Shown here one piece after another: positions 1-64,000 of a stretch of 64,000 bases of DNA. The first letter of the stretch is position 1. Each line of letters begins with the position of its first letter. Below the pieces are notes generated by a model that was not told the origin of the DNA, searched no databases, and saw only the letters and a program-made list of their open reading frames with translations. The DNA lies in the NCBI GenBank assembly GCA_965240325.2, contig OZ251228.1, positions 1,116,001 through 1,180,000 on the forward strand. Reading direction: 5' to 3'. The stretch is from Rebecca billardiae RCC1528. Taxonomy: Eukaryota; Protista; Haptophyta. The position numbers and the translations under genes were made by a program.

Positions 1-388
1 CCGCCAGCCCTACCTCTTGATCGCCGATTTCGGCATCGCCAAGGCGACGAACCAGGGCGCCACTCGCATCGGCACCCTCGAGACCATGGCGCCAGAGATG
101 CTTTCGGCGTCGTCGGTGGGCTACAACCAGAGCGCCGACGTGTGGGCGATGGGCGTGATCACGTGCCAGCTGCTCACCGGCAAGATGCCGCAGACCGATC
201 TGCACACGTCGACGGTCACTCTGCCGCAGGTGATCGGTGGTGTGCACGACGTCGGGCAGCTCGCATCGGGGCTCGTCAAGGACATGCTCGCCTTCAACCC
301 GTCGGCTCGGCCGACGGCGCTCCATATCCTCGCCCGCGCCCTGGCCTGGCAGGTCAAACTCATGACGAAGAAGCAGCCCCAACCGTAA
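1..388 (+). CDS. 3' end (last exon, partial) of the Ser/Thr protein kinase gene, copy truncated by window edge
   Basis: DFG, APE and DVWAMG motifs; matches 12951-13338. Confidence 0.9.
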   Translation, partial: RQPYLLIADFGIAKATNQGATRIGTLETMAPEMLSASSVGYNQSADVWAMGVITCQLLTGKMPQTDLHTSTVTLPQVIGGVHDVGQLASGLVKDMLAFNPSARPTALHILARALAWQVKLMTKKQPQP

Positions 389-622
389 CTTGCGCGTCAT
401 CGCGCTGCGCGCTGCTGCCACTTACGAGCCGCGACGCGCGTGTCGGCAAATGCGCCATCAAGTGCTGGCGAACCTTCCGGCCGCCTCACCCCCACCCAAC
501 ACCCCCTCGTCATCCATGACCATGAGTACCAGCTATACGCTACTGCACGCATCATGCATGTCGTCGCATCTTGCCGCCGCCAGTGTGGTGACTGACGAGT
601 CTCGTCGAGCGTCGTCTTACAG

Positions 623-1000
623 TTACTTTAAAAATAACTTATAAAACTGTGCCCTGGCGGGCGGGGGGTTCGGCGGGCCGTGCCAGTGCTGTCGCAATGT
701 TTCCTCTGCGGGTTCGCGTCTTTCCACAGCATTCGCTCGTGGCCGTGGGTGACGGACAGTCGGACCAGTGACACCTGTGAAGTTCTCCCACGCGGTGCGG
801 TACGCGTCCGCGCGCATCAGCGAGGCCCACACCCGCGAGGGAATGTGCAGCACGCGGGGCGGGGCGGGTAGCCCGTTGCTCCGCGCGAGCGCGGGTACGC
901 GCTGTATGTGCCGCATCTCGACCGCGATGGCGTAATCGAGCGCCTCGCCACCGACGAAGCCGCCCGAGTGGATCGTGTGCATGTCCTCCTGCCGCCAGCC
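623..1000 (-). pseudogene. Ulp1/C48-like cysteine protease N-terminal fragment (also 13573-13950 and 26523-26900)
   Basis: QEDMHTIHSGGFVGGEALDYAI...RVLHIPSRVWASL resembles the Ulp1 pattern DLxTL..gqWLNDEVINFY...vhifsSFFytkL. No catalytic His/Cys region follows, and upstream coding-like sequence is in another frame. Confidence 0.4.
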
Positions 1001-3368
1001 GAGAGCGGTCGTCGCGAGGACGCTTGCCGATGTCCGCTCCGGGCATGATGGGCTCGGCGCAGGTCGCGCTGACGTCGTACACGGCCGCCACGCTGAGCAC
1101 GAGCGCGTTGACGTTCACACGGTCGTCGCTCTTCGCCTCTTCGACAGGTCTGGCACCCGCGTGTTTGGCGTCACGAGGAGCTGTTGGTTGTGCGCGCGTG
1201 CGCGCACAGCGACAGCGTGTGCCACTCGCGATCGAGAGTGAGCATGAGCTGCTCATGCAAGCATAAGAATCGCAGCGCATCCGTCACCGGCGTGACGACG
1301 TCCGCCTCGTCCCGCAGCGCCTGCGCCATGGACGAGGATGGCGCGTCGATGTTGCATGCTCGACGATTCATCTCTCTGCGGATGGCGCGGCGAGGGTCGC
1401 CAACTCGCGAAGACGCGGTTGCTGCCACGGCGACAGACCCGAGAGGTGCGTCCGCTGCGCGTCGTGCGCCGTTGGCGCTGCGCTTCCGTCGCATTGGTCA
1501 CCGTCGACGCCATGCACGCCGGACGTGGGCTTTCGGCTGAGGGACCGCGACCGACGACAGTCCGGCGCGCGGATTCCGGCGATCAAGTTCAGAAGGCGGC
1601 CGCGCCAATCTTGCGTCGCGCGGGCGAGACACCTCCACCGAGCCTGACGCGCGGCGGTGGGTCGCGCGAGTTGGTTGTCGTGCGCAGCGCTTGATACTAT
1701 GGCCCTTGCGAGCGCTCGACGTGCAAGTCGGGCGAGGGCCGCCCCAGGTCGCACGATCGTGTCGACGCGCCGAGCGTACCTCCAAACGCGTCGACTTTGG
1801 CCCACGTTCGACCTGCACGCGAGACGACGAGGGGAGCAAGCGCGAATCGGGCGAAAACACGTCTCGGGAATCCTCGCGCGATGTCCGCGCCGGCGTTGGA
1901 TTTGGCGCGCGCGGCCCACGCGCTCCGCGCCACCCGGTACTGTGTTTTCGGCCGAGCGTCCCCAGTCCGAGTGGTCAGGAGCTGCCCGGTAGTGAGCGAA
2001 GCGATTTTCTTTTCTTTGCGAGGCGCGATTTTCTTTTATTTCTTTTCTTTTCTTTTCTTTTCCCCCGGCACTACAAGGGGCGGACCTACGCCTACGGCCC
2101 GCCATAACTACAGTGCCCTCAACAGTTGGTTACTGAATACTGCGTACCCTTGTGTTTGGCTGTCTATACGACCAGGTTACTGTAACTACCCTGACTTGTG
2201 ACTGTGTTTGGCTGTCTATATACCTAAGCTCAGTCACTGCCTTTATTGAGGCCCACTGCTGTCAAATGCTACTATCTGCTACTCGATCTTACTGTCACAC
2301 TCCTATATAGCCCTTACTGAGACCAGGTCACTGACTGCCAGGTGGGTACTGTATGAGCTGGGCGGGTGTGTCACTGCCAATGCTGTGTGGGCTGAGTCAG
2401 TCAGAGAAATGGAGTGCAGGTGCACAGCCGGCTGACAGGTGCTGCGCGGGGGTGCTGGACCACCACGAGGGCAGGCAGGGATCGGGGAATTCACCCCGCC
2501 TGAGCAGGCTGTGGGCTGGCTGGCTGGGAGTGTAGCAGCTGTATAGTGGGCCCTGGCGCTGCAGCTGGATGGCCTTTGATACTGCCTAGCACTGTGGCAC
2601 TGAGTAGCACTCGGCCAGCCTAGCAGTACAGCCTGGCGTGAGGCAGTGCAGTCAGCAGTGTCAGTGCACAGGCCACGTCTCTGCGGGTGGTGGTCGGGGA
2701 ATGGCCACCACAGTGCACCAGATGCACCTAGCCTGCCAGCGGCCCACCTGCTGATAGGGTATGCCCTGTCGCACAGCACACAAGGCTCCGCCGAAAATCA
2801 GCGGCGCGCTGTGCTACAAGCTGGGCTGAAAGAGGTGTGGGAGCCAGCCGAGAGCCTGTCGGCCACGGTCACGTCCGAGCTGGCCGGCTTCACGTGCTGC
2901 CCAGAGGAGTCCTCCAATGGTCACCCACCCGGCTGAAGTCATGATGGGTGGGTGCAGCTCGACCGAATGGAGAGTGCTGGGGCCGCAGGTGCCCGTCATG
3001 CAAGCCTAGGCGGCCAGGAGAAGGTGTGATGTGCAGGTGTGCTCTCCGACGCTGCCATGGCCCGCCATGGGCGCCACAGGGGCGCAGTGGCGGGGCTGAC
3101 GACGCGCGCGCGTGTGCACGTCTGAGTCGCACGGAGTGCGCGCTGCAATGACTGGCCCGTCTGCAGCACCACGCCCGTCGCCCCGCGTGGCCCGGACTGG
3201 CGACCAGGCCCTTGGTCCCGGACTGGCGACCAAGTTTTGTGACTTTTGTCCCCTCCCCCCCATATAGATGTAAGTTAGGAGCCTTAATGGTTCGCTGCGC
3301 TTATCTGGCGGCTGCGCAATCTCGTATGATCGAATATTTACAGCAAATGGCGCAGATTCGTTCATGAC

Positions 3369-3480
<112 letters not shown>

Positions 3481-3642
3481 CTGACCAATATTGACGGCGG
3501 CCACGCTTACTTATTGACTCAGCACGTCCGCGGGCTCGGTTTTAATCCGACGTAATATAATAGACAGCGCTCTAGTAGTCACCCGCCCTCGGAAGATCGA
3601 AACTCACCCTCCAACAGCCCTCAAAATCGTCTGACCCCGTCC

Positions 3643-6600
3643 GAGGCCACTCCACCGAAATCGTGCCCGTCCCGGGCTAGCCGCTCCACTGGCGTCCCGG
3701 GCTAGGCCCGGGACGCTCCGAGCGCGTCCCGGGCTAGCTGGCGCAGCGGGAGATAGTATTGAGCTCATAGGCGATGCCGCCGCGCCGCGTGCGCGCGCTC
3801 CGTCTCGCGCTGGCTGCGGCCGGGAGCGCGCGCGGCAAGCCGGCGCGTGCGGTCGGGCACCGGCGCTGAGGTATAGTGTGCCCATCCGCGCCCTCGGCTT
3901 GTGTCTGCGCGCCCTCCTCCGCCGCTGCAGGGCGCGCGTGTGGTCGCGCTGCCTCGCTCCCTGGGCGCACCGAAAGCGCGAGCGCGCAACGGGCCACATG
4001 TGGCGTGTCGGACCCAACGCGTGCTCGCCTGGCGTGGGCTTTGGGTTCGTCATGGCCCTGGTCACGCGCGACGCCGGCCGTGCCCAGCCTTCTGACCGCG
4101 CGCAGCGCGCGTAGCACTGGCAGTCCCAGCTGCAGTCGAGCTGACCCGTCGGGGCTCGGCGGCACCCAGCCACTGGTAGGCGGCCGTGATCAGTCCACAC
4201 GTGAGTTAGACGGCGGCTACACATCAGGCAGGTCGCGCTCTGCCGCGTGCAGGACGGTTGCACAGCCACAAGTGCCCCCGCGATCGCGGCGCGCTCAGGT
4301 ACGAACAAGAGCGCAGTATTTAGTGATGTTGCATGCGCGCCGCCGGCAGGTGGCGAGCTGGGCCGTGCTGGTCGGTGTGGCTGGCGGGCGCGCTCGCGTG
4401 CGTGGCATGAGCGAGCGCGCCGCCGCCTCGCCTGCCGCCCACGTCGCGCGCCGCGCGGCCGCGCGGCCTACGTCGCTTCGGCGCTCGCGCGGCCGGCAGC
4501 TCCCGATGGCAGCGTGGCCGGAAGGCGGCACCGGCGCCGCACTGCGCTTGGCTGGCAAATACGCTGCAGTATTCATACAGCATCTTGGCATACGGAGCAG
4601 CTAGCTGCAAAGTAGGGCATGGTCACTGCCGTTGCCATGCCATCAAGCCGTGAGCGCGCAGCAGCGGCATGAGCATCACCGCATGACGAGATGGATGCAC
4701 AGCAGCACAGCTACTGTCTACTTTGGCCCTGGCTGGCGGTGACCGGGTGCGTGCCCAGAGCATGTCGGCTGAGACTGGAACAGCGCTGCATCGTGGTGTA
4801 CCAGTGTCCGGAGGCCACCGTAGATGAGCGGAAGTTGGCTCACACCGGGTGACGAGCCTGTCACGCACAGCCCCAGGCCCTGGCCATCAGCGCGCGCATA
4901 CTGTAGCCGTGGCTCGGCCTTGTCATTGGCTAGCGTATCGTACTTGGCAGCCGCCGAGCACCTCCGAGCACTGAGCTGCGTGTTGCGCCGTGATTTGTGG
5001 ATGATGCGTGATGGCATCGTCGCACCACGCGTGTACCCTTGCATGGACCCGCCAGATGGGTGCTGCTCCGGCAGCCCCAGCCCATGACAACTCGGCACGA
5101 ATGTGCGCATTCGAGGCCTCATCAGGGACTGCTGTATATTCAGTCAGGACTCGCTTGACGCTCCTAAGTAAAGCGCTTTCATCCGGGCTCTTCATCATTG
5201 CCTCCGTCGATTCAACGGACGCCGTGGGCGTGGCAGGTGCCAACGTCACAACTGACGCCACCTTAAGCACCATCCCACTTCGCTTAGGGCGTGTGCCTAT
5301 GCGACAGCATCCAGTCGTCTTATGCGTGCGCACGCAGCCGCTCGCAAGCCGAGGCGGTGCCGCTCGCTGAGCGTGTGCAGCGTTCGAGCTACGCACCTCG
5401 GTTGTGGCCGACTCTGGCGCAAGTGCAGGCTGCCGTACGCCACTGGGTCTCCGCAACATGGGCAAGAGGGTCGACGCAACATCTCGGTGCGTGCGCATAC
5501 CTTCTGCTCACGTATCCTGTGATTTGTGACCAGCCATGGGCACTGTCCATCTACCGAGCCCGCAGGGTGAGGTCGCGGACGACAGTCAGCCTGCTGAGCT
5601 GTTATTGTACCACCCCAGAATCCGTGAGCGCTGCCGGACATCAAGATACGAGGAGACACGTGGCATGCGGGCACTCATCGACGCAAGACCGCCGGCATCA
5701 ACCTCTTCACCCGCCGCCCCGCTCGCGAACTAGTAAGGACCAGTTCTTCAGCTGGCCCACGGCAGCCACTGTGTCCGATGTCCACTGGAGCTGCCGGCCG
5801 CGCGAGCGCCGAAGCGACGTAGGCCGCGCGGCCGCGCAGCCGCGCGGCGCGCGACGTGGGCGGCAGGCGAGGCGGCGGCGCGCTCGCTCATGCCACGCAC
5901 ACGAGCGCGCCCGCCAGCCACACCGACCAGCACGGCCCAGCTCGCCACCTGCCGGCGGCGCGCATGCAACATCAAAATACTGCGCTCTTGTTCGTACCTG
6001 AGCGCGCCGCGATCGCGGGGGCACTTGTGGCTGTGCATCCGCCCTGCACGCGGCAGAGCGCGACCTGCCTGATGTGTAGCCGCCGTCTAACTCACGCGTG
6101 GACTGATCACGGCCGCCTACCAGTGGCTGGGTGCCGCCGAGCCCCGACGGGTCAGCTCGACTGCAGCTGGGACTGCCAGTGCTACGCGCGCTGCGCGCGG
6201 TCAGAAGGCTGGGCACGGCCGGCGTCGCGCGTGACCAGGGCCATGACGAACCCAAAGCCCACGCCAGGCGAGCACGCGTTGGGTCCGACACGCCACATGT
6301 GGCCCGTTGCGCGCTCGCGCTTTCGGTGCGCCCAGGGAGCGAGGCAGCGCGACCACACGCGCGCCCTGCAGCGGCGGAGGAGGGCGCGCAGACACAAGCC
6401 GAGGGCGCGGATGGGCACACTATACCTCAGCGCCGGTGCCCGACCGCACGCGCCGGCTTGCCGCGCGCGCTCCCGGCCGCAGCCAGCGCGAGACGGAGCG
6501 CGCGCACGCGGCGCGGCGGCATCGCCTATGAGCTCAATACTATCTCCCGCTGCGCCAGCTAGCCCGGGACGCGCTCGGAGCGTCCCGGGCCTAGCCCGGG

Positions 6601-6653
6601 ACGCCAGTGGAGCGGCTAGCCCGGGACGGGCACGATTTCGGTGGAGTGGCCTC
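3643..6653. mobile_element. Non-autonomous foldback DNA transposon, ~860-bp TIRs (3643-4503 / 5787-6653), 5-bp TSD CGTCC
   Basis: Ends GAGGCCACTCCACCGAAA...TTTCGGTGGAGTGGCCTC; CGTCC at 3638-3642 and 6654-6658; mirror-image ORFs on both strands; no transposase recognised in the 1.3-kb interior. Confidence 0.88.
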
Positions 6654-6825
6654 CGTCCCCGCCTTTTCCGTTTGATCAAAAGATAACGTCTGAGGTCATA
6701 TGGGTTCAAACCCAGTTTCCAGGTCTCTCTTCGGAGAGTGTGCGATGAAGGATGGAGCGGCAACCTGCCACCGTGAGCCTTACGCACGTTAAAACAAATA
6801 TAAACTGTATATATATATATATATA

Positions 6826-7633
6826 GTACCCCTCAGGTTTAAGCGTTCGCTTCGCTGGCTACGTGATTGCACGCCCGCTCACGCCGTGACGAGCGCCCCA
6901 TGGCGGCTCTCTCGCTCGTGGCGCACGGTCGGGGAGCACCCGCGTCTGCGCAGACACACGGCTCGCCCGCAAGTGTGCTGTGTCGCGCACGCGCGCGCTC
7001 GCGCGGCCGGCCATCGCGCACAGACCTGACTGGTCTCACATGCACCAGCATGGTCGTGCACGCACAGCGCCGCTCCGCGCACGCAATAAATTCGAGCGTG
7101 GTGCGCATGCACGTACACTCTGTGTCCCTGGTCCACACACAGCGTGTGAGCTCGTGCTTTGACCACGTGCAGGCGCACCACAGACTTTCGCGCAGCTGCC
7201 GCGCCGGGTCGTGCCAGCGGCTCGACAGGCTCAGCTCGTGGGCAGCGCTCGCTCGATTGCATGCTCCTGCCGCGCAGGGTGCCCAGCTTGCTGCGCTCGG
7301 TGTGTACTGGCGCGCTCGGACGGCACCCCGCGTACGCCTCGGGCCACGCGTGGGAGCCTAGCTCCACGCACGGAGGACTCGCAGGCGCAGGCCGGCGGCT
7401 GCCTCACACGGCTTGGTCGGGAGGCCGCCGCGCGGCTACCGTCGAGCTCGCCGATCGGCTGCACCTACTTTCAGCGCACGCTACCGCCGCCTCGCGCACG
7501 ACACGGCAAGGTTGAACACGTGACTGTGGGCGGGCATCAGCCCCAAGTACGCAGCCATCAGCACCACGGCCTTCACCTTCAGCGCCGACGATAGAGCCGC
7601 CGCTTGATTTTATCGCTTTAAAAACTTGAGGGC

Positions 7634-7636
<3 letters not shown>
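6826..7636. mobile_element. MITE-like element with short imperfect TIRs embedded in (TA)n (also 19776-20586 and 32726-33536)
   Basis: Left end GTACCCCTCAGGTTTAAGCG; reverse complement of right end GTGGCCCTCAAGTTTTTAAAGCG; (TA)n tracts abut both ends. Confidence 0.7.
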
Positions 7637-7688
<52 letters not shown>

Positions 7689-7782
7689 TCTTTATTATAT
7701 ATTATTTCGACAGCGTAGTGAGGGCCCCCGGCGGGGCTCCACGCTACGCGCTCCGCCCTGCTCCGCGGGCCATAACAACCTG

Positions 7783-9864
7783 CTACACCACATGCACTAC
7801 CGCCGCCTCCGCCTGCACGGCTTCCAGAACGCCCACGTCCTCTGCGAGCGCGCGCATCAGCAGGCGGAACGTCGGCAGGTCGGTCGCGTCCGCGTGCTCG
7901 GCGGCGAGCATCCCGCACAGCGCGTCGCGCTGCGCCGCGTCCACGTGTGCGCACAGCGCCAGCGCATCGCGCGCCAGCTCGAGGGGCGCGACGCCGCCGC
8001 CCGCGCCGGCGCGCCCGTTGTCCACGACAAGAGCGTGCAGCGCGCCGATAGCCTCGTCGCGCACGCCCGCGTGCGCCGGATCGACGAGCGCGCGGAGCAG
8101 CGCGTCCGCAACCACGGGCCGCGCAGTCACGCACTCTGGATGGGCGCGCAGCCGACCGCGCGTCGCCTCGTCCGCGCGCACCAGCCGCTCCGCCGCCGAG
8201 CGAAACGCGGCGCGCGCGCCCGGCCGCGCGAGCGCGTGCGCGTACGCGCCGACGAGCGCGCGCACCGCGCCCGGCGTCGCCTCGAGCTCGCGCCAGCGCT
8301 CGCGCACGAGCACGTCGAGCACGCGATGGTACCGCGGCGCCGACGCGCGCCGGCTGGCGCCCGACTCGAGCCGCGCCGCGCACAGCTGCAGCGCGGCCGC
8401 CCAGTGCGCGCGCGAGCCGCCGACCATCGCGAGCAGCCGCAGCAGCAGGCGCTCGAGGGCGGCGCCGGCGCGCTCGCTGCCCGGCCCGCCTGCCGTGCGC
8501 ACCGGCCGCGCGGCGTACGCCACGAGCTCGTCGAGCAGCGGCGTGAGCGCACCCAGCGCGCCGCCCGCCGCGCCGCGCGCGCCTGCCGGCGCGGCCGCGA
8601 GCGCGAGCGCGAGACCTGCAAGCGCGCCGAGCGCACGCGCGCACGCCTCGCGCGCGGCGGGGTCAGTGGCGCGCTCGTCGACGCTCGCGTAGTGCCGGAT
8701 CAGCGCGGCTGCGACGGGCAGCAGCGGCTCCAACGCGCCGTGCGCCGCGTCCACCGCCGCGCGCGCCAGCCCATGCGACGCGCGCACCAGCGCCGTGAGC
8801 GCGCGCGCCCCAGCCGCGACCTCGCGCGCCGCTGCCGCCTCGCCCGCGCCCGACGGCGGCGGCCACGCTCCCGGCGTGAGCGCGTCGGCGCGCGGCGTGC
8901 CCGCCGCGTCGAGCAGGCCGCACGCATGCCACAGGGCTGCCGCCACGCGCACGAGCACGCCGACCGCACCCGCGCCCCACTCCGCCGCGCCGTGCGCGCG
9001 GCCGGCGGCGTGCGCGGCCGCTCGGAGTGCGAACAGGCTCAGAGCGCCGCACATCGGCGCACGGCCACGAGCGGGCAGCGCGATCATGAGTGCGTGCGCG
9101 TCGGCAACGAGCGCGTGCACGGCCGAGCGCACGCTCGCGTGCGCCTCGCGCACGCCGTCTGCCGCCCACGCCTCGGCCGGCACCGCGCTCGCGACCGCGC
9201 GAACCAGGGCCGCGGCCGCGCCGCCGAGCGCGGCCGCGGCCGCCCGCCCGTCGGCCGACGCCGCATCCGCTGCTGCTGCGTGCGCCGCGCGCAGCGCGCC
9301 GACGATGAGCTGGGCGGCCTCGGCCTCGGCGGCGACGTCGGCGCTCGAGGCCTCAGCCACGTGCGCGAGCGGCCTCGCCAGCGCGGGCGCGAGCGCGCGC
9401 AGCAGCAGCAGCAGCCCAACGCGGGCGCACGCGCCATCGCGAGCTCGCGGCGGCGGCGGCAGCGGCGACAAGGCTCGCGCCGCGCTCAGCGCCGCGCGCG
9501 CGAGCTCCAAGGCGAGCTGGCGCCCTCCGCCCGCGCACACATCGAGGGCGCCGACCGCCTGGCACGCCACCGGGCACAGCGCCGCAAGCGCGAGCAGCTC
9601 GTCCCCGCCCTCCGCCGCCCCGCCCCGCACCGAGCGGCGCGCACAGCTCAGCGACGCGCGCGCTCACAGCCGCCACGGCCGCATCCGGCCACAGAGCGAG
9701 CACGCCGCCCACAATGTCAGCCTCGGTGTGCGCGTCGACGAGCGCGGCCCGCGCTGCGGGCTCGGCTGCGTCATCCTCGTCGCTCTCGCCGCTGCTATCC
9801 ACTGCCCTAACCCTCATCCGCGGACGCTGCGGAGGCGCCGCTGTCATGTCGGCGTCAGCAGGGC
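7783..9864 (-). pseudogene. XPO6: 5'-truncated, frameshifted duplicate of the 3' part of exportin-6
   Basis: Collinear with 33667-35822; 1-bp deletion near 9620, a 67-bp deletion replaced by CCTAA at 9806-9810, and no N-terminus. Confidence 0.9.
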
Positions 9865-10266
9865 AGCCTTGAAGCATTTCATGTCTCGATTCTGCGAGTT
9901 GACAATACCCAGCTTGGCCTTCGCCCACCGCCCTTTGAGTTTCACGTAGCTGCTGCCCGAAGTGGCCCGCCCGTGTCGACGTCGTGCCCTCCGTCCAGCC
10001 GTGCGGCTGCACTTGGCGCAGCGCGCGATGAGTGCGGCGGCGCCTTCGAGATATGGCGTACGAAGCTTGCCGACATCCCGAATGACCTCTCGCTCGCGCT
10101 TGGTGGTGGCATTTGCCTGCTTGATCAACTTGTCGATGGCGCGCCCAGGTCCTCCTGCGGCGTGTCCTTGAGCGTGCGCCGGGCGACGGCGCGCCATGCT
10201 GTGGATCGAACGGTTCGGCGGGTGAAGAGGGGGTAAGAGACTCAATGACCAAGGGCGCCCTTGCAA
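9859..10266 (-). pseudogene. Fragment resembling the N-terminal (OTU-like) region of Polinton/Maverick protein-primed PolB, cut at the array junction (also 22809-23216)
   Basis: GSSYVKLKGRWAKAKLGIVNSQNRDMKCFKAAL matches the Polinton pPolB motif GSSYIxLPxxxxxKKAIINxxNxDxxCFxxAxL as I recall it; no polymerase motifs present. Confidence 0.55.
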
Positions 10267-10606
10267 TGACTTTACTCATCCTTGATTGTTACCGTACTAC
10301 TACAATCTTTAGTGTTGGGGTCGAGTCCGGCCAGGCGACCCCGGACTCATCTCCACTCCTACCGACGCACACGCTTGCTCAGGTCTGCAGCTCAGGCAGG
10401 CGAGATCGCGACGAGTACCCACCGCCCGCCGGCAGTCGCAGCGTATTTTCTCATGAAACGCATGCTGCCGCGCCCCGCCGCGACGACACCGAGCGGACCA
10501 GCTCACCGAAGGCTGACCGCCAACGACTCGTCGGGAGCGCCCCCCTTGACGACAGCGATCTCTCCGCTCTCGCACGCGCACGGCGGCGCGAACGAACTCA
10601 TACCGC

Positions 10607-13338
10607 ATGGCGGCCCCTCGCCCTTCGGAGCAGGCGCGCGACGTCAACGACGCATCACTCGATTCACTCGCAAACCGCGCCACAGCTGTCGCTGCCACCA
10701 TGATGCCTATGCTGGCGACGGTGCCCAAGCAGCCTGTCGCGCGAGTTGCGGCCGCGCCGATGACCGTGCTCCTCGGCGTGCGCCTCCTCGTCGAGCAGGC
10801 GATCCGGCGTCTGGACGATGCGGACGGCAAGCTTGCAACGATCATCCTCGACTTCTGCGCTCGCCGCAAGTTGCTCTCCTTGGCGGTCTTCCTGACGTTT
10901 GGCGTGCTCGTCGACTTCCCGCAGGATGAGCACCGCGTGACAGCTGACTACCACAAGATCCGAGACCTCTTCTACGTGGGCGAGAAAGGGCGGACACCGG
11001 CGTGGGCCAGGCGTCTCGTGACGCCCCTCGTGAAGGCGGCCATGAAGACGGGCGGCACCGAGGACGACCATGAGACGGCGCGAGCGGTCCTCGTCGAGCT
11101 GAGCGCGAGCGGGTTGCAGGCGGCGTTGCTGCAACATGGGCTCATCGTCACGTCCACCAACTCGGGCGGCCGCGACGAGCCCGCAGTGCAAGTGGCCGAG
11201 CGCGTCGTGCTCGAGGTCGCGAGGACCATGCACCAGCTGCTCCCGATCATGAGACTCGACCACCCTCGCGCGCCGCTCGGCGTGCTCAACCAAGAGATCG
11301 GCGTGCTCGACCACGAGATCGGCGTGCTCAACCACGAGATCGGCGGCGCCGTTGATTTCGCGGGTGGCTCGCACCTCGTGCTGCATCAGCAGCAGGCGCC
11401 AAGCAAGGCCTGCGAGCCGCCGACGATCTACATCCCGGGCGTCCGCAATCGCGCGCACGACGCCTCGATCAACATCGTCACACTCCGCGCCCGCGAGCGC
11501 CGGGTCGACGTGCCAGTGGTGGTGCTTGCCTTTCAGCAGCAGATGCAGCAGCGGAGGCCGGCGCTGCAGAACACGGAGGAAGAGGACGCGCAGTTGCTGC
11601 CGCAGCAATCGCGCTTTGCCGCCGTCGGAGGCGAAGAGGGCCTGCTCGCCGCCGACGAGGCCCAGCCGCCCGCCAACGCGACGCTGCGCGACGCATCGCT
11701 CAAGGCGGAGGCGAGCTCGCCATCACCGTCGTCAGACGGGTCGTCGACAGGCGATTCACTGCCCGGCGACATCGAGCGCATGCCGGGCTTCACCGAGGAG
11801 CTGCCGGGCGGCGCGGCGGCGCCGCTGCATCATGCGCCGCCCGAGGACGCGACCGACGTCCCGCCCGAAGGCATCGATGGCGAGCTGACCATCAAGAGCG
11901 ACGCGGCTCGCGTGGCCATCTTGCTGCACAAGATCGAAGTCGGCGCGGTATGCGCGAGCACGATGGCTGCGCGCGCCCACGCGACGAACGCGATCCGCTC
12001 GCGCGTCGTGTGACTCACCGTCTCTCCCAGCACGCACCTCGTGCTCGTCCATGCGCGCGTGCGCAGGGGGGCTTCCGCGCACCGGACGATTTGGTGTTCA
12101 TCAATGGCGGCGCCGCGAGCGTGCCAAACATCGGCCTCCTCTGCTCGTATCGCGATCTCATGACGCGCGAGTTGGACTTGGAGGGTAAGGACGACGCCAG
12201 TCAGGGCATCGTGGCCGCGATCCGCAACCGCGTGCACCTGGCGCATGGAATCGCGATGCACCTGCCGCCTCAGTGGTCGCTCGTGCGACAGCTCGGCGAT
12301 TTCGGCGAACTCAGCGACACCGTGCTCGGCAAGGGAGCACAGGGCACGGTGTTCAAGCTCGTGGGCAAGAACGGCGAAATGTACGCGGTCAAGATGTTCA
12401 CGTGGCAACAGCTGTTCAAGCGCCACGTCGCCAAGCTCGTGCAAACGGAGCTGCTCACGCTCATCGCGCTCCGCGGCCGCGAGCACATCAACCAGAGTGA
12501 GTGCGCGCGGCTCACCCCGGCGGGCGCGCTTCCGCGCCGCCTTCGTTCGCGCGCCGCCGGCCCTCTCGATGGTGGGCGTGCACCGTCTGCTGTCTGCAGC
12601 CCGCACTGCGCCGCGCCGGTGCGCCTCTCACCGCGATGCGCGTTGTGCGCGCCCATCCGTCCATGCTGTGCGTGCCGGGCCCACCGATCGAATCACGCGA
12701 ATGCCGCCTGTCTGCCGTTTGCTCGCGCAGTCGCAGGCGTCTGCTGCGACTCTGACGGCTTGCACATCGTTCTCCAGTACGGAGAGAAAGGCAACCTCGC
12801 CGAATGGCTCGCCGAGAAGGGCGGGTATCTGGACGAGCTGCTGGTCGCCAAGTTCGTCGCGCAGCTCGCCAAAGGCTTGACGGAGATGCACAGCGCGCAG
12901 CTGATTCACCGCGACCTCAAGGCTGAGAACATCCTGGTCACGGAGATTGACCGCCAGCCCTACCTCTTGATCGCCGATTTCGGCATCGCCAAGGCGACGA
13001 ACCAGGGCGCCACTCGCATCGGCACCCTCGAGACCATGGCGCCAGAGATGCTTTCGGCGTCGTCGGTGGGCTACAACCAGAGCGCCGACGTGTGGGCGAT
13101 GGGCGTGATCACGTGCCAGCTGCTCACCGGCAAGATGCCGCAGACCGATCTGCACACGTCGACGGTCACTCTGCCGCAGGTGATCGGTGGTGTGCACGAC
13201 GTCGGGCAGCTCGCATCGGGGCTCGTCAAGGACATGCTCGCCTTCAACCCGTCGGCTCGGCCGACGGCGCTCCATATCCTCGCCCGCGCCCTGGCCTGGC
13301 AGGTCAAACTCATGACGAAGAAGCAGCCCCAACCGTAA
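10607..13338 (+). CDS. Ser/Thr protein kinase with long unrecognised N-terminus; exons 10607-11947, 12067-12496, 12731-13338 (~792 aa)
   Basis: GT-AG introns 11948-12066 (GTATGC...GCAG) and 12497-12730 (GTGAGT...GCAG) restore the frame and the subdomain IV/V spacing; GKGAQG, AVK, HRDLKAEN, DFG, APE, DVWAMG intact. Start codon uncertain (10607 or 10661). Confidence 0.88.
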
Positions 13339-16318
13339 CTTGCGCGTCATCGCGCTGCGCGCTGCTGCCACTTACGAGCCGCGACGCGCGTGTCGGCAAA
13401 TGCGCCATCAAGTGCTGGCGAACCTTCCGGCCGCCTCACCCCCACCCAACACCCCCTCGTCATCCATGACCATGAGTACCAGCTATACGCTACTGCACGC
13501 ATCATGCATGTCGTCGAATCTTGCCGCCGCCAGTGTGGTGACTGACGAGTCTCGTCGAGCGTCGTCTTACAGTTACTTTAAAAATAACTTATAAAACTGT
13601 GCCCTGGCGGGCGGGGGGTTCGGCGGGCCGTGCCAGTGCTGTCGCAATGTTTCCTCTGCGGGTTCGCGTCTTTCCACAGCATTCGCTCGTGGCCGTGGGT
13701 GACGGACAGTCGGACCAGTGACACCTGTGAAGTTCTCCCACGCGGTGCGGTACGCGTCCGCGCGCATCAGCGAGGCCCACACCCGCGAGGGAATGTGCAG
13801 CACGCGGGGCGGGGCGGGTAGCCCGTTGCTCCGCGCGAGCGCGGGTACGCGCTGTATGTGCCGCATCTCGACCGCGATGGCGTAATCGAGCGCCTCGCCA
13901 CCGACGAAGCCGCCCGAGTGGATCGTGTGCATGTCCTCCTGCCGCCAGCCGAGAGCGGTCGTCGCGAGGACGCTTGCCGATGTCCGCTCCGGGCATGATG
14001 GGCTCGGCGCAGGTCGCGCTGACGTCGTACACGGCCGCCACGCTGAGCACGAGCGCGTTGACGTTCACACGGTCGTCGCTCTTCGCCTCTTCGACAGGTC
14101 TGGCACCCGCGTGTTTGGCGTCACGAGGAGCTGTTGGTTGTGCGCGCGTGCGCGCACAGCGACAGCGTGTGCCACTCGCGATCGAGAGTGAGCATGAGCT
14201 GCTCATGCAAGCATAAGAATCGCAGCGCATCCGTCACCGGCGTGACGACGTCCGCCTCGTCCCGCAGCGCCTGCGCCATGGACGAGGATGGCGCGTCGAT
14301 GTTGCATGCTCGACGATTCATCTCTCTGCGGATGGCGCGGCGAGGGTCGCCAACTCGCGAAGACGCGGTTGCTGCCACGGCGACAGACCCGAGAGGTGCG
14401 TCCGCTGCGCGTCGTGCGCCGTTGGCGCTGCGCTTCCGTCGCATTGGTCACCGTCGACGCCATGCACGCCGGACGTGGGCTTTCGGCTGAGGGACCGCGA
14501 CCGACGACAGTCCGGCGCGCGGATTCCGGCGATCAAGTTCAGAAGGCGGCCGCGCCAATCTTGCGTCGCGCGGGCGAGACACCTCCACCGAGCCTGACGC
14601 GCGGCGGTGGGTCGCGCGAGTTGGTTGTCGTGCGCAGCGCTTGATACTATGGCCCTTGCGAGCGCTCGACGTGCAAGTCGGGCGAGGGCCGCCCCAGGTC
14701 GCACGATCGTGTCGACGCGCCGAGCGTACCTCCAAACGCGTCGACTTTGGCCCACGTTCGACCTGCACGCGAGACGACGAGGGGAGCAAGCGCGAATCGG
14801 GCGAAAACACGTCTCGGGAATCCTCGCGCGATGTCCGCGCCGGCGTTGGATTTGGCGCGCGCGGCCCACGCGCTCCGCGCCACCCGGTACTGTGTTTTCG
14901 GCCGAGCGTCCCCAGTCCGAGTGGTCAGGAGCTGCCCGGTAGTGAGCGAAGCGATTTTCTTTTCTTTGCGAGGCGCGATTTTCTTTTATTTCTTTTCTTT
15001 TCTTTTCTTTTCCCCCGGCACTACAAGGGGCGGACCTACGCCTACGGCCCGCCATAACTACAGTGCCCTCAACAGTTGGTTACTGAATACTGCGTACCCT
15101 TGTGTTTGGCTGTCTATACGACCAGGTTACTGTAACTACCGTGACTTGTGACTGTGTTTGGCTGTCTATATACCTAAGCTCAGTCACTGCCTTTATTGAG
15201 GCCCACTGCTGTCAAATGCTACTATCTGCTACTCGATCTTACTGTCACACTCCTATATAGCCCTTACTGAGACCAGGTCACTGACTGCCAGGTGGGTACT
15301 GTATGAGCTGGGCGGGTGTGTCACTGCCAATGCTGTGTGGGCTGAGTCAGTCAGAGAAATGGAGTGCAGGTGCACAGCCGGCTGACAGGTGCTGCGCGGG
15401 GGTGCTGGACCACCACGAGGGCAGGCAGGGATCGGGGAATTCACCCCGCCTGAGCAGGCTGTGGGCTGGCTGGCTGGGAGTGTAGCAGCTGTATAGTGGG
15501 CCCTGGCGCTGCAGCTGGATGGCCTTTGATACTGCCTAGCACTGTGGCACTGAGTAGCACTCGGCCAGCCTAGCAGTACAGCCTGGCGTGAGGCAGTGCA
15601 GTCAGCAGTGTCAGTGCACAGGCCACGTCTCTGCGGGTGGTGGTCGGGGAATGGCCACCACAGTGCACCAGATGCACCTAGCCTGCCAGCGGCCCACCTG
15701 CTGATAGGGTATGCCCTGTCGCACAGCACACAAGGCTCCGCCGAAAATCAGCGGCGCGCTGTGCTACAAGCTGGGCTGAAAGAGGTGTGGGAGCCAGCCG
15801 AGAGCCTGTCGGCCACGGTCACGTCCGAGCTGGCCGGCTTCACGTGCTGCCCAGAGGAGTCCTCCAATGGTCACCCACCCGGCTGAAGTCATGATGGGTG
15901 GGTGCAGCTCGACCGAATGGAGAGTGCTGGGGCCGCAGGTGCCCGTCATGCAAGCCTAGGCGGCCAGGAGAAGGTGTGATGTGCAGGTGTGCTCTCCGAC
16001 GCTGCCATGGCCCGCCATGGGCGCCACAGGGGCGCAGTGGCGGGGCTGACGACGCGCGCGCGTGTGCACGTCTGAGTCGCACGGAGTGCGCGCTGCAATG
16101 ACTGGCCCGTCTGCAGCACCACGCCCGTCGCCCCGCGTGGCCCGGACTGGCGACCAGGCCCTTGGTCCCGGACTGGCGACCAAGTTTTGTGACTTTTGTC
16201 CCCTCCCCCCCATATAGATGTAAGTTAGGAGCCTTAATGGTTCGCTGCGCTTATCTGGCGGCTGCGCAATCTCGTATGATCGAATATTTACAGCAAATGG
16301 CGCAGATTCGTTCATGAC

Positions 16319-16430
<112 letters not shown>

Positions 16431-16592
16431 CTGACCAATATTGACGGCGGCCACGCTTACTTATTGACTCAGCACGTCCGCGGGCTCGGTTTTAATCCGA
16501 CGTAATATAATAGACAGCGCTCTAGTAGTCACCCGCCCTCGGAAGATCGAAACTCACCCTCCAACAGCCCTCAAAATCGTCTGACCCCGTCC

Positions 16593-19500
16593 GAGGCCAC
16601 TCCACCGAAATCGTGCCCGTCCCGGGCTAGCCGCTCCACTGGCGTCCCGGGCTAGGCCCGGGACGCTCCGAGCGCGTCCCGGGCTAGCTGGCGCAGCGGG
16701 AGATAGTATTGAGCTCATAGGCGATGCCGCCGCGCCGCGTGCGCGCGCTCCGTCTCGCGCTGGCTGCGGCCGGGAGCGCGCGCGGCAAGCCGGCGCGTGC
16801 GGTCGGGCACCGGCGCTGAGGTATAGTGTGCCCATCCGCGCCCTCGGCTTGTGTCTGCGCGCCCTCCTCCGCCGCTGCAGGGCGCGCGTGTGGTCGCGCT
16901 GCCTCGCTCCCTGGGCGCACCGAAAGCGCGAGCGCGCAACGGGCCACATGTGGCGTGTCGGACCCAACGCGTGCTCGCCTGGCGTGGGCTTTGGGTTCGT
17001 CATGGCCCTGGTCACGCGCGACGCCGGCCGTGCCCAGCCTTCTGACCGCGCGCAGCGCGCGTAGCACTGGCAGTCCCAGCTGCAGTCGAGCTGACCCGTC
17101 GGGGCTCGGCGGCACCCAGCCACTGGTAGGCGGCCGTGATCAGTCCACACGTGAGTTAGACGGCGGCTACACATCAGGCAGGTCGCGCTCTGCCGCGTGC
17201 AGGACGGTTGCACAGCCACAAGTGCCCCCGCGATCGCGGCGCGCTCAGGTACGAACAAGAGCGCAGTATTTAGTGATGTTGCATGCGCGCCGCCGGCAGG
17301 TGGCGAGCTGGGCCGTGCTGGTCGGTGTGGCTGGCGGGCGCGCTCGCGTGCGTGGCATGAGCGAGCGCGCCGCCGCCTCGCCTGCCGCCCACGTCGCGCG
17401 CCGCGCGGCCGCGCGGCCTACGTCGCTTCGGCGCTCGCGCGGCCGGCAGCTCCCGATGGCAGCGTGGCCGGAAGGCGGCACCGGCGCCGCACTGCGCTTG
17501 GCTGGCAAATACGCTGCAGTATTCATACAGCATCTTGGCATACGGAGCAGCTAGCTGCAAAGTAGGGCATGGTCACTGCCGTTGCCATGCCATCAAGCCG
17601 TGAGCGCGCAGCAGCGGCATGAGCATCACCGCATGACGAGATGGATGCACAGCAGCACAGCTACTGTCTACTTTGGCCCTGGCTGGCGGTGACCGGGTGC
17701 GTGCCCAGAGCATGTCGGCTGAGACTGGAACAGCGCTGCATCGTGGTGTACCAGTGTCCGGAGGCCACCGTAGATGAGCGGAAGTTGGCTCACACCGGGT
17801 GACGAGCCTGTCACGCACAGCCCCAGGCCCTGGCCATCAGCGCGCGCATACTGTAGCCGTGGCTCGGCCTTGTCATTGGCTAGCGTATCGTACTTGGCAG
17901 CCGCCGAGCACCTCCGAGCACTGAGCTGCGTGTTGCGCCGTGATTTGTGGATGATGCGTGATGGCATCGTCGCACCACGCGTGTACCCTTGCATGGACCC
18001 GCCAGATGGGTGCTGCTCCGGCAGCCCCAGCCCATGACAACTCGGCACGAATGTGCGCATTCGAGGCCTCATCAGGGACTGCTGTATATTCAGTCAGGAC
18101 TCGCTTGACGCTCCTAAGTAAAGCGCTTTCATCCGGGCTCTTCATCATTGCCTCCGTCGATTCAACGGACGCCGTGGGCGTGGCAGGTGCCAACGTCACA
18201 ACTGACGCCACCTTAAGCACCATCCCACTTCGCTTAGGGCGTGTGCCTATGCGACAGCATCCAGTCGTCTTATGCGTGCGCACGCAGCCGCTCGCAAGCC
18301 GAGGCGGTGCCGCTCGCTGAGCGTGTGCAGCGTTCGAGCTACGCACCTCGGTTGTGGCCGACTCTGGCGCAAGTGCAGGCTGCCGTACGCCACTGGGTCT
18401 CCGCAACATGGGCAAGAGGGTCGACGCAACATCTCGGTGCGTGCGCATACCTTCTGCTCACGTATCCTGTGATTTGTGACCAGCCATGGGCACTGTCCAT
18501 CTACCGAGCCCGCAGGGTGAGGTCGCAGACGACAGTCAGCCTGCTGAGCTGTTATTGTACCACCCCAGAATCCGTGAGCGCTGCCGGACATCAAGATACG
18601 AGGAGACACGTGGCATGCGGGCACTCATCGACGCAAGACCGCCGGCATCAACCTCTTCACCCGCCGCCCCGCTCGCGAACTAGTAAGGACCAGTTCTTCA
18701 GCTGGCCCACGGCAGCCACTGTGTCCGATGTCCACTGGAGCTGCCGGCCGCGCGAGCGCCGAAGCGACGTAGGCCGCGCGGCCGCGCAGCCGCGCGGCGC
18801 GCGACGTGGGCGGCAGGCGAGGCGGCGGCGCGCTCGCTCATGCCACGCACACGAGCGCGCCCGCCAGCCACACCGACCAGCACGGCCCAGCTCGCCACCT
18901 GCCGGCGGCGCGCATGCAACATCAAAATACTGCGCTCTTGTTCGTACCTGAGCGCGCCGCGATCGCGGGGGCACTTGTGGCTGTGCATCCGCCCTGCACG
19001 CGGCAGAGCGCGACCTGCCTGATGTGTAGCCGCCGTCTAACTCACGCGTGGACTGATCACGGCCGCCTACCAGTGGCTGGGTGCCGCCGAGCCCCGACGG
19101 GTCAGCTCGACTGCAGCTGGGACTGCCAGTGCTACGCGCGCTGCGCGCGGTCAGAAGGCTGGGCACGGCCGGCGTCGCGCGTGACCAGGGCCATGACGAA
19201 CCCAAAGCCCACGCCAGGCGAGCACGCGTTGGGTCCGACACGCCACATGTGGCCCGTTGCGCGCTCGCGCTTTCGGTGCGCCCAGGGAGCGAGGCAGCGC
19301 GACCACACGCGCGCCCTGCAGCGGCGGAGGAGGGCGCGCAGACACAAGCCGAGGGCGCGGATGGGCACACTATACCTCAGCGCCGGTGCCCGACCGCACG
19401 CGCCGGCTTGCCGCGCGCGCTCCCGGCCGCAGCCAGCGCGAGACGGAGCGCGCGCACGCGGCGCGGCGGCATCGCCTATGAGCTCAATACTATCTCCCGC

Positions 19501-19603
19501 TGCGCCAGCTAGCCCGGGACGCGCTCGGAGCGTCCCGGGCCTAGCCCGGGACGCCAGTGGAGCGGCTAGCCCGGGACGGGCACGATTTCGGTGGAGTGGC
19601 CTC
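16593..19603. mobile_element. Foldback transposon, second array copy
   Basis: Same as 3643-6653 at +12,950. Confidence 0.88.
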
Positions 19604-20583
19604 CGTCCCCGCCTTTTCCGTTTGATCAAAAGATAACGTCTGAGGTCATATGGGTTCAAACCCAGTTTCCAGGTCTCTCTTCGGAGAGTGTGCGATGAAG
19701 GATGGAGCGGCAACCTGCCACCGTGAGCCTTACGCACGTTAAAACAAATATAAACTGTATATATATATATATATAGTACCCCTCAGGTTTAAGCGTTCGC
19801 TTCGCTGGCTACGTGATTGCACGCCCGCTCACGCCGTGACGAGCGCCCCATGGCGGCTCTCTCGCTCGTGGCGCACGGTCGGGGAGCACCCGCGTCTGCG
19901 CAGACACACGGCTCGCCCGCAAGTGTGCTGTGTCGCGCACGCGCGCGCTCGCGCGGCCGGCCATCGCGCACAGACCTGACTGGTCTCACATGCACCAGCA
20001 TGGTCGTGCACGCACAGCGCCGCTCCGCGCACGCAATAAATTCGAGCGTGGTGCGCATGCACGTACACTCTGTGTCCCTGGTCCACACACAGCGTGTGAG
20101 CTCGTGCTTTGACCACGTGCAGGCGCACCACAGACTTTCGCGCAGCTGCCGCGCCGGGTCGTGCCAGCGGCTCGACAGGCTCAGCTCGTGGGCAGCGCTC
20201 GCTCGATTGCATGCTCCTGCCGCGCAGGGTGCCCAGCTTGCTGCGCTCGGTGTGTACTGGCGCGCTCGGACGGCACCCCGCGTACGCCTCGGGCCACGCG
20301 TGGGAGCCTAGCTCCACGCACGGAGGACTCGCAGGCGCAGGCCGGCGGCTGCCTCACACGGCTTGGTCGGGAGGCCGCCGCGCGGCTACCGTCGAGCTCG
20401 CCGATCGGCTGCACCTACTTTCAGCGCACGCTACCGCCGCCTCGCGCACGACACGGCAAGGTTGAACACGTGACTGTGGGCGGGCATCAGCCCCAAGTAC
20501 GCAGCCATCAGCACCACGGCCTTCACCTTCAGCGCCGACGATAGAGCCGCCGCTTGATTTTATCGCTTTAAAAACTTGAGGGC

Positions 20584-20638
<55 letters not shown>

Positions 20639-20732
20639 TCTTTATTATATATTATTTCGACAGCGTAGTGAGGGCCCCCGGCGGGGCTCCACGCTACGCG
20701 CTCCGCCCTGCTCCGCGGGCCATAACAACCTG

Positions 20733-22814
20733 CTACACCACATGCACTACCGCCGCCTCCGCCTGCACGGCTTCCAGAACGCCCACGTCCTCTGCGAGCG
20801 CGCGCATCAGCAGGCGGAACGTCGGCAGGTCGGTCGCGTCCGCGTGCTCGGCGGCGAGCATCCCGCACAGCGCGTCGCGCTGCGCCGCGTCCACGTGTGC
20901 GCACAGCGCCAGCGCATCGCGCGCCAGCTCGAGGGGCGCGACGCCGCCGCCCGCGCCGGCGCGCCCGTTGTCCACGACAAGAGCGTGCAGCGCGCCGATA
21001 GCCTCGTCGCGCACGCCCGCGTGCGCCGGATCGACGAGCGCGCGGAGCAGCGCGTCCGCAACCACGGGCCGCGCAGTCACGCACTCTGGATGGGCGCGCA
21101 GCCGACCGCGCGTCGCCTCGTCCGCGCGCACCAGCCGCTCCGCCGCCGAGCGAAACGCGGCGCGCGCGCCCGGCCGCGCGAGCGCGTGCGCGTACGCGCC
21201 GACGAGCGCGCGCACCGCGCCCGGCGTCGCCTCGAGCTCGCGCCAGCGCTCGCGCACGAGCACGTCGAGCACGCGATGGTACCGCGGCGCCGACGCGCGC
21301 CGGCTGGCGCCCGACTCGAGCCGCGCCGCGCACAGCTGCAGCGCGGCCGCCCAGTGCGCGCGCGAGCCGCCGACCATCGCGAGCAGCCGCAGCAGCAGGC
21401 GCTCGAGGGCGGCGCCGGCGCGCTCGCTGCCCGGCCCGCCTGCCGTGCGCACCGGCCGCGCGGCGTACGCCACGAGCTCGTCGAGCAGCGGCGTGAGCGC
21501 ACCCAGCGCGCCGCCCGCCGCGCCGCGCGCGCCTGCCGGCGCGGCCGCGAGCGCGAGCGCGAGACCTGCAAGCGCGCCGAGCGCACGCGCGCACGCCTCG
21601 CGCGCGGCGGGGTCAGTGGCGCGCTCGTCGACGCTCGCGTAGTGCCGGATCAGCGCGGCTGCGACGGGCAGCAGCGGCTCCAACGCGCCGTGCGCCGCGT
21701 CCACCGCCGCGCGCGCCAGCCCATGCGACGCGCGCACCAGCGCCGTGAGCGCGCGCGCCCCAGCCGCGACCTCGCGCGCCGCTGCCGCCTCGCCCGCGCC
21801 CGACGGCGGCGGCCACGCTCCCGGCGTGAGCGCGTCGGCGCGCGGCGTGCCCGCCGCGTCGAGCAGGCCGCACGCATGCCACAGGGCTGCCGCCACGCGC
21901 ACGAGCACGCCGACCGCACCCGCGCCCCACTCCGCCGCGCCGTGCGCGCGGCCGGCGGCGTGCGCGGCCGCTCGGAGTGCGAACAGGCTCAGAGCGCCGC
22001 ACATCGGCGCACGGCCACGAGCGGGCAGCGCGATCATGAGTGCGTGCGCGTCGGCAACGAGCGCGTGCACGGCCGAGCGCACGCTCGCGTGCGCCTCGCG
22101 CACGCCGTCTGCCGCCCACGCCTCGGCCGGCACCGCGCTCGCGACCGCGCGAACCAGGGCCGCGGCCGCGCCGCCGAGCGCGGCCGCGGCCGCCCGCCCG
22201 TCGGCCGACGCCGCATCCGCTGCTGCTGCGTGCGCCGCGCGCAGCGCGCCGACGATGAGCTGGGCGGCCTCGGCCTCGGCGGCGACGTCGGCGCTCGAGG
22301 CCTCAGCCACGTGCGCGAGCGGCCTCGCCAGCGCGGGCGCGAGCGCGCGCAGCAGCAGCAGCAGCCCAACGCGGGCGCACGCGCCATCGCGAGCTCGCGG
22401 CGGCGGCGGCAGCGGCGACAAGGCTCGCGCCGCGCTCAGCGCCGCGCGCGCGAGCTCCAAGGCGAGCTGGCGCCCTCCGCCCGCGCACACATCGAGGGCG
22501 CCGACCGCCTGGCACGCCACCGGGCACAGCGCCGCAAGCGCGAGCAGCTCGTCCCCGCCCTCCGCCGCCCCGCCCCGCACCGAGCGGCGCGCACAGCTCA
22601 GCGACGCGCGCGCTCACAGCCGCCACGGCCGCATCCGGCCACAGAGCGAGCACGCCGCCCACAATGTCAGCCTCGGCGTGCGCGTCGACGAGCGCGGCCC
22701 GCGCTGCGGGCTCGGCTGCGTCATCCTCGTCGCTCTCGCCGCTGCTATCCACTGCCCTAACCCTCATCCGCGGACGCTGCGGAGGCGCCGCTGTCATGTC
22801 GGCGTCAGCAGGGC
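20733..22814 (-). pseudogene. XPO6: Truncated exportin-6 duplicate, second array copy
   Basis: Same as 7783-9864 at +12,950. Confidence 0.9.
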
Positions 22815-23556
22815 AGCCTTGAAGCATTTCATGTCTCGATTCTGCGAGTTGACAATACCCAGCTTGGCCTTCGCCCACCGCCCTTTGAGTTTCACGTAGC
22901 TGCTGCCCGAAGTGGCCCGCCCGTGTCGACGTCGTGCCCTCCGTCCAGCCGTGCGGCTGCACTTGGCGCAGCGCGCGATGAGTGCGGCGGCGCCTTCGAG
23001 ATATGGCGTACGAAGCTTGCCGACATCCCGAATGACCTCTCGCTCGCGCTTGGTGGTGGCATTTGCCTGCTTGATCAACTTGTCGATGGCGCGCCCAGGT
23101 CCTCCTGCGGCGTGTCCTTGAGCGTGCGCCGGGCGACGGCGCGCCATGCTGTGGATCGAACGGTTCGGCGGGTGAAGAGGGGGTAAGAGACTCAATGACC
23201 AAGGGCGCCCTTGCAATGACTTTACTCATCCTTGATTGTTACCGTACTACTACAATCTTTAGTGTTGGGGTCGAGTCCGGCCAGGCGACCCCGGACTCAT
23301 CTCCACTCCTACCGACGCACACGCTTGCTCAGGTCTGCAGCTCAGGCAGGCGAGATCGCGACGAGTACCCACCGCCCGCCGGCAGTCGCAGCGTATTTTC
23401 TCATGAAACGCATGCTGCCGCGCCCCGCCGCGACGACACCGAGCGGACCAGCTCACCGAAGGCTGACCGCCAACGACTCGTCGGGAGCGCCCCCCTTGAC
23501 GACAGCGATCTCTCCGCTCTCGCACGCGCACGGCGGCGCGAACGAACTCATACCGC

Positions 23557-26288
23557 ATGGCGGCCCCTCGCCCTTCGGAGCAGGCGCGCGACGTCAACGA
23601 CGCATCACTCGATTCACTCGCAAACCGCGCCACAGCTGTCGCTGCCACCATGATGCCTATGCTGGCGACGGTGCCCAAGCAGCCTGTCGCGCGAGTTGCG
23701 GCCGCGCCGATGACCGTGCTCCTCGGCGTGCGCCTCCTCGTCGAGCAGGCGATCCGGCGTCTGGACGATGCGGACGGCAAGCTTGCAACGATCATCCTCG
23801 ACTTCTGCGCTCGCCGCAAGTTGCTCTCCTTGGCGGTCTTCCTGACGTTTGGCGTGCTCGTCGACTTCCCGCAGGATGAGCACCGCGTGACAGCTGACTA
23901 CCACAAGATCCGAGACCTCTTCTACGTGGGCGAGAAAGGGCGGACACCGGCGTGGGCCAGGCGTCTCGTGACGCCCCTCGTGAAGGCGGCCATGAAGACG
24001 GGCGGCACCGAGGACGACCATGAGACGGCGCGAGCGGTCCTCGTCGAGCTGAGCGCGAGCGGGTTGCAGGCGGCGTTGCTGCAACATGGGCTCATCGTCA
24101 CGTCCACCAACTCGGGCGGCCGCGACGAGCCCGCAGTGCAAGTGGCCGAGCGCGTCGTGCTCGAGGTCGCGAGGACCATGCACCAGCTGCTCCCGATCAT
24201 GAGACTCGACCACCCTCGCGCGCCGCTCGGCGTGCTCAACCAAGAGATCGGCGTGCTCGACCACGAGATCGGCGTGCTCAACCACGAGATCGGCGGCGCC
24301 GTTGATTTCGCGGGTGGCTCGCACCTCGTGCTGCATCAGCAGCAGGCGCCAAGCAAGGCCTGCGAGCCGCCGACGATCTACATCCCGGGCGTCCGCAATC
24401 GCGCGCACGACGCCTCGATCAACATCGTCACACTCCGCGCCCGCGAGCGCCGGGTCGACGTGCCAGTGGTGGTGCTTGCCTTTCAGCAGCAGATGCAGCA
24501 GCGGAGGCCGGCGCTGCAGAACACGGAGGAAGAGGACGCGCAGTTGCTGCCGCAGCAATCGCGCTTTGCCGCCGTCGGAGGCGAAGAGGGCCTGCTCGCC
24601 GCCGACGAGGCCCAGCCGCCCGCCAACGCGACGCTGCGCGACGCATCGCTCAAGGCGGAGGCGAGCTCGCCATCACCGTCGTCAGACGGGTCGTCGACAG
24701 GCGATTCACTGCCCGGCGACATCGAGCGCATGCCGGGCTTCACCGAGGAGCTGCCGGGCGGCGCGGCGGCGCCGCTGCATCATGCGCCGCCCGAGGACGC
24801 GACCGACGTCCCGCCCGAAGGCATCGATGGCGAGCTGACCATCAAGAGCGACGCGGCTCGCGTGGCCATCTTGCTGCACAAGATCGAAGTCGGCGCGGTA
24901 TGCGCGAGCACGATGGCTGCGCGCGCCCACGCGACGAACGCGATCCGCTCGCGCGTCGTGTGACTCACCGTCTCTCCCAGCACGCACCTCGTGCTCGTCC
25001 ATGCGCGCGTGCGCAGGGGGGCTTCCGCGCACCGGACGATTTGGTGTTCATCAATGGCGGCGCCGCGAGCGTGCCAAACATCGGCCTCCTCTGCTCGTAT
25101 CGCGATCTCATGACGCGCGAGTTGGACTTGGAGGGTAAGGACGACGCCAGTCAGGGCATCGTGGCCGCGATCCGCAACCGCGTGCACCTGGCGCATGGAA
25201 TCGCGATGCACCTGCCGCCTCAGTGGTCGCTCGTGCGACAGCTCGGCGATTTCGGCGAACTCAGCGACACCGTGCTCGGCAAGGGAGCACAGGGCACGGT
25301 GTTCAAGCTCGTGGGCAAGAACGGCGAAATGTACGCGGTCAAGATGTTCACGTGGCAACAGCTGTTCAAGCGCCACGTCGCCAAGCTCGTGCAAACGGAG
25401 CTGCTCACGCTCATCGCGCTCCGCGGCCGCGAGCACATCAACCAGAGTGAGTGCGCGCGGCTCACCCCGGCGGGCGCGCTTCCGCGCCGCCTTCGTTCGC
25501 GCGCCGCCGGCCCTCTCGATGGTGGGCGTGCACCGTCTGCTGTCTGCAGCCCGCACTGCGCCGCGCCGGTGCGCCTCTCACCGCGATGCGCGTTGTGCGC
25601 GCCCATCCGTCCATGCTGTGCGTGCCGGGCCCACCGATCGAATCACGCGAATGCCGCCTGTCTGCCGTTTGCTCGCGCAGTCGCAGGCGTCTGCTGCGAC
25701 TCTGACGGCTTGCACATCGTTCTCCAGTACGGAGAGAAAGGCAACCTCGCCGAATGGCTCGCCGAGAAGGGCGGGTATCTGGACGAGCTGCTGGTCGCCA
25801 AGTTCGTCGCGCAGCTCGCCAAAGGCTTGACGGAGATGCACAGCGCGCAGCTGATTCACCGCGACCTCAAGGCTGAGAACATCCTGGTCACGGAGATTGA
25901 CCGCCAGCCCTACCTCTTGATCGCCGATTTCGGCATCGCCAAGGCGACGAACCAGGGCGCCACTCGCATCGGCACCCTCGAGACCATGGCGCCAGAGATG
26001 CTTTCGGCGTCGTCGGTGGGCTACAACCAGAGCGCCGACGTGTGGGCGATGGGCGTGATCACGTGCCAGCTGCTCACCGGCAAGATGCCGCAGACCGATC
26101 TGCACACGTCGACGGTCACTCTGCCGCAGGTGATCGGTGGTGTGCACGACGTCGGGCAGCTCGCATCGGGGCTCGTCAAGGACATGCTCGCCTTCAACCC
26201 GTCGGCTCGGCCGACGGCGCTCCATATCCTCGCCCGCGCCCTGGCCTGGCAGGTCAAACTCATGACGAAGAAGCAGCCCCAACCGTAA
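23557..26288 (+). CDS. Ser/Thr protein kinase, second full copy; exons 23557-24897, 25017-25446, 25681-26288
   Basis: ORF translations identical to 10607-13338. Confidence 0.88.
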
Positions 26289-29268
26289 CTTGCGCGTCAT
26301 CGCGCTGCGCGCTGCTGCCACTTACGAGCCGCGACGCGCGTGTCGGCAAATGCGCCATCAAGTGCTGGCGAACCTTCCGGCCGCCTCACCCCCACCCAAC
26401 ACCCCCTCGTCATCCATGACCATGAGTACCAGCTATACGCTACTGCACGCATCATGCATGTCGTCGCATCTTGCCGCCGCCAGTGTGGTGACTGACGAGT
26501 CTCGTCGAGCGTCGTCTTACAGTTACTTTAAAAATAACTTATAAAACTGTGCCCTGGCGGGCGGGGGGTTCGGCGGGCCGTGCCAGTGCTGTCGCAATGT
26601 TTCCTCTGCGGGTTCGCGTCTTTCCACAGCATTCGCTCGTGGCCGTGGGTGACGGACAGTCGGACCAGTGACACCTGTGAAGTTCTCCCACGCGGTGCGG
26701 TACGCGTCCGCGCGCATCAGCGAGGCCCACACCCGCGAGGGAATGTGCAGCACGCGGGGCGGGGCGGGTAGCCCGTTGCTCCGCGCGAGCGCGGGTACGC
26801 GCTGTATGTGCCGCATCTCGACCGCGATGGCGTAATCGAGCGCCTCGCCACCGACGAAGCCGCCCGAGTGGATCGTGTGCATGTCCTCCTGCCGCCAGCC
26901 GAGAGCGGTCGTCGCGAGGACGCTTGCCGATGTCCGCTCCGGGCATGATGGGCTCGGCGCAGGTCGCGCTGACGTCGTACACGGCCGCCACGCTGAGCAC
27001 GAGCGCGTTGACGTTCACACGGTCGTCGCTCTTCGCCTCTTCGACAGGTCTGGCACCCGCGTGTTTGGCGTCACGAGGAGCTGTTGGTTGTGCGCGCGTG
27101 CGCGCACAGCGACAGCGTGTGCCACTCGCGATCGAGAGTGAGCATGAGCTGCTCATGCAAGCATAAGAATCGCAGCGCATCCGTCACCGGCGTGACGACG
27201 TCCGCCTCGTCCCGCAGCGCCTGCGCCATGGACGAGGATGGCGCGTCGATGTTGCATGCTCGACGATTCATCTCTCTGCGGATGGCGCGGCGAGGGTCGC
27301 CAACTCGCGAAGACGCGGTTGCTGCCACGGCGACAGACCCGAGAGGTGCGTCCGCTGCGCGTCGTGCGCCGTTGGCGCTGCGCTTCCGTCGCATTGGTCA
27401 CCGTCGACGCCATGCACGCCGGACGTGGGCTTTCGGCTGAGGGACCGCGACCGACGACAGTCCGGCGCGCGGATTCCGGCGATCAAGTTCAGAAGGCGGC
27501 CGCGCCAATCTTGCGTCGCGCGGGCGAGACACCTCCACCGAGCCTGACGCGCGGCGGTGGGTCGCGCGAGTTGGTTGTCGTGCGCAGCGCTTGATACTAT
27601 GGCCCTTGCGAGCGCTCGACGTGCAAGTCGGGCGAGGGCCGCCCCAGGTCGCACGATCGTGTCGACGCGCCGAGCGTACCTCCAAACGCGTCGACTTTGG
27701 CCCACGTTCGACCTGCACGCGAGACGACGAGGGGAGCAAGCGCGAATCGGGCGAAAACACGTCTCGGGAATCCTCGCGCGATGTCCGCGCCGGCGTTGGA
27801 TTTGGCGCGCGCGGCCCACGCGCTCCGCGCCACCCGGTACTGTGTTTTCGGCCGAGCGTCCCCAGTCCGAGTGGTCAGGAGCTGCCCGGTAGTGAGCGAA
27901 GCGATTTTCTTTTCTTTGCGAGGCGCGATTTTCTTTTATTTCTTTTCTTTTCTTTTCTTTTCCCCCGGCACTACAAGGGGCGGACCTACGCCTACGGCCC
28001 GCCATAACTACAGTGCCCTCAACAGTTGGTTACTGAATACTGCGTACCCTTGTGTTTGGCTGTCTATACGACCAGGTTACTGTAACTACCCTGACTTGTG
28101 ACTGTGTTTGGCTGTCTATATACCTAAGCTCAGTCACTGCCTTTATTGAGGCCCACTGCTGTCAAATGCTACTATCTGCTACTCGATCTTACTGTCACAC
28201 TCCTATATAGCCCTTACTGAGACCAGGTCACTGACTGCCAGGTGGGTACTGTATGAGCTGGGCGGGTGTGTCACTGCCAATGCTGTGTGGGCTGAGTCAG
28301 TCAGAGAAATGGAGTGCAGGTGCACAGCCGGCTGACAGGTGCTGCGCGGGGGTGCTGGACCACCACGAGGGCAGGCAGGGATCGGGGAATTCACCCCGCC
28401 TGAGCAGGCTGTGGGCTGGCTGGCTGGGAGTGTAGCAGCTGTATAGTGGGCCCTGGCGCTGCAGCTGGATGGCCTTTGATACTGCCTAGCACTGTGGCAC
28501 TGAGTAGCACTCGGCCAGCCTAGCAGTACAGCCTGGCGTGAGGCAGTGCAGTCAGCAGTGTCAGTGCACAGGCCACGTCTCTGCGGGTGGTGGTCGGGGA
28601 ATGGCCACCACAGTGCACCAGATGCACCTAGCCTGCCAGCGGCCCACCTGCTGATAGGGTATGCCCTGTCGCACAGCACACAAGGCTCCGCCGAAAATCA
28701 GCGGCGCGCTGTGCTACAAGCTGGGCTGAAAGAGGTGTGGGAGCCAGCCGAGAGCCTGTCGGCCACGGTCACGTCCGAGCTGGCCGGCTTCACGTGCTGC
28801 CCAGAGGAGTCCTCCAATGGTCACCCACCCGGCTGAAGTCATGATGGGTGGGTGCAGCTCGACCGAATGGAGAGTGCTGGGGCCGCAGGTGCCCGTCATG
28901 CAAGCCTAGGCGGCCAGGAGAAGGTGTGATGTGCAGGTGTGCTCTCCGACGCTGCCATGGCCCGCCATGGGCGCCACAGGGGCGCAGTGGCGGGGCTGAC
29001 GACGCGCGCGCGTGTGCACGTCTGAGTCGCACGGAGTGCGCGCTGCAATGACTGGCCCGTCTGCAGCACCACGCCCGTCGCCCCGCGTGGCCCGGACTGG
29101 CGACCAGGCCCTTGGTCCCGGACTGGCGACCAAGTTTTGTGACTTTTGTCCCCTCCCCCCCATATAGATGTAAGTTAGGAGCCTTAATGGTTCGCTGCGC
29201 TTATCTGGCGGCTGCGCAATCTCGTATGATCGAATATTTACAGCAAATGGCGCAGATTCGTTCATGAC

Positions 29269-29380
<112 letters not shown>

Positions 29381-29542
29381 CTGACCAATATTGACGGCGG
29401 CCACGCTTACTTATTGACTCAGCACGTCCGCGGGCTCGGTTTTAATCCGACGTAATATAATAGACAGCGCTCTAGTAGTCACCCGCCCTCGGAAGATCGA
29501 AACTCACCCTCCAACAGCCCTCAAAATCGTCTGACCCCGTCC

Positions 29543-32500
29543 GAGGCCACTCCACCGAAATCGTGCCCGTCCCGGGCTAGCCGCTCCACTGGCGTCCCGG
29601 GCTAGGCCCGGGACGCTCCGAGCGCGTCCCGGGCTAGCTGGCGCAGCGGGAGATAGTATTGAGCTCATAGGCGATGCCGCCGCGCCGCGTGCGCGCGCTC
29701 CGTCTCGCGCTGGCTGCGGCCGGGAGCGCGCGCGGCAAGCCGGCGCGTGCGGTCGGGCACCGGCGCTGAGGTATAGTGTGCCCATCCGCGCCCTCGGCTT
29801 GTGTCTGCGCGCCCTCCTCCGCCGCTGCAGGGCGCGCGTGTGGTCGCGCTGCCTCGCTCCCTGGGCGCACCGAAAGCGCGAGCGCGCAACGGGCCACATG
29901 TGGCGTGTCGGACCCAACGCGTGCTCGCCTGGCGTGGGCTTTGGGTTCGTCATGGCCCTGGTCACGCGCGACGCCGGCCGTGCCCAGCCTTCTGACCGCG
30001 CGCAGCGCGCGTAGCACTGGCAGTCCCAGCTGCAGTCGAGCTGACCCGTCGGGGCTCGGCGGCACCCAGCCACTGGTAGGCGGCCGTGATCAGTCCACAC
30101 GTGAGTTAGACGGCGGCTACACATCAGGCAGGTCGCGCTCTGCCGCGTGCAGGACGGTTGCACAGCCACAAGTGCCCCCGCGATCGCGGCGCGCTCAGGT
30201 ACGAACAAGAGCGCAGTATTTAGTGATGTTGCATGCGCGCCGCCGGCAGGTGGCGAGCTGGGCCGTGCTGGTCGGTGTGGCTGGCGGGCGCGCTCGCGTG
30301 CGTGGCATGAGCGAGCGCGCCGCCGCCTCGCCTGCCGCCCACGTCGCGCGCCGCGCGGCCGCGCGGCCTACGTCGCTTCGGCGCTCGCGCGGCCGGCAGC
30401 TCCCGATGGCAGCGTGGCCGGAAGGCGGCACCGGCGCCGCACTGCGCTTGGCTGGCAAATACGCTGCAGTATTCATACAGCATCTTGGCATACGGAGCAG
30501 CTAGCTGCAAAGTAGGGCATGGTCACTGCCGTTGCCATGCCATCAAGCCGTGAGCGCGCAGCAGCGGCATGAGCATCACCGCATGACGAGATGGATGCAC
30601 AGCAGCACAGCTACTGTCTACTTTGGCCCTGGCTGGCGGTGACCGGGTGCGTGCCCAGAGCATGTCGGCTGAGACTGGAACAGCGCTGCATCGTGGTGTA
30701 CCAGTGTCCGGAGGCCACCGTAGATGAGCGGAAGTTGGCTCACACCGGGTGACGAGCCTGTCACGCACAGCCCCAGGCCCTGGCCATCAGCGCGCGCATA
30801 CTGTAGCCGTGGCTCGGCCTTGTCATTGGCTAGCGTATCGTACTTGGCAGCCGCCGAGCACCTCCGAGCACTGAGCTGCGTGTTGCGCCGTGATTTGTGG
30901 ATGATGCGTGATGGCATCGTCGCACCACGCGTGTACCCTTGCATGGACCCGCCAGATGGGTGCTGCTCCGGCAGCCCCAGCCCATGACAACTCGGCACGA
31001 ATGTGCGCATTCGAGGCCTCATCAGGGACTGCTGTATATTCAGTCAGGACTCGCTTGACGCTCCTAAGTAAAGCGCTTTCATCCGGGCTCTTCATCATTG
31101 CCTCCGTCGATTCAACGGACGCCGTGGGCGTGGCAGGTGCCAACGTCACAACTGACGCCACCTTAAGCACCATCCCACTTCGCTTAGGGCGTGTGCCTAT
31201 GCGACAGCATCCAGTCGTCTTATGCGTGCGCACGCAGCCGCTCGCAAGCCGAGGCGGTGCCGCTCGCTGAGCGTGTGCAGCGTTCGAGCTACGCACCTCG
31301 GTTGTGGCCGACTCTGGCGCAAGTGCAGGCTGCCGTACGCCACTGGGTCTCCGCAACACGGGCAAGAGGGTCGACGCAACATCTCGGTGCGTGCGCATAC
31401 CTTCTGCTCACGTATCCTGTGATTTGTGACCAGCCATGGGCACTGTCCATCTACCGAGCCCGCAGGGTGAGGTCGCGGACGACAGTCAGCCTGCTGAGCT
31501 GTTATTGTACCACCCCAGAATCCGTGAGCGCTGCCGGACATCAAGATACGAGGAGACACGTGGCATGCGGGCACTCATCGACGCAAGACCGCCGGCATCA
31601 ACCTCTTCACCCGCCGCCCCGCTCGCGAACTAGTAAGGACCAGTTCTTCAGCTGGCCCACGGCAGCCACTGTGTCCGATGTCCACTGGAGCTGCCGGCCG
31701 CGCGAGCGCCGAAGCGACGTAGGCCGCGCGGCCGCGCAGCCGCGCGGCGCGCGACGTGGGCGGCAGGCGAGGCGGCGGCGCGCTCGCTCATGCCACGCAC
31801 ACGAGCGCGCCCGCCAGCCACACCGACCAGCACGGCCCAGCTCGCCACCTGCCGGCGGCGCGCATGCAACATCAAAATACTGCGCTCTTGTTCGTACCTG
31901 AGCGCGCCGCGATCGCGGGGGCACTTGTGGCTGTGCATCCGCCCTGCACGCGGCAGAGCGCGACCTGCCTGATGTGTAGCCGCCGTCTAACTCACGCGTG
32001 GACTGATCACGGCCGCCTACCAGTGGCTGGGTGCCGCCGAGCCCCGACGGGTCAGCTCGACTGCAGCTGGGACTGCCAGTGCTACGCGCGCTGCGCGCGG
32101 TCAGAAGGCTGGGCACGGCCGGCGTCGCGCGTGACCAGGGCCATGACGAACCCAAAGCCCACGCCAGGCGAGCACGCGTTGGGTCCGACACGCCACATGT
32201 GGCCCGTTGCGCGCTCGCGCTTTCGGTGCGCCCAGGGAGCGAGGCAGCGCGACCACACGCGCGCCCTGCAGCGGCGGAGGAGGGCGCGCAGACACAAGCC
32301 GAGGGCGCGGATGGGCACACTATACCTCAGCGCCGGTGCCCGACCGCACGCGCCGGCTTGCCGCGCGCGCTCCCGGCCGCAGCCAGCGCGAGACGGAGCG
32401 CGCGCACGCGGCGCGGCGGCATCGCCTATGAGCTCAATACTATCTCCCGCTGCGCCAGCTAGCCCGGGACGCGCTCGGAGCGTCCCGGGCCTAGCCCGGG

Positions 32501-32553
32501 ACGCCAGTGGAGCGGCTAGCCCGGGACGGGCACGATTTCGGTGGAGTGGCCTC
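29543..32553. mobile_element. Foldback transposon, third array copy
   Basis: Same as 3643-6653 at +25,900. Confidence 0.88.
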
Positions 32554-33533
32554 CGTCCCCGCCTTTTCCGTTTGATCAAAAGATAACGTCTGAGGTCATA
32601 TGGGTTCAAACCCAGTTTCCAGGTCTCTCTTCGGAGAGTGTGCGATGAAGGATGGAGCGGCAACCTGCCACCGTGAGCCTTACGCACGTTAAAACAAATA
32701 TAAACTGTATATATATATATATATAGTACCCCTCAGGTTTAAGCGTTCGCTTCGCTGGCTACGTGATTGCACGCCCGCTCACGCCGTGACGAGCGCCCCA
32801 TGGCGGCTCTCTCGCTCGTGGCGCACGGTCGGGGAGCACCCGCGTCTGCGCAGACACACGGCTCGCCCGCAAGTGTGCTGTGTCGCGCACGCGCGCGCTC
32901 GCGCGGCCGGCCATCGCGCACAGACCTGACTGGTCTCACATGCACCAGCATGGTCGTGCACGCACAGCGCCGCTCCGCGCACGCAATAAATTCGAGCGTG
33001 GTGCGCATGCACGTACACTCTGTGTCCCTGGTCCACACACAGCGTGTGAGCTCGTGCTTTGACCACGTGCAGGCGCACCACAGACTTTCGCGCAGCTGCC
33101 GCGCCGGGTCGTGCCAGCGGCTCGACAGGCTCAGCTCGTGGGCAGCGCTCGCTCGATTGCATGCTCCTGCCGCGCAGGGTGCCCAGCTTGCTGCGCTCGG
33201 TGTGTACTGGCGCGCTCGGACGGCACCCCGCGTACGCCTCGGGCCACGCGTGGGAGCCTAGCTCCACGCACGGAGGACTCGCAGGCGCAGGCCGGCGGCT
33301 GCCTCACACGGCTTGGTCGGGAGGCCGCCGCGCGGCTACCGTCGAGCTCGCCGATCGGCTGCACCTACTTTCAGCGCACGCTACCGCCGCCTCGCGCACG
33401 ACACGGCAAGGTTGAACACGTGACTGTGGGCGGGCATCAGCCCCAAGTACGCAGCCATCAGCACCACGGCCTTCACCTTCAGCGCCGACGATAGAGCCGC
33501 CGCTTGATTTTATCGCTTTAAAAACTTGAGGGC

Positions 33534-33568
<35 letters not shown>

Positions 33569-33666
33569 TAGATCTTTATTATATATTATTTCGACAGCGT
33601 AGTGAGGGCCCCCGGCGGGGCTCCACGCTACGCGCTCCGCCCTGCTCCGCGGGCCATAACAACCTG

Positions 33667-36600
33667 CTACACCACATGCACTACCGCCGCCTCCGCCTGC
33701 ACGGCTTCCAGAACGCCCACGTCCTCTGCGAGCGCGCGCATCAGCAGGCGGAACGTCGGCAGGTCGGTCGCGTCCGCGTGCTCGGCGGCGAGCATCCCGC
33801 ACAGCGCGTCGCGCTGCGCCGCGTCCACGTGTGCGCACAGCGCCAGCGCATCGCGCGCCAGCTCGAGGGGCGCGACGCCGCCGCCCGCGCCGGCGCGCCC
33901 GTTGTCCACGACAAGAGCGTGCAGCGCGCCGATAGCCTCGTCGCGCACGCCCGCGTGCGCCGGATCGACGAGCGCGCGGAGCAGCGCGTCCGCAACCACG
34001 GGCCGCGCAGTCACGCACTCTGGATGGGCGCGCAGCCGACCGCGCGTCGCCTCGTCCGCGCGCACCAGCCGCTCCGCCGCCGAGCGAAACGCGGCGCGCG
34101 CGCCCGGCCGCGCGAGCGCGTGCGCGTACGCGCCGACGAGCGCGCGCACCGCGCCCGGCGTCGCCTCGAGCTCGCGCCAGCGCTCGCGCACGAGCACGTC
34201 GAGCACGCGATGGTACCGCGGCGCCGACGCGCGCCGGCTGGCGCCCGACTCGAGCCGCGCCGCGCACAGCTGCAGCGCGGCCGCCCAGTGCGCGCGCGAG
34301 CCGCCGACCATCGCGAGCAGCCGCAGCAGCAGGCGCTCGAGGGCGGCGCCGGCGCGCTCGCTGCCCGGCCCGCCTGCCGTGCGCACCGGCCGCGCGGCGT
34401 ACGCCACGAGCTCGTCGAGCAGCGGCGTGAGCGCACCCAGCGCGCCGCCCGCCGCGCCGCGCGCGCCTGCCGGCGCGGCCGCGAGCGCGAGCGCGAGACC
34501 TGCAAGCGCGCCGAGCGCACGCGCGCACGCCTCGCGCGCGGCGGGGTCAGTGGCGCGCTCGTCGACGCTCGCGTAGTGCCGGATCAGCGCGGCTGCGACG
34601 GGCAGCAGCGGCTCCAACGCGCCGTGCGCCGCGTCCACCGCCGCGCGCGCCAGCCCATGCGACGCGCGCACCAGCGCCGTGAGCGCGCGCGCCCCAGCCG
34701 CGACCTCGCGCGCCGCTGCCGCCTCGCCCGCGCCCGACGGCGGCGGCCACGCTCCCGGCGTGAGCGCGTCGGCGCGCGGCGTGCCCGCTGCGTCGAGCAG
34801 GCCGCACGCATGCCACTGGGCTGCCGCCACGCGCACGAGCACGCCGACCGCACCCGCGCCCCACTCCGCCGCGCCGTGCGCGCGGCCGGCGGCGTGCGCG
34901 GCCGCTCGGAGTGCGAACAAGCTCAGAGCGCCGCACATCGGCGCACGGCCACGAGCGGGCAGCGCGCGAACGAGTGCGTGCGCGTCGGCAGCGAGCGCGT
35001 GCACGGCCGAGCGCACGCTCGCGTGCGCCTCGCGCACGCCGTCTGCCGCCCACGCCTCGGCCGGCACCGCGCTCGCGAACGCGCGAACCAGGGCCGCGGC
35101 CGCGCCGCCGAGCGCGGCCGCGGCCGCCCGCCCGTCGGCCGACGCCGCATCCGCTGCTGCTGCGTGCGCCGCGCCCAGCGCGCCGACGATGAGCTGGGCG
35201 GCCTCGGCCTCGGCGGCGACGTCGGCGCGCGAGGCCTCAGCCACGTGCGCGAGCGGCCTCGCCAGCGCGGGCGCGAGCGCGCGCAGCAGCAGCAGCAGCC
35301 CAACGCGGGCGCACGCGCCATCGCGAGCTCGCGGCGGCGGCGGCAGCGGCGACAAGGCTCGCGCCGCGCTCAGCGCCGCGCGCGCGAGCTCCAAGGCGAG
35401 CTGGCGCCCTCCGCCCGCGCACGCATCGAGCGCGCCGACCGCCTGGCACGCCACCGGGCACAGCGCCGCAAGCGCGAGCAGCTCGTCCCCGCCCTCCGCC
35501 GCACCGCCCGCACCGAGCGGCGCGCACAGCTCAGCGACGCGCGCGCTCACAGCCGCCACGGCCGCATCCGGCCACAGGGCGAGCACGCCGCCCACAATGT
35601 CAGCCTCCGTGTGCGCGTCGACGAGCGCGGCCCGCGCTGCGGGCTCGGCTGCGTCATCCTCGTCGCTCTCGCCGCTGCTATCCACTGCGCCGATCGCCTC
35701 CGCCGCCGCGCCGCCGCCGCCACCGCCGTCGAGGTTGTCATCGTCATCGTCAGCGCCCTCATCCGCGGACGCTGCGGAGGCGCCGCTGTCATCGTCGGCG
35801 TCAGCGTCGGCGTCGGCAGGGCCCGGGCCCGCGGCAGCCTGCGCCCCACGCCGGCTGGGGGAGGGCCCGCGCAGCAGCCCGTCGGCCAGCACGCGCGCCG
35901 CCACGCGCCTCCGCTCGAGCACGTGCCGCAGCAGCTCCCCGTGGCCCGGACCGAAGGCGGCGCAGAATTCGTCACGGCTGAGTCCGAGCGGTCTCGCGCG
36001 CGTGCCCTCCTCGCGCACGCACGCGCCCAGCCCGTCGAGCAGCGTGGCCCACGCGCGGTAGCACGCGCGCGCGGCGGCGCGGGTGCCAGGGGCACACGTA
36101 AGCGCGAGCAGCGCGCCGAGCAGCGCGCCTGCCTCGTCGCTGTACGGCACTGTCGCTGCGCCGCCGATCCGAGGCAGCACGTGCGCACACATGGCCTGCG
36201 CGCACTCTGCGAGCGCGCGCGCCTCCGCCGTCGCTCCCTCGGCGCGACGCGCCTCGGCGGGTGACGCGGCCGCGCGGCGGAGCGCCTGCTCGAGGTGTGC
36301 CAGCGCCGGCACGAACAGGCTCGCCGCGTCCGCCGCGCGCACGTTGCGCTCGAAGAGCGTGCGCGCGCACGCGAGCGCGCGGGCGCGATGAGCCGCGCTC
36401 GGCGCTGCAAAGCGCGCGCACAGCGCTGGCACGAGCTGGGGCGGGACGGACTGCGCGCTGACGGGGAGCCACTGGGCGCACGTACTGAGCGTGTCGAGTG
36501 CGTCGGCCTCAACACCCACGCCACCGCCACCTCCGTCATCCGCCCCGGCCGCCGCCGCGAGCGCATCCGCCGCATGCGCAAACACGGCGGGCGCAGCAGC

Positions 36601-37152
36601 CGACAGGCCGCGCGCGAGCAGGCGGCGGCGCGAGCTGAGCACCGTGGCGCGAGAGGGGTCGAGGCTCTCGTGGACGAGCAGCTCAATCAGCCGAAGGCCA
36701 AGGGCGCGCGTCGGCGGTGAGCGCACCGCCGCGAGCAAGTCGTCGAGAAACGAAGGAGCGGCGTCCGGCCACAGCTGCCGGCCGGCGCGCACGTACACCT
36801 GGCATAGCTTGCGGTTGACGCCGGATGGCCAGGCGGCGGCGTGCGTGAAGAGGAGCTCGCGCAGCACCGTGAGCGTCTCGAGCTGCTCCGCGTGCGCCAG
36901 CCCGTGCCAGCGCGCCAGCACGAGCCGGTCGAGCACGAGCGCGCAGAACCACAGCACCAGTTGGCCCGCGGCGGCGGGCTCGCGCAGCGCGGCGACGGCG
37001 ACGGCGACGTTGGCCGGCTCGTCGCGAAAGCGCACGAGCTCGGTCTCAAGCTGCTGTCGCCGCGACGGGTCGGTCCCATCGCCCCCGTAGTACTGCGCCA
37101 GCGCGTGCTGAAGCTCGTGCAGCACGCGGCGGTGATCATGACCGTGCGCCAT
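33667..37152 (-). CDS. XPO6: Exportin-6-like karyopherin-beta (1161 aa, apparently intronless)
   Basis: Importin-beta N-terminal pattern; RKLCQVYVRAGRQLWP and VRSPPTRALGL...DPSR parallel XPO6 NKLCKVIVDIGRQDWP and IQSPVTTPLGL...CPRE; C-terminal DLPTF...LAED parallels DLPSF...LVND (recalled sequence). Confidence 0.8.
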   Translation of the reverse strand: MAHGHDHRRVLHELQHALAQYYGGDGTDPSRRQQLETELVRFRDEPANVAVAVAALREPAAAGQLVLWFCALVLDRLVLARWHGLAHAEQLETLTVLRELLFTHAAAWPSGVNRKLCQVYVRAGRQLWPDAAPSFLDDLLAAVRSPPTRALGLRLIELLVHESLDPSRATVLSSRRRLLARGLSAAAPAVFAHAADALAAAAGADDGGGGGVGVEADALDTLSTCAQWLPVSAQSVPPQLVPALCARFAAPSAAHRARALACARTLFERNVRAADAASLFVPALAHLEQALRRAAASPAEARRAEGATAEARALAECAQAMCAHVLPRIGGAATVPYSDEAGALLGALLALTCAPGTRAAARACYRAWATLLDGLGACVREEGTRARPLGLSRDEFCAAFGPGHGELLRHVLERRRVAARVLADGLLRGPSPSRRGAQAAAGPGPADADADADDDSGASAASADEGADDDDDNLDGGGGGGAAAEAIGAVDSSGESDEDDAAEPAARAALVDAHTEADIVGGVLALWPDAAVAAVSARVAELCAPLGAGGAAEGGDELLALAALCPVACQAVGALDACAGGGRQLALELARAALSAARALSPLPPPPRARDGACARVGLLLLLRALAPALARPLAHVAEASRADVAAEAEAAQLIVGALGAAHAAAADAASADGRAAAAALGGAAAALVRAFASAVPAEAWAADGVREAHASVRSAVHALAADAHALVRALPARGRAPMCGALSLFALRAAAHAAGRAHGAAEWGAGAVGVLVRVAAAQWHACGLLDAAGTPRADALTPGAWPPPSGAGEAAAAREVAAGARALTALVRASHGLARAAVDAAHGALEPLLPVAAALIRHYASVDERATDPAAREACARALGALAGLALALAAAPAGARGAAGGALGALTPLLDELVAYAARPVRTAGGPGSERAGAALERLLLRLLAMVGGSRAHWAAALQLCAARLESGASRRASAPRYHRVLDVLVRERWRELEATPGAVRALVGAYAHALARPGARAAFRSAAERLVRADEATRGRLRAHPECVTARPVVADALLRALVDPAHAGVRDEAIGALHALVVDNGRAGAGGGVAPLELARDALALCAHVDAAQRDALCGMLAAEHADATDLPTFRLLMRALAEDVGVLEAVQAEAAVVHVV

Positions 37153-37449
37153 CTCCCGGCCGCAGGTTCCGGGAGATCGTCGCCGTGCTGGCTGGTGATT
37201 TCGTCATCCGGGAAAATATTAAAATAATGTAGTGTTGCTCGCCTGGTGACCCGGACCCGCCACGCTCCCCTCCTTGGAACGACGGTTGGCCACGGGATGC
37301 AAGCGCTTCACCCCGACTGGCCGAGGTCGCCGGAGTGAAAGGGAGTCAGTCAGTGCCCGCGCCCTGCTGGCCAGTGGCGGCGCGGCGGCCCGCGGATCAG
37401 GCAGGCGGACATGATGAGGATTTTCTGACACACGCCCTCGGCGCTGCGG

Positions 37450-38290
37450 GCGCGGATATGCCCGCGGAGCCGGCACATGTGGACGGGGTGTTGTGCGAGA
37501 GCATCTGGCGCCCTCCTGCGCCGCGTGTCTTGCGCCACGCCTCTTTCGCCTCGGCTCAGCGCAACGCGCACGCGCGTGCCACCTCAAGGCCAGCCTTGCC
37601 GCGCCGCAGCGCGCGCCGCAGCGCGGCGTGGTCGGGAAGGAGCGGGCGCTGCTGCCGGGCGAGATGGCGACGTCATATTCGCACGCCATGCCGCCCCGCG
37701 ACGCCTTGACGAGCGTATCGTCGGCCCGTTTGCATGCCTCTTCGACTTGTCACGAATGGCGTGCACGGCCCTTGCGCGGGCCTTGCGGTGCCCCTTGTAG
37801 GGACGATCATAGAGACACAGAACAGCGCCAGACGGGCGCGCGGGCTATGCACGCATGAGTGTTGACCGCCGCATGGTCATGTACAAGTGCTGGATGCGAC
37901 GCGCTCCTCGCGCTGATGCTCTTTCATCATTTTCTTTGAGCTCAAGTCTGGTTTCAGGCATAACACTTGATCAGCACTCGTCAACAGCTGTGCAGATCCG
38001 TTGGCGTGCCCTTTCGCGGCGTCGCGGGGGGGCATGGCGGGCGAATATGACATCGCCATCTTGTCCAGCAGCAGCGCTCGCTCCTGCCTGACCACGCCGC
38101 GCACGGCGCGCGCGCGGTCGGCCGCGGCGCGGCAAGCCGCAAGGCTGGCCTTGAGGCGGCGCGTGCGTGCGCGTTGCCCTGAGCCGAGGCTAAAGAGGCG
38201 TGATGCAAGACGCGCGGCGTAGAAGGGCGTCAGATGCTCTCGCATAACAGCCCGTCCACACGCACCGGCTCCGCGGGCACATCCGCGCCG
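37450..38290. repeat. Degenerate inverted repeat (arms ~37450-37706 / ~38016-38290) between divergent XPO6 and WD40-kinase genes
   Basis: GATGGCGACGTCATATTCGCACGCCATGCC versus GGCATGGCGGGCGAATATGACATCGCCATC; many mismatches, no clear termini. Confidence 0.8.
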
Positions 38291-38538
38291 CCAGGTGAGC
38301 ACGCCCTCGCCGCCGCCGCCGCCGGGCGGGCGTGGGCTAATAGAAAGACGTGAACGTCCCGGCCAGGACGGTCGCCGAGCGGCGGCAGCCGCCGGACTCT
38401 TCCCTTGGCCCTCCTTGCCTCCGTTCGCCAGTGTGTCGCTTGACGGCGTCGGTGTCCACTGACCAGTGGCCAGGACCCCATTTGAACCGCGCCTCCTCGG
38501 CACCGCGCCGGCTCGCGAAAGGATCGACCTCAGGAGCG

Positions 38539-41500
38539 ATGGAGGCGTGCGTGCGCACCATCGTGGGGCACACCGAGTCGGTGTACTCGGTGGCGACCTC
38601 GAGCGCGGACGGCGGCTGCCGCTGGGCCTTGTCCGCGTCTGCCGACGAGACAGTGCGGCTGTGGGATCTGCACTCGGGCGCGTGCGTGCGCATATTCAAG
38701 GGGCACACCTCCTGGGTGAACTCGGTGGCGACCTCGAGCGCGGACGGCGGCTGCCGCTGGGCCATGTCCGCGTCTGCCGACGAGACAGTGCGGCTGTGGG
38801 ACCTGCAGTCGGGTGCGTGCACGCGCACCCTCAAGGGGCACACATGGGGGGTGAACTCGGTGGCGCTCTCGAGCGCGGACGGCGGCTGCCGCTGGGCCGT
38901 GTCCGCGTCTGCCGACAAGAGTGTGCGGCTGTGGGACCTGCAGTCTGCGGGCGCATGCGTGCGCGTCTTCCAGGGGCACACCGACTGGGTGCTCTCGGTG
39001 GCGATCTCGAGCGCGGACGGCGGCTGCCGCTGGGCCGTGTCCGCGTCTGCCGACAAGAGTGTGCGGCTGTGGGACCTGCAGTCGGGCGCGTGCTCGCGCG
39101 TTTTCGAGGAGCACATCGACCAGGTGCTCTCGGTGGCGATCTCGAGCGCGGATGGCGGCTGCCGCTGGGCCGTGTCCGCGTCTGCCGACAAGAGTGTGCG
39201 GCTGTGGGACCTGCAGTCTGCGGGCGCATGCGTGCGCGTCTTCCAGGGGCACATCAACCGGGTGCTCTCGGTGGCGATCTCGAGCGCGGATGGCGGCTGC
39301 CGCTGGGCTATGTCCGCGTCTGCCGACAACACTATGCGGCTGTGGGACCTCAAGTCGGGCGCGTGTCTGAGAACCCTCGCGGGGCACACACACTGGGTGC
39401 GCTCGGTGGCGATCTCGAGCGCGGACGGCTGCTGTCGCTGCGTAGTGTCCGCGTCTGCCGACAACACCGTGCGGCTGTGGTCGCTCGCACCGCCTTCCGA
39501 GGCGCCGGGCGCAGCTGCACCGGTGGCGCTGGTAGACGAGGTGCTCGCGCCGCGCGCTGGTGACGCGCCTCCGGGCGCTATTGATGGCCAGGCCGCGCTC
39601 GAGGCTCTCGCCGAGTTGCGGGGCGCGGCGAACACTGCGCGCGCCGCGCTCGGCGCCGAGCAGGCTGCGATCCGCGCCGCCCTCGGCCGTGGCGGCGTGG
39701 ACGAGGCGCGGCTGTCGCGGCGCGATGCGCGGCGTGCCGAGCTGCGTGCCGCGCTCGAGGCGTACGTCGACGCGCTCGTGGACTCTCATCAGCGGCTGGC
39801 GGCGCTGCGTCGCGAGGCGCGCGCGTTGCGAGCGGCGCTCGAGCGCGCGGGCGCAGAGCAGCCGCACCCGCCGGCCGCCGACGGGTCCGGTCCGGCGTTC
39901 CTGCCGCCGTCTCGCGCGCTCGATCGCGCGGTGAGCGTGATGATGCGCGCGTACGACGTCACACCGCCGCCCTCCGGCGCGGGCGCGGGCGGCGCGGCGC
40001 TCGCGGCCGTGTGGGAGGTGGCGCGCCAGGCCATCGCCCTCGCGGCGCGCGGCATGTACGCTGACGCGGACGACGGCGCATGCGCCTCGGCGTGGGCGCT
40101 CGCCATGCCCTGCCTGTGCGACGCGGCACGCGATGCCGCCGGTGATGGCGGTGATGTCGTCCGCCTGTCCGATGCGGCGCGCGCGCGCGCGGACGCGTGT
40201 GACCAGATCGCCGCGACGGCCGAGCGCACGCGCGCGCTCGTGCGCGAGGCGGAGGCGGAGGCGCGCGAGATCCGCGCGCTGCCGCCCGCCGAGCGCGCGC
40301 ACGGCGCGCACGAGCTGCGCGAGCGCGAGGAGGCGTGCAAGGTTTCGTCGCGCGCGCTGCGTCTCGCGCACCGCGCTCTTGAAGATGCTCAGGACGACGG
40401 CGGCGACGTGGACGGCGCGCAGCGCGCGCTCGTCGACGCGCAGCGGCGCGCGCAGCGCACGCAGCGCGCGCGCGAGCGCTCGCTCGACCAGCTGTACGAG
40501 CTGGCGGACGGGCCGTTCCCCGAGCTGCCCGCCATGCTGCCCGGCGTGTTCGACGGCGCAGGCGCGCTGCCCGCGCGCGCGCGACCGGCGTGGCTGCACG
40601 GGCGCACGTTCGCGCAGTACGAGCCGTGCGAGTGGCCCGACGGCGCGGCGCCCGGCCGCGCGCGGCATGATGTGCTGCTGTGCGCGTTCGCAGGCGAGCG
40701 CGTCGTCCTGAAGGTGTACCGGCTGGCGAGCGACACGGAGCGCCGGCGGCTCGAGCGCGAGGTGGAGTTTGCGCTGGCGCACGCGCACCCAAACCTCGCG
40801 CGCGTGGCCGGCGTCTTCGTCGACGAGTCGCGCGGCGCGCTCGTGCAGATGCCGCTCTACTCGGGCGGCACGCTGGTCGGCTGGCTCAAGCAAGACGAGG
40901 CGGCGGGCTTGCCGCCCGAGGCGAAGCGCTTCGGCGCGCCGGGCGCGCGTATGCTCGAGCCAGCGCACGCGCGCGTCGCGCCCGTGCGCGTGCGCGCGCT
41001 GCGGCAGCTGCTGGGCGCGCTTGCGCACCTGCACGCGCGCGGCGCGGTGCACGGCGACGTGAAGCTCGAGAACGCGTTCGTGCAGCTGCCGGGCGACGAC
41101 GCGGCCAAGCGGCCGCTCGGCGCGGCCGAGCCGTTCCGCGTGCTGCTCGGCGACTTCGACCTGACGCGCGCGGAGGAGGCGCAGCACGCTGGCGGCGTGG
41201 CGAGCGCGACGACGCGCGTGGGCGCGGGCACCGAGGGCCACATGGCGCCCGAGCTGCTCCAGCCCGGCGCGCGCGCGAGTGCGGCCTCGGACGTGTTCGC
41301 GTTTGGCGTGTGCGTGCTCCGCGCGCTCGCGGCGGACGATGAGACACGCGCCGCGCTTGTGGGCTCGCTCCAGGGCGCGCGCGCCGCGGCGGCTGCGCTG
41401 GGCGAGCCGCTCGTCATGGCTGCTCTGTCGGACGCGCCGGACGCGCGGCCGAGCGCGGCGGAGCTCGAGAGCGCGGCGCTGTGGGCGGCGAGCGACGACG

Positions 41501-42330
41501 TACTGCGCGCGGCCGAGGCTGAGCACGAGGCGGCGGCCGCGACCGCGCGCGCCGCGCTGCGCACGTGCGCGGTGTGCTTGGACGAGGAGGTGCCGCCGGA
41601 CGAGTGCGCTGAGTGCGCGGGCGGCGGGCACGCGGTGTGCTCGGTCTGCCTCTCGAGTCACGTGCGCGTGTGCGCGCAGCCCGACGGCGGCGGCGGCGCG
41701 GTGCTCGACGCGGACGGGCGCGTGCCGTGCGTCGAGGCGGGCAACGGCTGCGCACACGCGTACCTGGATGGCGAGCTCGCGCGCCACACAGCCGCAGCCG
41801 CGTTCGACGAGTATTGGCGCGCACGCGAGCAGCGAGCCGAGGCGCGCGGCGAGGAGCGCGCAGCCGCGCGCGCGCACTCCGAGGTCGTTCGCCTCGCGGC
41901 GCTCGACGTGCCCGAGCGCTTGCTCGAGCAGCGGCGCGCGCACATCATCGAGGAGATCCTCACGCTCAAGTGCCCGCGCTGCGGCACGGCGTTTGCCGAG
42001 CGGCTCGACGGCGCGCGCGGCTTCGACGGCTGCTGCGCGCTGCGCTGCGCGCGCGATCGGTGCGGCTGCCACTTCTGCGCGTACTGCCTCGCCGACTGCG
42101 GCGCCGACGCGCACCCGCACGTGCTCGGCTGCGAGCACGGCAACGGCACGCCCTTTGCGCAGCGCGGGGAGTTCGAGGCGGCGCAGCGCGCGCGCCGCGA
42201 GCGCGCGCTGCGCAGCTACCTCACCGCCGAGGCGGGCCCGGATGGCGCGGCGCGCCAAGCGATCGTCGCGTCCGTCGAGCGCGAGCTGCGCGACCTGCGC
42301 ATCGATCCCGACGCACTCGCGCGCGCGTGA
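38539..42330 (+). CDS. WD40 propeller (7 repeats) - helical/coiled region - protein kinase - RING1 and RING2/Rcat-like zinc fingers (RBR-like E3)
   Basis: ATG at 38539 (MEACVRTIVGH); seven GH...WD/WS repeats; VLK, HGDVKLEN, DFD, APE, DVFAFG; CAVC...C...H..C..C...C.....C RING; KCPRC...DGCCALRC....C..HFCAYC...H RING2-like. Confidence 0.9.
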   Translation: MEACVRTIVGHTESVYSVATSSADGGCRWALSASADETVRLWDLHSGACVRIFKGHTSWVNSVATSSADGGCRWAMSASADETVRLWDLQSGACTRTLKGHTWGVNSVALSSADGGCRWAVSASADKSVRLWDLQSAGACVRVFQGHTDWVLSVAISSADGGCRWAVSASADKSVRLWDLQSGACSRVFEEHIDQVLSVAISSADGGCRWAVSASADKSVRLWDLQSAGACVRVFQGHINRVLSVAISSADGGCRWAMSASADNTMRLWDLKSGACLRTLAGHTHWVRSVAISSADGCCRCVVSASADNTVRLWSLAPPSEAPGAAAPVALVDEVLAPRAGDAPPGAIDGQAALEALAELRGAANTARAALGAEQAAIRAALGRGGVDEARLSRRDARRAELRAALEAYVDALVDSHQRLAALRREARALRAALERAGAEQPHPPAADGSGPAFLPPSRALDRAVSVMMRAYDVTPPPSGAGAGGAALAAVWEVARQAIALAARGMYADADDGACASAWALAMPCLCDAARDAAGDGGDVVRLSDAARARADACDQIAATAERTRALVREAEAEAREIRALPPAERAHGAHELREREEACKVSSRALRLAHRALEDAQDDGGDVDGAQRALVDAQRRAQRTQRARERSLDQLYELADGPFPELPAMLPGVFDGAGALPARARPAWLHGRTFAQYEPCEWPDGAAPGRARHDVLLCAFAGERVVLKVYRLASDTERRRLEREVEFALAHAHPNLARVAGVFVDESRGALVQMPLYSGGTLVGWLKQDEAAGLPPEAKRFGAPGARMLEPAHARVAPVRVRALRQLLGALAHLHARGAVHGDVKLENAFVQLPGDDAAKRPLGAAEPFRVLLGDFDLTRAEEAQHAGGVASATTRVGAGTEGHMAPELLQPGARASAASDVFAFGVCVLRALAADDETRAALVGSLQGARAAAAALGEPLVMAALSDAPDARPSAAELESAALWAASDDVLRAAEAEHEAAAATARAALRTCAVCLDEEVPPDECAECAGGGHAVCSVCLSSHVRVCAQPDGGGGAVLDADGRVPCVEAGNGCAHAYLDGELARHTAAAAFDEYWRAREQRAEARGEERAAARAHSEVVRLAALDVPERLLEQRRAHIIEEILTLKCPRCGTAFAERLDGARGFDGCCALRCARDRCGCHFCAYCLADCGADAHPHVLGCEHGNGTPFAQRGEFEAAQRARRERALRSYLTAEAGPDGAARQAIVASVERELRDLRIDPDALARA

Positions 42331-42569
42331 GATGAGCCCGCGTATCTGGACATCAGGTACGGTACGCGGCGTCCGGAAAGCAACGACGCGAGCGCGGCGA
42401 GCAGCTCCGGCCCTCGGCGCGGGACGCGCGCGCGGCCGCCTGCGGGCTGCTAGGCGGCGCTGCGCGGCTCGGCCACGGCTGGCGCGCGCTACGCGGCATC
42501 GAGCCCACCACACGCCGGGCGCACCACGGGTGGCAGACCGCCCGCGCCCAGCGCCGCGCGGACCACCTC

Positions 42570-42880
42570 GGACCTCGACGCACGTCGCCACCCAACCGCG
42601 CGCCGTCGTGGCGCGCCGCTCCATCTCCCTGTCTCGCCGACTGCTGCGGCAAAATACACCATGACGAGCATTTCATCCCAAACCTCCTCGACGCGCGTCG
42701 CCACCCAACTGCGCATTGTCGCGGCGCGCCGCTCCATCTCCCTGTCTCGCCGACTGCGGCAAATACATCATGACTACGAGCATTCACCTCCTCGACGCGT
42801 CGCCTCCCAACCCGTCTCAACCGCTCCCAGTCCCAACCCGTCGACCGTCTCAACCGCGCATCGTCGTGGCGCGTCACGGG
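42570..42880. repeat. Degenerate ~110-bp tandem repeat (~2.5 copies)
   Basis: GGCGCGCCGCTCCATCTCCCTGTCTCGCCGACTGC occurs twice; CCTCGACGC.CGTCGCC three times. Confidence 0.8.
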
Positions 42881-43299
42881 CATCATCACGTAGCGTGCTT
42901 TATACGTGCGCGTAATTTACGCGTAGTATAATGCGCCGATCGTCTAGCTGCCGACTCGCGCCAGCAATCAGCATAGTTATATATATAGCTAGCTACGACA
43001 TGCCGCGAATCCGATTATACGATATAGCAGTAGCAGACTCTTCCGGAAGCAGCGGAAGCTAGTGAGTCAGTGTAGTAACTTAGACTTTACAGAGTCTGCC
43101 AAAACTAAAAGGCCGCGAATCCGATAGCAGCGTAGCTAAACTAGTGTAGTAACTTAGTTACAGAGTCTGCCAAAACTAAAAGCAGACTTTTAATGGCGGG
43201 CCGTTAATTTAATTGTCTGCTGAGTGCTGATGCCCGTTGACCGTTATTATTATTTCTTCGCGGTGATGACACTTGACAGCATGTCATCTAATCATCATC

Positions 43300-43401
<102 letters not shown>

Positions 43402-43565
43402 TCCGATGCAGAAGGTCCCGATTTTACAGGAGCTCCGCTGCGAGCCGGAGTATTAATGACCTAGCCGGAAAGCATACTAAATAATGGAGGTGCTAGAACG
43501 ACGACTGCTTCCTGTGGCTGTGCGTGGCGGTGCGCGCAGGACAGCGCCGGAATGCCGCATGCGAC

Positions 43566-43696
43566 TGTTGGATGGCGTCAATCACTGCTACGCCTTATTA
43601 ATCAATAAGTGTGCACCTTGACGCATATACCCATACAGTTTACTATGATTTATTAAAGTGCACACTTGGTTAAGGCGTGATTAACGCCATCCAACA
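43566..43696. mobile_element. Small hairpin MITE-like repeat TGTTGG...CCAACA; partial degenerate copy at 45135-45226
   Basis: TGTTGGATGGCGTCAATCAC...AAGTGTGCAC inverted against GTGCACACTT...GTGATTAACGCCATCCAACA; no TSD seen. Confidence 0.55.
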
Positions 43697-44642
43697 CTCA
43701 TGAAATGTAGTACTGCTCATCAGTCGCGACGACTCTAATACCTTACCAGATCATAAATGCTATTCATCATAAATGCCTCATTGCCTTGATCGGCGAGCTG
43801 TTTCAGGCTTACACTTGCGTCGCGCGGGTAATCGCCTTCACATTTCTTAAAGGGAATCTTGGGATAACCGCGAAGCTCCGAGCGCTAACGAGCCCTGCTA
43901 AAAGCTCACCGCGCGCGACAGGACGGACATCGCCTCCACGGGCTACATTGCCTCTGCAACTTGGCTGTGGCAAGCTGGGTGATCGTTCTTCGTATTCGTT
44001 TCGCCCCGAACTGAATTTGCTTCGGGCCAATCGGCGGCTGCGCTCGTGCCAGCCGTATCGCGTCGTTAACGCGACAGATTATTCGTGCGGTGAGCAGCTT
44101 CGTCGCGGGAAGCAGCTGATATGATTCCACTTGCACAGTGCACTGGTGGTAGTGATGAAGGATCAAAGTCCATTACGGCGGCAGCATGGCGGCCTGGCCG
44201 AGATGCTCGTCTGGCTCGCCATCTGCTCGCCGCAGCGCGTCGCGCCGGGTCGTGCAGCCCGCGTGCGCGCCGACCTGCAAGATGTGTGCGCTTGGTATCG
44301 GTGAGCCGCCCCGCGTCAGCACGCGTGGGCGCCTCCGACTTGCTTCAGCCGCTGCGCGCGCGCCGCGCGCGCGCGCGCCGTCCGCGCACCGTATTGCCTC
44401 GCAGCAGCCGCGCGTCCGCGCACTGCTATCTCGTAGCAGCCGCGCCACCGGTCCGCCTGCTGCGGCACCGGCCCTGGCACCCCGGCGACGACGCCATCTG
44501 CTGAGATGCGCGCCCCAGGCCGCGTCAGCTCAACAGAGAATGTTCGATTCACGATTCAGGGCAAGGGTTTGGTTTGTTATTTCAATAGCTAGCAGACCGT
44601 TGATTGCCACCCGCATTCGGCATTGGCTTTGAATAATCAATA

Positions 44643-44935
44643 ATGTTGTATTAATCCCGAATTTCCTACGTGCACGATTTCTTTTCTTCTCCAGGCGGTT
44701 GGCTCCAACCGTCCGGATGGTCGAAGTATCCGGCACTGCCTGCAGAGCTGCAGGCGAAAGCTGCGCTGCCAGTTACGTATGGCGGCCGTTTGCCCCCCAC
44801 CCACCGCTTTTGTATCCGTTTCTGAGGACCTTCACCGCCCGCTCGTCCGCACGGAGGCGCTGCTGATGACGTCCGCAGGGACACCGTGATAAGCCCCTGC
44901 GTGACCGGGGAACTGGTAAGGCGGAATAAACATCA
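44643..44935 (+). mobile_element. Dispersed repeat end with hammerhead-like motif and AATAAA (candidate Penelope-like element terminus)
   Basis: Homologous to 63594-63998; last 44 bp identical; CTGATGA at 44863, AATAAA at 44925. Confidence 0.45.
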
Positions 44936-45673
44936 AATAATCAGAATACATACACTGATCCAGGCGCAGCACCCTCCCCGTGTGGTGTCAGAGCGCGCTC
45001 TCGAGCGCGTGCCTCCGAGCGCGGGGCGGCCGTTCTTGCTGCAATGGCCGCCTCGATGAGGTGCGGCAACGCGCCCCTCACCTGCCTGCGCCGGTCTGTT
45101 TTGTGGCGGTGTCTTTGTGCAGTACATCACTACATGTTGGATGATGATCTCATGATGATGGCGCGTCAATCACGCCTTAACCAATAAGTAGTGTGCACGA
45201 GTTAAAGCAGAGTCGTGTAAACTGTACCAATAAGATGCGGATCTCGATCTGGGAAAGGTCCACTACACTTTTCGGCATCAATTCTATAATTATGTCGTAG
45301 TATTTGGCCCGGAATTTCTGTACTCACACTCATGCCGTTATTCAAAATAAGGATTAATATTTAATAGCTTACGGGGTGGTAAGAACGCGGCGGTACAAAC
45401 GCAATCAAATCTAATCAGCGCGGACTGTCATATCCACTCACTACACCTTTTCCCTCCTAATTCCGTCTGCAAAATGCGAAATCCCCCAAACTCCTCACTC
45501 CTGCTGCGCGCGTTATCTTTGTTTTGATTTTATTCATTTTGCGGAGCATGCGCGCGCCGCTCCCCCGGCTTCGCTCCGACGCTCAGACCCTTGGCGGGGG
45601 TCCGTGGCCGTGCGCCATAAAGTGACACTGGTGGGGCGGCCTTCGCTCTACAGTAGCATAGCTGATTGCTCAG

Positions 45674-46327
45674 TCAGCGGCCTGTGACAAATGGCACAGA
45701 GAGGTCGCCTAGCTGAAGGCATCCACGCTCCAGGTCAATCACAGCCCTGTATTTCCGCATCATGTCGAGACCGAGGAGAAGCTCTGGGCCATGCCGCTGG
45801 TCCAGGACGGTGAGCGTGAGCGAGACGCGGGCGTTTGAGCCGCCAAGCTGCAGTTCAGCCAGGTGCACGCGTCCCACAATGTGTGCCGTGCCAACACCCG
45901 CAGCCACTCCGCGGAACTTGGTGTCGATCAGACGCGATAGACCGCATCGCTCGGCACATGCACGCGTGATGACGGTCATCTGCGCCCCAGTATCCACAAA
46001 TGCGCGAAGCCTCTCGCCGTTCAGCGTGCACTGCACATACAGCATCTCCACAGGGACGAATGCCTCGGGATTCGCCTCGATGGCGAGAGCGCGATTCTCG
46101 CGGATCACCTCACGCCCCGCGTCGGGGGCACGACCGACCAGCGATGCGGAAGGGTGCCGCGCGCGGTGGATTTCTTGCGCCTGCAGTGCGCGCGCGAGCT
46201 GCTCATCCACGTCTCCGGAACGTCTACCCGAAGCCATCTGCGAACGGCAGCCGCGCGGTGCTCCCGGAGCGGTTTGCCCAGAGACGGGTCCAGACGCGCC
46301 TCGGCCGCTCGCTCCAGAGCTATCCAT
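45674..46327 (-). CDS. DDI1-like retroviral-type aspartyl protease with UIM-like motif, no UBL/UBA seen
   Basis: PEAFVPVEMLYV, AFVDTGAQMTVIT..CAERCGL.RLIDTKFRGVAAGVG, LLGLDM are the DDI1 RVP signature; DEQLARALQAQE is UIM-like. Start uncertain. Confidence 0.88.
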   Translation of the reverse strand: MDSSGASGRGASGPVSGQTAPGAPRGCRSQMASGRRSGDVDEQLARALQAQEIHRARHPSASLVGRAPDAGREVIRENRALAIEANPEAFVPVEMLYVQCTLNGERLRAFVDTGAQMTVITRACAERCGLSRLIDTKFRGVAAGVGTAHIVGRVHLAELQLGGSNARVSLTLTVLDQRHGPELLLGLDMMRKYRAVIDLERGCLQLGDLSVPFVTGR

Positions 46328-46476
46328 ACCTCTTCCTTGATCAGCGGGAAATCGACGCCGGCCAAAGCGAACACCCAACGGCGCGCGGCCTTCCCCAAGC
46401 TGGCGGTGGGAGCTGTTGTGTGGCGGGTGTGCGTGCGCGGGCGGCATTATTTTCCCAAGCGGCGGCCGCGGCCGCC

Positions 46477-47658
46477 ATGTGTGGGCGCGCGTGCATGGCG
46501 CTCCCCGCGGACAGCGTCGCGCGCACGTCGCGCACGTCACGTTGGGTCGATCGCGAGGCCTACACCCCGTCCACCAACGTGTGCCCTGGCCGACGCTTGC
46601 CGGTCGTGTACCGTGCCGACGGCGGCGGCCGCACACTGCACACGATGGCATTCGGCCTCGTGCCCTCATATCAGAAGGCAGAGGAGAAGCCCGACTTCTT
46701 CCGGATGATGAACGCACGGAGCGAGACGGCCGCGTCCAAGCCCGCCTTCCGCCGCTTGGTGAGCGCCCGGCGCTGCGCTGTCCCCATTCAGGGCTTTTAC
46801 GAGTGGCGGCAGGAGCAGGATGGCCGCCGCCAGCCATTCTTCGTGACGCCCGCGCGGACGGCGGAGGGCCAAACCACGGGCGTGAAGCGCGAGTCGGACT
46901 CAGATGCACGGCACGACGACCCGGTGCTTTGGCTCGCGGCTTTGTACGACGAGTGGGCACGCCCCGACGCCGAGCAGCGCCTCTACTCCTTCACGATTCT
47001 GACGACAGAAGCCGCGCTAGACCTGGCCTGGCTGCACGAGCGCATGCCGGCCGTCCTCGCCACTGACGCCGCGGTCGAGCGCTGGCTGGACGTGGGACGC
47101 GTGCCGGCGGCGATTGCGCTCCAGGACTGCGTGCCGTGCGACGGCCTCAGGTGGCACCCCGTGCACCCGCGCGTGGGTAAAGTCTCCTATCAGGGCGCAG
47201 ACGCGTGCGCACGCTACGAGCCCATCCGCATCACTGCCTTCTTCGGCAAAGGACGGGCAGCGGGCGCTGGCTGGGAGGACGTGGCGCGGGAGGCAGCCTC
47301 ATCGGCTTGCGCGCCGGCCGCCGACGGCTCGGGCGCGCGCGAAGCGGACGCCATGGCTATGCTGGCTGCCACGCCACATGGCACTGCGCTGTGTGCTCAG
47401 CCCGTTTCCAACGCGCCATCGCCGTCGGCCGCTCACACACCAGCCATCAGCACCAAGCGGCAGGCCGCAGCTGGGCCGCAGGCTGACGCGCAAAGCGACG
47501 AGCGCGTGGGCCGTCGGCCGCGCTTGGCATCGCCCGTCACCAAGGGGAACGCCAAGGCCAACAAGCAGGATGCCAGCACACCAAGGAAGCAGCCAACTCA
47601 GAATAATGTCGCACCCATCACGCGCTTCTTTGCACCTGGCGGGAGCGGGGGGTGCTAG
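46477..47658 (+). CDS. HMCES: SRAP-domain abasic-site processing protein (HMCES/YedK family), 393 aa
   Basis: N-terminal MCGR (catalytic Cys2), FGLVP, NARSET, GFYEW, SFTILT, HERMP; two PIP-like motifs (ITAFF, ITRFF). Confidence 0.95.
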   Translation: MCGRACMALPADSVARTSRTSRWVDREAYTPSTNVCPGRRLPVVYRADGGGRTLHTMAFGLVPSYQKAEEKPDFFRMMNARSETAASKPAFRRLVSARRCAVPIQGFYEWRQEQDGRRQPFFVTPARTAEGQTTGVKRESDSDARHDDPVLWLAALYDEWARPDAEQRLYSFTILTTEAALDLAWLHERMPAVLATDAAVERWLDVGRVPAAIALQDCVPCDGLRWHPVHPRVGKVSYQGADACARYEPIRITAFFGKGRAAGAGWEDVAREAASSACAPAADGSGAREADAMAMLAATPHGTALCAQPVSNAPSPSAAHTPAISTKRQAAAGPQADAQSDERVGRRPRLASPVTKGNAKANKQDASTPRKQPTQNNVAPITRFFAPGGSGGC

Positions 47659-47998
47659 CTCAGACTGCAGCACCCGCGGCGAGAGCGGGCGGGGGCGACA
47701 GTACGTATGCGTCAGCACCTGCTGCTATGACGACGCCATTTACATCGCGGACCACTCAGTGACTGAGTGGACCACTGAGTTGCCCGGTGGCTGTTACTGC
47801 ATGTCAGACCCCGCTACTCATGACTCATGAGTCTCGCCGCTCGCGCTCGTCGAAGCGGTGAGCCGGTGAGCACACGCGCGCGGCGCGCACTGACAGTGTC
47901 GTCATGGCATGCCGCGTCTTGTCCTGGTGCCCAGGTATTCGGCACGGTCGCGCACGCAGGGCTGCAGTCTGAGCCCGCGCCGCCGCTCACTCAAACAG

Positions 47999-49408
47999 TC
48001 AAAGCGGGTAGAGGCTGGGGTGGTGGAGGTAGAGCTCATCGCGCGAGCCAGCCCACGAGGCAAAGTGGCTGATGCCAAGAACGGCACCGGCGGGAGAGCG
48101 CAGCGAGGCTGCGATCTCTAGCATCGCCTCGCGTGCCGCGGTGATGGAGTACACGGCCTCCGGCACCGCAAGCTCCGCACGCGCAGCGACGACGAGCGTG
48201 ACGACGAGGTAGGAGGTGTCTGCGTGCGCGCCGGTGCTGGAGTCGACTGCTGGGGTGGCGGCTGCCGCATGCGCCTCGCTCGCGCCCTCGCCAGCCAGCG
48301 AGTCGAGGAAGCTGGCCGTGGCGTACGGCTGAGGCTCCACGGCTAGCGGGAGGGCAGCCATCGTGCGCTTGGGGCTCGCGCGGCTCTGCTCCTCGACGGC
48401 CATCCGGCTGAGCAGCCTGTGCGCCGCATCGTCGCTCGCCTCGCGCGGGCTGTCGACCGCGACTCGCGCCGCCTCCCACTGCTCCGTGCTGCGCAGCAGC
48501 GCGAGGCACGCGTCGGCCGCGGCCGCGGAGCTGCTGGACGGCGCCGCGCCCTCGCCGTACATCCCCCACAGCTCGGCAGCCGCGGGTCGCTCAGCACGCG
48601 AGCCGACATCCGCCGACGTGTCTGCACGAGCCGCGTAAGGGGTTTGGGCGCCCGGTGCCACGGCCGCAGCAGGGCGGCGCACGGCGACCTGCAGCAGCCA
48701 GACTCGCGCCGGCGTGGCTGGCGCGGGCGACAGGACCACGCTCGGGGCCACGGCAGACCCTGTCGCTGTCGCCGTCGACGCCGGCTCGTCCGACGTGTCC
48801 ACGGCCCGCTCGTCCCCGTCGGCCGCCGCCTCGCCGCGCCAGAGGCTGGGCAGCAGACCGATGCTCGCGGCGGCTGCGCCCGAGGCCGCGGCCGCGATCA
48901 GGGCAGAGACCTGGGGGATGCCAGCGCTGGCGATGACGTGCGCGTCAGACGCGCTGTACTGCTCAAAGTAGACGCGCGAGTGTATCCCGCTCAAGTACAG
49001 CCGTGCAGAGAGCAGTCCCCAGTCGTCGCCACCGGCACCGTTGCCAAGAAGCGCAACCAGCGCGAGTGCCGAGATGGCGCCGAGGGGGCCCCAGACGGGG
49101 AAGGAGGTGCGGGTGCGCGCGAAAAGGCCACTCGCCAGCTCTCGTGCCTTCGTCTCCGACGCACCGCCTTCCATCGTGCGCCACTCGTTCGCAGCGTCGG
49201 ACACCGCGGAGCGGGCGCGCCGGCCGACACGCGACACGTCCATGTCCTCGATCTCGATGCCCATGCGCAGGGCGGACGGACGGGCTCGGCAGCGCGCGAG
49301 CATCGGCGGGCGGTGCGCCGTGGCTGTCGGCGATGCGGCCGCGCCCTGCGCGAACGCCGAGATCGCGAGCACGCTCAGGCCGAGGCGCGCGCACATCATG
49401 CTGGCCAT
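47999..49408 (-). CDS. DUF1517 (FLAP1-like) protein with probable bipartite plastid-targeting peptide
   Basis: Hydrophobic signal plus Arg-rich transit ending SALRM; LLQVA, ADTS, LALLR...W, YLVVTLVVA, and terminal ELY..HPSLYPL follow the DUF1517 layout. Confidence 0.7.
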   Translation of the reverse strand: MASMMCARLGLSVLAISAFAQGAAASPTATAHRPPMLARCRARPSALRMGIEIEDMDVSRVGRRARSAVSDAANEWRTMEGGASETKARELASGLFARTRTSFPVWGPLGAISALALVALLGNGAGGDDWGLLSARLYLSGIHSRVYFEQYSASDAHVIASAGIPQVSALIAAAASGAAAASIGLLPSLWRGEAAADGDERAVDTSDEPASTATATGSAVAPSVVLSPAPATPARVWLLQVAVRRPAAAVAPGAQTPYAARADTSADVGSRAERPAAAELWGMYGEGAAPSSSSAAAADACLALLRSTEQWEAARVAVDSPREASDDAAHRLLSRMAVEEQSRASPKRTMAALPLAVEPQPYATASFLDSLAGEGASEAHAAAATPAVDSSTGAHADTSYLVVTLVVAARAELAVPEAVYSITAAREAMLEIAASLRSPAGAVLGISHFASWAGSRDELYLHHPSLYPL

Positions 49409-50879
49409 CGACGCGGCGCTCGGGGGACGTCGGCTCGGCTGGTGAGGAGCTCCTGATGGTCCCCGGCGGCGGCGCGACCCGACGGAAATACTGTATCCAA
49501 AAATCCGGTCACCGACCACCCTTGGTCACCCCAAGGCTTTCGGGGCGATGGCCGACGCGACGGGAGTGGTGGTACCGGGGACAAGAAGGGGTTCGGCGGA
49601 GGGGGCAGCGTTCCTATTGTCGGGGACAATCTCAGACTGGGGGTTCGATCTCGACGAGGGGGTTCAACCCGGTCGGGGTTCGAGGGGTTCAAAGTCCGGA
49701 AGAGTCCGAATAACCAGGTGGCGTAGTGATTTTGAATCGACGACTGCGGTTTGGAGTTTGAATTCAGCCGAGAACAGAGCGCCCGCGACGGCCCCACCCC
49801 TCGGTCGGCGACCTCCGCACGCGCGCGCGGCGCCCCCAACCGCCGCCGGCGCTCGCCCTCGCCTGCCTCCGCCCGTCGGTGCGGCACGCCGCCAAGCTGA
49901 GCACGCCGCGCCCTCCGATACACGTCATGCGGGCCTGCCCTTCTTCCTGCCCTTCTCCTGCTCTTCCTGCTGGCACGCCGACGGTTCCGACGGCGACGCG
50001 TGTCCAGCACAACCGCACGCGGCAGTGCTCGGCGCGCACATCCCAAGGCGCGTCGACCGCTTCTTTCTGCATGGCAGTCTACTTGCCATCTGCATCATCC
50101 TCGCCTCGGCTGAGCGCGCCCCGCCGACGGGCGGCGCCGTGGCTCGGCGCGCCGCGCCGCGCCGCGCCGCGCCGCGCCGCGCCGCGCCGAGCAGCTCGGC
50201 TTGCCGCCGGGCGGCGGTGCCGGGCTCGGCGGAGAGCGGGCGTCGGCGGAGATCGGTGTGCACGACCTGAAGTGCATCGGCTCGTTCTTTCTGCGCGGCC
50301 GCGCAGCCACTACCGTCATCGGACTCGACTTGGTCAAGCGCGCCGCGCGCGCGCAAGCGGCTTTGCGTCTGTGATCGCACGCGCAGCACTACCGCTGTGG
50401 CAGACTCGGCGGCGTCGGAGGCGATCGATCGGCGTGCTCCGCCGGCGGTGCATCGCCCGCATCTTTCGGCGCCCCGCTCCTCTCGGCGCGGCGCAGTACT
50501 CGCCCCCGGCTGCCGACTCGGCCCAGCACGCCGCGCGCACGGCCGGCGCCGCACCGCGGCGCGCCGTGCCGCGCGGCCAAGCTTGCGCGCCGCATGGCTA
50601 CGGTGACGGACTCAGCGGCGAGCGGGCTTCTACGGCGGTGGCGACGATCGGCGTGCCTGGCTAGCCGGATGTCGTCCGCCTCTCTCGGCGCGGCCGGCGC
50701 GGCGCAGTGCTCGGCGCCGACCTCCGACTCGGCGCGGCGCGCGGCCGCGGCCGTGCAGCGCGCCTCGACGTGCGCGGCCGCGCGGCCGAGGTCGCACGCC
50801 GCACGGCGGCCGTGACGGCCTCGTTCGAGAGCGGGCGTCGACCGCGTGGGCGGAGCTCGGTGCGCACGAGCTGAGCCTC

Positions 50880-51950
50880 CCGACCACGTCGCGCTGCGTG
50901 GCGCCGTGCTCGGCACCGGCACCGGACTCGGCGCGGCGCGCGCGGCCGGCGGCGCGCTGCCGGCCACGCGCTGCGCGCCTCAGCGGCGCGCCGTGCTGTG
51001 CGGCCGAGCGCGCGCGCCGCACGGCTACGGTGACGACGGGCTCGGCGGTGGGCGGGCATCGGCGGCGTTGGCGGAGCTCGGCGCGCACGAACGGAGGCGC
51101 ATCGACCACGTCGCGCTGCGTGGCGCCTTGCTCGACACCGGCCTCGGACTCGGCGCGGCGCGCGCGGCCGGCGGCGCGCCGCGCGCCTCAGCGCCGCGCG
51201 CCGCGCCGTGCTGTGCGGCCGAGCGCGCGCGCCGCACGGCTACGGTGACGACGGGCTCGGCGGAGAGCGGGCGGCGGCGGCGTTGGCGGAGCTCGGTGCG
51301 CACGAACGGAGGCACATCGACCACGTCGCGCTGCGTGACGCCGCGCTCGGCACCGTCCTCGGACTCGGCGCGGCGCGCGCGGCCGGCGGCGCGCCGCGCG
51401 CCTCAGCGCCGCGCGGCGCGCCGTGCTGTGCGGCCGAGCGCGCGCGCCGCACGGCTACGGTGACGACGGGCTCGGCGGAGAGCGCGTGTCGGCGGCGTTG
51501 GCGGAGCTCGGCGCGCACGAACGGAGGCGCATCGACCACGTCGCGCTGCGTGACGCCGCGCTCGGCACCGGCCTCGGACTCGGCGCGGCGCGCGCGGCCG
51601 GCGGCGCGCCGCGCGCCTCAGCGCCGCGCGGCGCGCCGTGCTGTGCAGCCGAGCGCGCGCGCCGCACGGCTACGGTGACGACGGGCTCGGCGGAGAGCGC
51701 GTGTCGGCGGCGTTGGCGGAGCTCGGCGCGCACGAACGGAGGCGCATCGACCACGTCGCGCTGCGTGACGCCGCGCTCGGCACCGTCCTCGGACTCGGCG
51801 CGGCGCGCGCGGCCGGCGGCGCGCCGCGCGCCTCAGCGCCGCGCGGCGCGCCGTGCTGTGCAGCCGAGCGCGCGCGCCGCACGGCTACGGTGACGACGGG
51901 CTCGGCGGAGAGCGGGCTGCGGCGGCGTGGGCAGAGCTCGGCGCGCGTGA
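50880..51950. repeat. 215-bp tandem repeat (~5 copies) inside the 3,163-bp element (also 54043-55113)
   Basis: CGACCACGTCGCGCTGCGTG at 50881, 51103, 51318, 51533, 51748. Confidence 0.93.
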
Positions 51951-52312
51951 ACTGAGGTGCATCGATCCGCTCTCCCCGTGCCACCACGCTTCCCGAACGC
52001 AGGTGCGCGCGAGAGCACCACCCTGCCGTGCCGTGTGTGCGCGCCGTGTGCACCGCGTGTTTGTGTCCTGTGCTGCCGTGCAGGTGGGCGCAGGCAGGTG
52101 CTCTCCATCTACATGGCGCAGGGGCGCAAGTGGCAGTCGTGCAGCACGCCCTCTCTACCTGCAGACGCTGCAACCTACTCGGCGCGCAACGACGATCCTG
52201 CCCATACGTACTCCAGACTTGAGCATGGTGCGAGCACGCTCGCGCAGCGCAGCGCACCAACCATCCGCCGCGTTTGCGCGGCAGCATGCGCACTGTCTTC
52301 TCTCTGACATGT

Positions 52313-52686
52313 GCCCTCCTTCCCTCTCCTCTCCCTCTCCCCTCCCTCTCCCTTCCCTCCCTTCCCTCCCTCTCCCCTCCCTCTCCCCTCCCTCTCCCCT
52401 CCCTCTCCCCTCCTCTCCCCTCCCTCTCCCCTCCCTCTCCCCTCCTCTCCCCTCCCTCTCCCCTCCCTCTCCCTCTCCCCTCCCTCTCCCCTCCCTCTCC
52501 CTCTCCCCTCCCTCTCCCCTCCCTCTCCCCTCCTCTCCCCTCCCTCTCCCCTCCCTCTCCCCTCCTCTCCCCTCTCCCCTCCTCTCCCCTCCCTCTCCCT
52601 CCCTCTCCCCTCCTCTCTCCTCCTTCTCCCCTCCTCCTCCTCCTTCTCCCCCCTCTCTCCCCCTTCTCTCCCCCTTCTCCCCCTCT
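52313..52686. repeat. ~370-bp pure polypyrimidine tract (also 55476-55849)
   Basis: Only C and T, in CCCTCTCCCCT-type units. Confidence 0.96.
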
Positions 52687-55600
52687 GACGCCATCCTTAT
52701 CCCCGCAAATTAGCCTAAACCCAAAATATTTGCCGTACCGGGGACAAGAAGGGGTTCGGCGGAGGGGGCAGCGTTCCTATTGTCGGGGACAATCTCAGAC
52801 TGGGGGTTCGATCTCGACGAGGGGGTTCAACCCGGTCGGGGTTCGAGGGGTTCAAAGTCCGGAAGAGTCCGAATAACCAGGTGGCGTAGTGATTTTGAAT
52901 CGACGACTGCGGTTTGGAGTTTGAATTCAGCCGAGAACAGAGCGCCCGCGACGGCCCCACCCCTCGGTCGGCGACCTCCGCACGCGCGCGCGGCGCCCCC
53001 AACCGCCGCCGGCGCTCGCCCTCGCCTGCCTCCGCCCGTCGGTGCGGCACGCCGCCAAGCTGAGCACGCCGCGCCCTCCGATACACGTCATGCGGGCCTG
53101 CCCTTCTTCCTGCCCTTCTCCTGCTCTTCCTGCTGGCACGCCGACGGTTCCGACGGCGACGCGTGTCCAGCACAACCGCACGCGGCAGTGCTCGGCGCGC
53201 ACATCCCAAGGCGCGTCGACCGCTTCTTTCTGCATGGCAGTCTACTTGCCATCTGCATCATCCTCGCCTCGGCTGAGCGCGCCCCGCCGACGGGCGGCGC
53301 CGTGGCTCGGCGCGCCGCGCCGCGCCGCGCCGCGCCGCGCCGCGCCGCGCCGAGCAGCTCGGCTTGCCGCCGGGCGGCGGTGCCGGGCTCGGCGGAGAGC
53401 GGGCGTCGGCGGAGATCGGTGTGCACGACCTGAAGTGCATCGGCTCGTTCTTTCTGCGCGGCCGCGCAGCCACTACCGTCATCGGACTCGACTTGGTCAA
53501 GCGCGCCGCGCGCGCGCAAGCGGCTTTGCGTCTGTGATCGCACGCGCAGCACTACCGCTGTGGCAGACTCGGCGGCGTCGGAGGCGATCGATCGGCGTGC
53601 TCCGCCGGCGGTGCATCGCCCGCATCTTTCGGCGCCCCGCTCCTCTCGGCGCGGCGCAGTACTCGCCCCCGGCTGCCGACTCGGCCCAGCACGCCGCGCG
53701 CACGGCCGGCGCCGCACCGCGGCGCGCCGTGCCGCGCGGCCAAGCTTGCGCGCCGCATGGCTACGGTGACGGACTCAGCGGCGAGCGGGCTTCTACGGCG
53801 GTGGCGACGATCGGCGTGCCTGGCTAGCCGGATGTCGTCCGCCTCTCTCGGCGCGGCCGGCGCGGCGCAGTGCTCGGCGCCGACCTCCGACTCGGCGCGG
53901 CGCGCGGCCGCGGCCGTGCAGCGCGCCTCGACGTGCGCGGCCGCGCGGCCGAGGTCGCACGCCGCACGGCGGCCGTGACGGCCTCGTTCGAGAGCGGGCG
54001 TCGACCGCGTGGGCGGAGCTCGGTGCGCACGAGCTGAGCCTCCCGACCACGTCGCGCTGCGTGGCGCCGTGCTCGGCACCGGCACCGGACTCGGCGCGGC
54101 GCGCGCGGCCGGCGGCGCGCTGCCGGCCACGCGCTGCGCGCCTCAGCGGCGCGCCGTGCTGTGCGGCCGAGCGCGCGCGCCGCACGGCTACGGTGACGAC
54201 GGGCTCGGCGGTGGGCGGGCATCGGCGGCGTTGGCGGAGCTCGGCGCGCACGAACGGAGGCGCATCGACCACGTCGCGCTGCGTGGCGCCTTGCTCGACA
54301 CCGGCCTCGGACTCGGCGCGGCGCGCGCGGCCGGCGGCGCGCCGCGCGCCTCAGCGCCGCGCGCCGCGCCGTGCTGTGCGGCCGAGCGCGCGCGCCGCAC
54401 GGCTACGGTGACGACGGGCTCGGCGGAGAGCGGGCGGCGGCGGCGTTGGCGGAGCTCGGTGCGCACGAACGGAGGCACATCGACCACGTCGCGCTGCGTG
54501 ACGCCGCGCTCGGCACCGTCCTCGGACTCGGCGCGGCGCGCGCGGCCGGCGGCGCGCCGCGCGCCTCAGCGCCGCGCGGCGCGCCGTGCTGTGCGGCCGA
54601 GCGCGCGCGCCGCACGGCTACGGTGACGACGGGCTCGGCGGAGAGCGCGTGTCGGCGGCGTTGGCGGAGCTCGGCGCGCACGAACGGAGGCGCATCGACC
54701 ACGTCGCGCTGCGTGACGCCGCGCTCGGCACCGGCCTCGGACTCGGCGCGGCGCGCGCGGCCGGCGGCGCGCCGCGCGCCTCAGCGCCGCGCGGCGCGCC
54801 GTGCTGTGCAGCCGAGCGCGCGCGCCGCACGGCTACGGTGACGACGGGCTCGGCGGAGAGCGCGTGTCGGCGGCGTTGGCGGAGCTCGGCGCGCACGAAC
54901 GGAGGCGCATCGACCACGTCGCGCTGCGTGACGCCGCGCTCGGCACCGTCCTCGGACTCGGCGCGGCGCGCGCGGCCGGCGGCGCGCCGCGCGCCTCAGC
55001 GCCGCGCGGCGCGCCGTGCTGTGCAGCCGAGCGCGCGCGCCGCACGGCTACGGTGACGACGGGCTCGGCGGAGAGCGGGCTGCGGCGGCGTGGGCAGAGC
55101 TCGGCGCGCGTGAACTGAGGTGCATCGATCCGCTCTCCCCGTGCCACCACGCTTCCCGAACGCAGGTGCGCGCGAGAGCACCACCCTGCCGTGCCGTGTG
55201 TGCGCGCCGTGTGCACCGCGTGTTTGTGTCCTGTGCTGCCGTGCAGGTGGGCGCAGGCAGGTGCTCTCCATCTACATGGCGCAGGGGCGCAAGTGGCAGT
55301 CGTGCAGCACGCCCTCTCTACCTGCAGACGCTGCAACCTACTCGGCGCGCAACGACGATCCTGCCCATACGTACTCCAGACTTGAGCATGGTGCGAGCAC
55401 GCTCGCGCAGCGCAGCGCACCAACCATCCGCCGCGTTTGCGCGGCAGCATGCGCACTGTCTTCTCTCTGACATGTGCCCTCCTTCCCTCTCCTCTCCCTC
55501 TCCCCTCCCTCTCCCTTCCCTCCCTTCCCTCCCTCTCCCCTCCCTCTCCCCTCCCTCTCCCCTCCCTCTCCCCTCCTCTCCCCTCCCTCTCCCCTCCCTC

Positions 55601-57355
55601 TCCCCTCCTCTCCCCTCCCTCTCCCCTCCCTCTCCCTCTCCCCTCCCTCTCCCCTCCCTCTCCCTCTCCCCTCCCTCTCCCCTCCCTCTCCCCTCCTCTC
55701 CCCTCCCTCTCCCCTCCCTCTCCCCTCCTCTCCCCTCTCCCCTCCTCTCCCCTCCCTCTCCCTCCCTCTCCCCTCCTCTCTCCTCCTTCTCCCCTCCTCC
55801 TCCTCCTTCTCCCCCCTCTCTCCCCCTTCTCTCCCCCTTCTCCCCCTCTGACGCCATCCTTATCCCCGCAAATTAGCCTAAACCCAAAATATTTGCCGGG
55901 TTTGGCAGTCCGCGGCGGTTATCGCGTTATGACTGCCGCGTCGCTGCTCCGCCGCCGCCCGTGCCCCTCCCCGCTAGGTGGGCGTATACCTGGCCGGACG
56001 CGGGCTCGGCGCTCGCAGCGGCATCGCCGGAGTGACCGCACGGTGACGAGATGTGAGTCGGAAGCAGCTCGCCTTTGCGGCGCGGGTACCAAGCGGAAAG
56101 TGAGCGTACCTGCAGGAGGGCCGACCCTCGGCGTGACAGGCGCACCTTCGGGGCCGGTCAGGGCAGCCCACGTCGTGCAGCCGACCGCTTCCGCCGCGAC
56201 TGCCCCCCGGCGCACCCTGCCCCGGCCGACGCCTGAGCACAGCGGCCCCGCCCGGGCCCGGGGCCCCCGGGCGGCAGGCCGCGGCGGCGCCGGCACACTC
56301 ACGGACAGCCAGCGGCGCTCCTCCGCCTCCTTCGCTCCCCGTTCCTCGTTGTCCCCCCCTGGCGTGGTGCGCGTGCATCACGCTCGAACTCTCACGATGC
56401 TGCTTCGGCGTCCTTCTGCGGCGGCATCCGACGGTCGTGCGCACTGCGAGGCGGAGCGCGAGGTGCTGGGCACTGCCGTCCGTCGTGCTCCCTCCTCCTC
56501 ATGGCCCACTGCTTTACTCGAGGGGAACGCTCAGCGCCTTCTGCTTCTCTCATCCGCTCGTGCGCGACCACGCTTGTGCTGGGTGTCCTTCTGAGGCGTC
56601 CGGTGGCCGGGCGCACATCGGGGACGCACATCGGGGTGGTAAGTGAGGTGCCGGTGCGCTGCCGTCCGTCGTGCGCGCTCCTCGCTCATCTCCACCTGCT
56701 TCGCTCGAGCGTGGGCGCGCTCGGCGCTGTCTGCCTCGCTCGCGCGCGAGCGCATTTTGGCGCTGGACGAGACTCGTGCGCATCCATGCTGCTTCTGCGT
56801 CCATCGGCAGCGTCCGGCGGCTGGGCGCACGGCGGGGCGGCGCCAGCGGGCGTGTGTCGGGCACGCTCCACGCTCCTCACCAGCTGCTGCGCGCTCGCGG
56901 GGGCGTACTCAACAACACGCTCCTCACCAGCTGCTGCGCGCTCGCGGGGGCGCGCTCAACAACACCTTCTGCCCTTCGTCCGAGCTGGAGCGCATGTCGG
57001 CGGCGCGGGCAGTGAGCGCACACATGCTACTTCGGCGTCCCGTTCTCGGCCATCTGTTGGGCGGCCGGCGGGGCGGCGCGTGAGGTGTCGTTGCGCTGTC
57101 GTCCGTCGGGCACACTCGTCGCTCATCACCTTCTACTTCGCTTGAGCGGAACCGCGCGCTTCATCACCTTCGATCTGCCCCCCGCTCGAGCGAGCGCGCT
57201 TCTTCGGCGCGGGCCCCTCGGGGCGCAACAGCGGAGCCGCGCGCGCTCCGCGTGTTCGCGCTCGCCGCACGCCGCTGCCGCGCTGCAAGCACGCCGCCGC
57301 CACTCGCCGCCGCACGACTCACCCTTCTCTACAGCTCGCCGTCGCTCACTCGCGC

Positions 57356-57434
57356 GTCTATCTGTCTATCTATCTGTCTATCTATCTGTCTATCTGTCTA
57401 TCTGTCTATCTGTCTATCTGTCTATCTGTCTATC
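57356..57434. repeat. (TCTA/TCTG)n compound microsatellite
   Basis: Directly visible. Confidence 0.95.
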
Positions 57435-57488
57435 CCTCGCGCGCGCGCCGATCATCATGCGCCGATCATCGTGTGCGCACCCTATCTT

Positions 57489-57983
57489 CTCCGCGCGTCA
57501 CTTGCGCCTATCTCATCTCCGCGCGTTACTTGCGCCTACTATCTACTTCTCCGCGCGTTACTTGCGCCTGTCTCCGCGCGTCACTTGCGCCTATCTACTT
57601 CTCCGCGCGTTACTTGCGCCTACTATATCTACTTCCCCACGCGTTACTTGCGCCTGTCTCCGCGCGTCACTTGCGCCTATACCTCCTCCGCGCGTTACTT
57701 GCGCCTATACTATCTACTTCTCCGCGCGTTACTTGCGCCTGTCTCCGCGCGTTACTTGCGCCTACTATATCTTCTCCGCGCGTTTACTTGCGCCTATCTT
57801 CTCCGCGCGTTACTTGCGCCTGTCTCCGCGCGTTACTTGCGCCTACTATATCTTCTCCGCGCGTTACTTGCGCCTATCTTCTCCGCGCGTTACTTGCGCC
57901 TATCTCCTCCGCGCGTTACTTGCGCCTATGTCCTCCGCGCCTATCGTCTCCGCGCGCATCTTCTCCGCGCGTCACTCGCACCT
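57489..57983. repeat. Minisatellite: 21-bp core CTCCGCGCGTYACTTGCGCCT x~16 with 2-13-nt linkers
   Basis: Counted by eye; linkers GT, ATCTT, ACTATATCTT, ACTATCTACTT and similar. Confidence 0.93.
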
Positions 57984-58014
57984 GTCTTCTCATGCGCGCG
58001 CGCCGATCATCATC

Positions 58015-58352
58015 ATGTGCGCGCGCCGATCATCACTTCGTGCTCAGCGTAACCATCGCATCATCATCCGGGTGCCGAGCGTGCCATCATCGCACACACC
58101 TTTCGGCGCGCTTACATGGGCGTACGTGGTGTCTGTGGCCGGGGCGTGGGGGACGACGTCGTCGGCGGGCTGGCGTTGATACCCGCGCGCGCCGATCATC
58201 ATTCGTGCTCCGCGCAACCATCATCATCATTCGGGTGCCGAGTGCGCCATCCTCGCGCGCACCTTTCGGCGCGCTTACATGGGTGTACGTGGTGTCTGTG
58301 GCCGGGGTGTCGGGGACGACATTGTCGGCGGGCCGGCGTTGATACCTGCGCC
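58015..58352. repeat. Two diverged ~165-bp tandem copies; third degenerate copy at ~58955-59116
   Basis: CACCTTTCGGCGCGCTTACATGGG.GTACGTGGTGTCTGTGGCCGGGG occurs twice. Confidence 0.8.
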
Positions 58353-60278
58353 GCGTGGCGGCTCTGGCGGATGCAGCTCTCGCCGGTCGGCTGCCACTGC
58401 AGCGGGGCGCGCGCGCTGCTGGGCGTTTTCGGGCGCGAAAAGCGACGTGGCCCGCTGGCCACCTGCGGCGCTTTCACCTGGCCTTGGTCTTCCTCGCTCG
58501 TCACCTTCTGCGTCGCTCGAGCGCGCACGCGCTCATCGTCGTCAATCACCTCCTGTCTATCGCTCGAACCGCTGCTTTCCGTTCCGTTCCGTTTCTACGC
58601 GCGTTCCTTTCCTCACGCCGAGCGTGCCTGGCCCTTCCCGCCACGCGCCACGCGTTCCTCTCCCATTCCTGTGCCATCTTCCTCACTCATCACCTCCTGC
58701 TTCGCTCGAGCGCTCGAACGTGGTCGCGTTCATCGTCAATCGCCTTGTGCCTCTCGCGCGAGCCGTTGCGGCGAATTCGTCACGCGCGCGCATGGTCATG
58801 CGCGCGCGCCGATCATCGCGTGACGATCATCATGCGCGCGCACCGACCAGCGCCGATCATCATGCGCGCGCGCCGTCATGCGCGCGCGCCGAGTATCATG
58901 CGCCGTTTATCATGCGCGCGCTCCGATCCGCCCGCGCGTGCACCGCTCATCGTGCGCGCGCACCGATCGTCATTCGTGCGCCGCACGGCCATCACCATTC
59001 GCGCACCGTGCGCGTCACCTCGCACGCCCCTTTTCGGCGCGCTTTCACGGGCGCTCGTGCGGTCTGCAGGCGCGTGGTTGACGACGTTGTCGGCAAGCCG
59101 ACGTCGATACCTGCGCCTCATGTCGGCTCGGGTGTGTTCCGCGACGGCTCGGGCGCATGCGCTCTCGCCGGCCGGCGGCGGCGGCGGCGGTGCGCGCGTG
59201 CTGCTGGGCGGTTTCGTCGGGCAAGTGGACGGCGTGGCCTGCGGGTCACCTGCAGCGCTTCGCCTGGCCTGTGCCGGCGCGCGACGACGGGCGGGTTACG
59301 CCAGTGGTCCTGTGGTCCGCCGGTCGCTGCGGGCTCTCGGCGACCTCTGGCAGGGGCTGAGCGCTGGGGGGGAGGGGGGGGGGGCACCCAGTCCGCCGCT
59401 CCGCGGCCTCACACCGGCGGCGTGCGGCGTGGTGGTGGGCAGGGCGCTGCGCCTCTGGGGGTCGGGGCCGGGCCTGGCCTCGGCCGCGCCGGCCGACGCC
59501 GGCCACGCCGGCGTGGCGCCTGGCGCTGCGCCTCTTTGGGCGGGCGCTGCCTCGCCGCCCTGCCCCCCCCCGTGGCGACTGGCGGCCCCAGGCAACCCCT
59601 GCATCCGCCTATCGTAAACACCGGATCGCCAGAAGGAGCGCGACGCGCGCGCGGTTATGGGGCGATGGCCGACGCGACGGGAGTGGTGGGTTTGGCAGTC
59701 CGCGGCGGTTATCGCGTTATGACTGCCGCGTCGCTGCTCCGCCGCCGCCCGTGCCCCTCCCCGCTAGGTGGGCGTATACCTGGCCGGACGCGGGCTCGGC
59801 GCTCGCAGCGGCATCGCCGGAGTGACCGCACGGTGACGAGATGTGAGTCGGAAGCAGCTCGCCTTTGCGGCGCGGGTACCAAGCGGAAAGTGAGCGTACC
59901 TGCAGGAGGGCCGACCCTCGGCGTGACAGGCGCACCTTCGGGGCCGGTCAGGGCAGCCCACGTCGTGCAGCCGACCGCTTCCGCCGCGACTGCCCCCCGG
60001 CGCACCCTGCCCCGGCCGACGCCTGAGCACAGCGGCCCCGCCCGGGCCCGGGGCCCCCGGGCGGCAGGCCGCGGCGGCGCCGGCACACTCACGGACAGCC
60101 AGCGGCGCTCCTCCGCCTCCCGCCCGCCCTCCCTGGCGTGGGATCGCCGCGCTGGGGTGGGTGCGGCTTGAGTCAGCGTCCACGGGGGGGGCGATGTGCT
60201 TTGCGGGGCCGGGCCGGGCGCGCGGGAGCGCTTTCTCCCGGCGGCGGCGGGGGCGGGTGCCTCCGCGCGGGTCATGCC

Positions 60279-61388
60279 AAGGGTGTCCAGGGTCCGCAAC
60301 AGCCAGTGCGCAGCGCGGCAGAGGCTGTGACATCGCGAGGTCGCCGCTCGCCAGTGGGACTCGCCCGCCCGCCGCCGTGCACGGCGGCGGAGCCGCTCGC
60401 GCCGTGCGCTCCTGCGGCCGTCGGATCGGGCTGCGTAGGCGGCGCGCGGCTTGGGCCGTCGCTGAGCCACCCAGCGCCCCTCGCTGCGCCGCGCGCCTTC
60501 CTCGTCCTCGCCTCCTCCGCGCCTTGAAGCAGCACGCACACGCGCGGCGCCGCCACAAAAGCAGCGCAGGCGCTCGCGTGCAAGCGCGCGCGCGCAGCGC
60601 GCGACGGACTCGACTCGGTGTTCGAGCCTCTGCGGGGACATGCAGTGCTATCACATGCGCGCGCGACGCCACCTCGAGCCTGCGCGTTTGACCGTCAGTG
60701 CACGCTGATGCACGTTACAAAATGGTCTGACTTGGCATCATCACACGTGCGACGGAAGCTTCCACAACGGGCCTTGAGTACGTCGACGCGATCGATGCGG
60801 GGACGGTCATGCTTGCGTGCGCTTCTCTTGTGGTCTCCACGCTTGCTGAGAAGCGCCGCGTACGTAGCTGTCATCGTGTCTTGCCTAAGAAGTCGTCCTG
60901 ACGCATGGCAGGTTCTGGTCAGATTGGGCCTACTTCAACACGAGGACGTGTGAGCATTTGGCGCGTGACGGTCACAGCGATGCGCAAGTTCGACGTGGCG
61001 TCGCGCGCGCATGTGATGGTGCTGCATGCCCCCGCAGCGGCGCGAGCCCTGAGTCGAGCCCGTCGCGCGCTGCGCGCGCGCGCTTGCACGCGAGCGCCTG
61101 CGCTGCTTTTGTGGCGGCGCCGCGCGTGTGCGTGCTGCTTCAAGGCGCGGAGGAGGCGAGGACGAGGAAGGCGCGCGGCGCAGCGAGGGGCGCTGGGTGG
61201 CTCAGCGACGGCCCAAGCCGCGCGCCGCCTACGCAGCCCGATCCGACGGCCGCAGGAGCGCACGGCGCGAGCGGCTCCGCCGCCGTGCACGGCGGCGGGC
61301 GGGCGAGTCCCACTGGCGAGCGGCGACCTCGCGATGTCACAGCCTCTGCCGCGCTGCGCACTGGCTGTTGCGGACCCTGGACACCCTT
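60279..61388. mobile_element. Foldback DNA transposon, ~400-bp TIRs, TSD GGTCATGCC (9 bp; or 7/5 bp if the TIR extends outward)
   Basis: AAGGGTGTCCAGGGTCCGC...GCGGACCCTGGACACCCTT; GGTCATGCC at 60270-60278 and 61389-61397. Confidence 0.88.
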
Positions 61389-61475
61389 GGTCATGCCATC
61401 AGTAAAAACTCACGCGCGAAAACAAAGCGCGGGAAAATGAAAGCGCGCTTCGCGAGGGCGCGCTGGCCTCAATGG

Positions 61476-62376
61476 GCGCTTGGCGCGCGCTTGGCGCGGC
61501 GCGCTGCGGCCGTCGAGTTGCCGTGCGAAGGCGGCGCGTTGCTTGCGTGGCATTGGAACACGGCCATGCTCCGCACTGCGCCCCGCAGCTCGCTCCTCGT
61601 CGACTTTGCCGCGCCTACGATCAGCGCGCATGCGAGCGTCGCCTCGGAATGAGCAGCCCGCGCCCGCCTCAGCCGCGAGCGCCCGCCTGGCGCGCGATGC
61701 GATCAACTTGGGGCACGAGCTGCGGCTGAGCGAGAAAGCATGTGCCTGCGCGCAAGCCGCGCCGCCTTGATACACCGATCGTGAGCAGGGCATGCACCTT
61801 GCACGCAACTATTCTTCTTGCCCTTGCGAATATCGCGGTGCCCTTGAAAGGACTCCTCATCAGAGCAACTACTCAAGCATGGCATGACGGCAGCCACGCG
61901 CGCAGGCGATGCATAGATGTACACGAGTCGCTGCGCGCACACGCAACCCGAAGACTCCTATTCATCGTGTCAGGGCGCTCACGGTCTGTTGTTTCATCTC
62001 CACTGCATGCAAGGCTCGTGCAGGCTGATCGGCATTCGTCGACAGCCGTCTGAAGCTGCATCAACGCGCACGATCGATGTATCAAGGCGGCGCGGCTTGC
62101 GCACAGGCACATGCTTCCTCGCTCAGCCGCAGCTCGTGCCCCGAGTTGATCGCATCGCGCGCCAGGCGGGCGCTCACGGCTGAGGCGGGCGCGGGCTGCT
62201 CATTCCGAGGCGACGCTCGCATGCGCGCTGATCGTAGGCGCGGCAAAGTCGACGAGGAGCGAGCTGCGGGGCGCAGTGCGGCGTATGGCCGTGTTCCGAT
62301 GCCACGCAAGCACCGCGCCGCCTTCGCACGGCAACTCGACGGCAGCAGCGCGCCGCGCCGCGCGCGCGCCAAGCGC
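61476..62376. mobile_element. Inverted repeat (arms ~61476-61786 / ~62066-62376), probable older foldback element
   Basis: Mirror ORFs 61480-61770(+) and 62082-62456(-); several mismatches; termini and TSD not found. Confidence 0.7.
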
Positions 62377-63593
62377 TGGTGCGCCGCAGTCCGGGTCGGC
62401 GGCCGCCACTGGCACAGCGCCAGTCCGGAGGGGTTTTTCCCCCCAGGGCGGGGCAAAACCCCTCGCGGAGCGTGTGGCAGGATCCCGGGAACGCCCTTGA
62501 AATTTGGTGCGAGAGTCAGCCACGCTGCTCAGTTGTGTGACGGTGAAATCGGATCCTGCCCGCAGTGACAGCGTGAGCCTGCCACTTTTTTTCGCCCCCT
62601 TTATAACGGGCTCCGGGTGACCAGACTGGCGGCCGAAGCCTCCAGCCCTGAACTGTGATTGATAACACTGAACAGCTGTCGCTGTCTTGGCGTAGTAAGG
62701 CGAGGGGTGATCTATGACTGCAGTTTACCACTAGTATTACTAAGAAACGACGCGCGCAGCTAAGGCACGGTCCATCAATCGCTCTGGACAGTTTAGTGTG
62801 ACTGAACGTTTAGTCACTTAGTGGGATCGACGAGTATGAGTGATTGAGTCCATCCTGAGGCCAGAGCGAATCGGAGGGGTGCTGCCGCTCACGCTGTCCA
62901 TTACTGAGTAACTGTATTGTATCCGACTCAGAATGTTGCCATTTCAAGACTCACTGTTGAGCTGAGAGGCTGCTACTGCTACTGTACGGTGTTCAGTCTG
63001 CAGACCTGGAGCCGGTCAGGACTCAATGTAACCCGGAACCCCCGTCGGGACGGCCGGACGGGGTCCGAGCCTGCTGCCGCTCGCCAAGGCATCACGGGAC
63101 ACTTAAATCCCACTGACTACTGAGTCTAAGTAGCTAGGAACACACTGCAGCCGCCTCTGCATCGCTATGCCAGGCGTGCCCACCTTCCTTCGGCCAGCGT
63201 TTGGCGCCGGCGTTTGGACACAGAGTCGACGGCTAGACAGCTATGTGACACTAAGTGGCCGGCAGCGCTCCCGCACGACGGCACGACGCCGACGGCACGC
63301 GGAGTCGCTTTTGAGTGCTTCTGACGGCTGGGCTGGGCTGGGGGGCATACTAGAGGCCAAGAGGGCACTTCAACAGGCGACAGGCTCGACAGACACCTAT
63401 ACTAATACTATACATGGCATTATTGGCATGCCTGCCGAATATCCCCAACCGATAGGCTGAGGGCCTGGCCCTGGGCCCCCTATGGCCGGCACCGCCAGAC
63501 CCATTAGTGGCATGCTGTCGTGTTGGCATTCGGGCTGGCTGGCTGCCACTGCCACTGCGACATACGGTAATAATCGAATAATATATATATATT

Positions 63594-63998
63594 ATGTTGT
63601 ATTAATACCGAATTTCCTCCGTGCATGCTTTTCTTGTCCTCTCCGGGCGCTTTAATCCAACCGCCAGGAGAGGTCGAGTCCCAGGTACTACTCGCTGTCG
63701 TACCTGCCCTCCCTGTCTGAACCGGCACGAGCGCGCTCGGCCCCTAACCCTATTGGGATTGCTTTCGCAGCTGCCCGCAGGCGAACGCAAGCCGCCGGTT
63801 ACGCATGTCCGTTTTCCCCCGGCGCTATTGGTCTAACGACCTATCAGTTTACTGGTGTCGTTTGCTTTTGCACTTGTGTGGGACGACTCCCGCACCGCCC
63901 GCTCGTCCGCACGGACGACGCTGCTGACGACGTCCGCAGGGCCCACTGTGACTCAGCCCCTGCGTGACCGGGGAACTGGTAAGGCGGAATAAACATCA
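63594..63998 (+). mobile_element. Second copy of the dispersed repeat with hammerhead-like motif and AATAAA
   Basis: CTGACGA at 63924, GCAGGG/CCCTGC stem, AATAAA at 63988. Confidence 0.45.
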
Positions 63999-64000
63999 TA

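What the first reader, a model, noticed from the sequence alone, without database searches (positions are those of the whole stretch)
38539..42330. Single-chain sensor-kinase-ubiquitin ligase: WD40 + helical region + atypical kinase + RING1/Rcat
Seen: one intronless ORF joins a variable WD40 propeller, a long helical region, a kinase with intact Lys/HGD/APE but DFD for DFG and no canonical Gly loop, and two zinc fingers resembling RBR RING1 and catalytic RING2 (DGC...H) without an obvious middle IBR. No NACHT/NB-ARC domain. Inference: an NLR-independent innate-immune or allorecognition receptor coupling recognition to phosphorylation and ubiquitination. I know of no described protein with this architecture; best candidate for a new system in this window.
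Basis: partly seen in the sequence, partly recalled or inferred. Interest (0 to 1): 0.8.

Follow-up and report, generated by a model that had tools for sequence, protein, structure and literature searches.

The report
WD40–kinase–ubiquitin ligase fusion gene
A very GC-rich alga has one uninterrupted gene joining a seven-bladed WD40 propeller, a long helical region, a protein kinase and a parkin/RNF216-like ubiquitin ligase that lacks its usual middle zinc finger; the ligase part belongs to a large protist family that I found neither modelled in Pfam nor described in the papers searched.

Summary
Window 38539-42330 (+) is one 1,263-codon ORF with GC3 of about 0.9 throughout. It encodes four parts.

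- **WD40 repeats:** seven near-identical copies.
- **Helical region:** about 370 residues, with no family match.
- **Kinase:** it keeps Lys, HGD, Asn, DFD and APE but has no Gly-rich loop.
- **C-terminal module:** 274 residues.

The module's profile hits parkin best in the PDB (E 3.6e-7). Its model (pLDDT 93.8) matches RNF216 RING1 plus helix (Z 10.6) and RNF216 Rcat plus helix (Z 6.2). No IBR lies between the two fingers, only helices. The Cys at the Rcat catalytic position is invariant in 61 of 61 relatives.

The module is not unique. An exhaustive search gave 1,789 clusters, always with the module C-terminal, among them haptophyte, dinoflagellate and oomycete proteins. Of 40 long members, 18 carry kinases and 14 carry SF1 helicases. 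Pfam has no model for it, and seven paper searches found no description.

A metagenome contig carries the same WD40-to-ligase order in one ORF. Notes from this scan report the same kinase-ligase core on other DNA of this genome, joined to LRR, FG-repeat and WD40 parts.

The enzymatic reading is well supported. The immune-receptor reading is plausible but untested. No RNA run was listed.

The parts
38539..42330 (+). Whole coding sequence, 1,263 codons plus stop. It is a single ORF that needs no intron.
   Evidence: GC3 is 0.91 overall and 0.88-0.93 in each segment. It is colinear with the 1,305-aa ORF of L002.
38539..39495 (+). Seven WD40 repeats of 45-46 aa each (residues 1-319), enough for one 7-bladed propeller. 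Repeats share 73-92% nt identity and vary mainly at unit positions 3, 7, 11, 12 and 14, around the GH dipeptide.
   Evidence: Pfam WD40 E 1e-46, 7 stretches. TRF period 135, 6.9 copies, 86% matches. Per-column analysis.
39496..40608 (+). Ala/Arg-rich helical region (residues 320-690). No family match.
   Evidence: No Pfam hit at E up to 10. AF2 predicts long helices at model residues 30-64, 70-121, 219-261, 265-301 and 305-338, with pLDDT 83-96 in those stretches. Its fold was not searched on its own.
40510..40530 (+). GPFPELP motif (residues 658-664). Its Pro-Glu is invariant in 19 kinase-bearing relatives, about 60 residues before the kinase Lys.
   Evidence: Alignment A4, invariant P342 and E343. 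Position.
40588..41505 (+). Protein kinase domain (about residues 684-989): K725, HGD 838-840, K842, N845, DFD 872-874, APE 903-905. There is no Gly-rich loop. An insert of about 30 aa is shared with the closest relatives.
   Evidence: Pfam Pkinase E 4.7e-17. Catalytic residues invariant or at least 90% conserved in 19 family members. Fold Z 20-22 to PERK, Csk, IRAK4, IRAK1 and RIPK kinases. Nearest PDB sequences are 9gmp, IRE1 and RIPK1/3.
41566..41751 (+). RBR-type RING1 (C3HC4). Ligands are C1010, C1013, C1026, H1031, C1034, C1037, C1064 and C1071.
   Evidence: All eight ligand columns are invariant or at least 97% conserved in 61 sequences. The profile aligns to parkin RING1, domain E 6e-6. 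VIA-align gives RNF216 RING1 plus helix Z 10.6, rmsd 2.7 over 90 aa; RNF144A RING1 Z 7.9; parkin Z 7-7.7.
41767..41961 (+). Cys-free helical linker (module residues 88-152) where canonical RBR ligases have the IBR (BRcat) zinc finger.
   Evidence: Helices 88-94, 97-132 and 135-152 at pLDDT above 90. No conserved Cys or His lies between C82 and C156 of the module.
41965..42132 (+). Rcat (RING2)-like zinc domain. Pattern: CPRC, then the invariant 'GC' Cys1165 (codon 42031-42033), then C-x4-C-x4-C-x2-C-x8-H-x-H-x3-C.
   Evidence: Cys at module position 176 is 61 of 61 conserved and is surplus to the Rcat-type zinc ligand pattern. It aligns to the parkin RING2 'GGC'. Also matched are ARIH1 RING2 (E 0.004), CUL9 and ARIH2. 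Fold: RNF216 Rcat plus helix Z 6.2, parkin Rcat Z 4.8.
42163..42327 (+). Conserved C-terminal helices after the Rcat-like domain (module residues 220-273), including a nearly invariant RR pair.
   Evidence: Helices 220-243, 247-256, 258-263 and 268-273. R230 and R231 are at least 90% conserved. The region is covered by the alignment to the RNF216 Rcat-helix chains 7m4o and 7m4n.

Best explanation
This is most likely a real single-exon gene for a four-part enzyme.

1. A 7-bladed WD40 propeller binds a protein or ligand on its top face. This is inferred.
2. A long helical region, with a conserved FPE motif just before the kinase, links and perhaps pairs the chains. This is inferred.
3. A non-RD (HGD) protein kinase with a full set of catalytic residues phosphorylates the bound target, itself or the ligase module. 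The residues are shown; the activity is inferred.
4. A C-terminal RING1, helical hairpin, Rcat and helix module works like an RBR ligase. RING1 docks an E2 loaded with ubiquitin, ubiquitin passes to the invariant Cys1165, and from there to a substrate. The fold and the conservation are shown; the chemistry is inferred.

The module is closest to RNF216 but has no IBR. It is a portable C-terminal cassette of a large protist family, attached elsewhere to kinases alone, to SF1 (ZNFX1-like) helicases, and to ubiquitin-like, ankyrin or CCCH domains. This gene is the WD40-bearing form of the kinase-ligase branch. The biological role is open: fast-evolving recognition or defence, or regulated substrate turnover.
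For: - **One frame:** a single frame with uniform GC3 runs across all the domains.
- **Pfam:** WD40 and Pkinase are found.
- **Kinase residues:** K, HxD, K, N, D(FD), T and PE are conserved across 19 relatives at 23-50% identity. The kinase fold scores Z 22.
- **Ligase module, sequence:** the profile's best PDB hit is parkin, at E 3.6e-7. RING1 and RING2 both align, and ARIH1, ARIH2, CUL9, HOIL-1 and RNF144 also match.
- **Ligase module, fold:** the model has pLDDT 93.8. All 50 listed Foldseek hits are RBR ligases. RNF216 scores Z 10.6 and Z 6.2.
- **Catalytic position:** the Cys there is invariant in 61 of 61.
- **Family size:** 1,789 clusters at E up to 1e-3 and 979 at E up to 1e-10.
- **Partner domains:** Pkinase in 18 of 40 long members and AAA_11/AAA_12 in 14 of 40.
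- **Same order elsewhere:** a colinear 1,305-aa ORF on L002.
- **Transcripts in relatives:** kinase and module are joined in P0016, a complete MMETSP transcript ORF.
- **Precedent:** phosphorylation is a known way to switch on RBR ligases. PINK1 activates parkin, and RNF216 is most active as pSer719 (PMC9834252).
Against: - No transcript, protein or activity data exist for this gene. No RNA run was listed.
- The IBR, one of the three domains that define RBR ligases, is absent. In parkin, phospho-ubiquitin activates the ligase by binding the RING1-IBR interface (PMC9834252).
- The residue two places after the putative catalytic Cys is Ala, not the His of the Cys-His-Glu triad.
- The kinase has no Gly-rich loop and has DFD for DFG, so it could have unusual or weak nucleotide binding.
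- The helical region has only moderate model confidence in places, and its fold was not searched alone.
- The sequence match of the second finger to Rcat domains is weak on its own, with domain E values of 0.004-0.03.
Confidence: 0.6

Rival explanations
1. The protein is an intracellular immune or allorecognition receptor. The hypervariable WD40 face senses a non-self or modified-self molecule, and the kinase and ligase are the output, with no NLR-type NTPase.
For: - The WD40 units are 73-92% identical at nt level, yet differ at unit positions 3, 7, 11, 12 and 14. At those columns dN is 0.97 against dS 0.11. From general knowledge of WD40 structure, these positions lie on the top, ligand-binding face, as in fungal HET-E/NWD repeats.
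- Identity between units is higher within a protein (0.74 and 0.69) than between the window protein and L002 (0.59), which suggests homogenisation.
- The nearest solved kinases include RIPK1/3 and plant receptor-like kinases.
- The module also sits on ZNFX1-like helicases.
- Unchecked scan notes describe tandem LRR-kinase-RBR genes in this genome that vary at ligand-facing residues.
Against: - The variable columns were chosen because they vary, so the dN/dS contrast is partly circular.
- There are no population or allele data and no induction data.
- The gene is solitary here, among exportin-like, DDI1-like and SRAP genes.
- No relative turned up in viral contigs with the one pattern tried.
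- Kinase similarity to RIPK and IRAK is at the level of the general fold.
Confidence: 0.25
2. The protein is a regulatory substrate-receptor ligase of the COP1/SPA kind in one chain. The WD40 propeller recruits a fixed set of cellular substrates. The helical region dimerises the protein. The kinase primes or gates ubiquitination. The role would be ordinary signalling or turnover, not defence.
For: - From general knowledge, the domain set of RING-type ligase, coiled coil, WD40 and kinase-like domain is the one shared out between plant COP1 and SPA proteins. Arabidopsis KEG joins a RING to a kinase.
- The gene is solitary among housekeeping-type genes.
- The architecture is kept in a second organism at about 45-48% identity in the kinase and ligase parts.
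- Most kinase-ligase relatives have only the helical region in front, with no sensor-like repeat domain.
Against: - Near-identical repeats with a few strongly diverging positions are unusual for conserved substrate receptors.
- The WD40 form is rare in the family. Apart from a WD40 fragment at the N-terminus of P0001, whose cluster includes the L002 gene product P0013, none of the 169 proteins fetched matched the WD40 part.
- The scan notes of expanded, variable paralogues argue against a fixed housekeeping role.
Confidence: 0.3
3. The ligase module is not a thioester-forming enzyme. The second zinc domain is a structural, IBR-like (BRcat) finger, and the protein acts as a plain RING E3, or only binds ubiquitin or an E2.
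For: - IBR and RING2 share a fold. The profile also aligns weakly to the parkin IBR.
- There is no His two residues after the Cys.
- The sequence matches to Rcat domains are weak.
Against: - Before the C-x2-C pair, the domain has five conserved Cys, as in Rcat, against four in the parkin IBR.
- The extra one, Cys1165, is invariant in 61 of 61 and aligns to the parkin 'GGC'.
- The best matches to this part are Rcat domains of RNF216, parkin, ARIH1, ARIH2 and CUL9.
- The triad His is not kept in all active RBR ligases. HOIL-1 has Trp there (PMC9834252).
Confidence: 0.15
4. The long ORF is not one expressed gene. It is spliced into something else, split into two transcripts, or a silent recent fusion. 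Long ORFs are common in DNA this GC-rich.
For: - An antisense ORF of 1,364 codons covers the same stretch, which shows how easily long ORFs arise here.
- No RNA run was listed.
- The exact protein is not in the 15-billion-protein collection.
Against: - All four segments show the coding pattern of GC3 about 0.9 and GC2 about 0.58 in the same frame.
- Every domain is intact, with conserved catalytic and zinc residues.
- The same order occurs in one ORF on L002.
- Kinase and module are joined in a complete transcript ORF of a relative.
Confidence: 0.07

Closest known systems
RNF216 (TRIAD3), a human RBR ubiquitin ligase
   Same: It gives the best structural match to both halves of the module. RING1 plus the following helix scores Z 10.6 (8eb0). 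Rcat plus the C-terminal helix scores Z 6.2 (7m4o, 7m4n). ESM Atlas neighbours are RNF216-like clusters. RNF216 is more active when phosphorylated at Ser719 (PMC9834252).
   Different: RNF216 has an IBR between the fingers. It has no kinase or WD40, and its kinase acts in trans. Sequence identity is only 16-22%.
Parkin with PINK1 (an RBR ligase switched on by a kinase)
   Same: Parkin is the best PDB sequence hit of the module profile, at E 3.6e-7. RING1 and RING2 both align, including the catalytic 'GC'. The logic of a kinase activating an RBR ligase is the same (PMC9834252).
   Different: These are two separate proteins. Parkin has Ubl, RING0 and an IBR, and a Cys-His-Glu triad. Here the His position is Ala, the IBR is missing, and the kinase is on the same chain.
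Plant COP1/SPA complex and Arabidopsis KEG (from my own knowledge, not tested here)
   Same: The parts list is the same. COP1 has RING, coiled coil and WD40; SPA has a kinase-like domain, coiled coil and WD40. KEG has a RING and a kinase in one chain.
   Different: Those use plain RING domains without a catalytic Cys. The domain order differs, and no sequence relationship was tested.
Fungal HET-E/NWD-type WD40 repeat proteins (STAND/NLR-like receptors; from my own knowledge)
   Same: They have highly similar tandem WD40 units, with variation concentrated at a few positions next to GH.
   Different: Those carry a NACHT NTPase and a HET or other death effector. Here Pfam finds no NACHT or NB-ARC, and the outputs are a kinase and a ligase.
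ZNFX1-like SF1 helicases
   Same: Of 40 long holders of the module, 14 are AAA_11/AAA_12 helicases. P0012 also has many Cys-rich repeats. The plan is a sensor enzyme with a C-terminal ubiquitin ligase finger.
   Different: Human ZNFX1 ends in an RZ finger (my own knowledge), not this RING1-Rcat module. The window protein has a kinase in place of the helicase.

Membership tests
RBR (RING-between-RING) E3 ligases | RING1: a C3HC4 zinc finger with RBR-type fold that docks the E2 | tested here: met
   Eight ligand columns are conserved. The profile aligns to parkin RING1, E 6e-6. Fold: RNF216 Z 10.6, RNF144A Z 7.9, parkin Z 7-7.7. E2 binding itself was not tested.
RBR (RING-between-RING) E3 ligases | IBR (BRcat) zinc finger between RING1 and RING2 | tested here: not met
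   Module residues 83-155 hold no conserved Cys or His and are predicted as helices at pLDDT above 90.
RBR (RING-between-RING) E3 ligases | RING2 (Rcat) finger with a catalytic Cys that is not a zinc ligand | tested here: met
   The domain has Rcat-type Cys spacing with one surplus, invariant Cys (61 of 61), which aligns to the parkin 'GGC'. Fold: RNF216 Rcat Z 6.2, parkin Rcat Z 4.8. Thioester formation cannot be tested with these tools.
RBR (RING-between-RING) E3 ligases | [quoted passage not shown] | tested here: not met
   The position two after the Cys is Ala in 59 of 61. Conserved H203 and H205 lie further on, and their role is unknown. HOIL-1 also lacks this His (PMC9834252).
Eukaryotic protein kinases (active) | Kinase fold with VAIK Lys, HxD, catalytic Asn, DFG Asp and APE | tested here: met
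   K725, H838/D840, N845, D872 and P904-E905 are invariant or at least 90% conserved in the family. Fold Z 20-22.
Eukaryotic protein kinases (active) | Gly-rich (GxGxxG) nucleotide loop, and Gly of DFG | tested here: not met
   No Gly-rich loop in any of the 19 relatives. DFD or DFE stands in place of DFG.
WD40 beta-propeller | Seven or so WD40 repeats matching the Pfam model | tested here: met
   PF00400 E 1e-46, 7 stretches. Several propeller models match.
NLR/STAND receptors (including fungal NWD/HET-E) | Central NACHT or NB-ARC NTPase domain | tested here: not met
   No such Pfam or NCBIfam hit in the whole protein or in the helical piece at E up to 10.
NLR/STAND receptors (including fungal NWD/HET-E) | Highly similar tandem repeats with hypervariable ligand-facing positions | tested here: inconclusive
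   The pattern is present within this one gene. But the columns were chosen by their variability, and no alleles or paralogues could be compared here.

The most novel reading that the evidence does not exclude
The RING1, helical hairpin, Rcat and helix cassette is a distinct, ancient class of thioester-forming ubiquitin ligase: an IBR-less RBR. Protists use it as the common output of interchangeable intracellular sensors, with WD40, LRR or FG repeats attached through a kinase, and RNA helicases of the ZNFX1 type attached directly. That would be an NLR-independent innate immune architecture in which recognition is coupled to phosphorylation-gated ubiquitination on a single chain.
Probability: 0.2. 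Interest if true: 0.85.

Novelty: new variant of a known kind. Interest (0 to 1): 0.66.

Why it matters
RBR ligases are defined by three zinc domains, and their known allosteric control by ubiquitin uses the RING1-IBR interface. A family of well over a thousand sequence clusters keeps RING1 and an Rcat-like finger with an invariant Cys, but replaces the IBR with a helical hairpin.

If active, this family would show that the IBR is dispensable for the RING/HECT-hybrid mechanism. It would also give a compact, high-confidence module for structural and enzymatic work.

The kinase on the same chain turns the PINK1-parkin and ERK-RNF216 logic into a testable one-protein system. The fusions to WD40 here, and to helicases and reportedly LRRs elsewhere, suggest a modular sensor-effector toolkit in ecologically important algae whose immunity is largely unknown.

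Tried and rejected
- **RNA evidence.** The look-up of sequencing runs listed no run.
- **Exact-sequence look-up.** The protein is not in the collection.
- **Pfam and NCBIfam on the helical region and the C-terminus.** The only hit was a sub-threshold zf-C3HC4, E 6e-4. The weak NCBIfam MADS6 kinase hit (E 9e-11, far below its cut-off) was taken as generic kinase similarity.
- **phmmer of the helical region and the WD40 region against the fetched proteins.** Nothing was found.
- **Fold search of the helical-plus-kinase model.** The kinase filled the list, so the helical part remains unassigned.
- **ESM Atlas feature search of the helical region.** The service was busy.
- **Viral contigs.** No relative with the single pattern used.
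- **Scan of bacterial and archaeal genomes.** Absence from prokaryotes is therefore not shown.
- **tblastn of the four parts against the window.** No second copy.
- **Seven paper searches.** These covered RBR or Rcat with kinase, haptophyte, ZNFX1, 'without IBR' and the PDB code 9GMP. None described this family. The library lacks most subscription-journal papers, so this is not proof of novelty.
- **Rejected: a bacterial PkwA-type WD40 kinase.** The domain order is reversed, the relatives are eukaryotic and the neighbours are eukaryotic-type genes.

Full report
**1. What is in the sequence**

The + strand is open from 38350 to 42330. The first ATG is at 38539 and gives 1,263 codons.

This DNA has 73-77% G+C, so long ORFs arise by chance. 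An antisense ORF of 1,364 codons overlaps the same stretch. ORF length alone therefore proves nothing.

Two things show that the + frame is coding. Each of the four segments has the same codon pattern, with GC3 of 0.88-0.93 and GC2 of 0.53-0.60. Recognisable domains with intact key residues all fall in this one frame.

**2. The four parts**

*WD40 propeller.* Residues 1-319 are seven WD40 repeats (Pfam PF00400, E 1e-46, seven stretches). At DNA level they form a 135-nt tandem array of 6.9 copies with 86% matches.

*Helical region.* Residues 320-690 match no Pfam family, even at E up to 10. They are predicted as a series of long helices. A Pro-Glu within a GPFPELP motif at 658-664 is invariant in 19 relatives.

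*Kinase.* Residues of about 684-989 are a protein kinase (Pfam E 4.7e-17; fold Z 20-22 against PERK, Csk, IRAK4, IRAK1 and RIPK kinases). K725, H838-G-D840, K842, N845, D872-F-D874 and A903-P-E905 are present, and there is no Gly-rich loop. These features are family-wide. In 19 relatives at 23-50% identity, the Lys, HxD, Lys, Asn and Pro (of APE) are invariant, and the DFD Asp and the APE Glu are at least 90% conserved. That argues for an active but atypical kinase rather than a decayed one. The nearest solved sequences are 9gmp (a 'MAP kinase kinase-like' protein), IRE1, RIPK1/3 and plant receptor-like kinases.

*C-terminal module.* Residues 990-1263 are treated next.

**3. The C-terminal module**

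Pfam gives only a sub-threshold zf-C3HC4 hit. An exhaustive phmmer search with these 274 residues found 1,789 clusters (representatives at 50% identity) at E up to 1e-3, and 979 at E up to 1e-10. In the hits listed, the module lies at or near the C-terminus, in proteins of 113 to 3,225 aa.

An alignment of 61 modules (A1) shows two groups of conserved residues:
- Eight invariant or nearly invariant C3HC4 ligands.
- A second cluster with the pattern CPRC, x10-16, G-C, x4, C, x2-4, C, x4, C-x2-C, x8, H-x-H, x3, C.

No conserved Cys or His lies between the two clusters.

The profile's best PDB hit is parkin, at E 3.6e-7. Positions 12-104 align to parkin RING1 (domain E 6e-6). Positions 145-186 align to parkin RING2, 'GC' on 'GGC'. 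ARIH1 RING2, CUL9, ARIH2, HOIL-1 and RNF144A also appear in the list.

The AlphaFold model built on A1 is confident (pLDDT 93.8, pTM 0.75). All 50 listed Foldseek PDB hits are RBR ligases. VIA-align gives these scores:

| Target | Z | Model residues |
|---|---|---|
| RNF216 RING1 plus helix (rmsd 2.7 over 90 aa) | 10.6 | 18-119 |
| RNF144A RING1 | 7.9 | 12-118 |
| parkin RING1 | 7-7.7 | about 16-117 |
| RNF216 Rcat plus C-terminal helix | 6.2 | 132-269 |
| parkin Rcat | 4.8 | 128-218 |

ESM Atlas neighbours are unnamed haptophyte clusters and RNF216-like clusters.

Where an IBR would sit, the model has helices 97-132 and 135-152. The second finger has five conserved Cys before the C-x2-C pair, as in Rcat. 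The surplus one, Cys1165 of the protein, is invariant in 61 of 61 and sits at the catalytic position.

Two caveats apply:
- The residue two places after the Cys is Ala, not the triad His. That His is not universal, and HOIL-1 has Trp there (PMC9834252).
- Thioester chemistry is inferred, not shown.

**4. The family and its architectures**

A word-indexed search with residues 690-1263 found proteins with kinase plus module over 87-98% of the query. These include P0001 (45% identity) and a protein of Pavlovales sp. CCMP2436 (P0002). It also found an 1,844-aa SF1 helicase with Cys-rich repeats and the same module (P0012).

Forty long holders of the module were scanned against Pfam:

| Domain | Members out of 40 |
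|---|---|
| Pkinase | 18 |
| AAA_12 (11 of them also AAA_11) | 14 |
| ubiquitin-like | 4 |
| ankyrin | 2 |
| CCCH, DEAD helicase, NPHP3_N | 1 each |

Named sources include Pythium oligandrum (an oomycete), Polykrikos kofoidii (a dinoflagellate transcript) and MMETSP transcripts. P0016 is a complete transcript ORF with the kinase at 86-391 and the module at 398-667. The kinase-ligase fusion is therefore transcribed as one unit in a relative.

The WD40 form is rare. None of the fetched proteins matched the WD40 part by phmmer. P0001 does start with a WD40 fragment. The metagenome contig L002, which encodes its cluster-mate P0013, holds a 1,305-aa uninterrupted ORF with WD40 repeats, helical region, kinase and module in the same order.

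**5. The WD40 repeats**

The seven units share 73-92% nt identity. Amino-acid variation is concentrated at unit positions 3, 7, 11, 12 and 14, which flank the GH dipeptide, and at 43. At those columns dN is 0.97 and dS is 0.11. In the remaining columns dN is 0.11 and dS is 0.19. The columns were picked by their variability, so this contrast is only suggestive.

Identity between units is higher within each protein (0.74 in the window, 0.69 in L002) than between the two proteins (0.59). This is consistent with homogenisation within each gene.

From general knowledge of WD40 structure, the residues just before and after GH lie on the top face, where ligands bind.

**6. Context**

The gene is solitary in the window. 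tblastn with its four parts finds no second copy.

- To its left is an exportin-like ORF (Xpo1 domain).
- To its right are DDI1-like aspartyl protease, SRAP and DUF1517 ORFs.
- A 12,950-bp tandem array occupies 1-35688 and ends 2.85 kb from the gene.

Earlier notes of this scan, which are AI notes and unchecked by me, say the same genome carries the kinase-ligase core on other DNA. They report LRR-kinase-RBR tandem families, an FG-repeat version and two more WD40 versions. The Gly/Phe-rich N-terminus of the Pavlovales homologue P0002 fits the FG-repeat version.

**7. Mechanism**

*Shown:*
- The domain set and its order.
- Conservation of the kinase catalytic residues.
- The RBR-type RING1 fold.
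- The Rcat-like finger with an invariant surplus Cys.
- Absence of an IBR.

*Inferred:*
- The propeller binds a target.
- The helical region transmits the signal or oligomerises the protein.
- The kinase phosphorylates the target, itself or the ligase module.
- RING1 docks an E2 loaded with ubiquitin, and ubiquitin passes through Cys1165 to a substrate.

Phosphorylation control of RBR ligases has precedent. PINK1 activates parkin, and RNF216 is most active as pSer719 (PMC9834252).

The biological role is open. My odds are about 0.25 for a fast-evolving recognition or defence role and about 0.3 for a regulatory substrate-receptor ligase of the COP1/SPA type. The rest is undecided.

**8. Novelty**

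The components are known kinds. What appears undescribed is an RBR-type module without an IBR, its scale, and its fusion to kinases and helicases:
- Pfam has no model for it.
- Its named members are 'hypothetical'.
- Seven paper searches found nothing.

The paper library is incomplete, so I rate this a new variant of a known kind. The scan has already met this family elsewhere in this genome.

Noticed in passing
window 1-35688: A tandem array of a 12,950-bp unit, 2.76 copies at 99.6-99.8% identity. Each full unit carries a Pkinase-containing ORF (11950-13335 and 24900-26288). The right end of the array, at 35688, lies inside the exportin-like ORF 33670-37152 (-), whose Xpo1 hit (about 36409-36819) is outside the array.
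   Followed up: partly
window 49572-55898: An exact (100%) head-to-tail dimer of a 3,164-bp element, which itself contains tandem repeats of about 213 bp at 79-87% identity. A 433-bp stretch at 55898-56330 recurs exactly at 59688-60120.
   Followed up: partly
window 45677-47655: A DDI1-like aspartyl protease ORF (45677-46960, -) and an SRAP/HMCES-like ORF (46000-47655, +) overlap on opposite strands over about 960 bp. The true gene models probably have introns or different ends.
   Followed up: no
P0012 (1,844 aa, JGI) and P0050 (Pythium oligandrum TMW58426.1): SF1 helicases (AAA_11/AAA_12) carry the same RING1-Rcat module at their C-terminus. P0012 also has many NFX1-like Cys-rich repeats. 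This is a helicase-sensor counterpart of the kinase fusion.
   Followed up: partly
L002 1116-5033 and 5112-7781: The metagenome contig with the WD40-helical-kinase-ligase ORF has a dynein C-terminal gene fragment next to it on the opposite strand. Its neighbours differ from those in the window, so the two loci are not evidently syntenic.
   Followed up: no

Follow-up and report, generated by a model that had tools for sequence, protein, structure and literature searches.

What does a WD40 array of closely similar repeats with a few hypervariable positions do in a haptophyte, and is it a non-self recognition module of the kind known from fungal NLRs? This question is raised by the window analyzed here, a 64,000-nucleotide stretch of the genome of Rebecca billardiae RCC1528. 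In fungi, bacteria and brown algae, rapidly evolving receptors are known to be marked by conserved repeats in which the contact residues are hypervariable.

The array begins at codon 1 of a 1263-residue protein (translation from the ATG at position 38539), which is arranged in the order WD40 propeller, helical linker, atypical kinase and RING1/Rcat-like zinc fingers (Table 1). The start Met is at an identical position in every WD40-headed paralogue and, because it is conserved in all of them, an upstream NOD exon spliced to codon 1 is unlikely. Across the whole frame, Pfam identified WD40 families, Pkinase and a weak zf-C3HC4 match; neither the search of all 1263 residues nor that of residues 317–1263 returned NACHT, NB-ARC, AAA_16 or another NOD ATPase. 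The window is GC-rich, and long spurious open reading frames overlap the WD40-kinase gene on both strands, e.g., 38530–42624 on the minus strand (1364 aa).

Table 1. Features of the WD40-kinase gene, in window positions.
Feature	Positions	Strand	Basis or remark
Whole open reading frame	38539..42330	+	1263 codons and stop, uninterrupted, apparently a single exon
WD40 propeller, N-terminal domain	38539..39486	+	Tandem Repeats Finder, translation, Pfam, AF2, Foldseek
Seven WD40 units	38539-38670, 38671-38805, 38806-38940, 38941-39078, 39079-39213, 39214-39351, 39352-39486	+	Translation
Hypervariable codons, repeat 2 as example	column 10, 38698-38700; columns 14-15, 38710-38715; column 17, 38719-38721; column 36, 38776-38778; column 38, 38782-38784	+	
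Ala/Arg/Glu-rich helical linker, ~370 aa	39487..40599	+	Pfam (residues 317-1263): no domain, no NOD ATPase
Protein kinase domain, core Pfam match	40693..41331	+	Pkinase, E 1e-15
RING1-like C3HC4 zinc finger	41566..41751	+	Invariant Cys/His columns in alignments A2 and A3
Rcat (RING2)-like zinc finger	41971..42132	+	phmmer and profile A3, marginal E-values: a lead

Tandem Repeats Finder reported a single array (38545–39480; period 135, 6.9 copies, 86% matches, score 1230), and its top score, 1347, was obtained at a period of 273, which corresponds to a two-repeat higher-order unit. The seven units are 44, 45, 45, 46, 45, 46 and 45 aa long, in that order (132–138 bp), and their pairwise identities are 77–93% in DNA (mean 84%) and 64–89% in protein (mean 74%). 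The initial annotation had described seven near-identical repeats of 132/135 bp; the seven tandem repeats are indeed present, but near-identity overstates their likeness. Ordinary WD40 repeats are hardly alignable at the DNA level, and for this reason the likeness of the units is far beyond chance. All seven blades derive from one recently amplified unit. Translation recovered every one of the strings that had been quoted after GH (TESVY, TSWVN, TWGVN, TDWVL, IDQVL, INRVL and THWVR) and around SAD (ADET, ADET, ADKS, ADKS, ADKS, ADNT and ADNT).

The WD40 profile of Pfam matched the protein in seven stretches (E 1.7e-46), and the AF2 model (pLDDT 89.2, pTM 0.90) displayed a complete 7-bladed propeller of 28 strands with the following features: seven four-stranded blades, the GH...WD signature, and a velcro closure in which residues 4–9, the first strand, form strand D of the last blade. 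Foldseek aligned the propeller at a TM of 0.85–0.87 with LIS1 and WDR5 and with 7-blade designer as well as prokaryotic WD40 structures, the propeller of Thermomonospora PkwA being among the top structural matches. The scaffold, that is, the strands, the bottom loops and the D-H-S-W positions, is held nearly constant.

Variation is concentrated in columns 10, 14, 15, 17, 36 and 38 of the 45-column repeat alignment, which hold 41% of the column entropy in the seven units of the WD40-kinase gene and 47% across 24 repeats of the family. These columns represent the end of strand D, the D-A loop, R1-2 and R1, and D-1 and D+1 of the B-C turn; columns 15 and 17 flank the invariant V16, columns 36 and 38 flank the invariant D37, and column 36, which is Ala in 7/7 units of this gene, varies in the paralogues. 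The concentration of change after GH and at SAD, as originally described, is borne out by the six columns, but strand D (columns 6, 8 and 9) and columns 21 and 32, which had gone unmentioned, also vary in the WD40-kinase gene. When faces were assigned from the DSSP elements of the model and standard WD40 topology, the six columns fell at the D-A loop/strand A start or in the B-C turn, so that these residues cluster on one predicted face of the propeller, the top. The bottom-face loops are invariant, though they are exposed as much as the top face. Top-face hotspot positions were defined by Wu 2012 and are a general WD40 peptide-binding site; the four a priori top-face columns were enriched in entropy both in the WD40-kinase gene (permutation p = 0.02) and in the 24 repeats (p = 1e-4). 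Between paralogues, there is no blade-by-blade conservation of the top-face residues, which differ completely even where the output modules are still 86–89% identical.

Selection was evaluated with pooled and with phylogenetically independent pairwise Nei-Gojobori counts between repeats, in which pN at the four a priori codons (15, 17, 36 and 38) was compared with repeat-wide pS, a comparison that presupposes a silent rate that is uniform and units free of mosaicism below the repeat level. The ratio was 2.6 in 12 independent repeat pairs (p = 4e-8), 4.7 in the 5 youngest pairs (p = 2e-5) and 2.8 in 3 independent pairs from the WD40-kinase gene alone (p = 0.018), with pN outside the four sites at 0.03–0.10. 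When the four codons were judged by their own synonymous sites, omega > 1 was not significant (binomial p = 0.12). Among the five youngest pairs, 15/30 hypervariable codon cells differ (14 of them non-synonymously) vs. 21/195 other cells (p = 2e-6), and three-base swaps such as TGG>AAC were observed between units otherwise 99% identical. Change at the top-face residues (R1-2, R1, D-1, D+1 and a pair in the D-A loop) has been faster than that at silent sites, and the anticipated excess of non-synonymous change was thus found when measured against repeat-wide pS.

The positively selected codons of HET-E are 7, 9, 25 and 27, which lie in pairs on either side of a V and a D that do not vary (Paoletti 2007, PMC1805685), and columns 15, 17, 36 and 38 are their exact counterparts. 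As in HET-E and HET-D, the variable pairs flank the invariant V of strand A and the invariant D of the B-C turn, lie on the top face and are enriched in non-synonymous change; as in HET-E/HET-D/HET-R and the NWD proteins of Podospora anserina, highly similar tandem WD40 units are arranged differently in different paralogues. Unlike HET-E/NWD, the WD40-kinase protein has neither a NACHT nor a HET domain and its outputs are a kinase and an RBR-like ligase. Its propeller is N-terminal and has exactly seven blades, whereas the HET-E/NWD array lies C-terminally behind an N-terminal effector; the units are 45 aa instead of 42, their internal identity is 74% vs. about 85% or more, and the host is a haptophyte alga and not a fungus, the best match of a neighboring gene being to Pavlovales sp. 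Dyrka 2014 (PMC4986451) sets the threshold for high internal conservation (HIC) at ~85% aa identity or higher in a stretch of 100 aa or longer, and the repeats described here, at a mean of 74%, fall below it. The proposal that this pattern marks the ligand-binding face of a fungal NLR WD40 domain hence agrees with the HET-E/HET-D codons, the top face and the non-synonymous excess, but not with the missing NOD, the N-terminal array and the non-fungal host.

Behind the propeller, the helical linker has a homologous helical region in the outside relatives P0001–P0005. The Pkinase match scored 58.3 bits vs. a cut-off of 31.7, Foldseek confirmed the kinase fold, and the PDB sequence matches of the region were 9gmp, IRE1 and RIPK1/3. 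The catalytic Lys and the HGD...K..N, DFD and APE motifs are present, HGD making the kinase non-RD, and K38, H151/D153/K155/N158, D185/F186 and P217/E218 are invariant or nearly so in alignment A2. In the same alignment, the GxGxxG loop before the catalytic Lys is absent from every family member; the kinase is hence atypical and, judging from its sequence, may be inactive. The RING1-like finger matched zf-C3HC4 below the cut-off (E 0.003), and the family profile A3 aligned it to the RING1 of ARIH1 (E 0.023). The Rcat-like finger follows the pattern CPxC...GC.AL.C...C..FCA.C...H.H, in which the Cys that follows G/N takes, in the alignment, the place of the catalytic Cys in parkin and ARIH1. It was matched to the RING2 of parkin by phmmer (E 0.047) and by profile A3 (E 0.035), the latter also aligning with Drosophila parkin (0.051) and the RING2 of ariadne (0.12), and these matches are colinear with that of RING1.

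As in the RBR ligases parkin and ARIH1, the RING1-like and the Rcat-like Cys/His patterns follow each other in the same order and a Cys falls in the catalytic position, at marginal E-values. No IBR match was obtained in the 1263-residue protein, although IBR_1 scores 0.077 in relative P0003, and the RBR assignment of the zinc fingers is a lead, with E-values of 0.02–0.12. The COP1/SPA complex brings together a RING-type ligase, a coiled coil, a kinase-like domain and a WD40 domain, the top face of which selects the ligase target, as the top face of the present propeller would; in the protein described here, all parts are carried in one chain, in another order. A protein-atlas look-up of the kinase/RBR part identified only generic kinase-plus-zinc-finger or U-box clusters. 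Compared with the paralogue on contig 1, the C-terminal 947 codons show 86% aa identity, a dS of 0.16 and a dN of 0.078, and the resulting dN/dS of 0.49 indicates purifying selection.

The paralogue set consists of 4 WD40-headed genes and a fragment, plus 8 LRR-headed genes with an 83–89% identical C-terminus. In the contig-1 paralogue, the mean internal repeat identity is 82% aa, some repeat pairs are 97–99% identical and the whole propeller has been duplicated. For the WD40-kinase gene, repeat DNA identity is 84% within the gene vs. 82% between paralogues, and the inner blades are without positional orthology (0.89 at the same position vs. 0.89–0.90 at other positions), as would be expected equally after a single old burst of amplification and under continuing exchange. 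Its best cross-gene repeat pairs, with the hypervariable codons masked, reach 95%, which is not clearly above the ~90% of the rest of the gene, and recent cross-gene exchange is not supported for it. Concerted evolution by repeat shuffling, as the initial annotation had it, is therefore probable in the contig-1 paralogue but weakly indicated in the array of the WD40-kinase gene itself.

The heads of the contig-13 paralogues, assigned as LRRs by motif alone, have one LRR per exon in 87-nt units between CAG and GTGAG, and 46 of these were found; Pfam returned no match for single LRR exons or for the putative first exon. Among the 46 exons, 24/28 full codons are invariant and one further codon has a single substitution; variation is located at positions 1, 25 and 27 and in the split codon, four codons of the LxxLxLxx strand. 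Outside the variable codons the exons are 100% identical, and the introns are 92.6% identical. One output module is thus paired with two unrelated repeat folds, a WD40 propeller or single-exon LRR arrays. A precedent is found in the LRR-ROCO and NB-ARC-TPR candidate receptors of Ectocarpus, in which each exon encodes a single repeat (Zambounis 2012, PMC3341825; Teng 2024, PMC11378527). The contig-13 paralogues resemble these in having LRR-per-exon heads whose exons and introns are nearly identical, with variation restricted to residues predicted to bind, and in forming a tandem gene cluster in which unit number varies between copies. They differ in that Pfam found neither a Roc-COR GTPase nor NB-ARC in the C-terminal part that they share and in that the host is a haptophyte and not a brown alga; the WD40-headed gene of the window is, moreover, intronless.

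A second class for comparison is that of the highly repetitive (HR) WD40 proteins, which have an internal repeat identity of at least 0.7 and diverse hotspots, and many of which, in actinobacteria, cyanobacteria and planctomycetes, are fused to Ser/Thr kinases (PkwA type) (Hu 2017, PMC5587647). The WD40-kinase protein falls within this range, with 0.74 mean aa identity and 41% of its entropy in hotspot columns, and it shares with these proteins a constant scaffold, varied hotspots, and WD40 and kinase on one chain. In the database, the propeller is matched best by HR-type WD40 proteins (40–55% identity), and the word search with the WD40 domain returned generic multi-WD40 proteins by the thousand, none of them above 55% identity and none an orthologue. 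Unlike the PkwA type, the protein is eukaryotic, has the WD40 domain first and the kinase second, contains a helical linker and RING1/Rcat-like fingers, and has LRR-headed sister genes. Variable hotspots are general in highly repetitive WD40 proteins, ~300 of which, formed by recent duplication, are described in Hu 2017 (PMC5587647), and they extend to non-NLR proteins, so that the pattern alone cannot identify a non-self receptor.

On balance, we favor the interpretation that the array is the ligand-binding head of a cytosolic signaling protein with an atypical Ser/Thr-type kinase and an RBR-like (RING1 plus Rcat) module, and that it belongs to a diversifying receptor repertoire in which a constant signaling part would be combined with fast-diversifying binding surfaces. 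[quoted passage not shown] The ligands would be variable and plausibly biotic (viral, pathogen or conspecific non-self), and diversity would come from point changes favored by positive selection, together with duplication and patchwise conversion among repeats. On this view, the WD40-kinase protein may act in non-self recognition.

A less probable, though credible, alternative is that the propeller is an endogenous substrate adaptor, which brings own-cell substrates with degron-type peptides to the kinase/ligase, the paralogues serving different housekeeping substrates and the top-face differences reflecting past sub-functionalization with no arms race. WD40 domains of COP1/SPA, Fbw7 and DCAF proteins recruit endogenous substrates, and the domain set matches that of the COP1/SPA complex; the top-face hotspots are the general peptide-binding site, an omega of 0.49 points to purifying selection on the C-terminal module, and relatives of the kinase/RBR module are present in other protists. 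An adaptor does not readily account for top-face residues that outpace silent sites even between 97–99% identical repeats. Nor is it easily reconciled with at least 12 recent paralogues, which include the eight genes with hypervariable LRR heads that stand in tandem on contig 13, or with truncated and duplicated family copies; such birth-and-death dynamics and binding-site hypervariability are atypical of housekeeping adaptors.

It is unlikely that the array is merely young and under relaxed constraint, with one blade lately amplified, its exposed top-face residues drifting neutrally and no recognition role. The ~300 HR WD40 proteins with diverse hotspots, the non-significant omega at the codons' own silent sites and the similar repeat identity within and between genes are all compatible with drift. 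It is at odds, however, with the 2.6–4.7-fold excess of pN over repeat-wide pS at sites chosen a priori, with bottom-face loops that are just as exposed and yet invariant, and with the independent rise of the same hypervariable-binding-site pattern in the LRR heads of the sister genes. We regard it as very improbable that the locus is non-functional DNA or an assembly artifact, i.e., a long frame that is a by-product of 73–77% G+C or a mis-assembled array; spurious long frames such as the 1364-residue one occur on both strands and repeat arrays are prone to assembly error, but a single frame holds four domains, each supported by Pfam or a profile, in an order that makes sense, omega against the paralogue is 0.49, exactly seven blades with velcro closure form a confident fold, and the units differ by 7–23% in DNA, enough for unambiguous assembly. 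Hardly tenable at all is a true HET-E/NWD (NACHT-WD40) NLR: the repeat pattern and variable codons match HET-E and the nearest WD40 matches include cyanobacterial and fungal NACHT-WD40 proteins (40–55% identity), but kinase-WD40 proteins are equally among these, the array stands at the N-terminus, a kinase and zinc fingers make up the output, the host is a haptophyte, and Pfam, with no NACHT/NB-ARC/AAA in the whole protein, rules such membership out.

To our knowledge, nearly all described hypervariable-repeat receptors are NOD/STAND ATPases or ROCO GTPases, and we know of essentially no characterized immune or recognition system in haptophytes; here the signature is carried by a kinase and an RBR-like ligase in a haptophyte lineage. 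It is possible, and we propose it only tentatively, that haptophytes hold NOD-independent cytosolic variable receptors with swappable WD40/LRR heads, hypervariable only at ligand-contact residues, and a common helical-kinase-RBR output, a previously undescribed architecture for innate recognition, e.g., of viruses, evolving as fungal NLRs and brown-algal ROCO receptors do. If the receptor interpretation is wrong, the locus is a clean example of a young WD40 propeller that diverges first at its binding face. If it is true, binding-surface diversification of this kind would be independent of NLR architecture, and the family would be a testable set of genes for the sensing of viruses or other cells by bloom-forming algae.

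Translation from the ATG at window position 38539 gave one uninterrupted frame of 1263 codons (the window gene), in which seven WD40 units form the N-terminus. Pfam assigned WD40 in seven stretches followed by a protein kinase, and the two are separated by a helix of ~370 residues, rich in Ala, Arg and Glu and without a Pfam domain match. The start Met lies at the identical place in all WD40-headed paralogues, hence the propeller is really the N-terminal domain. The kinase fold was confirmed by PDB sequence matches and Foldseek; the catalytic Lys, HGD..K..N, DFD and APE are retained, and a Gly-rich loop is absent from the family alignment. Two Cys/His clusters are located C-terminal to the kinase. 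In searches with the family profile, the first matched ARIH1 RING1 (E 0.023) and the second the catalytic RING2/Rcat domains of parkin and ariadne (E 0.035–0.12), the order RING1 to Rcat being kept; since these E-values are marginal, we regard an RBR-like ligase as likely rather than established. The HET-E-like label of the initial annotation implied a fungal NLR protein. This label was rejected, as Pfam found neither NACHT nor NB-ARC nor any further NOD ATPase in the whole 1263-codon protein and the host is not a fungus. Between 34000 and 44000, the opposite strand and the remaining frames also hold open frames of great length, up to 1364 aa. They are a by-product of the 73–80% G+C, which yields long spurious frames, so that in this genome a long ORF does not by itself indicate a gene.

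Tandem Repeats Finder identified a single array with a period of 135, 6.9 copies and 86% matches; a period of 273, corresponding to a two-unit higher-order repeat, scored better. The seven units are 44–46 residues long (132, 135, 135, 138, 135, 138 and 135 bp), with between-unit identities of 77–93% (mean 84%) for DNA and 64–89% (mean 74%) for protein. This similarity is far above chance, because ordinary WD40 repeats have only 10–20% of residues in common (Paoletti 2007, PMC1805685). Seven tandem units are thus present as initially annotated, and the residue strings quoted at that time occur in every unit, but the wording "nearly identical" was too strong for such means. The window gene is "highly repetitive" under the criterion of Hu (0.7 or more; Hu 2017, PMC5587647) and falls outside the high-internal-conservation (HIC) class of Dyrka (85% or more; Dyrka 2014, PMC4986451). 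Units 1 and 7, at the array ends, are the most diverged of the seven. Units 4 and 6 have in common an extra Ala (a 3-bp insertion), which together with the best period of 273 suggests that a two-blade block was duplicated or converted inside the array in the past.

The AlphaFold2 model, for which an alignment of five paralogous propellers served as input, displayed 28 strands arranged as seven four-stranded blades, with the N-terminal strand closing the last blade (pLDDT 89, pTM 0.90). Foldseek gave TM values of 0.85–0.87 to LIS1, WDR5, a designer 7-blade propeller, the Thermomonospora PkwA propeller and a Nostoc "highly repetitive propeller". Among the closest family members, 24 units were aligned over 45 codon columns; the window gene contributed seven, the contig-1 paralogue 15 and a fragment two. 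High entropy was observed at columns 10, 14, 15, 17, 36 and 38, and this hypervariable set was nearly unchanged when picked separately for each gene. The secondary structure of the model localized these columns as follows: (i) strand D ends with column 10, (ii) columns 14–15 form the end of the D-A loop, (iii) column 17 occupies the second position in strand A, and (iv) columns 36 and 38 lie on either side of the B-C turn Asp. Wu et al. (2012, PMC3419727) name three top-face hotspots that are general to WD40, R1-2, R1 and D-1, and these correspond to columns 15, 17 and 36. The bottom loops (A-B loop, SSADGGCR; C-D loop, LQSG) are invariant though equally exposed. Judged from the model and established WD40 topology, the variable residues are predicted to sit on the top, or binding, face, which supports the corresponding part of the earlier interpretation. 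In HET-E and HET-D, the Podospora WD40 NLR proteins, the codons under positive selection (7, 9, 25 and 27) flank conserved codons 8 and 26 (Paoletti et al. 2007, PMC1805685). Likewise, columns 15/17 flank an invariant V16 and columns 36/38 an invariant D37 in the window family. A longer A-B loop adds three residues to the spacing between the codon pairs.

The four HET-E-homologous columns were taken as an a-priori test set, so that sites were not picked by their own variability. Pooled Nei-Gojobori dN/dS was ~2.9 at these columns; with all six hypervariable columns set aside, the other 39 gave 0.35. Over 12 phylogenetically independent nearest-neighbour pairs, non-synonymous and synonymous differences were distributed differently between the four sites and the rest (Fisher p = 2e-4); omega > 1 was not significant against the four codons' own few silent sites (p = 0.12). 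A stronger yardstick is the silent rate (pS) of the whole repeat, against which pN at the four sites was 2.6x (p = 4e-8) for the 12 independent pairs, 4.7x (p = 2e-5) for the five youngest and 2.8x (p = 0.018) for three independent pairs from the window gene alone, all these selection tests taking sites as independent and the silent rate as uniform. The five youngest pairs differ at half of their hypervariable codon cells (14 non-synonymous changes and 1 synonymous) vs 11% of the remaining cells (p = 2e-6). Between units otherwise 97–99% identical, all three bases differ at several of the hypervariable codons, which points to strong selection, to conversion in patches by sequence from other units, or to both. 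The non-synonymous excess at the four sites (2.6–4.7x the repeat-wide pS) and the hypervariable binding face together support the structural and evolutionary part of the earlier interpretation.

A propeller search of the genome (72 Mb, 41 contigs) revealed three more full-length genes of the same architecture and one truncated copy, and top-face residues showed no blade-for-blade conservation among the WD40-headed genes. In the contig-1 paralogue, the last blade and the linker start were duplicated twice; the whole propeller plus linker start was duplicated, the middle copy having collapsed to one blade. These duplications and some blade pairs that are 97–99% identical outside hypervariable codons mark clear later events. 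DNA upstream of the truncated copy is 89–95% identical to window 37000–38328, with the 200 bp directly before the ATG differing; this copy may be a fragment or pseudogene and possibly a repeat donor. An inverted repeat (~270 bp, 84% identity) lies just 5' of the window gene and also 5' of the truncated copy, and a microsatellite is found ~1 kb 3' of the stop codon.

Features of the window and related loci; C numbers denote contigs of the same genome assembly
Feature	Location	Strand	Identity	Remarks
Window gene	window 38539-42330	+
WD40 repeat array	window 38545-39480
Units 4 to 6	window 38941-39351			units 4 and 6 with extra Ala
Inverted repeat	window 37449-37705 and 38018-38289
Microsatellite	window 43304-43403			pure (TC)50
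Long opposite-strand frame	window 38530-42624	-
Exportin-like gene	window 33667-37152	-		1161 aa; Xpo1 domain in best match
Paralogue, contig 1	C1:733551-738929	-	77-81%	15 WD40 blades, 7 + 1 + 7
Paralogue, contig 5	C5		64-65%
Paralogue, contig 14	C14		44-48%	degenerate repeats
Truncated copy	C11:~1012015-1012779	+		~2.5 WD40 blades only; 142 kb upstream, same contig as window gene
Eight-gene tandem array	C13:744000-842300 (751-842 kb)		83-89%	identity of C-terminal modules to window gene
Distant kinase/RING/Rcat paralogue	C17:1970180-1972195		58-59%	open frame of 1148 aa
Distant kinase/RING/Rcat paralogue	C10:1438013-1439683		38%	open frame of 1561 aa

With hypervariable codons masked, inner blades compared with the contig-1 paralogue gave 0.89 for the same position and 0.89–0.90 for other positions, a positional signal being kept by the end blades only. 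Repeat identity was 84–85% within genes vs 82% between genes, and ~90% (dS 0.16) in the remainder of the two genes. This pattern would fit either continuing homogenisation or one amplification shortly before the gene duplication. The only hints of exchange in the window array are the higher-order period and the insertion common to two units. Of the concerted evolution and shuffling initially put forward, the later duplications are clear in the contig-1 gene; diversification by repeat shuffling is plausible for the family and, at the window locus, a possibility hinted at by these two features.

Searching the genome with the kinase and zinc-finger region identified the additional tandem array on contig 13, in which no WD40 was found among the eight genes. 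Arrays of ~430-bp units lie 5' of their main exons, and every unit contains 87 nt, bounded by CAG and GTGAG, whose translation reads by motif as a ribonuclease-inhibitor-type LRR. Pfam gave no match on single exons, and the heads are presumably LRR, judging from the motif and LRR consensus sequences. Over 46 LRR-like exons, 24 of the 28 full codons are invariant and one further codon has a single substitution; the remaining variation is at positions 1, 25 and 27 and the intron-split codon, which are the x positions of LxxLxLxx. Outside variable codons the exons are 100% identical and the 343-nt introns 92.6% identical, and unit number varies among copies.

Beyond this genome, Chrysophaeum taylorii, Pavlovales sp. 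and metagenomes contain relatives of the helical-kinase-zinc-finger region (31–40% identity), whose models, as available, show no identifiable repeat head. In the database, the propeller comes closest (40–55%) to generic multi-WD40 proteins from bacteria, cyanobacteria and fungi, some joined to NACHT and some to kinases. The only strong match of the neighbouring exportin-like gene is a Pavlovales sp. CCMP2436 protein (57% identity, E 7e-206), and a GC-rich haptophyte is accordingly the most likely source of the genome.

The same evolutionary pattern is known from fungal NWD/HET-E NLRs (Paoletti 2007, PMC1805685; Dyrka 2014, PMC4986451). NLR-like proteins from every domain of life carry HIC repeats (Ament-Velasquez & Saupe 2026, PMC13449251), hotspot sites are diverse in the highly repetitive WD40 proteins found in prokaryotes and protists (Hu 2017, PMC5587647), and brown algae possess exon-per-repeat receptors (Zambounis 2012, PMC3341825). 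No description was found in the open-access literature of a WD40 or LRR head joined to a helical linker, kinase and RBR-like ligase, without NOD, in a haptophyte. A putative role of the window gene in non-self recognition gains weight from the LRR-headed sister genes and loses weight because the pattern is general among young WD40 arrays.
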